From Vicugna vicugna (lineage: Eukaryota), in contig MU058039.1 of the NCBI GenBank assembly GCA_013265495.1, positions 1,180,591 through 1,229,606 on the forward strand: a DNA stretch of 49,016 nucleotides, read 5' to 3'. A program made the translations under genes and the position numbers. Below are positions 1 to 49,016 of this stretch, in pieces. The stretch's first letter is position 1. Every line of letters starts with the position of its first letter. Under the pieces are notes generated by a model. The model was not told where the DNA came from. It did not search any database and was given only the letters and a program-made list of their open reading frames with translations.

Positions 1-1
1 C

Positions 2-259
<258 letters not shown>

Positions 260-1399
260 TGAGCCCCCGTCCCCAAGCCCGTCTGTCACTGGTGTCCAAG
301 GCTGGACTCTGTGCTCAGATGGGTAGGCTGGGGAAGCCTTATGCCAGCTGTCACTAGACCCCAGGCTCAGTGGCTGATTCTTACCTCTCTTGCTCCCCTT
401 GAGGACTGTCCCCTTCTCCCTCTGTGGACACTGCAACTGTCTGGTTATTTTAGGGCCTGTCCAGCCATGCCTTCCAGCTCCCCTTACTTAACCGTCTAAA
501 TTCTGGAAGCATTCACTCTGCCCAAGGGAGGAGGGGTAAGGCATTCTAAGCCATCACCGCCAACAGCCCTTTCCTGTTCAGGGTCCTGTTCTGTTTTGCC
601 TGTATAAAGTGTATAAAACCCAGGCCCTGCCCTCTAGAAGCTCCCAGCCTCGTGAGAAAGGCAGGACAATTGTGTCCAGAGCAAACCAGCCACACGAGGC
701 CATGCACATATGCTCAGGCTACATGGGGGTGGGGAGGAAGTAGGACCGGACCAGTGTTGCAGAGAAAGGATGGCACACCTGAGCTGGCTTGGTCGGGAAG
801 GGCCGCTGAGGAAGGAGGCAGCCTAGGGCCAGCCAGGGCATTCCAGGTGGGGTTGACACAGGCCTGCACTTTGCCCATTCAAGTCACAGTGAGTAATCAA
901 ATTGGAAAAATCACTAGAAAGCTGTGAAAGCATGTGAGAGAGGGTCAGGGTGAAGTGGGTTCTGTAAGCAGTGGGGAGGCGGTGTGAAGGGGTGTCGTAG
1001 GGAGGCTGGAACGGGGAAGCGCTCCATTTACTCCCTGCCTCCCCTCTTCCACCGTCAGGCCTGGACCACAGTGTCTGAATTTCAGGGCAGGGCTCTTAAT
1101 CTGGAGGCTGGGGTTGACTGGTTATGGTGAGGAGAGAGCATGCCTGCTTAGTTTCTGGAGAACAGATCATTTTTTTTCCTGAAGAAAAGGTCCAAGTTTG
1201 CCCCACAGAGGTTTCCAGAGGTGTTCCTTTGGATACGAATTGACCTTATCCGGGTGTCCCCCCCGTCTACCCCCACCCATGGCAGCACAGGTGGCTGAGG
1301 ACTGCCTGAAGAAAGTTTTCCAGTCCTACCCCTTCCCAAGATCTCTCCCTTCCAGGCCAGCTCTTGTTCCTTCTGCTTGTGCGTCCTGCCCCTGACTGA

Positions 1400-1585
<186 letters not shown>

Positions 1586-2172
1586 TGAGACTGTCTAAAA
1601 GAATCTGCATGAACCGGGGACAGTGGTGTCACCTGGGAGCCAGAGCAGGAGCAGCCTGAACAGACCAGACAGGGATGGAGAAGGGTGGGGAAGGGGTCCT
1701 TAAAGAGAGTCAGCTCTCGGAGGCTGCCTTTTGAGCCTGAGGCCAGGAGCCCTTCTCAGGAGGGACGAAGGAGGCGTCCAGGAAGGTGACTCCTGCAAAT
1801 AACCCCAGCCTCTGCCTTCCCCGCCTGCTGCAGGCCTGGAGTCTGGAGCCCACCAAAGTGGAGTGTTTTTCCTTTTCCGCTTTGCCCCATTTCCCAGCCA
1901 TGCACCACCCCCATCCAGGACCCATGCCTCTGGCCTCTGGTGGCCCTTGGGTTTGACTGTCCAGCAGTCCCTTGAGGCCATTCTCAGAGAGAGGAAGTGG
2001 CCTCGTTTTAATCCATTTCCCACAGCCTTGGCCTTTTCAGTGACCATGGGGGATGGAGGGGCCAGGGGTGTGGCCAAGCACGCTGGAGTCACCAAGGGTC
2101 ACTGAAATCAGCTCTGAGGGTCCTTCTCCCAGGATGGCTGTGGCCTGGGAGCCTATGGATCCCGGTGAGTGA

Positions 2173-3503
<1,331 letters not shown>

Positions 3504-5513
3504 TGACTGTAGGCCTCCGTGGCCCCCACCGGGCTGGCACTGGTCCAGTGCTGAGACACCACAGATACTCTCCCTGTGAGGTGGGTGGTGGCATCCCAGT
3601 TTCTCAGACAAGGCAGCTGAATCCCAGCATCCCGTTAGAAGGCAGAGCTGCAGTCTGGGCCTGTGCTGCTCCACGCAGCTGCCTGCTCCACTGGCTGTGC
3701 CGCCCCTGGGAGCGCGGGCTTTCCTCCCCTTCCCTGCAGCTCCTTCCCCTCCCAAACGCCCCAGGAAAGGCTCCTCTCTGCCCCTGCTCCTGCTTCCCAG
3801 CTCGCCAGGCCCCTGTCCTCAGCAGCCCGGTGACACAGGCAGGGCAGTCAGAACTGTCCCTTCCCAGTGGCAGCCTTCCCTGAGCCAGGCTGAATCCCCG
3901 CTGCTCCTGTCAGGGGCCCTCTGCTTCCACAGGAGGGCGCCCAGCTGCCCCTGGGGAGAGAGGCCCGTGTGGCAGCCTGCACATCTTTGTCCCCTCCGCT
4001 TGTCTCCTTGGTGTCCGGTTTTGGTCAGCGGTATATTCCCAGCACCTGATTTTGTCACAGTTGGCAGTTGGGTGGGGAGGAGAAAAAGAAGAAATGAGCT
4101 CTTGTTTATTGAGTGTTTACTACGTGCTGGGGCCTTCTTCGAGGACTGCACACGCACGGGCTCTCAGAGTCCCGCGCACACCTCCGGGAGGGGTGGGTGC
4201 CGGTGTCCCCATTGAAAAGAGGAGGGAACTAAACTCACTGGACAGGGACTTCGACTGCTGCTTCCTTTAGAGCCCCAGCTCCAGCAGGGGCCTTCCCGAG
4301 GGCAGTCTGCCTGGGCCCCTGCTCTGCCACCTCTCAGTGGTGTGACCTCAGAGAAATCACTTCACCTCAGTTCTCCCGCCTGTACGATGGGTAGCAGACT
4401 AGTGCCCACTGTTCTGAGGGGGAAGTGAGCTCAGGCAGGTAAAGAGCTTAGGACGGTGCCTGGCCCTGTAAGCGCTCTACACGTGGCCTGGCAGTAAGAG
4501 CGGCCGGCCCCTGCCCACCTTCCTCTTCCCTTGCCACCTACCCGGCTGTGGTTGGAGCTCCTGTTTGGAATGCTCTGCTGAGGGGAACAGGCAGGGAGAG
4601 TGGAGGGGACCCCCACCCTCATGGGAAGGCAGGATCTGGGTGGACAGTAATGGGAGAGTCCTCACCGCAAACGCAACTAACCACATGTTTGCTGTTGGAC
4701 TCACCCCTCTGCGGACCCCACGCCAGCCTCGCTACCCGCCACATTGCCCTCCAGGGAGTGTGTTCTCTGTCCCAATTGCCTTCTTGTGCTTAGTGCTGAA
4801 CTCTGGTGTAGGGGGCCGGAGGCCTAGAGGGACTCGTAGGAGTGGATACTGGCAGGAAAGCCCAGGTTGGAGCATTTGGGAGTTTTTGAGGCAGCTGGGC
4901 CCCTCTCATGAGGGAGGAAATAAAGGCCAGGCTGTTGGGAGCTGCCCGTCACCAAGGGACGTGCAGGATTCCAGCTTCTCCAGCTGTGAGTCCCGCTTCT
5001 CCCAGCCTGTGTTTACTTCTCAGGACGGCCTTGTAATGCTTTTATTATTGCTGCTGTCTTTTCCCCGGAGGCTCAATCCAGTCTCTTAAAGAGCACTCTT
5101 TGGGTTTCATTTTGTTTTATGAATGCAAGAGCCACCCTAGTCTTAGCACCAAGTATGCCCGTTCATTCCTGGTAGTTTATTTCCCATCACTAAAGCATTT
5201 GCTCCTTGTTTCTTTGCTCACTCATTCATTCATCAACTCTGAGTACCTCCAACACGCCAAGCCCTGAGCTGTGTGCCAGGAGTCCAGCAGTGAAACAGAA
5301 CACTTCTGACTGGCAGCCCACACTTTTGTGGGCCTGCACAGCAGGGCAGAGCTGAGCATGGGGTGCCAGTTGTCCCTCCAGGTTAGGGGTCAAGGACTAA
5401 CCTCTGAGGCTCCCCCACAAGTTGTGACCTTGGCTGTGCTTCCTGCACTCACTCAGGGCTGGGTGTTCGTTGGCCGGGGCCATTGGTGTGTGTCCTTTAG
5501 CATGAAGCAGAGA

Positions 5514-5540
5514 GTGTGTGTGTGTGTGTGTGCGCGTGCG
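5514..5540. repeat. (GT)n microsatellite running into GC
   Basis: gtgtgtgtgtgtgtgtgtgcgcgtgcg. Confidence 0.85.
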
Positions 5541-6205
5541 CCAACCTCAGCTGGTCCCCCATGCACCTTCCCACCTGGCCTGGAAGCAGCGTGTGGAGGG
5601 GAGAGGCTGGGCTTCTGTGCCTGCAGCTGCCCGGGTCTGGAGCCATCCCCAAGCCTCTCTATTTTCCTTCCCCACCACTCTGTAGACCCTCCTCACTATT
5701 TCTGTTCCTGTTCTGTTGCCGTTTCAACTCTTCTTCTTGGACCCTTTCTGTGCTTCCTGAAAGGTACCTGGTCTCTGTGTGGCATCCCTCACCCTCCTTC
5801 TCCACTCCTTGCATTTTCCCCTCAGCAGGACAAAGCAAGACATTGTCCTGCAGTTCTGAGCAGAGACTAGTCACTGTCTCCACTGCTCCCTACTCTCCGA
5901 AGCCCTGGTTTCCCTCCGCCCCGTGGATTGTGACTTCAGCTCAATGAGCCATCAGCACCCTCCTCCAAGGGGGATATTAGGAAGGGGACAGGCGTCCTCT
6001 GCCTGCACACTGACAGCCAGACTTCCGGGGGGCACCAGCACCACCACCCCCAGCCCATCCCCACAGCTTCCTGGTGCTCAGCCTCCCCGTAGCCCGCTTT
6101 CCTACCTGAGGGGAGCATCCTTCAGGGGCTTGGCCTAGTGGAGGACCCTACCCAGCCTCACCCAACCCTCCTCTTTGTGAGCCTGCTATTCCATTTCCCC
6201 CATAG

Positions 6206-6751
<546 letters not shown>

Positions 6752-6899
6752 TGAGACTTTCTAGAAATGGTCACAAGGTTACAGACTGCAGAGTTTGGCC
6801 AAGCCAGTATGTGACCCTTTGGGTTGGTTTCACAAGGCTAAGGCTCAGACTGGTGTGTCACCATGCTAGCCAGCTCCTGGGGTCTCAACCTTGGGTTCC

Positions 6900-7020
6900 T
6901 ACAGAGGTTCTCAAGGACAGAATTTCCTGAACATCCCCACTGCTTTAGAATCAGCTGGGGAGCTTTCTAAAAAATTCCCGTTCCCGTGCCCCATCCACAG
7001 AGAGACTGATTCTGTAGGAT
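6900..7020. mobile_element. MER5-like hAT DNA transposon fragment
   Basis: cagaggttctca...ttagaatcagctggggagcttt...gactgattctgtagg resembles MER5A. Confidence 0.5.
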
Positions 7021-7399
7021 AGAGAGAGACCCAAGAGCTGGTACAGGGACGGACAGGACCACAGTTTGTCACGGCACGCCCCATGCAAGCCCTTCACCAG
7101 CAGGAGCTGCTGTGTCCACAGCAGCACTGTGAGGAGGGAACTCGTATTACCCCCTTGACCGAGTGAGGAAGTAGGCCCAGAGAGCGTCAGGCACAAGTCC
7201 AGAGTCATGGGCTGGCGGCACAGAGGCTCAGCCCCAGGCAGCCCCGCTCCAGAATCGGAAACCAGAATGTCACTTGGGAATGTGGGTGTGTTTAGTACAT
7301 CTCTTCTGGGTCCTCCCCTTTATTTTAAACATTCCCATATTTTAAAAAATTAAAATACCCAAGCTCCCCAAGAGAGGTAGTTTGACTGTTCTTTTAGAC

Positions 7400-7688
7400 C
7401 AGTGGTTCCCAGACTTTGAGATTTCACAGACCAGGAAAATTTAGAAAAGTATTTGACAGCCAACCTATAGTGGCCAACTTTTAATTTTGCTAAGTTAAGG
7501 ATATTTGAGAAAGAAAAAGCTGCCATCTGTTACCACCGTCATTTCTAACACCTAGGAAAGGTTATGTCCTAGAATCCCAGCCCTTCCAGAGAGGGCAGTT
7601 GGCACCACGCACCAAGATGTAAGAACACACGGAGACCTTTGTCCTTGGTTTTCTCATCTTGCTAGAGGCTGGCTTTTGGGAACCACTG
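7400..7688. mobile_element. Non-autonomous hAT/Charlie-type DNA element (289 bp)
   Basis: Perfect 12-bp terminal inverted repeats CAGTGGTTCCCA (7400-7411) and TGGGAACCACTG (7677-7688). Confidence 0.75.
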
Positions 7689-8240
7689 CTCTGGGTGTAT
7701 CTCTGCTGGAGAACAACCGGTTTTACTCTCCTAGGATTGTTCTAGAATGTTCAGTTTGTTTATTTGTTTGTACCGTGTCCTCACTCCATCAAAGACATAA
7801 GTATCCCTTAAAAATACAGATCACTTTCTTTTCCAGTTATACTTTCTACTTTTTATGTCCCGGGCCCTGTGGCATGGCACTGACCACCCCAGAGTAAGAC
7901 AGGCACGCCACGGGTCCTGCCCTTGGGGAGCTTAGTCAGGGGACACTGGAAGCAGTGAGGCTGTCAGACAGTGCTGAGCTCAGTGACAGTGGACTGTTGG
8001 TGGGGGATGATGGGAGAGGCCATCCAGGAGGGGCGTTTGAATTGAAGCTACTCTGCTTAGATGAGGAAAAGGGAGACCAGGAGCAAAGGCAGGAGCAGGA
8101 AGTCACCAGAGATTAGCACCATGGTTCAGAGCGGATGCACATTCCCAGAATTCCCAGCCACAGGATCCCAACGGGATTCACAGAGGAGTTGGGCTGGGGA
8201 GCAGGGGTGATTTCCCAAGGTGGGACCCTCGAAGATCTAG

Positions 8241-8564
<324 letters not shown>

Positions 8565-9116
8565 TAGGCGGCCAGCGAGGCCCAGGAGGCATGCAGAGCT
8601 GCGGGTTCCCTGGGAGGGGCAGAGGGGCAGCCCCAGACCACTCCCAGGCTTATTTGGCCAGCATAGTCTTTCTGAACTAGAATGCCCAGCTTTGGGGTTC
8701 AGGGTGTGGTGGGGAGCTGCACTTAACATTTTACTTTGTTCCTTCTTCCCCTGTCACTCCCTAGAGTTTTACACCCATCCCCAAACCACACCATAGTTTG
8801 TATGCAATCGTTTGAATTTGGACCCCCAGCTGACTGTGACTCCAAGACCTCCAAATGCTTGAGGCCCCTTCACAGAGGAGGGACAATATTCACTGGACAG
8901 TCACCTTCTGACTCCCATAGCCCCATCTGTGGCACTCATTGATTTTCATTCATTTGATCCAGAGGAATTGATTGCACCTGCCATGTGCTGAGCCCTGTCT
9001 AGGCACGAGATCCAGCAAAGCAGGGATAGATGTGACCGCAGCCCACTTCTGCTGCCTTCCTGTCAGCATCCTTCAGGGGGCAGCGCCCTGCTGGCTGCCC
9101 CAGCTCCCTGTGATAG

Positions 9117-9437
<321 letters not shown>

Positions 9438-12400
9438 TAGGCCTCCTTTCCTTCTGCTTGGGAGCATGCATGTCAGAAATGCTGCTCTGGGTTCATGCAG
9501 CCCCGGCAGCAGGAAACAGTTTGGGGCCAGGTCTGCTCAATCTGCTCTGGCCTCAGAGATTACTTACAGGTGGGCCCCTTCCTGGGTCATTGGGAGCCAG
9601 TCATCCAGGAATGCAGCTAATTCCCAACCCAGCTGCATAGGGAAGTGGCTGCTGTCCCTGTCCCCTCTGCTACACCTGCTCTCAGGATGGCACCCCTCTG
9701 GGCCAGGCCTGGCTTGGGGTGGGCTGTCCCATCTCTGGCAGCCTGTGTTCAGACAGCCTGCCTTCCGTCCCCCACACCCTTTGTGACCATGGACTTCACA
9801 CTGAAGAACCCATGCTGGATGGCCCATGATCCTGAGCAGAGTCCTTAAAACAGGCCCAGGAGCTGCTTCCTGGCTCTGCTCCCTGACCTGCAGCTGCTGC
9901 TCGCTGACCACCAGCCACACAGCCTTCAATGTGGCCCACCCAGGGAGCTCTTTCTCACCTCTGCCCTGTCCTGGTGCCTCCCCCAAGAGGCCTGGCCCCC
10001 CTGCAGGATGGCTTCTCCCAAAAGGGCAGCAGTGACTCTGGTTTCTCGGCAGCTCTGCAGCTGCCTGTTCCTTTGGCTTGGAATGTGGAATTCCATCACG
10101 TCCCTGGCCCTCGGTCGGGACCCACACCATGGCTAAGATTCCAGATCCCAGGGGCCTGAAAGCCTTCAGGAAATGGCCAGTGCCTGGGAAAGTGGGAAGC
10201 TGTCCACTGGGCTCCCCACCTCCTACTTCTGGCTGCCTCCTTTCCGACCCTGCCCCGGCCCTTCTGCCACTACTCTGCCCAGCGGGTTTCACACTTCCTT
10301 GCATTGCTCGGTGTGGTTTTTTATCCCTCCCACCCTCACAGTTCCCCATGAGATCCTCACTGAGCCCCTACCCACCCATCTATTTGGCCAGCAGCCCCAA
10401 ACTTGACCAAAGGCTGAGACCCACCCAGAGGCACCTGTACAGAGCCTGCCCTGTCCCTGCCAGGATGCGAACATGCAGCTCTGCAGGATCCACAGACCTG
10501 GTCCCACATCCCATGTGTCCCTGCTTGCAGCCCAACTATGCCCCCCTCACATTAGCTCAGGCCAGCTCTTCTCCATCAGTAGTACCCTGATCCCTCCTCT
10601 GCCAGGGAGGGAATGTGGAAGAGAAGCCAGAAGGAAGAGGTAGCCTGAACCAGGGATGCAGACCCCTCCCTCTGCCTCACAGAAATGGCGCCCATGAGTT
10701 CTGCCCCCTAGCCCTGAAAGAGGGGGTATTGTTGGCATTTAGTTCATTCGTTCATTCACTCATTCACTCAACAAACACTTCTTGAGCCTCTTTCCTGTGC
10801 TCAGTAGTTTCCCAGGTAGGTGAGGTCCCTGCCCAGGGAACCCACAGGCCAGCAGATTTTGTCATTTCTCTTGCCAGAAGACCCTTGGACACATAAGGGG
10901 ATTTGACAGCACCCGTGTCCCAGGCTTGGACTAAACTGTCTCTTTCTGTCATTATCCAAGTGCTGTATCTCCATCATCCTTTCACAGGCTCTGGGCGTCA
11001 TCCCTGTGGATTTCCCTTCTGGTGGCCCCTTATCAGCCCTTTAGCACCTCTCCAGGGGCTCTAGGAGGCCCTGGGAAGGTGGTCTCCTGAGGCCAAGGGG
11101 TGTGGGTGTGACAGCCGACCCTGGGAATGACTCTGGCCGGCCTTCACCTGAAGGCATTTAGGAGATGTTAGCTCAGTCTTTAGACAGTCTCAACTGATTC
11201 AGTGGCCTCCACGCACCCCTGCCCCACCCCAACGTCCCCGCAGGCACTTTGGCATCTGGTTTTGCCCCTTGCATCAGCCCAGAGCCCCCAGGCAGACCTG
11301 CCTACTCTCATTCCCAAGACTTGAAGCCTCTGTCCTTTGAAACACCCAATTATGCAAAATAGGAGGACAGACTGGCCTCCGGACCCCTCTACATCCCTGG
11401 GATCCAGGTGTAGCAGCCTCCTCCCCCTGGGGGTGGGGTGGGCCACCATCACTCTGTGCCTCCTCACCATCCCCCACAGCCTGTAGCAGTGGAAGCTTCT
11501 CAGGGTGTTAGATTGTCTGGGGAGAAGGCAAAAAAGCGAGCTCGCATCGTGCTGCCCCTCGTCCTGAACCCCAGATGGCCATGGCCCCGTCCCCCGATTC
11601 TTCCCAGTGCACCCCTCACCAGCTCCGTTGCTGAAACTCTGCTGAGGCAGAGAAGCAGTAACCTACTATTTCCAGCTCCCACCCTTGGGAGAAAGCAATT
11701 TAGAGAAGAGAATTGCAAGCTTGCCTTTGTGGTTGAACCCACTGCCCCAGGGCTAGGGTGGCTGGGCCTGTGGTGTCAGTCTCCCAGGCTGCTGCCTCCT
11801 GCCTGCGGGTGCCAGGTCCTGTCCTCGGGGTGGCTGAGATGTGGATGGTGCTGGCTCCAAGCCCACCCTTCTCGAGCATCACCTCCCTGAGGCTTTAGGT
11901 TTGGGCTGGCATTGGCCCCATTTTACAGACGAGGAAACAGACAGGGAGAGACAGCATGCCATCCCCTGCTCTGAGTTGCTGCCCCAGACAGGCAACTGTT
12001 GGTCAGATGCTCTGGTGCCAGCTGAGGAGGGGGTCTCTGAGCTGCCGCTCCAGGGGTAGCCCAAGGTAGCTTTAGGGGTTGGGGGTCCCAGTCACCTTCC
12101 CAGGCCAGTGTTTCCCCCTCGGTTCTCTGCAGTACTTTACTGTGCTTGCAGGGCACGCTTGAGCTTCTGGGCCTGCGATGTGTAATTAGCCAGGCTCCAG
12201 GGCTAATAACAGTGTTCCTTCCTTCCTTCAGAGGGCCTGACAGTGGGCCCTGCGTCACTGCAGATGGGAAGCCCTCAGGATAATGTGGAGCAAAGATGTG
12301 TGACAGGACTCCCACCCTGAAGGGGCCTGGCCCCCAAATGCCAGGGGACAGGCATACGGGTCAAGCTCCTGGGAGGCTCCTCCTTCCCCAACCCTGCTGA

Positions 12401-12751
12401 GTCATGGGCTGCAACCACAGCTGCTTCTCCAGACCCCGGCCCTCCCTCTGCAGATGAATGTACACCTTTCCCATCTGGGGTAGCACAATCCAAATTCTTA
12501 CAGCCTGCCAATAAAGTTTAGAACACACAGTTTGAACTGCGATGTCTGTCTCATGCCCACCAACCCCAGTGTCTCCCGACTCCATCCATGATAGAGTTGG
12601 GCTTAGAGGCTTCTGTGGAGGGCCAGGAAAAAGGTTCTGGAGGCTTCTGGCCTTCATGGCACCCTCCTCGGTGAGGCAGGTTGTGGGGTCCGCACCCATT
12701 TCCCTCCCTCTGGTTGGACAGCCCTCTGGGCTCCGCTGCACTGTTGTCTGA

Positions 12752-13099
<348 letters not shown>

Positions 13100-14814
13100 T
13101 AGATTCTCCAGCACAAGGGAAGTCTCTGACCCCTTGTCCTGATTCCTCAGGTTGTCAGGGTCCCTGGGGCTCCACCTCCTGTGCCTGCCACACCAAGGAG
13201 ACCCCCTAGGCCCCTGATGTGGTGGGCAGCCTAGCCCCCGCTGCTCCCTGAGGGAATCAGGCTGCACAGAGAGCCCATTGTTCTGTCTGGCCCCTTCCCT
13301 CTCCTGCTCAGAATACACTTATTGTAAGAGCTTCCAGGCAGCCAGTTCTCTGCCCTCCCTTCCCCGCCCCAGTCAGATAAACTTGTGCACACAATTAGTA
13401 CACTAAGCCTCCAGAGCCAGTGAAAGGGGGCCTTATTCCACCAGCAAAGCGGCCAGCAGCAGGCAGGGAGGGCCTAGGGAGTGGGAGGGCCAGGCCATTA
13501 CTTCATGGAAAATCCACAGGCCCTGGAGGGGCGGCAGGGCTCCCAAAATAGCTGTCTGCTCAAAAATAGGATCCTTGGCTGGAACTGCCCTTTCCAGACA
13601 CCCCCCACCCTGCCATAGTTATCCCCAAAGTTCTGCCTGTTCCTACAAGCCTGGGGCCCAGCAGTGATGCCTGGTGGAGCCCAATGCCGGACAGGGCCAG
13701 TTTCCTCCCTGACTCACTCTCTCCACACTGCCCACCTGCTTTGGGGGTTCCCCATTTGCTCACCCAGAGGCAGGAGTACCATGGACCTTCCACAGTACCG
13801 GAGACACAGCATCCTTATTGGCACTGTTGGGAACCCCTGTACCTGGCACTCCCAGGCCAAGAAGAGTGAGGTCACAGATGCAGATGTCCACCATCCACAG
13901 GGGTTGCAGGGGGTGGAACACTGGCAGGTTCCCCCCATTGACAGGCGAGCCCCTGGAAGCTGGTGGGAAACAGACTTGGAGTAAATCCTAGGCCAGCCTA
14001 ATTCTCAGACACTGGGGAACAGCCATGTGAAACCCATTACCCTGAGCCAGGGAACAAGCAGTCCCTGAGGCAGCTTTCTGGACAGTAGCCCTGCCTGGAG
14101 GAGAAAGGGAGGGCTGTTTGGGGTGCTGTCCGTTCCCCTAAAGATGAGTCAGAGGGCTGAGGTCCAGCCAGCAAGAGCCTGGAATGGACAGCCAGGCTGA
14201 TCGTTGATTAACAAGAATGATGCTCTGCGTGTACCAGCTCATTTCACCCCACAGCAGTCCCACATTACAGAGTGGGGACCGAGGCACAGAGAAGCCAAGG
14301 GGCCTGCCCAGCATCACACAGCTAGGGAGGGAGTAAGACGGGGATGGAGCCCGGGCCGCCTGGCCCTGGTCTGGAGCAGCCCCCTGCTCCTCCCGCAGCC
14401 CCTGTATTCTGCCCGCCCACCTAGCTCACTAGGCAGGTGAGATGATCCCTATGTCCTATTCCTCCCCCAAGTTGTTCCCTGCTCCCCACCCCTCACCAGA
14501 CCCCCAAGGTTTCGCCTGTACACCACCTCCGTAGGTGCCACTAAGAGTATCTTAGTGTCTGGGCCCCAGAAGGGAATCCTGGGGCTGATTAGAGGGAAAG
14601 GGGGCAGGGGGCCAGAAACTATTGTATCAGCACCGTCTTTTCCTGAACCTCAGTCTTTCCAATAATATCAATGCCCATTCCCTAATAAGCTCACTTTTTT
14701 TTCTTGAATATATTGTTAATTACTTTGAATGAGATTGCAGGCTATTGATATATTTTTTCTTAATACCCGTCAAAATAAATACACAACCTTTAATAAATAA
14801 TTGTTGCTTTTTAC

Positions 14815-15010
14815 CTGTTGGGGGCCAAGGGCACTCTCAGCACTCTACATGCATTAAGTGACTTGGTCTCCACAATCACCCCACGCCCTGTTTCACAGAT
14901 TAGAAAACTGAGGTATCCAGAGAGAATTCCATCGCCCTGGGTCACACAAGTACAAAGCCGGAGAGCCGGCATTCCCACACGGGGAACTTGGCCCCGGAGC
15001 CTTATTTTCT
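14815..15010 (-). mobile_element. MIR SINE
   Basis: tttcacagattagaaaactgaggtatccagagag...ggtcacaca MIR core. Confidence 0.6.
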
Positions 15011-15192
15011 AACCAGTGTTCTCTGCTAGACTTTCTTTGAATGGAAAAAGTCCCAATACAGGCATGATTGAGGACCGCACTCTGGGAGCCTTGAGTCAGC
15101 TTCCAGTGACAGAGCAAAGCAGGAAGCCCTGCCACCTCTGTTATTCCCGCCCCCCAGTTCCTCCGGCCTTGGACCAGACGGGTGATAGATGA

Positions 15193-15522
<330 letters not shown>

Positions 15523-15525
15523 TGA

Positions 15526-16046
<521 letters not shown>

Positions 16047-16139
16047 GTAGGTGGCACCCACCCACTGGCAGGGCCAGGACAGGGCTGGCAGGCGAGGGGG
16101 CCCCACCCTGACTGCTCCTGCCTGTGTCCCCACCCCAAG

Positions 16140-16274
16140 GTGCAGCAGCTGGTGCCCAAGCGTGATCATGCCCTCCTGGAGGAGCAGAGCAAACAGCAGT
16201 CCAATGAGCACCTCCGCCGCCAGTTCGCCAGCCAGGCCAACATCGTGGGGCCCTGGATCCAGACTAAGATGGAG
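16140..16274 (+). CDS. ACTN4: ACTN4 exon 16 (135 bp)
   Basis: cccaag|GTGCAG...ATGGAG|gtgagg; [45 protein letters not shown]. Confidence 0.96.
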
Positions 16275-17184
16275 GTGAGGGCTTGTCACCCCAGCCCTGC
16301 TGGGCCCAGGAGAATCTCTAAGGGCAGAGCTGAGGAAGAGCAGGAGGCTGCCCCCCACTGGTAGGAGGTCCCTAGTGCTCCCTGGGGCCAGCAGACTTGG
16401 GGGCCTGGTGGATCTGGGTCCCAGCTGTGAGAGCCCAGACCGCCTCGTGGGATTAGGGGGGTTGATAAGATTCTACTAATGGAAATAGCAGCGCCATCCA
16501 GAGGGAAACTTGGCTGAGGAGTCAGGTAGAGGTGGGTTTGAGTTTTGACTCTGCCCTTGACTGATGGTCAGTCACAGTTTAACCTCTGCTCCTCAGTTTT
16601 CTCATCTCTAAAAGGGGATGAAAACAGTTATTCCCGTCCCTCTGCAAATGCTTTAGGACACCGCTCTATGCCAGCCCCATCGTGAGCACTGTAGCTCATG
16701 CTGTAGCTGTGACCAAGGTGGTCTGAGCTCAGGCCCTCCCCAGTGCTCACTAGTTCCCGCGTGACCCAGCTGCAGGGTTTGTAAAGATGCCGATTGCGAT
16801 GCAGGCCACCATTTAATGAGTGCTCGCTATGCACCAGGCACCGTGCTGACCAGAGAAGCCTCATTGAGATTCATGGCAGGGCTGAGACGGTTGGGCAGGT
16901 CAGCCTCATGGCTCAGCGCAGGCTGCACAGGTGGCCACTGTGGGTGGTGAGGCACAGGGTGCTCATGGTCAGGAGCAGGAGTTCTGAAGTTGGCCAGGCC
17001 TGGGTGCCCATCCCGGCCCTGCCTCTTACTGTGGTAAGTTGCCCTTTTTGGGCCTCAGTTTCCATCTGTGCAGAATAGGCATGTCCTAGTCCTGGGCCTC
17101 ACAAGGAGTCAAGTGGGGTGCAGTGAGGTTACAGCTGAGAAGCATTGGCACAGAAACTCTGCATCGTGGCTGCTGTTCCACTAG

Positions 17185-17565
<381 letters not shown>

Positions 17566-17915
17566 TGACGTGAAGTAGCGCAGGCCAGGCCGCCTTATTG
17601 TAAATGGTTTGTGCCTGTAGAAGAGGTGTCGGCTGCCTGCTGTCTTCTCTTTCACTCTAACTGAAAAGACTAGACCAAATGTTTACGTGTTTTTAAAAAA
17701 GTAGTTTCCCTCTTCCAGCAGCAGGATAAGCTCCCAAGGGAGCTGTGAGGGTGGGCAGCGCCTGCTCCCCGTGTGGCCTCAGCAGTTTTGTCCTCACCTG
17801 ACACAGATCCAACCAGCATATGCGGGAGTCCCGAACACCAGCTGAGCGCCACAGGGTTAAAGTGTCAGGGCTGGCTGTCATCACATTGGTAGCCTGAAAT
17901 TGTCCATGGTGATAG

Positions 17916-18770
<855 letters not shown>

Positions 18771-18782
18771 TGAACAGACTAG

Positions 18783-19973
<1,191 letters not shown>

Positions 19974-20134
19974 TGACTCCCTGAGCCGCCCACCTCCTTT
20001 CCTGGAAGTGTCTGGGGAGAGGAGGTCAGGCCTCCGGCTCTCTCCCCTTTTCTTTCTCTTTCTTTCTTTCTTTCCTCCCCACCCTCCAGAGCTAACTTGT
20101 GAGCCCGGGGCTGAGGAGCAGTAAACCTGTTTGA

Positions 20135-20798
<664 letters not shown>

Positions 20799-21482
20799 GC
20801 CCCGACCCAGAGAAACCCTGACCGAACACCCCCTCCTCACAGCCTCCAGGAGGGGCTAGGGGAGTCCTTCTGCCCCTCTCCCCACTGCGAGGGCCTCCTT
20901 GGCCCCGCTCCTCTGACTCTGTATCTATGCAAAGCACTCTCTGTCAGTCCTTTCTGGGGGCGGGGTGGGCAGGGAGGGGCTGGGGCAGGCTCTCTCCTCT
21001 CTCTTTGTCAGTTGGCCAAGAGGATCTCTCCCCCTCCCCCTGGATGGGGGTAAGGGAGACTTCCGGGGTCAGCGCTTCTGGTCTGGTAAATATATATGAT
21101 GTGTTGTTTTGTTCTGTTCTTTTAACTATGTGGAGGGGACAGTGGGTCCCCACAGCAAAACAGGTCCCCTCCAAGCCCTGGGAACACCCCCTCCCCCAGC
21201 CATCCCTCTTCCTTTGCCCCAAAGTCCCTTCAAGGCCTCCCACATCCAGGCCAAAGCCCGACGTGCCTTGTCCAGGAACCGCCAGGCCTATGATGGGCCC
21301 AGCAGAGGGCGCCACAGCTGCCCGGCAGGAAAGAGGACCTACCTGCTCCTGGCTCCCCTCCCCTCATTTGCCATCGCCAGGAGATGAGGGGGTGCAGCTC
21401 AGTCCCCCTCTTTTCTGCAACAGAGGAGTGGGTTTGGGCAGACCAGCCTTTCACCCCCAGCCACCCCCCCCACCTTGCTTTG

Positions 21483-21496
21483 NNNNNNNNNNNNNN
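21483..21496. other. Assembly gap (14 N) in the ACTN4 3' UTR
   Basis: Run of n. Confidence 1.
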
Positions 21497-21588
21497 AAAA
21501 AAAAAAAAACCCAAAAAACAAAAAAACAAAAACAAAAATATAAAAAACAAAACAACCACAAAAAAAACTATAAAAAAAGAATTAAAAA
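21497..21588 (+). repeat. A-rich low-complexity tract in the ACTN4 3' UTR
   Basis: A-runs punctuated by C/T. Confidence 0.9.
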
Positions 21589-21844
21589 CTTTCAGAGAAT
21601 TACTATTTACTTTATTAACTTACGGATTTATTATATAAATATATTCACCTAGCAACATATCTTTGCCGCCTCTTGCTCATGATGAAGATGTAGCTGATTT
21701 GCTCCACTCCCTCCCAGCCCCTTACTCTTTGTTGTCTGCCGTCGGGCCTGGGTCTCTGGGGACCCTCCTGAGGTGAAGGGTGGGCTGTTGGCCTAGCTGC
21801 CTGTTAGTGGATGGTTTTGCTACCCCTCCCCTCCCTTTTTTGAG

Positions 21845-21850
21845 TTTATT
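21845..21850 (-). terminator. CAPN12: Probable CAPN12 polyadenylation signal (AATAAA on - strand)
   Basis: TTTATT on +; first minus-strand AATAAA after the CAPN12 stop. Further candidates at 21627-21632 and 21611-21616. Confidence 0.6.
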
Positions 21851-21902
21851 CTGATTATTTTTTTCTCGGTTTCTGGATAAACCACCCTTCTGGGGACAGG
21901 AT

Positions 21903-21908
21903 AATAAA
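21903..21908 (+). terminator. ACTN4: ACTN4 polyadenylation signal AATAAA
   Basis: First visible + strand AATAAA after the stop (1.1 kb UTR, apart from a 14-N gap), followed by pyrimidine/GT-rich sequence at 21939-21975. Confidence 0.85.
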
Positions 21909-22129
21909 ACATGTAATATTTTTAAGAAGGATTCCTACAGTGTCCTCTCTTCTCCTATCTCTGTTCTCCACTCCTTAGGAGATGGATGAAAAAGCACCTC
22001 TTCCCAGAGCGAGGTGGGGTGTGGGAGTGCCACGGTCCCCACTCGCCTGAGTGAGTGGAAGTAAGAGTGCTGCTGGGGACCCATCCTGGACCAGGCACCA
22101 TTCTGAGGGTGTAACACGCACTAACTCAC

Positions 22130-22300
22130 GCAGCCTGCACAAGGAAGGTGCTGTTGCCATGCCCATTTACGGGTGAGGAGAGCAAAGCACAGAGAGGTGC
22201 AGTGATGTGCCCAGTGTCACCCAGCTGGTGGGTGGTGGGGCCAGAAACCAACCCCAGGCAGGCTGCCTCCCACGGTCATGCTCTGAACCTCTGCTTAATG
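22130..22300 (-). mobile_element. MIR SINE within the predicted CAPN12 3' UTR
   Basis: cccatttacgggtgaggagagcaaagcacagagagg...gtcacccagc MIR core. Confidence 0.65.
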
Positions 22301-22416
22301 TTCGAGCATCAGCCCCCTCCCTGTAGAATAAACCCCAGTCCAGGCTGGGAGAAGGGAAGGGTGGGGCTCTCGGCAGCTCTCCCGCCTCCAGCTGCAGGGG
22401 CTCCTGTGCTGAGGTC

Positions 22417-22443
22417 CTAGGAGAAGGTGGCCACCTCCATCCA
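22417..22443 (-). CDS. CAPN12: CAPN12 exon 21 coding part with the normal stop
   Basis: cccag|TGG ATG GAG GTG GCC ACC TTC TCC TAG = WMEVATFS*. Confidence 0.9.
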   Translation of the reverse strand, partial: WMEVATFS

Positions 22444-22521
22444 CTGGGCGGGAAAAGACAGCAGATGTGAGGCAGGGGACTTTCAGACTCCCGAGCCACC
22501 CTCCCTCCAGCCCAGGCTCAC

Positions 22522-22580
22522 CTGTCTGTGGGTCAGGCAGACAACCCCCTCGCCCCCATCCAGGTGCTGGCTGCAGTGGC
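22522..22580 (-). CDS. CAPN12: CAPN12 exon 20 (59 bp)
   Basis: cacag|(R)HCSQHLDGGEGVVCLTHRQ|gtgagc. Confidence 0.9.
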
Positions 22581-22662
22581 CTGTGCAGAGAGGGGCGAGG
22601 TGAGTCCCCCTGCCGTGGAGATGTCCTACCTCTGCCCCACCTGTACCAGGCATGTCACTCAC

Positions 22663-22779
22663 GGAAGATGCAGATGAGCTGGGCCAAACAGGACACAAAA
22701 TGCTCGAAGTCCACACGCAGACGGCTGTCCCGGTAGCGGCTAGTGAGGACCTGGGTCAGCTGGTTGTTCAGGTGGAAGC
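22663..22779 (-). CDS. CAPN12: CAPN12 exon 19 (117 bp)
   Basis: cccag|FHLNNQLTQVLTSRYRDSRLRVDFEHFVSCLAQLICIF|gtgagt. Confidence 0.9.
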
Positions 22780-22887
22780 CTGGGGGAGGCCACCTCTGAG
22801 CCTGGGCTGCCCCCCTGAACCCCGCCTCAGTGTTTCACCCCACTCCGACTCCCCAGGGAAGACACACCATGGGAGTCTGGTCCCACC

Positions 22888-23080
22888 TCTCAAATCCCAG
22901 CTCTGCCTCACCCCAGCTATGTGGCCAGGGGCAGCTCCCTTCTCTTCTCTGGGCCTCAGTTTCCTCATCTGTCAAGTGGGAACTTTGACAGCCCTAATCC
23001 CATAAGATTGTGTGAAGAAGTTACACATAGAGAGTTTAGGACAGTGTCTGACACAGACTAACTATGCCAGTGTTATTATT
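22888..23080 (+). mobile_element. MIR SINE
   Basis: tcaaatcccagctctgcc...ctctgggcctcagtttcctcatctgtcaagtggg. Confidence 0.75.
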
Positions 23081-24189
23081 CCTTTAAACTCTGCAGAATT
23101 TCTGCTAATGGACACTGGAGAACGTTTCTGTGCAGCAAAGCATTTTGGTCAGTCCCATATGGAGTTAGTTTCTCCCTGCTCCACACCAGGGCTGACGTTT
23201 AAAGTTTAGAAATCATCTGATGAGGAATCTCAACTTTTAAAAGCTAAAAGCAGTGATTCCCCTCCCAGGTCACAGATAACCCTTCCAGACCCCAGGTTGC
23301 AGGGTGACTCTCCTCTGTCCCCACATGTCCACATAAACACAGTTCTAAGGGTAATTTCATGGGCTCTCACCCCCTCAAGCCCATCTTTACCCCCTATTCT
23401 GTGCACCAGTCATTTTAACAAGTAGTTGTCAGGTGCTGTCACACACTGTGCCTTACTCTAGGTGCCGCTGAGCAGTTGGCCCAAGGGACTGTGGCCTCAG
23501 CCTGGCAGTGTGCCCTCCAAGAGGTCACACCCCTTCTGGCATTTATGTTTCCTCAGGAATTAAGGGGAGGTGGTGCTGTGCCCAGGGCTGTGGGAGGCCC
23601 TGGCCAGCGGAAGCAGAAGGACCTGAGAAGGGGCCAGGAGCCCCTCAGCTGCCCGCTCTGGCATTCCTCTCCTTCCATGGGAGGTGTCCGCTTCCTTTGA
23701 CTGCTCCCAGACGCTCCCATGTCCTGTGCTGCCTGGTACGGGGGCCTTTCCGGGGCCCCCAGTTCTTATGAAACCTGTTACCTAGTCTACTGGGCCCTAG
23801 TGACCATGACCTGGTTACCCATCCCCAGGGCCCCCATTGTCCCTGGCCACCTGGTGGCCCTCACAGGCTGCACATCATCTGCCCCACTCTGTCCCCACCT
23901 CCACCTGTCCTTGGGCACCATCTTGCCTCCTTTGCACTGGATGTGCCCTCTGCCCAGAACACCTCGTCCCCTCTTGGTCTGGAGTATTGCTGCTCCAGTG
24001 CGCCCCTCCGTCAGGAAGTCCTCTCAGACACTGAACCCCAGCGAGCAGCAGCAAGCTCCTCCTCAGGCCTCCCTGCCGTGCCCGGACCCCTCTGAGCTGT
24101 CACTGTCATCGGTGACTCTGGCTGCCCCTGGACTGGGCAGGGAGGTGCGACTTGCGAGGTCAGGGAAGGGCTTCTGGTCACCCCTAAAT

Positions 24190-24785
24190 GCCCACCATCA
24201 GCCAGTACAGGGCCAGGAGCAGAGCGGGTGCTGAGGGAGTGTTTGTGGAGCAGAGAATAGGGCTGGATTTAAAGAGCTTCTCACAAGGCCTCAGGGGACT
24301 CTCCTGTCTTCCCTCCCCAACCTTTCCTCTGACCACCTTCCAGTGACCACTTGGCTCCAGCCACAGCAGCCCCCTGTACTCATCTCCATCAGTGGGCCCC
24401 TCGTTCACGCCACTCCCTCCACACCAGCCTCCTCGGGGCACATGTTCACACCTCAGGGTCTTTGCACTGACTTTCCTTCTGTCTAGACTGCTCTTCCCCG
24501 GTGTCCTCCAGGCTCACTCCCCCTCCTTCAAGTCTCTGCTGGAACTTCACCTCAGTGAGGCCTTCCCTGACTGCCCTGTCGTCACCCGCACCCCACCCAC
24601 TGTGTGTCCCAGCACCGTGGCCTGCTTCCTTTTTCCACCATAGCATTTATCACCGCCTGACCTAGACATTCTCCTTCTTGGTTGTGTGTCTGCACCACCA
24701 GAACATCAGCTCCTTGAGTCCACTTTTCTTCTGCCTAGAATAACACCAGGCCTGTCCCAGGCACTCGGTAACACTGAGTGAACAG
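24190..24785 (+). mobile_element. LINE-2 3' fragment in CAPN12 intron 18
   Basis: ctcagggtctttgcactgac...cacctcagtgaggccttccctgac...catagcatttatcacc are L2 hallmarks. Confidence 0.7.
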
Positions 24786-25728
24786 TACAAACCTTCCATC
24801 TTCCCCCCATCCTCTCTCCCCTCCGTTTCTGATCACCTGGGACTCCATTTCTAAGGGTCACATCTCCCAATCTTCTCTCTCTGACTCCATCTCCCCCTTC
24901 TATCTTGAGTTCCTTTCTTGTCTTGTACCTCCTTGGACCTTTGACCTCCCTCCACTAGGGTCTCCCTTGCCGCTCAGACTCCGGATCACAATCACCCCCA
25001 GCCCGTCTCCCCACATCTCACCCTTCCTGTTGCTGTAGCAGATGAGCCCTGGGGTCGGGTAGGGGTCTGGGAGTTCTGTGTCTCATCCCAGCCACTCCCC
25101 AACCCTCCACACAAGGTCGGGTAGGGGACAGATCACACAGGCACTTCTCTAACTTACTTCAGAGCCCAGGAAAGTCGCTCTCTGGCTCTGCTCCTTGGCT
25201 AGGATCTTGTGCTCGCACACAAATGGAATGGGAGGTTCTACGTCTCCCGGAAGAACAGCCTTTCAGCAGGAGCCTCCCTTCATATTCTCTGACGCGTGGT
25301 AACCGAGGCTGCATTCCCAAGCACTAGGCCCTGTGGGCTCCATTCCACAAGCTCCTCTTACAGAGAGGGAAATGGAGGCTCCAGGTGGTGGACTTACGTG
25401 CCCAGGGCCACCCAAGGAGTCCAGGAGTCCCAGATGTTCTAACATGAGGCCCTGGGGGCCAGGGCTTCTCAGACAGCAGCTTCCGAGCCCCTCCTCTCTC
25501 CTCCCCCCAGGAAGGCCCCCCTCCCCTCAGTGACATCCCGGGCCCATGCTCCTCTTACGGCCCCTCTCCCCTGGGGATTCTCCCCACGTGGCCTCTTTCA
25601 GGGTCACCCAGTCCCTGCCAAGAGCTGGCAGCAAACTAAGGTGCGGGCTTTGTGGCTGGTAGGGTAGGAGTAAGGGGTAGGATGGGGAGCAGGCCCATCC
25701 CCCAGATCCCAAGGACCTCTGTCCATAC

Positions 25729-25807
25729 CTGCCGCATTCAGCGCCAGCCTCAGCTCATAGGAGTTCATGGTTCCAGAGGCATCCTCATCAAACTTGTCAA
25801 ATGCAGC
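25729..25807 (-). CDS. CAPN12: CAPN12 exon 18 (79 bp, EF-hand)
   Basis: tccag|AAFDKFDEDASGTMNSYELRLALNAA(G)|gtatgg. Confidence 0.9.
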
Positions 25808-26419
25808 CTGGACAGGGAGGTACTGGTCAGCCTCCCAGCCCCTGAAGGAGGCCGAAAGGGGGCCCTGGAGCCAGACAGCCTGGGCTTCCACCCCAGCTCC
25901 CTTTCTTCCTCGCTGCTTGTCCCATGCAAGCAGCTTAACCACTTTGGGCCTCCTTCCCAGTCTGTAAAGTGGGAGGAATGGTAACAGCAGTAACCAGGTT
26001 GTGGTGAGGACAGGCTGATTCTACCCACAAAGGGCCTAGTGAGGGCTCAGCAAACAGTAGCTTATCACTTCTAGTGTAGGGGGGCCTGGGACCCACAGAG
26101 GTGGGAATTAGTGTCTCCTATTGGTAGACAAGCAAAGCCCCCTCATAGGACAGCTGACTTGCCTGAGGTCACACAGCCAGAAAGGTTAAGCTAGAAGCTA
26201 GGATTCCAACCCAGGACGAGTCTGCTCTTCATCCCTGAGCTATTTATCCCCCCTGGACCTGGAGGGACAACGAAACGGTGGACAAGGCAGGGACATCCCA
26301 GCCAGATCCCTCCAAGTTGGTTGGTGTGGTGTGGTGTGGTCCAGTCCCCCCTTCACCTCTGGGGCCCGCTAGCCCTCTCCGTCCAGGAGGAGGTGGCCCT
26401 CCCCAGCTCCCCACCTTAC

Positions 26420-26482
26420 CTGCCACTCCAGGAGGTGGCCCCAGAGCTGCTGGAAGTGGTGCAGGGCCAGGCTTCGCCCATG
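26420..26482 (-). CDS. CAPN12: CAPN12 exon 17 (63 bp)
   Basis: cccag|HGRSLALHHFQQLWGHLLEWQ|gtaagg. Confidence 0.88.
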
Positions 26483-26583
26483 CTGGGAATGCGGCATCTG
26501 GTTAAGGTTAATATTCCCAGAACAGAAGCAGAGTTCCCCACATCCCCATCCTCCCTTACCCAGGCACGGCCCCCATCATATAC

Positions 26584-26654
26584 CCCAAAACACTGTAGCA
26601 GCTGCTCACAGGTCCTGAGCCCGATTTCTCTGGGGTTCCGAGCATGGGTCCTGG
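26584..26654 (-). CDS. CAPN12: CAPN12 exon 16 (71 bp)
   Basis: ctatag|(A)RTHARNPREIGLRTCEQLLQCFG|gtatat. Confidence 0.88.
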
Positions 26655-26689
26655 CTATAGGAAAAAAGCAAAACAGTAGCACTTCCTGC

Positions 26690-26850
26690 ATATGGGCCAT
26701 GACTGTAAGTGCCAGGGATTATTGTTATCCCCACTTTATAGAAACTGAGGTGCAGAGAGCCATGTGACTGCTGGCAACTAGCAGAGCTGAGGTTTGAACC
26801 CAGGCAGCGGGGGTCTCAGTCTGTGCTCACGGCAGCTACACTCCCTGCCT
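26690..26850 (-). mobile_element. MIR SINE
   Basis: ttatccccactttatagaaactgaggtgcagagag...ggtttgaacccaggcag. Confidence 0.7.
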
Positions 26851-27032
26851 CTCCCTTAGAGGAAGGGGCACTTTAGTGGCCATGGCCTTGGCCCACAGGT
26901 CCTGCCACAGGACCCACATTTGGGGAGATGCCACCAGGCTGAGCCCAGGGTTCCCATGACCTGACTGTAGCAGCATCATGGATGAACACACATGGGGGGT
27001 TCCATGGGGTCAGCTCTTGGTCCCCAACTCAC

Positions 27033-27090
27033 CAGGCTCCAGGACAATGCTTAATAAGGTCTGGAGCTGAGGGGCACTGAGTTCTTCCTC
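27033..27090 (-). CDS. CAPN12: CAPN12 exon 15 (58 bp)
   Basis: gccag|EEELSAPQLQTLLSIVLEP|gtgagt. Confidence 0.88.
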
Positions 27091-27607
27091 CTGGCAAGGA
27101 GAGAGCCAGTTGTGAGGCTGTTCACTCAGGCAGCCATTCAACAAACAGCCTGGGGCAGCCCAGAGAGCATGCTGGGCATTGCTGGAGACACAGCAAAGAC
27201 AGAGAGCCACAGGCCTGCCCTCTCAGAGCTCGCGATTGAGGGAGGGAGAGAGACCTGTCCTCAGAGTGATCAGGGCTGCAATGGAGAAGCAGTGGGCTAT
27301 GGGAGACACCCAGGGAAAGCAGCTGGCCAGCCTGGGGAGGGTCTGGGAGAGCTTCCAGAGGAGGGCACATTGGAAAGATGAGGTCTTAGCCCCACAGGGG
27401 TTGTGAAGAGAGAGAAAGCAGTCAAGGCTTAGGGTACAGACTGAGCAAAGGCGTTGAGGCAGAGAAGGGCTGAGAGCACTTTGAGAAAAAGTCAGGAGAT
27501 TTAAGCACAGAAACTAAAGCAAAATGAGATGTTGAGGATGAAAGAGGGGGACAAGGGGAGGGAGGTGGAAGGGAGGGGACCCGCTTTGTCCTGCCCAGCT
27601 TCCTCAC

Positions 27608-27667
27608 CTCTCCTGCCAGCTCCAGGAACAGCTGCTCCAATCCCAGCTCCAGGGGAATGTAGGGGAC
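27608..27667 (-). CDS. CAPN12: CAPN12 exon 14 (60 bp)
   Basis: cacag|VPYIPLELGLEQLFLELAGE|gtgagg. Confidence 0.88.
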
Positions 27668-27756
27668 CTGTGGGGTGGGGGGAGTTTAGTTCTGGCCAAG
27701 AAGATTCCCTCCCACACACCATCCTCCCCACCCCTCCCTCCGCAGCAGCCCCTCAC

Positions 27757-27799
27757 CATGAGGGCATGCATGTCGGCGCTGATCACGTCATCAATCTCC
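27757..27799 (-). CDS. CAPN12: CAPN12 exon 13 (43 bp; downstream of the premature stop)
   Basis: ttgcag|G EIDDVISADMHALM|gtgagg. Confidence 0.88.
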
Positions 27800-27910
27800 C
27801 TGCAAATTACAGATGAGAGATGGGGGAGGGGGCTGCTCACCCCGCTGCTGGGGATATGGCGTGTGCGGGTCTCAGCTAAGACTCAAGGTGGGTTTTGAGG
27901 GGACCCTCAG

Positions 27911-28117
27911 CTAGGTGTGGAGCCGCTCAGAGAAGATGCGCAGCGTGAAGTCGGCCTCGTCGCCTGTGTGGGCCGCGCTGGGCACCACCAGGTAGTGGCC
28001 CGGGCGCAGGCGGCAGCGGCAGCTCACGTCGCGGCGGGCGCAGAAGCGCGAGCGGTCGGCGCGCAGCAGGCTTGGCAAGAGTGCCCGACTGCGCGGGGAG
28101 TCCCACAGGTCCAGCAG
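27911..28117 (-). CDS. CAPN12: CAPN12 exon 12, ending in an in-frame TAG at 27911-27913
   Basis: cccag|LLDLWDSPRSRALLPSLLRADRSRFCARRDVSCRCRLRPGHYLVVPSAAHTGDEADFTLRIFSERLHT*; sequence reads CAC ACC TAG CTGAGG with no GT at the expected phase-2 donor. Confidence 0.9.
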   Translation of the reverse strand: MLDLWDSPRSRALLPSLLRADRSRFCARRDVSCRCRLRPGHYLVVPSAAHTGDEADFTLRIFSERLHT

Positions 28118-28312
28118 CTGGGGTCAAGGCAGCATCACCATGACCGCCCAAGTTCACCCCACGTGGCCTCCAACCCACCACATCCTCCAGACCACCCTGT
28201 CCAAACCCACTCATCACTCATCACTCCAAGTGCCCCCAAGGCCCCCAGGTTGTCTGAGCCCCTGGGGCTTATTCAGTGATGGATGAAGTCTGGGGTCCCA
28301 TATGAGACCCAC

Positions 28313-28324
28313 CTCCTCTGGGAT
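28313..28324 (-). CDS. CAPN12: CAPN12 exon 11, 12-bp microexon (IPEE)
   Basis: tttccttcttacag|ATCCCAGAGGAG|gtgggt; supplies the FQ-IPEE-LL segment of calpain-12. Confidence 0.9.
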
Positions 28325-28802
28325 CTGTAAGAAGGAAAAGCAAGGGGAATCAGGGCCAAGGGGAGGTGGCCACCCTTCAGAGTCCCCTAGGCACCCCTCC
28401 CTCTCTTTTCTTCCCATCCCATCCCTCATTAAGCCCCTTCCCCTCAGTCCTTGACCCAGCCCCTCCTGGACCCTCACTCCCAACTGTGCCCTCAGGTGCC
28501 TTCTCTGTTCCTCCATCCCTTCCCTGATCCTCAGCCCCTAGCCATTTCTCTGACTCCTTCCTGACCCTTCCCCCCTGCCCTTCTGACCACCAGTCTCTCT
28601 CTGTGCCCACCCCTAGCCCCTCAGTCTCTCCTTGACCCCTCCCTCCCATTTCCTCAGCTGTGTCCTATCTCTGACCCCTGGCCCCCATCTTCTACCCCCT
28701 CAACCTCCCCATCCCCTCCTTGCCCCTGGGGATCCCACCTTGGCTCAGGGACCCTCCATGCCTCTCTGTTCCCTATTGCCTCTGCTCAGCCCAGGGTCCC
28801 AC

Positions 28803-29038
28803 CTGGAACACGTGGAATCCCACTGTGAGGTAAGTGAGGCCCTGGGCCCTCAGTCGCCGCCGGTTGCGCTGGATGAGTGACAGGAGCACAGTGCACTTAG
28901 GGATGCGGCCCCCCCGTGCAGGGCCTCGTGCCCCCACTGCCCCCCAGCCCCCATAGGGCCCCTCATCATCATCCTCCTCCTCCTCCTCATCAGGCTCCAG
29001 CAGCGTTAGCCGGAACTGGGGGTTGGTCCAGAAAGTTT
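28803..29038 (-). CDS. CAPN12: CAPN12 exon 10 (236 bp)
   Basis: attag|(E)TFWTNPQFRLTLLEPDEEEEEDDDEG...LTVGFHVFQ|gtggga. Confidence 0.95.
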
Positions 29039-29123
29039 CTAATAGAGGAGAAAGATCGAGGGTTACCCAGCCTGCCACAGTCCCCCTTGCTTGCCTTCAG
29101 GGCCCCCTCCAGGCCTCACCTAC

Positions 29124-29287
29124 CGGCACCAGGCTGGCTCCCGCCAGAGTTGAAGCCGCGCACCCAGCGGCCTTGGAAGGTGTGAACATGCCAGCCGCCT
29201 CCAGTCGGGCTGGGGCCCAGCACCTCAGGGCTCAGCGAGCAGACCTGGACGGTGTCGAAGTGTTGGAGGAAGTCCTGCAGTTCCATC
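29124..29287 (-). CDS. CAPN12: CAPN12 exon 9 (164 bp)
   Basis: tccag|MELQDFLQHFDTVQVCSLSPEVLGPSPTGGGWHVHTFQGRWVRGFNSGGSQPGA|gtaggt. Confidence 0.94.
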
Positions 29288-29952
29288 CTGGACAGTGGCA
29301 GGCAGTCAGACCCTGCCCCAGCCCCTGCCTCCCCAGGGCCCCAAATATCTCAAGTTTCCCAAATATCTCAAGACCCCAGAAGCGAATCTCCATCACAAAG
29401 CTCCCTAAATTCCTTAAATGTTGCCAAATACACTTCAGTTCCCCCAAATAATACCATGTCTCCAGAAATGACCCCCAAACTAGAGCTCTCTGGCTCCCCC
29501 AGATTTCCCCAAGTCCTCAGAAATGCCCCACATATAGCCGAGATCCACAAACTTCCTCCAAATACGGACAAATTGCCTTTAACCTCCAAATATTAAGACC
29601 CTCAGACTCTATCACCAACAAGTATCCTTCAGCCCCTCAGTATTGCCGTGCCTCAAGAAATGCCCCAGATGTCACCAAGCCTCCTCCAGTTACCCTAAAT
29701 TTTTCCCACCTCCTTCAACCCTCCAAAGATGACTATGCTTCCAAATCTCCCTAATATTACTACTGATTCTTCCTCGACTTCCCCAGATAGAACCTGACCT
29801 CCAAATTACCATGGATATGGGCAGTTCCTCCCTGTTAGAACCCATCCCCGTGAACCTCTCCCATGTCCCTTCAAGCAGGACTCATCCCGCTCCCTAACCC
29901 CACTGGCCTAGCGCCCTTTTCAGAGGCAGGCCTAGGAAGCTGCCCCACTCAC

Positions 29953-30027
29953 CAGAACTCGCCATCCTCCTTTTTCACCAGCAAGGCATCTCGCCACTCC
30001 GTGGGGAGTGCATCCCAGCGTGGGCAG
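29953..30027 (-). CDS. CAPN12: CAPN12 exon 8 (75 bp)
   Basis: cccag|[24 protein letters not shown](W)|gtgagt. Confidence 0.95.
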
Positions 30028-30096
30028 CTGGGGAGACTGGGTGTCAGGGGTCGGTGGGTGTGGCTAAGCCTCCCCCCTCCCCCAGATCCATCCCAC

Positions 30097-30182
30097 CTGT
30101 CGCTCCAGGCCCCGGTCCACTCCACACTGCCCCACGGGTTCCGCAGCCGCAGAAGCCGCACCTTGGTGAAGCCCAGTGACAC
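30097..30182 (-). CDS. CAPN12: CAPN12 exon 7 (86 bp, catalytic Asn)
   Basis: attag|[28 protein letters not shown](S)|gtggga. Confidence 0.95.
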
Positions 30183-30255
30183 CTAATGGAGGCGTGGTCA
30201 GTGGGGAGTGGCTGCTTGGACACCTCCTGCCAGCCCACCCCTGGGGGATCCTCAC

Positions 30256-30330
30256 CTTGTGTGTGCCGGTGACTGAATATGCATGTCCCTTCACCAGCCC
30301 ATCTTCAGTACGGTACTCACCACGATCACT
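30256..30330 (-). CDS. CAPN12: CAPN12 exon 6 (75 bp, catalytic His)
   Basis: cccag|SDRGEYRTEDGLVKGHAYSVTGTHK|gtgagg. Confidence 0.95.
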
Positions 30331-31115
30331 CTGGGCAGAGGATAGGGGACAGTGAGCCATATTGGGGGACAGGAGGGTGGCTGCTCCTCTCTGCATCCCC
30401 ACCTCCTGTCACCACAGCTAGAAGTCACCCAGAGCACCTAACTGAATGGCACGGGGCTCTGACAGGTTGTGGGAGTTGGCGAGAGAAGGAGAGAGAAGGA
30501 AAGAGGCAGATGAAGACAAGAGACCAAAATAGATTTAAAAAGGAGAGAAACAGAGACACAGGGACAAACATACAGAACAGACAGGGAAAGAGACAGAGAA
30601 ACACAAAAGACAAAGACAGTCAGTAACTGAGTAGAGGATTAAGTAAATGAATAAATGAGTTAGACAGACTCAGTGAATAAATGAGTATGTGGTTGGGTCA
30701 CAGATGAACATATGACCCAGACTAAGCCCATGAAAATCAATCCGGGGACTTTTGCTGAAATTTTTAGAAAGAGGCACTTTTTTTTTTACACACCTCCCCC
30801 AGGGTGGTAGGAGGATCCCACAGCTGTGGGGGCCATTTTTGTGTCCATGAGGGGAAAGCCTGCCTGTAAGTGAAGCTAACCTAGAACGAGGAATAGAAAA
30901 ACACATTCACAACATCCACTATGCACCTGGATCCAGCTGTGCCTGAAGCTTATTAGTTTTGAGAGCAAATAAAGGTTCTTTTGACTTGCTCGTGTTTGAT
31001 TTGTGAGCGAGAATAAGCCAACAGTGAAAGCAGAGAGAAGGACCCAGGGCACCAGCCCCTCCCGCCGTGACTGTGCTCCGGTCCTGGTGGGGGTCTCCGC
31101 GGGAGTTTCTCTCAC

Positions 31116-31284
31116 CAGTGCAGTGGCGCCCACAAGGGACTCCTTGGCCAAGGCATGGCGCAGGGCAGAGAAGAGGCCTGGGGTGCCTTGCCTCAGGTAG
31201 AGCACCTCACCCACACCGCCTGTGAAGTCCACGAAAGCCTCATTCATGTGGCCGCCTCGCATCACCTCATAGGATCCGTGGAGC
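31116..31284 (-). CDS. CAPN12: CAPN12 exon 5 (169 bp)
   Basis: cacag|LHGSYEVMRGGHMNEAFVDFTGGVGEVLYLRQGTPGLFSALRHALAKESLVGATAL|gtgaga. Confidence 0.95.
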
Positions 31285-32012
31285 CTGTGGGAGCAGGTTC
31301 GGGGTGGGGTGTCTGAGGCATGTGGGTGTATCTCGGGCAACCCTTGAGATGTGGGGGGCCTTTGTCCACAAATTTCCCCATGGTCTATCCCGAATTTCTA
31401 CACTCTTGAGGTGTGCACACTCTGGAAGCCCTTGGAAATCGAGCTGGCGGCTCCTGGGGCCACTGGGACTGCATGATTTGGGGGTCACAGGAAACCTCTG
31501 TCAGAATTCTGGGCTTCGTAGGGGCTGAGTCTGACACTGAGTCTCTGGGAGATGTCTGCTTTGGGGGTGATCCCGATGGGGCTTGTCAGGGATTTCAGAG
31601 CTGCAGGATTGGGGGAAGCCAAGCTGTGAGAGTCCTGGGGATTACATCCAATATTCGGAGGTGCCTTAGGTTTCTTGATGGAGAGATTGTCTGAGATTAC
31701 AGGTTCCCTAGCGAGGGGTCAATCTTAGACTTGGTGACTCTGGGGCCTGATACATGAGATCTCAGTCTCCTTCAGAAATACGGGTATTTGGTAGGGCTCT
31801 AGGAGGATTTTGTGTAAATGCTGATAGAGGGAAGGGTTTCTGACTTGGAGGTCCTCAGGCGATGGTGTGACATTAGGGTCCTGGGTGCCATGCCTTGGTT
31901 GGAGATCTTTGGTGGGGTGTCTGGAGGATCCCAGAAGCCAGGGGGCTCTGAGGGTCCCCTGTGGCCAGCTGGCTGCAACTTGGGTTGGCACTGGGGGGTT
32001 TGGGGTCCTTAC

Positions 32013-32146
32013 TTGGCATAGGCCTTCTCCAGGAGTGGGGCCCAGAACTCGTTCCGCTGAGCTGAGCGCACGAACACCAGCTTCCCCTCACGCACAGGCA
32101 GCCTGTCATCCACCACGACGTCCACCCAGTGGCCAAACTGCCAGAG
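32013..32146 (-). CDS. CAPN12: CAPN12 exon 4 (134 bp)
   Basis: accag|[44 protein letters not shown](K)|gtaagg. Confidence 0.95.
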
Positions 32147-32320
32147 CTGGTGGGAGAAGGGGTGGGGCCGGGCTCAGCTTCTCCTGACCTCCGACCCTGC
32201 CTGTGACCCTGACCCTGCTGTACCAGCCCAAGAATTACAGCCCCAAGGAGACAGTGTCAACTGTGCAACCCGTGTCACCATGGGGGAAACCGAGGCTTGA
32301 ACAGAGGAACTATGCTTTAC

Positions 32321-32439
32321 CTGGAAATGGAAGATACCTGCATAGCCACCTTGGAAACCCTGTCCTGGGGGGACCACCCGGCACAGGAGTCGGGGGTACA
32401 GAGTGAGGGAGGCAGCGGCGGCAAGAAACCAGCAGTTAC
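32321..32439 (-). CDS. CAPN12: CAPN12 exon 3 (119 bp, catalytic Cys)
   Basis: cccag|(G)[39 protein letters not shown]|gtaaag. Confidence 0.95.
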
Positions 32440-32644
32440 CTGGGAGGAAGAGCTAGGATGGGTGAGGATGGAAAGTGGGAGACAGAGGTGCGAGGAGAGA
32501 ACAGAGTGAGAGGGAGACAGAGGCAGGGACGGGGATAGATTGAGGGGCTGGGGGCGGGGCAGAGCGAGGCTGAGGGCAGGGCTGTCAGGGTCCCAGCTGC
32601 AACTTGCCGGACCCATGGGCTCAGCGTGGGTTCAGTGGTCTCAC

Positions 32645-32714
32645 CCAGGCTCCCCTGACACACGTCTGTCCGGCTCATGTCCTCACAGATGAACTGGGGC
32701 TCAGCACAAAACTC
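32645..32714 (-). CDS. CAPN12: CAPN12 exon 2 (70 bp)
   Basis: tcctag|EFCAEPQFICEDMSRTDVCQGSL(G)|gtgaga. Confidence 0.94.
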
Positions 32715-32934
32715 CTAGGAGTGATGGGGGATTCCAGGCCTCAGCCAGGAAGGGGAGGGAAGAAGCAACTGGGAGGTCAGATGCCTGGGTCCCCTTCTGC
32801 CTTCAGTGCTCCGGAGTAATGAGTGCCTCCAACCCCAGAAGAGGCTTGTAAAGCCTATGGACAGGTGTTTGGCCTCCCTGGTCCTCCCCTGACCCAGGAT
32901 GGCTGAGCCTGCTCTGAGTCAGTCCCACAGAGAC

Positions 32935-33072
32935 CTTTCCTCCCTCAGACCCAGGAGTCGGAACTCCCAGACCTTCCTCCTCAGATCCAAGCCTCCAGCC
33001 CCTTCCTCCCTCAGACCCGGGAGCCCAGCCCCCCAACCACATCCTCCCTCAGACCCAGGAGCCCAGCCCCCA
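32935..33072 (+). repeat. MSR1-like minisatellite (about 4 degenerate units) in CAPN12 intron 1
   Basis: Repeated core TCCTCCCTCAGACCC(A/G)GGAG(T/C)C, matching my recollection of the MSR1 unit. Confidence 0.75.
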
Positions 33073-33084
33073 TCCACACATTAC

Positions 33085-33321
33085 ATGCGGCCTCTTCCAT
33101 TCCACCCCTTTGGCCTTCTTCGAGTTCGGTCCCAGCTGGTTATAGCCAAGAGAATCAGGGCCAGCAGGGAAGTAGGGATCTTGGAACAGGATTCCCTCAT
33201 CCAGGCAGGCTGCTCGGATTGCATTGTAGTTCTGGCCCCGAAAAAGCTTCGGGCCCCTGGTCCCAGGCCCTGCCTCCTCATTCACCAGCTGAATGGTGAC
33301 CCTCCTGCTTCCACACGCCAT
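33085..33321 (-). CDS. CAPN12: CAPN12 exon 1 coding (237 bp)
   Basis: MACGSRRVTIQLVNEEAG...LFQDPYFPAGPDSLGYNQLGPNSKKAKGVEWKRPH|gtaatg. Confidence 0.93.
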
Positions 33322-33905
33322 CAGGACACTGGCTCCCAGGCTGGTTCCAGGCCCTTTAACCTCCTGAGTCATAGGGGTGGGGCCATCCCCTCCATCAGAG
33401 CCCAGGTGGGGGGTCTTTAGTGAGGAGCCTTCCCTCGTTAATACTAATTGACGGTTTGTGGTGCTGGATAGCAGGGACGCCTCTTTAGTGGTTTCCTCCC
33501 CAGGGCGTGAGGCCTTCAACTGTGCCAGGGTAGCAGCTTAATGGGCTTGGCCAGCAGCAGGAGGGAAGGAGGACAGAGCTGAAGGAGGACCGGCTGCCGC
33601 TGTGGGAGTGCCTAGAAGGAGGTCAGTAGGGGGTGGGTCACTGCCAGCTTGGACCTGTGTGTCTTCCTCTGGGGGGCCAAGGAGGGCAGGGATGGTGAGG
33701 GAGGCATGTTTACCTCTGTGTCTGTATCTCTCTGTCTCTTCACTAACAGTTTCTCTGCCTGCCATTGTATCTCTCTTCCCCATCTTGGCCTCATAATCTC
33801 TGTCCACCTCTCTTGTCTCCTTTGGTCTTTCTCCTTTTTTTGTTTGTATCTTCATATCTGTCTGTGTCTCTCTCTGTATCTCCCTCTGTTTCCATCCCTC
33901 TCTCT

Positions 33906-34457
33906 TTTTTTTAAATTGAAGTATTGTCAGTTTACAATGTTATGTTAATTTCTGATGTACAGCATAGTGATTCAGTTACACATATATATATTCCTTTTCA
34001 TATTCTTTTTCATTATAGGCTATTACAAAATACTGAATATAGTTCCATATGCTCTACAGTAGGACCTTGTTGTTTATCTATTTTATCTATTTTATATAGT
34101 AGTTAGTACCTGCAAATCCCAAACTCCCAATTTATCCCTCCACCTTGCCCCCATAACCGTAAGTTTGTTTTCTATGTCTATGAGTCTGTTTCTGTTTTGA
34201 AAATAAGTTCATTTGTGTTATTTTTTTAGATGCCACATATATGTGAGATCATACAGTATTTTTCTTTCTCTTTTTGGCTTATTTCATTTAGGATGATGAT
34301 CTCCAGGCCCATCCCTGTTGCTGCCAATGGCATTATCTTATTCTTTTTATGGCTGAGTAATATTCCATTGTATGCATATACCACAGCTTCTTTATCCAGG
34401 CGTCTGCCAATGGGCATTTAGGTTGCTTCCATGTTTTGGTTATTGTCAATGGTGCTA
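33906..34457 (-). mobile_element. 5'-truncated L1 (3' end) with target-site duplication
   Basis: Starts with poly-T then reverse L1 3' UTR and ORF2 C-terminus (KTWKQPKCPLADAWIKKLWYMHTMEYYSAIK in ORF 34333..34527). TSD CCATCCCTCTCTCT at 33892-33905 and 34458-34471. Confidence 0.9.
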
Positions 34458-35089
34458 CCATCCCTCTCTCTTTATATCTCTTCCAATGTCTCTTTTTCTT
34501 GCTGCATCTGTCTTGTACATGCCTCACTGTCTGTCCCTCTCCATTTTCCTCCCTGTCCTTGTAACTCCTCAGTCACCCACCACGGGACTCTGAGCCATCA
34601 GGACCCCTGTCTCTCTGCTCCCTGACAAAGCAGATCTCAGCCTGGTCGCCCCAGGCAGGGCTTCTCATGGAGGCGCTGCTCTGCACCTACCTGCACCTAC
34701 CTGCCCTAGGCTGAAAGGCGGGCCCATTAGTGACCATGACACCCCACCCTGCCTACCTGTGGCTCAGGATTCGGTGGAGCAGTATTTCCCCCAAAGGACA
34801 CTGCAGCCATTGAAAGATATGGGAGAAATAGATTTCAGGAGGCCAGAAACTCACCAGTTTTCTTCCCAGCCAAACTTCCACACTCAGCAGGGCCATCTCC
34901 TGCCCTGGCAGAGCCCTGTCTCCTCTGTGGCACCTTGATGACCCTCAGCCCTTTGGGATCCTTCCCTCCAAATGGACCAATGGATATTGTCTCTGTCCGC
35001 TGCTATGTGGCTACCAAAGTGGGGTTATAAACAGGTTTTCTTCCTATAGAATTGCTAAGACCAACTCCCCCACCCCTGTACCATGTGAG

Positions 35090-35325
35090 GCAGATGACAG
35101 GGTTAGGAGCCAGAGGGCCTGGGTTCAAATCCCAGCTCTGCCACTTAGAACTGTGTGTCCTGGGCAAGGCACTTAAACCTCTCTGTGCCTCAGTTCTTCA
35201 TCTCTACAACGGGGGTAATAATAAGACCTACCTTGGAGGGTTGTTGTGACAAGCAAATGAGATACTACATGGGACATGTGCAGAGCAGTGCCTGACATGT
35301 AGTAAGTGCTCAGTGAAGACTAGAT
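35090..35325 (+). mobile_element. MIR SINE, near full length
   Basis: ggagccagagggcctgggttcaaatcccagctctgccactt...cttaaacctctctgtgcctcagtt...gtaagtgctcagt. Confidence 0.85.
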
Positions 35326-36986
35326 GTTCTGACTACCTTCTGCAACCCCATCCACGTCACTTATCACCTCTGGCTCTGGCTGCTGTCTCTGCCATTTCCA
35401 CGGTCACTTCCACTATCTGTGCTCCACATTCTCAACCCGCAGGGTCACAGCCCTCTCCCCTTTATTGGCCCCCAAAGCACCACTAACTGTAGGAGAAAGC
35501 TTTTAGTAAAACCTGGCTGACATCTTGCAATGATGTGAAAACCCTGTCCCATCCGCCGGCCTCCTTCCTGCCCCTTCCCAGCCCCTCCTGCAGGCCCCTC
35601 CTGGCTGCTGCTCCTCCTGGCTCTCATCTGGCTGCCACACTGCAGGGTTCTGCTCACATCCCACAGTCAAGAGTTCTCTGGATTATCATTCCCCAGATCT
35701 CCCCCTTCTCCTTGCATCCAGGGTCCCAAATACTCTTTCCCCAGCCAAGGTAAGAAAAACACATGGATGTCACTATAGTGGATGTATGTTGCTTTGTGAG
35801 CCCAGCACCCCCTACTGCTCTCTGGAGTCAGTATCCCCCTTATGTTTTGGGGACCCCACAAATAAGGGACTTATTCTCAGGTCACAAGTCTCTCTAAGGG
35901 CTGGCCCCTCCCACCAGCTCCAGAGAAGGGCATGTGACCTAGACCAGCCAATCAGAGCAGGGCAGCCCAGGCCACGCCCCTAGCCTCACCTCTGTGCAGA
36001 TAGTAAGGGCGGGGATTCTCTCGCCCTGGGGCCACTAGGCTGGCAGGATGTAAGCCCCGAGTGGCCCCGGGCTCTACCTTGGCTGCGTCTCCCGGAGACC
36101 CTGCCTGAGGAAGGGCGTTGCTGAGCGAAGCAGAGCTAGGCATGGGCAGAGAGAAAAGATTCCCCCACATGATACCTGGAATGTGATATAAAGGGACACT
36201 TCCTCTTATTTGCTGCTTAGTTGCCGTGAGGCACAGTTCATAAAAGAAAGACCAGGTACTTCCTTGATTCTTTCTCTTTATTTACCACTTTTCAGAGCAA
36301 CACTAGTTTATTAAATATCTGTATATGGGTCAGAATTCCTTTTGAGAGCTTTCACTGTAACAGATCACCTAGTAGTGAGGTTGTGTTGGGGAAAGGCTTT
36401 CCTTCAATACTTGGCAGCTACTGTTGCCTGTCCAAAAGAGTTGATACCTGAGGCAAGGCGTCTGTATCCCAGTACCATCCAGTCATTAGCATGGACCACC
36501 ACCTGGGAGGGTCCTAATGATGGGTGAGACAGTTCCCTGCGACAGAGGGCACTTCCCAGTGAGGAACACAGCTGTGAGATGCCAGGAGCCCAAAGTCCTA
36601 GCACATCCTAGGTCTGTCCACTGAGAGAGGCTGTCTGGGGAGCTTTTCTGCAAATTTGTGGTTATTTTAAAAGCAGAACAAATGCTATCTAAAAATGACT
36701 GAAATGGTTATTAAAAATGATTCTGCAGGCAAAGCTGGTCTTTGTCGTCTCCATGCTGCTTGGGTGGCCTCATAGAGGCCCCACATGCTGGGGCAGTGGG
36801 ATCAAAGAATAAAAATAAAACTCTCAATTGTATCAACAGAAAGTGAAATGAGTTACTGGGAAGAAAAAATAACTATATTATCTTCATATTACTTGTGGAG
36901 AGTTAACAGCTAACATTGAATTCTTGACATTGATAATTAAGTAACCCTAGGTTCAAGTATGAGCTTAAAAAAAATCTATCATTAGT

Positions 36987-37116
36987 GGGGCGAGTAAGGC
37001 TCAGTGGTAGAGCATGTGCTAGCATGCACAGGTCCTGGGTTCAATCCCCAGCCCACCGTTAAAAATAAATAAACCTAGTAAATAAATAAATAAATGAACC
37101 TAATTACCCTCCCCCC
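36987..37116 (+). mobile_element. tRNA-derived SINE (camelid Vic-1-like)
   Basis: A box GCTCAGTGGTAGAGC, B box GGTTCAATCCC, tail aaataaataaa-cctaattaccctcccc; flanking aaatctatc repeat. Confidence 0.8.
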
Positions 37117-37351
37117 CAAATCTATCTCTAATCATGAATAGAGTAAGAACAAATCAATAGGACAGCTTAAAAAGAAAAAAGAAGAAAAGCTAATCCATTT
37201 GGCAAAGGCCAAAAAACAAAGGGAAAATGCAGGGACTCATAAAAATGAAAACAGAAAGTATGAGAAAATGACCAAAGTAAAGCCAAACACAATAGTTTTA
37301 ACACTATTTAGCAAATGTGTGAAACTTGCGAGTAAGTAAAAAAAGAACTAA

Positions 37352-37470
37352 CTGTAGTGATGTTTGCACAACCCAGTAAGTATACAACAAAACGTTGAAC
37401 TGTACACTTTAAATGGGTGAATTGTATGGTATGCAAACTATATCTCAACAAAGCTGTTATTTTTTAAAAT
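37352..37470 (+). mobile_element. L1M 3'-end fragment
   Basis: ttgaactgtacactttaaatgggtgaattgtatggtatgcaaactatatctcaacaaagctgtt. Confidence 0.75.
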
Positions 37471-37779
37471 CCAATGGCATTGGGGTTTGGGGAAAAGAAG
37501 GAAAGTTGAAACATTCATTCTAAAGTGTCTCTGAAGGAAAACTTACTATTTAGGACTTACCTACTAAATAGTTAACATGTCTTATGAAACTGAAATAAAT
37601 AATGTTACAGTAACACAAAAATAGAACAATGGGAAAAAAAGAGTCTAGAAATATACCTATCACATGTTAAAATTTGATGTATAATTGAGATGTCAATTCA
37701 CATCTCAAGGTGACAAAGCAACCAACAAATTGGTCATTTAACACTTAGAAAAAAGATATAGCAACTCTACTCTACTGGG

Positions 37780-37884
37780 CTTGTTTTCTTTTTTCTTTTT
37801 TCACTTAATGGAGGTTCTGGGGATTGAACCCAGGATCTTGTACATGCTAGGCATGTGCTGTACCACTGAGCTATACCCACCCCC
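37780..37884 (-). mobile_element. tRNA-derived SINE (Vic-1-like)
   Basis: ctggggattgaacccagg...taccactgagctatacc; flanked by approximate TSD aaaagatatagcaactcta / aaaagtatatcaactcta. Confidence 0.82.
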
Positions 37885-38002
37885 TCAAAAGTATATCAAC
37901 TCTAGATGGACTAAAGAATAACATTTGAAAGTTACAAAGAAACTAAAATGTCTTACCTCAAAGTTTAAAAGAATTATATAAGCATAATAACAATGTGGAG
38001 GT

Positions 38003-38135
38003 GGGGAGGGCATAGTTCAAGTGGTAGAGCATATGTTTAGGATACACAAGGTCCTGGGTTCGATCCCCAGTACCTCCTCCAAAAATAAATAAATAAGCAA
38101 ACCTAATTACCCCCCCAAATAATAATAATAAAAAA
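38003..38135 (+). mobile_element. tRNA-derived SINE (Vic-1-like)
   Basis: ggggagggcatagttcaagtggtagagc...gtcctgggttcgatccccagtacctcc...aaataaataa...cctaattaccccc. Confidence 0.85.
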
Positions 38136-38476
38136 GCAACATATGGAATTGCAAGGGAAAATCAGTAAATCTGATTATGTAAAAATCAAAAGCTTCTACA
38201 CATCAGAAAAGCATTGAAATAATGTTTAAACTCAAGACACAATAGGAAATGAGGAAATATGTACATCATACTTGTGATATATGTGACAGAAAAGAGTTTA
38301 GTGTCCTTCATTAATAAAGAGTTCTGACAAATAAATACTCAAAATTATACAATAATAAAATGAACATATACAAAAGCAATGAATTGATCAAAATGTGAAA
38401 AAAAACACATAATAAGAAAACTCAAAATAAAATGACAGTGACATATTTTTGGCTACAATATTCAAAATTAATGAGT

Positions 38477-39061
38477 GTGTTAATCAGGGTTCCCCAGGGA
38501 AACAGAATCTCTCTCTATTCCTATCCCTATCCCTATGTCTATGTCTATCTCTACCTATATCTATATAGAGAGATTTATTATAGCAATTGGCCTACACTAT
38601 TATAGAGATTGACAAGTCCTACAATCTACTATCTGCAAGTTGGAGACCCAGGACCTAGGATATAACTCAGTCTGAGTCTGAAGGCCTGAGAAGCAGGGCA
38701 GCAGACAGTGAAACTCCCAGTCTAAGACTGAAGGCCTAGAAACATAGGGTAGGGGGATGGTGCTGGTGTAAGTCCCAAGAACTAGAAACTCAGATGTCAA
38801 AGGGCAGGAGAAGATGGATGTCCCAGCTCAAGAAGAGAGAGAAAGAGAACTTCCCCCTTCCTTTGACTATTTGTTCTATTCAAGCCCTCAAAGGATTGGA
38901 TGATGTCCACATTGGTGAGGGTGGGTCTTTTTCACACTGTCTGCCGATTCAAATGCTAATCTCTTTTAGAACATCCTCACAGTCACACCCAGAAATTATG
39001 TCTTACCAGCTATCTGGGCATCCCTTAGTCCAGTTAAGTTGACACAAAATTAACTATCACA
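38477..39061. mobile_element. MLT2-type (ERVL) solo LTR
   Basis: Begins tgtgttaatcagggttccccagggaaacagaa, has gagatttattatagcaattggc, ends ccagttaagttgacacaaaattaactatcaca (TG...CA). Confidence 0.8.
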
Positions 39062-39087
39062 ACATAGTTTGCCAACTCCTCTTTCAC

Positions 39088-39267
39088 ATGACTGCAACTC
39101 CACTGACGGTTTGACTATAACTTCATGAGAAATCTTGAGCCACAACCACCCAGGTAAGCCAGCCCCAGACTCCTAACTTCAGAAACTGGGTACGATAATA
39201 AATACTTGTTGTTTCATGGTGCTAAGTTTGAGAGTAAGTTGTTATGCAGCAATACATAACTAATACA
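39088..39267 (+). mobile_element. MLT1-type (MaLR) LTR 3' fragment
   Basis: cttcagaaactgggtacgataataaatacttgttgttt...gctaagtttgagagtaagttgttatgcagcaatacataactaataca. Confidence 0.8.
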
Positions 39268-42200
39268 TTGTCAGACTGGATAAAAAAGCAAGATCCAACT
39301 ACATGCTGTCTACAAAAGACACAATCTAGATCTAAAGAGACAAATAAGTTGAAAGTAAAATGTTGGGAAAATATACATATTGCAAACAGTAACTATAAGA
39401 GAGTTTGAAGGACAACATTTATATCAGACACAATAGATGTTAAAAGAAATTTTACTAGAGACGAAGAGGGACATTTAACATTAAAATGGTCAATACATCA
39501 GATGTATATAGAAAGTATAAAAGTGTACTATAATAGAGCCCCCAAATACATGACAGAATGAAAGGATAAACAATAATTTTAGTTGTAGATGTCAATACCC
39601 CTCTTTCAGCAATTGACAGAACAACCAACATAAATGATTAAGGATGTAGAAGACATAAATACTGTTAATCAGTTTAACCTAATGCTTAACACTCCACCTT
39701 AGCAAAAGCAGAATATACTTTCCTTTCAAGCACACTTGGAAAATTTTGCAGAGTAGACAGACCATTTGCAAGGCCATAACATAAGTCTCAATAACTTTAC
39801 ACAAATTGAAATCATACAAAGTATGTTCTCCAACCATAATGGAATTAAGGTAGGACTCAATCCATAAAAAGAATTCTAGGAGTCTCTAAATATGTGGAAA
39901 TTAAACAGCACCCTTCTAGATGACCTATGTGTCACAGAAAAAATCAAAAGAGAATTAGGTAATACCTTGAGCTGAATAAAAGCAAAATCACAACATAACA
40001 AAATGTAACATGTAGCTACAGTAGTACACAGAGGGAAATTTATAACTTTAAATACTTATTAGAACAGAAGAAAGACCTAAAATAAATCCAAACTTCAACC
40101 TCAAAAACTAGAAAAAGAAGAGTAAATCAAAATCAAAGTGAATAGAAAGAAATGCTAAAGATCAGAGTAAATCAATGAAATAGAAAACATAAAAGCAATA
40201 GATAAAATCAGTGAACCCAAAAGGTGGCTCTTTAGAAAAATCAACAAAATTAATAAACTTTAGCTAGACTGAACAAGAAATAAAAAAGAAAAAAATAACC
40301 AAAATCAAGAACAAAGGAAAGAACACGACTAACAACCCTATAGAAATTTAAAAAAAAATTATATGGGAACATTATGAATAGCTTTAGGACAACAAATTAG
40401 GCAACTTAGATGAAATGGACATATTCCCAGAAAGGGACAAATTACCAAAACTGACTCAAAAAGAAACTGGAAATATGAATAGACCTATAGCAAATATGAA
40501 AACTGAATAAGTAATTTAAAAATATCTCCACAAAGAAGAGCCAAGGCCCAGATGGTTTCTCTGGTAAATTCTATCAAATATTAAAGGAAAAATAATACAA
40601 ATTTTCAGAAATACTGAAATTTCTGAATTTCAGAAATACTGAGGCAGGCAGAACACTTCCCAAATCATTTTGTGAGGTGGCTATTACCCTAATACCAAAA
40701 CCAAACAAATGTATCAAAAGAAAAGAAAACTACAGATCAATATCTCTCATGAACATAGATGTAAAAATCCTTAAAATACTAGGAAATTGAATCTATTCTA
40801 TACATAAAAATTATTATATGAAGTGAGATTTATACCAGGAATGCAAGGTTGGTTTAACAGCAGAAAATCAAATCATTTCATAAAAACAAAATGACATGAA
40901 AATTTCAACAGACACAGAAGAAGCACTTAACAAAATCCAACACCCATTTATGATAAAAGAAAAGAAAAGCAAAGCTATCAACACACTAGCAATAGAAAGG
41001 AATGTCTTCAATGAGATAAAGGGCATCTGCAGAAAACCTACAGCCAATTATCATACTTCATGGTGAAAAGTTAAATGCTTTCCCACTAACACTGGTTATA
41101 AGGCAAAGATGTCTTTCTACCACATTCATTCAGCATAGTACTGGAGGGTCTAACCAGTGCAATCAGACAAGTGAAAGAAATGAAAGGCATAAAGACTGGA
41201 AAGCAAGAGATAAATATGTTTTTATTAACACAGGTCATGATTATGTACCTTAGAGATTTTTTAAGGAATTTACAGAAAAAGCTGTACGAACCTAGCAAGG
41301 TTGCAGGCTATAACATTGATAAACAAAAAAACAAAACAAACAAATAAAAAACAAAACAGCAGTATTTTCATGGCAGCAATAAACTGGAAATTGAAATTTG
41401 AAAACAATGCCACTTACAAAAGCATCCAAAAACATATAAGCTTAGATATAATTTAATAAAATGCTTACAAGACCTCTACAGTGAAACCTATGAAACACTG
41501 ATGAAAGAATTTCAAAGATGTAAGTAAAGGGATTGATAAACCATATTCATAGATGAGAAGATTAATATTGTTAAGATGTCAGTTCTTCTCAAATTGATTT
41601 ATGCAATCAAAATCCCAAGAGACTTTTTTTGTAAAAATGCTGATGAAATTTTTAAATGTATATGAAAACAAAAAAGACCTACAATAACCAAAATAATTTT
41701 GAAAAGAGGAACAAAATTGCAAGACTTACACTCTGTGATTTTAAGACTTACTGTAAAGCTACAGTAATCAGGAGTATCATATTGGCCTAAAGATAGACAG
41801 AAAGACCAATGAGTCAGAAGGCTGAAGGCCAGAAATGAACTCTGGTCACAGATATGGTCAATTAATTTTGGACAAAATTGCCAAGGTAACTCAATGGGAA
41901 AAAAGGCAGTCTTTTCAACAAATGGTGTTGAAACAGCTGGAAGTCCACATGGTAAGAAATGAACCTCAACCCTTACATCATACCATACAAAAATAACTAA
42001 ATAATGGATCATATACCTAAGCATAAATGCTAACACTATAAAACAGCTAGAAGGAAACATTTCTAAAAATTGTGACTGTAGATAGGGAAATATTTCTTAA
42101 ATAGGACACAAAGGCACAAACTATAACAGAAAACAATGATAGTGTAGAATTCAATTAAACACTTCTGCTCTAAGAAAGACAATTAAAAAATGAAAAGAGA

Positions 42201-43092
42201 AAACTCAGAGGAGGAAATATTCACAATACATATATTTGGCAAAGGTCTCTATCCAGAAAATATAAATAATTCTTATAACTAAATAATAAGAAAACAATCT
42301 AATTAAAATGGGCAAATGATTTGAACAGACAATTCTCAAAATAGAATATACAAATGGCCACTAAGCACATGAAAGGAGGCTCAACGTCAGTAGTTACAGG
42401 AAAATGCAAATTAAAACCACAGTAAGATACCAATACACGCCCACTGGAATGGCTAAAATGAGAACGAACAAACAAAAACCTGACAATACCACGTATTGAT
42501 GAAGATGTGACATACTGTAACTTCTACATATTGCAGGAAGAAACGTAGATGAGTAGAAGTACATCGGAAAACAATTTGACAGTTTCTCTTAAAGTTAAGC
42601 GGACAAGGATCATATGACCCAGAAACTTAACTACTGAGAATTTAACATATGTCCACACAAAGATTTGTTCATACCATCCTAATTCATAATCACCAACAGT
42701 GGAAATAACTCAAATGTCCATCAACAGGTGAATGGATGAACAAACTGTAGTGTGGTCATGCGATGGATTACCACTCAGACAAAAAGAATGAATTACTACT
42801 CTATGCAAATATCTGAATGAACCGCAAAACCATCATGCTGAATGAAAGTAGCTAGATTTTAGCCAGACAGAAAAAAAAATGTTTTACACTGTTAACACCA
42901 AGTTTTAGAGCATGAAAGACTAATTGAGGATGATAGTGAGCAGACCAGCAGTTGCCAGTTGCCAAGGGTGCTTGTAAAGAGGTGATGGAAATATCCCGTG
43001 CCTTGACTGTGGTTCTGGTCCCCAAACCATATGGATTTGTCAAAATTCATGGAGCTGCACACTTGGAAAGGGTGAATTTTATTGTACATTCC
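39268..43092 (+). mobile_element. Old L1M element (~3.8 kb; decayed ORF2 and 3' UTR)
   Basis: Endonuclease start WIKKQDPTTCCLQKT; RT-region ccaggaatgcaaggttggtttaac; aatgcaaattaaaaccaca; 3' end aaagggtgaattttattgtac; no long open frame. Confidence 0.92.
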
Positions 43093-43539
43093 CAAGCTGT
43101 GGAATCATATTCACCTGGCTCTGGTCCCTGCTCTACCACCTACATGATGTGTGACCTTGAACATACATCAGATGCCTCATTTGCAAAATAAGAACAATAA
43201 GAGTCTCTACCTCAGAGGATCGTTTTAAAGATTGAAAGAATGATTAGCACAATGACTAACATACAGCAGAGACTCAGGAAATGTTACCTAAATAGGTATA
43301 TAAATAAATACTCCAATTTTCCTCAACAAGTACACTGTAGATAAATTATTATAGAAAAATGACTAGGAAAAATCACACTAATATACCAAGAGTGATAATT
43401 TCAGAGTGATAAAATTGTACATGATTTAAAAATTCTTGTTCAAAACCACACAGTAAGTATGCATATGTTTTATAATCAGAACAGAGTTTATTTAAAAAAA
43501 AGGTAGAAATCTATCAACATCTTAAAAATACTATGTAAA

Positions 43540-44050
43540 AGCTATCAACATCTTAAAAATGTTAAGTCTTCCAATCCATGAACATGGGATGTTTCCATTT
43601 ATTTATATATTAGTTAATTTCTTTCAGCAATGTTTTATAGCTTTCCTTGAATGTGCCTTTCACCTCCTTGGTTTATTCCTAAGTAGTTTATTTTTTTGAT
43701 GCTATTGTATATGGGTATTCTTTTTTTTTTTTTTAATCTAGGGGGCAGGTCATTAAGTTCATTTATTTATTTACTTACTTAAAGGAGGTACTGGGGATTA
43801 AACTCAGAACCTCGGGCATGCTAAGCATGCACTCTACCAATTGAGCTATACCCTCCCCCCAGACATTTTTTCTTAACGTCCACTTTTTATTGTTTCTTGT
43901 TAATGTACGGAAATGCAACTGATTTTTGTGTGTTGACTGTGTGTGCTGTTACTTTGCTGAACTCATGTGCTAACTAGTTTTTGGGTTTTGTTCTAACATT
44001 TGGAGGAGGGGAATCTTTAGGGAATTCTACATATAAGGGCATATCATACA
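43540..44050 (-). mobile_element. Reverse L1 ORF2 fragment interrupted by a SINE
   Basis: cttccaatccatgaacatgggatgtttccattt...aaatgcaactgatttttgtgtgttga. Confidence 0.75.
43722..43860 (-). mobile_element. tRNA-derived SINE (Vic-1-like)
   Basis: poly-T, atttatttattt, ggaggtactggggattaaactcag...gcactctaccaattgagctataccctccccc. Confidence 0.85.
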
Positions 44051-45740
44051 TGTATGATATAGATCATGTGTATATATTTTTTGAAATGACAGAAAGTTTT
44101 AAGTACAATACAAACTTCGTTTTATCCTGAGCCATTTATGAATACTTTACTCTGTATTTTATACAAATAAGAACATTCTTCACTATACGTACAGTAAGAC
44201 AGAGGTGAAAGCCAGGAAGTCAACACGGATGAATCACTGCCATCTAACGGAAGAACCCAACCATCTTTACCAGTTGTGCCAATAATGCCTTACTTTTCAC
44301 CTTGTTTTTTGAAAGTTGTACCGCTTTGATATATTACCTTTACAACTATTTTTAATGTTCAAAAACTACATGGCACACACAACTAAAATACAAATTACTT
44401 CATTTAACAGTGAGCCCTGGAGTTCCAATGAATGCTGTATTTTCTCAGGTCTCTGACAGGCAGAGGAGGACCTCTCACTAAACACTAGAAGGGCCAGGCA
44501 TGGGGAAGGGTAACTATAGGTGGAGGTTTACGAAGTGACGGAAAAGTCTGGGACCTGGGTATCCAGGCTGGGTGGTTCCACAGGATTTTGCACCCCTCTT
44601 CAGGCTAAACAAAGGATAACAGACCCTAGATCCTGGACCGATTGCTAGGATTGTAATATTGGGAGTGGCCACGAGGGAGCGACATGTCACTGGCTTCCCA
44701 AGGTTCCCAGACGGAAGGAAGCCCAGGACACAACCCTCCAGGGACACAGCTCCAGACTTTCCCGGACTCAGGACGCAATCCGCTGTGAGCTGCTGGCACC
44801 CAGCCACCCGCCGGGCTCCGTCTACAGCTGGGAACCACCGCCAATACGAGCGCCTCGCCGAGGGTGCGGAGCCGGGGAACTCTCTCGTAGCCTCGGCTCC
44901 TCTCCCCGCCTAACGCGCCATTCAGGGGCGACCGGGCGACCCCCCTGAAACAAGAAAATCCCCAGCCCCTGGCATTCGGGGGTGCCTGGGCGTCTGTTTG
45001 TAGCCCCGCTCGCCCTTCCCCCCTGGAACCCCTCTGATAGGGCCAGGGTCTCCCAGCCATCGGGTGAGCACAGGTGGAAGAAACTCCGAACGGCCTTCTT
45101 GACAGCAGCTGGGCCCAAAGAGCTAGAGCCTTCGCGTCGAGGTTCCTTCCACCGGGCAGCTGCCGCTGCAGTGCGCGTCTGCCCCGGGGCGCGAACTGGC
45201 GGGGCCTGCCCCAACTTGGGGACAGGTGGGAGGGAGGCGACGCCCCGACCCACTTCCCAGAAACTCCCAGAGCTAACCGTCTGCAGCCTTGGGGAGGCCC
45301 AGATAGTGGGGGAAGGCGAGATGAAGGTAAAGGCAGTGCAGGAACCCTGAGATTCACGCACCATCTCCGCGAAGCTGGGGTCTCCAAGGGACCTGTTTGG
45401 AGACCAACCAATTGGGAGGCGCCCCCTGCGGAGCGGGTGCCAAGGGAGGACTCGGCTTGGGCTTTTCCAAACTGCCTCAGGTCACCCGACCCCGTTACAA
45501 CCTGGCTGCTTTGCCGAATGCTGCAGGAAGGCGAGCCAAAGCCCCACCCCTACCAGACCGCGACCCTCCTGTGGCCTCCCGAGACAGAAATGGCCCAGAG
45601 AGATCCACGCCCGGATCCCGCCCCGCTGCGGAATCGCTGTGTGACTCTTAGTCAGTGTCTTAACTGCTTTGAACCTACTTTCCTCATCCATATGAAGGAG
45701 CCACAGACACACACGAGGCGCACAGATAAGCGGCTAAGAC

Positions 45741-45746
45741 TTTATT
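45741..45746 (-). terminator. LGALS7: LGALS7 polyadenylation signal AATAAA
   Basis: TTTATT on +, ~50 nt after the stop, followed on - by GT-rich TCTGTG...GTGTGTGTCTGTG. Confidence 0.85.
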
Positions 45747-45796
45747 TGCCACCCAAGACCCCTGCGCCCCACCCCCACCCGCGCTCCTGGAAGGGC

Positions 45797-45910
45797 TCAG
45801 AAGATCTTCACCAGCTCCAGCTGCAGGTCCCCGCCCACCTCCAACGCGCGCACGCGCGCCGGCGGGATGCGGTAGCGGAAGTGGTGGTATTCCGAGTCCC
45901 CGACCACAGC
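45797..45910 (-). CDS. LGALS7: LGALS7 exon 4 coding (114 bp with TGA)
   Basis: gtgcag|AVVGDSEYHHFRYRIPPARVRALEVGGDLQLELVKIF*. Confidence 0.96.
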   Translation of the reverse strand, partial: AVVGDSEYHHFRYRIPPARVRALEVGGDLQLELVKIF

Positions 45911-46611
45911 CTGCACAGGAGAGGGGACATGGCTTATGGGTCCCGAGGCCACTGCCAGGTTATTCCCAACTTGGACTCACGCTGCGTGACCTGGGCACCC
46001 ACGGGCCCCTTCGGTCCCCAGGCCCCATTGGGCAAATACTGTTCATCCTAACCCCTTGCCGTGAGGATTAAATGAGCTCATTGTTGACACGTGAGTGCTT
46101 TTTAAGCATTGGAGGTGGATGTTGTGACCACGATCCCTGCATTCACCACCTGACTCCTGATGCGCAGATTGAAAGTGAAGAATAGCCTGTGTGATGAAGG
46201 GTCTGCAGCGACCATTCCCTGCTGAACCTTGTTTCTGGGTCCTGTCTCCCAACCCATCCATGCTCCTGCCCCTGAGCCTCCACCACAGACTCAAGCAGAC
46301 AGGCAATAGGGTCGGGGATGAAAGTCTGGGCCACGTCTCACTCCCCTCCTCCCTGACGCCCTCCCCTGACACCTACCCTTTGGTCACTTGGCTCTTGCTC
46401 TCTCGCCTTGCCACGGCCACACACCTGCCCTCAGGCACTAGTGCGCTTGCGCCAGAGATTAGTGCGCTTGCACCAGGGGAGGTGAGGGCCTGGGGATGCC
46501 CTGCCCAGCCTGGGCCGCACCTTTGCTCTCCACCTCGCCCCAAGGGCCTTCCTGGCCTTCCCAAGGGAAGAGACCTGGGTGCTGGCACCCACCCCTGTGG
46601 CAGAGACGCAC

Positions 46612-46813
46612 CTTGAAGCCCTCTTCGGTGGCGATGAGGAGCACGTCGAAGGGCTGCCCACGCTGGAAGGGAATGCCCGAGCCCCGCTCCTCTTGGCCCC
46701 AGGCGCCGCGCTCCAGGGTGTTGAAGACCACGGTGGACTCATCCAGCCGAGGATTGAAATGCAGGGCGGCCTCACCGCCCGGCTCCTCACTGCACAGCAG
46801 GTTTACATAGAAC
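46612..46813 (-). CDS. LGALS7: LGALS7 exon 3 (202 bp)
   Basis: taccag|FYVNLLCSEEPGGEAALHFNPRLDESTVVFNTLERGAWGQEERGSGIPFQRGQPFDVLLIATEEGFK|gtgcgt. Confidence 0.96.
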
Positions 46814-47604
46814 CTGGTAGGTGATGGGGGAAGAGGACGCCTTGGAAAGAGGTTCTGGACCAGCACACCAGGACTTACCTTTTTCCAGAGCACGAACAAA
46901 TTTACAGGGACCTGGACTGTCCCACACACCAGTGAAGGACGGGTTGTAGACTGGAAGCCAGGGAGCCCAGATTCCAGGCCATCCAAAAACCGATTGGGGG
47001 CCTGCACACACATCTGCTAGGCGAGGGTGACTAAGCTGTGGCCTGGGTCCCCCTCATTTCCAGAGTCTGGAGTTGCCAAGGAATCAAGCTCCTGAAGACC
47101 AGGGTGCTCCCGATTCCCAAGGCATCCTCAGTTCCCAGAGGGCTAGGACGCATACCAGGGACCCCAGTATGCCCAGGCAGCCTAGACTCCCAGAAATCCT
47201 GAAGATCCCGACCCAGGAAGTCATATGATTGATTGGCTAGGCTGCCATTTACCCAGCCTCTGGCCTGCCCAGCATGTGCAAGAGGCCAGGGATCTCAGGG
47301 CACCTCCAATTCACAGGACAATTCCAGAATTCCTGAGAACTCAGACTGAAACTCACAGGACTCTAGGTAGGAACCGTGGATTCCTCTGGGACCTGCAATT
47401 TCTTAGAATAATGTCGACTCCAGGCACACAGTCGTGGGACAGGTAAGTGAGGACATCAAATTCCAGGTCAGAAGTAACTCAGGGATTCCAAGACCCACGT
47501 GGGCAAAGTTAGCCTGGGGCCCTGGGCTCTGGGCTGGAAGAAGTGGGATCAGCTGAGCCTGGAGACCTCCCCCCACCCTCCCACACCGAGGCCGGGGCTC
47601 TCAC

Positions 47605-47693
47605 CTGCCAGCCTTGTCCGGGACAACGCCACGAATTCTCAACACGGTACCGACTCGGATGCCCTCGGGCAGAGAGGTCTTGTGGGGCACGTT
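47605..47693 (-). CDS. LGALS7: LGALS7 exon 2 (89 bp)
   Basis: ctgcag|NVPHKTSLPEGIRVGTVLRIRGVVPDKAG(R)|gtgaga. Confidence 0.95.
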
Positions 47694-48097
47694 CTGCAGC
47701 AACAGGGGTGTGGGGGCCAAGGTGAATCAGGGAGGCGGAGGAGAGACACAGATGGGTCAGCTCCAGGGGGAGAGTGACCGGGACCCAGACCAGCAGAATC
47801 CGAGAGAAGAAAGGGCACAGAGACAAAGGAATGAGAGCCAAGGAAGGGAAAGAGTTGGAGAGAGGAACACAAAGTCAACAGAAAAATGTCCTAAGAGCTA
47901 GAAGGCAAAAGGAAACCAGCCAAGGGGGAGATGGGAGCATGGGGACGGGTTGGGTCAACCCAGAAACCACAGCCCAGAACTCCATAGCACAGCCTAGCAC
48001 CCACTTTCTCCGCTGAAACAGCCTGGTCCCCCCTCCCCGGGTCTGGGCAGCCTTGGGTCCACCCCCCACAAACATCCAGGGCCCCTGAAGCACTCAC

Positions 48098-48112
48098 GAA
48101 GCTCCCTGCCAT
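48098..48112 (-). CDS. LGALS7: LGALS7 exon 1 coding (MAGSF)
   Basis: Strong Kozak ccagccATGG; TTC|gtgagt donor, phase 0 matching exon 2. Confidence 0.85.
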
Positions 48113-48164
48113 GGCTGGGACAGCGGGACGGGCCGGGTGGCGGCGCTGCCAGGGATGGCTGCTG

Positions 48165-48245
48165 GGGCCTTAAGCAAAAGCAGGGCGCGGCTGGCCCTGT
48201 TGACTCACCCTCACCCCTTTCCACACCCACCGCCCACACCTGGCA
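48165..48245 (-). promoter_or_regulatory. LGALS7: LGALS7 proximal promoter: TATA-like TGCTTAAGG, AP-1 site TGACTCA (48201-48207), CACCC/GC boxes
   Basis: Motifs lie 55-130 bp upstream of the ATG; AP-1 plus KLF/Sp sites are typical of keratinocyte genes. Confidence 0.6.
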
Positions 48246-48763
48246 CCGACCCTGGCCCTGGGGCCATGCTGGCCCCCCGCACCCTCTGTCTAAGGCCTCT
48301 GACACTCCGGCAGTCCCTGAGGATTCCCAGGTGTGCTGCCCTCCTCTTTTGAGCTAATAATGGTAGGAACAGTTCATAATAATAAAAATGTCAACAACGT
48401 AGGAGGCTCATGGAGCCCCCATCCTACCAGCCCTTCCTTCCTGCTGCCCGGTGGCGAGAAGACTCTCAGGCCCATCTCATCATGGAAAACTTGAGTCCCG
48501 CGAGGCTAAGCTGTGGGCTGGAACTCGGGACCCCTCTCTCTCCCAGGTTAGGACCTGCTGCCCAGGGCTAAGGATGTGTCTCCACCAAAATTCCAGTTTA
48601 TGCTTCTGAAATATAATAACCATGGCAACAATGGTAATAATAGAAAAGGGAGCGCAGAGGGGCAGGCTAGTTTGCTGATGGTCAAGGCTGTGTGCCTGGT
48701 GCCTGGTGCAGTGCCCGGCCCACAGCAAGTGCTCAGTAAATATGGGTGAAGGAGGGAATCCAA

Positions 48764-48925
48764 AATGACAATAGCTGCCTTTTACCAGCCTCTGGCCTGC
48801 CCGGCGTGTGCAAGAGAGCAGTGATCTCATACAGCCATTGAGGGAGAGGCATCGATCACCCTTATTTGACAGGTAGGAAACTGAGGCTCAGAAAGGAGAA
48901 GCAATTTGCCCCCAAAACACATCTG
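48764..48925 (-). mobile_element. Diverged MIR SINE upstream of LGALS7
   Basis: cccttatttgacaggtaggaaactgaggctcagaaagg...aatttgccc MIR core. Confidence 0.65.
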
Positions 48926-49016
48926 TGCAATACCATGGGGACCGTGGCTCTGGCTTCTTCATCTCTGGAAGTTCCTGTCTGCTTTTTTCTGTTTCTGTAA
49001 ATGCCCTAGTCTGTCT

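Follow-up and report, generated by a model that had tools for sequence, protein, structure and literature searches.

The window, the whole stretch of 49,016 nucleotides analysed here, carries the gene CAPN12, encoding calpain-12, on the minus strand. Its coding region (22417..33321) comprises 21 coding exons and runs from an ATG at 33321 to a normal TAG stop at 22419–22417. The plus strand carries, at 15200–20800, the 3'-terminal exons of an alpha-actinin gene, with matches to Spectrin repeat (below the cut-off), EF-hand_1 and the Ca2+-insensitive EF hand (PF08726, E 4.9e-19); all exons seen are open, and an alpha-actinin-type C-terminus near 20795 places this gene tail to tail with CAPN12 (stop at 22417). 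Upstream of CAPN12, a galectin exon (46462–47016, minus strand) matches Gal-bind_lectin (PF00337, E 1.3e-22). We take the human order to be ACTN4–CAPN12–LGALS7; the alpha-actinin gene is presumably ACTN4, and the galectin exon is consistent with an LGALS7-like neighbour. Orthology to CAPN12 is indicated both by the best matches, which are named calpain-12, and by the conserved neighbours. An AT-rich block at 36000–44000 (GC 0.31–0.40, versus 0.55–0.62 elsewhere) holds two ORFs, of 100 and 165 aa, with no Pfam match, and may be an interspersed-repeat insertion. The only run of N in the window (14 N, 21483–21496) lies in the spacer between the 3' ends of the two genes, between C-rich and long A-rich low-complexity stretches and 6 kb from the lesion described below; a gap sized at 14 N suggests a scaffolded draft assembly.

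The exon chain of CAPN12 was built by a tblastn search of alpaca calpain-12 (P0004) against the window and then a brute-force test of which splice joins give back that protein. The spliced translation equals P0004 at 719 of 720 residues, the sole mismatch being residue 528, a stop in the window versus alanine in alpaca. Nineteen of the 20 introns are GT–AG, the exception being intron 12. Exons 1–11 sum to 1377 nt, or 459 codons, and include as exon 11 a micro-exon of 12 nt (28313..28324) that encodes IPEE and has GT–AG introns on both flanks. Exon 12 (27909..28117; 209 nt, 72% GC) opens in phase 0 and encodes the end of the Calpain_III/CBSW domain and a linker. It is followed by intron 12 (27800..27908; 109 nt), which has a normal acceptor (tgtaatttgcag/G, the slash marking the splice boundary), and by exon 13 (27757..27799; 43 nt), which opens at 27799 with a single leftover base (G + GAG ATT GAT GAC) that completes a split Leu codon before the frame continues as EIDDVISADMHALM. 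Exons 13–21 (22417..27799) encode the linker and the penta-EF-hand (PEF) domain (residues ~553–719), with open frames and exclusively GT–AG splice sites. The 15 nt upstream of exon 17 (26483–26497, minus strand) read in frame as MPHSQ within an ORF at 26369–26575; alpaca isoform X1 (725 aa) has these residues and X2 (720 aa) lacks them, so the window contains an alternative acceptor.

The single defect of the gene lies where exon 12 meets intron 12. Read on the minus strand, the exon ends ...CGC ATC TTC TCT GAG CGG CTC CAC ACC TAG CTGAGGGTCCCC (after the TAG, the same stretch is also given as CTGAGGGTCC), and its translation from 28117 reads LLDLWDSPRS...FTLRIFSERLHT followed by the stop. The in-frame TAG (27911..27913) is codon 69 of exon 12 and codon 528 of the gene, a position occupied by Ala in the alpaca and camel proteins, and the predicted product is therefore 527 aa long. 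The exon then closes as ...CAC ACC TAG CT, and the intron opens with GA: at 27907..27908, the expected donor dinucleotide of intron 12, GA stands instead of GT. The join 27909/27799 is the sole one between exons 12 and 13 that reproduces P0004, and the brute-force join search found no GT/GC/AT–AG/AC option for intron 12 that reproduces the protein. A donor matrix, derived from the other 19 donors of CAPN12 and applied to every GT and GC site of exon 12 and intron 12, gives the native donor at 27909 a score of -0.9, against 2.6 to 11.4 for the 19 others. Rebuilding the exon chain revealed no further stop, frameshift or splice defect in CAPN12 beyond this junction.

Domain positions were assigned on P0004, which is the same as the window's exons apart from residue 528. 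Peptidase_C2 (PF00648) spans residues 46–339 (E 1.7e-119), Calpain_III/CBSW (PF01067) spans residues 359–521 and ends 7 residues before the TAG, an EF-hand lies at 625–654, and residues 553–719 match the PEF chains of the calpain small subunit and CAPN3. The catalytic triad is present (Cys105, His259 and Asn283). The PEF domain that a classical calpain carries at its C-terminus is encoded intact by exons 13–21 but is cut off in this assembly by the TAG and the GA donor. The TAG sits in the linker after CBSW, and a stable product would consist of the protease core and CBSW without PEF. The TAG lies nine exons upstream of the last junction; under the 50–55-nt rule, a spliced CAPN12 mRNA bearing it would be a target of nonsense-mediated decay.

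Much of this had been anticipated by a sequence-only reading of the same DNA. The TAG at codon 69 and the loss of a phase-2 donor at about 27909 reappeared when the minus strand was re-read and the exon chain rebuilt, and the 527-aa product that it had predicted agrees with the 459 codons of exons 1–11, which put the TAG at codon 528. Its exon numbering and phase, and its open frames and GT/AG sites elsewhere, are those of the 21-exon model, in which no second defect was found; the intact Cys/His/Asn triad and the loss of PEF were likewise recovered, with the triad located at C105/H259/N283 and the TAG preceding the PEF exons. The human sequence that it had given for the junction, RVFSERRHTAVEIDD, occurs in three of the four human CAPN12 entries checked, the fourth being without that stretch.

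Among the GT and GC sites of exon 12 and intron 12, there is no strong in-frame cryptic donor that avoids the TAG. The sites at 27989 (score 6.2) and 28028 (score 5.1) are in phase 0 and out of frame with exon 13, and the site at 27841 (score 6.2) lies downstream of the TAG. The only phase-2 GT upstream of the TAG is at 28107 (exon side 28105..28107, minus strand; CCT/GTGGGA; score 4.6), and splicing there would cost the CBSW domain 66 codons. Judged by these scores and phases, no credible in-frame splice bypass of the TAG is available. These results bear on the idea of a functional product made despite the TAG, whether as a PEF-less calpain-12, by stop-codon readthrough or through a non-canonical splice. 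Such a truncated form would retain Peptidase_C2, Calpain_III and Cys105/His259/Asn283, and the calpain table of PMC9648470 includes non-classical calpains with no PEF in their domain lists. However, the PEF exons are intact and conserved, which would be unexpected if they were unused; no GT, GC or AT donor lies in frame at or before the TAG, save the one that costs 66 CBSW codons; and readthrough alone would lead into an intron without a donor. We consider a functional product of this kind extremely improbable.

A search with the exon 12 protein as query returned at least 120 matches at E<=0.001 (129 counted among 315 candidates). Among the matches listed, those with 100% identity over exon 12 are four camelid calpain-12 proteins: P0001 from dromedary, P0002 and P0004 (alpaca isoforms X1 and X2, respectively) and P0003 from wild Bactrian camel, the last flagged LOW QUALITY. 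These matches identify the gene as CAPN12 and its bearer as a camelid, in line with the camelid origin that the sequence-only reading had considered. All four read HTALEIDD at the junction (SERLHTALEIDD), while pig reads HTAM, yak and cattle (P0092) HTAVEVDD, and hippopotamus HTAVEIDD. The junction pattern is found in 187 of 199 collected proteins, and the residue at the TAG position is Ala in 182 and Val in 5 of these 187; as far as these proteins indicate, the recurrence of Ala across relatives is more than chance. The genomic ORFs of other mammals read ...HTAV and then stop, an ending that fits an ancestral ...GCN GT/GTGA donor. The camelid Leu is made of CT and the G of exon 13, which means that exon 12 has the same end point in the alpaca annotation as in the window. 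Predicted from the proteins, an intact camelid allele must read GCN CT and then a donor. Relative to that allele, TAG CT GA would require at least two substitutions in codon 528, together with a T-to-A change at donor position +2 or a 2-base loss. The changes needed all fall within 7–10 nt, and the adjoining 2.1 kb of coding sequence is perfect.

The camelid signature is confined to P0001–P0004 among the 199 proteins, and the listed exon 12 matches include CAPN12 of alpaca and Camelus, with none from llama, guanaco or vicuna. A protein search with the sense ORF gave 21 matches among 22 candidates (best identity 89%), none of them camelid; the ten related clusters hold 96 members, and camelid contig ORFs were not found among the 69 members listed. 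The antisense ORF (27917–28276) gave 4 matches among 49 candidates (best identity 76%), with no camelid contig ORF. Metagenome contigs yielded two loci at 33–50% identity that are not orthologues, and an exact 27-mer had 0 matches in prokaryote genome contigs. The four camelid proteins place an intact junction in the same or a sister species; the lesion is specific to this assembly.

The sequence-only reading had proposed a calpain-12 lacking its PEF domain or a recent gene loss. At the level of the species, neither is supported, with alpaca X1 and X2, dromedary and wild Bactrian camel all reading Ala-Leu at the junction. It had named as evidence against itself another assembly with a sense codon and a GT donor; the sense codon is found, at the protein level, in alpaca, and the GT donor is deduced. 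Its hedge of a young lesion, a segregating allele or a consensus error stands. The alpaca entries have a real residue at 528 rather than X and bear no LOW QUALITY flag, and their source assembly holds a 77.9-Mb contig. Under NCBI practice, an unflagged alpaca entry with a real residue presumably reflects a sense codon in the source assembly.

Comparison of the two sides of the TAG speaks to the age of the lesion. Between the lamoid protein and the two Camelus proteins there are 8 differences in the 527 residues before the TAG and 1–2 in the 183 after it; relative to pig, yak and hippopotamus, divergence is equal on the two sides, at 9.9–12.3% upstream and 9.3–15.3% downstream. This residue comparison with Camelus, pig, yak and hippopotamus revealed no relaxed constraint in the PEF exons. 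A contrast of exons 1–12 with exons 13–21 had been suggested by the earlier reading, and run here on residue differences it gives no excess downstream; because exons 13–21 are no more diverged than exons 1–12, the lesion, if biological, would be very young. A fixed loss of CAPN12 in the species sequenced, which could be a lamoid distinct from the reference alpaca, would be compatible with the listed CAPN12 proteins, which among camelids cover alpaca and Camelus only. It fits poorly, however, with a lone lesion in a gene that is identical to alpaca at 719 of 720 residues and has every other splice site intact, with the lack of excess divergence downstream, where an older loss would be expected to gather changes, and with an intact sister taxon. 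Of the features that mark a unitary pseudogene, the coding lesion is present; the lesion is not common to other assemblies or to the clade, and neither further lesions nor relaxed constraint was found. We regard a fixed loss as very unlikely, and even when it is pooled with a functional PEF-less form, the combined probability stays small.

Turning to the possible origin of the lesion, the 8-mer CTCAGCTA on the plus strand (TAGCTGAG on the gene strand) at 27906..27913 spans the TAG and the broken donor, and a second copy of CTCAGCTA, a possible template for the lesion, lies 35 nt away in intron 12 (27871..27878). Over both strands of the 49-kb window, TAGCTGAG occurs twice, against 1.89 expected, and 59 of 100 shuffles give at least two copies; two copies are unremarkable as a number, but their closeness is unusual. 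By rough estimate, the chance of a same-strand second copy within 50 nt is ~0.002, or perhaps 0.01–0.05 when the choice of word and offset is allowed for. The arrangement suggests that the lesion may have arisen by copying of the nearby motif, either as a templated clustered mutation in the germ line or during local assembly or gap filling; a templated germ-line mutation accounts for it no less well than an artefact does. A tandem duplication of a 35-nt unit was rejected, the two units sharing only the 8-mer. A second short direct repeat, CGGGCGCAG (9 nt; 28001–28009 and 28035–28043, 34 nt apart), lies inside the GC-rich exon 12 and is probably a composition effect.

A real and very young loss-of-function allele, private or segregating and perhaps produced by one templated event with TAGCTGAG, 35 nt downstream, as its source, is a serious possibility to which we give somewhat less than even weight. 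The lesion is present in the assembly, and one complex event would explain both the stop and the loss of the donor, with the 8-mer occurring exactly twice in the window, 35 nt apart. The downstream exons are intact and undiverged, as in a very young allele, and strong in-frame rescue is lacking among the cryptic donors, the best of which are out of frame or past the TAG, while 28107 drops 66 codons. Transcripts of such an allele would retain intron 12 or use cryptic donors; they would undergo nonsense-mediated decay, the TAG lying >50 nt upstream of later junctions, or else yield the 527-aa PEF-less protein. Loss-of-function variants of CAPN12 are probably tolerated in people. Against a real allele stand the intact junction in the reference alpaca and both camels, and base rates, which favour an artefact for a lone lesion in one draft assembly: apparent disruptions affect a few percent of genes in draft assemblies, whereas real loss-of-function alleles affect less than about 1% of genes per haploid genome.

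C1298, the contig that carries the window, belongs to a different assembly from that of the alpaca entries, with 12,405 contigs totalling 2.03 Gb, in which the region is present as a single copy with no alternative haplotig. Sequencing runs contain the interval 26400–29300, or part of it, in 20 of 24 cases: the 14 DNA runs (5 studies, two organism labels) contain 0.95 of the words sampled from it, a measure too coarse for one site, and six RNA-like runs (X15–X20) contain 0.05–0.15 of the sampled words, which is not expression evidence.

We favour, at slightly better than even confidence, an assembly or gap-fill artefact as the source of the CAPN12 lesion. This lean derives mainly from the base rates of disruption in draft assemblies, the intact conspecific reference and the location of the lesion, on the border of a 72%-GC exon. 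Counting against it, base-calling errors do not typically replace several clustered bases, and the 8-mer has an exact copy 35 nt away. We propose that, in a lamoid camelid that is either alpaca or an animal very closely related to it, an otherwise intact and constrained CAPN12 may have received a short replacement of ~7–10 nt at the exon 12/intron 12 boundary, which would have converted the Ala-528 codon to TAG and removed the GT donor. The replacement would be a mistake of local consensus calling or gap filling, made at the 3' end of the 72%-GC exon in a scaffolded draft; the animal itself would make a normal 720/725-aa calpain-12. We infer, then, that the difference between the window and the intact junction of its relatives was introduced during assembly rather than in the germ line.

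According to a calpain review (PMC9648470), which cites Dear et al. 2000 and Bochner et al. 2017, calpain-12 is hair-follicle restricted, with a link to congenital ichthyosis; in moose selection scans, CAPN12 figures among skin and horn genes (PMC10582009). The literature search found no paper pairing CAPN12 with alpaca, and the titles and abstract openings of the papers found contained no report of CAPN12 gene loss. If real, the lesion would amount to a natural CAPN12 knockout or PEF-less truncation in a fibre-producing camelid, the first natural calpain-12 null outside the human ichthyosis cases; it would offer a natural model for calpain-12 in skin and fibre, and breeding stock could usefully be genotyped for it. 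Should the lesion be an assembly error, this assembly is unsuited to calling CAPN12 lost, and the case illustrates how a lesion in one draft can mimic gene loss while the conspecific reference is intact.

Several known systems resemble the lesion in part. Disruptions in draft assemblies, annotated by NCBI as LOW QUALITY PROTEIN, likewise present a single frame-breaking lesion in a gene that is otherwise perfect and that a better assembly, from the same species or a sister species, shows intact; among the CAPN12 matches listed, this flag is carried by Camelus ferus P0003, Mirounga leonina P0071 and Megaptera P0120. Whereas the usual LOW QUALITY case is a single-base indel, the putative artefact in the window replaces several clustered bases with a copy of an 8-mer close by. 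In this respect it resembles short template-switch or templated clustered mutations, in which several changes within a few nucleotides can likewise be explained by copying of nearby sequence. The template-switch events of Loytynoja and Goldman (2017) reportedly copy, for the most part, inverted nearby sequence. Unlike most such events, the copies in the window are direct, and they extend over only 8 nt.

To our knowledge, the human ichthyosis variants of CAPN12 do not lie at the exon 12/13 junction. Those variants, as reported in congenital ichthyosis by Bochner et al. 2017, affect the same gene; the camelid lesion was read in an assembly sequence. The predicted 527-aa product also resembles the non-classical calpains (CAPN5, CAPN6 and others), which in the domain lists of PMC9648470 likewise combine a protease core and CBSW with no PEF. 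Genes of the CAPN5/CAPN6 type, however, end naturally and have no PEF exons, whereas the CAPN12 of the window has nine intact PEF-side exons past the stop; the PEF-less architecture of its 527-aa product would be accident, not design.
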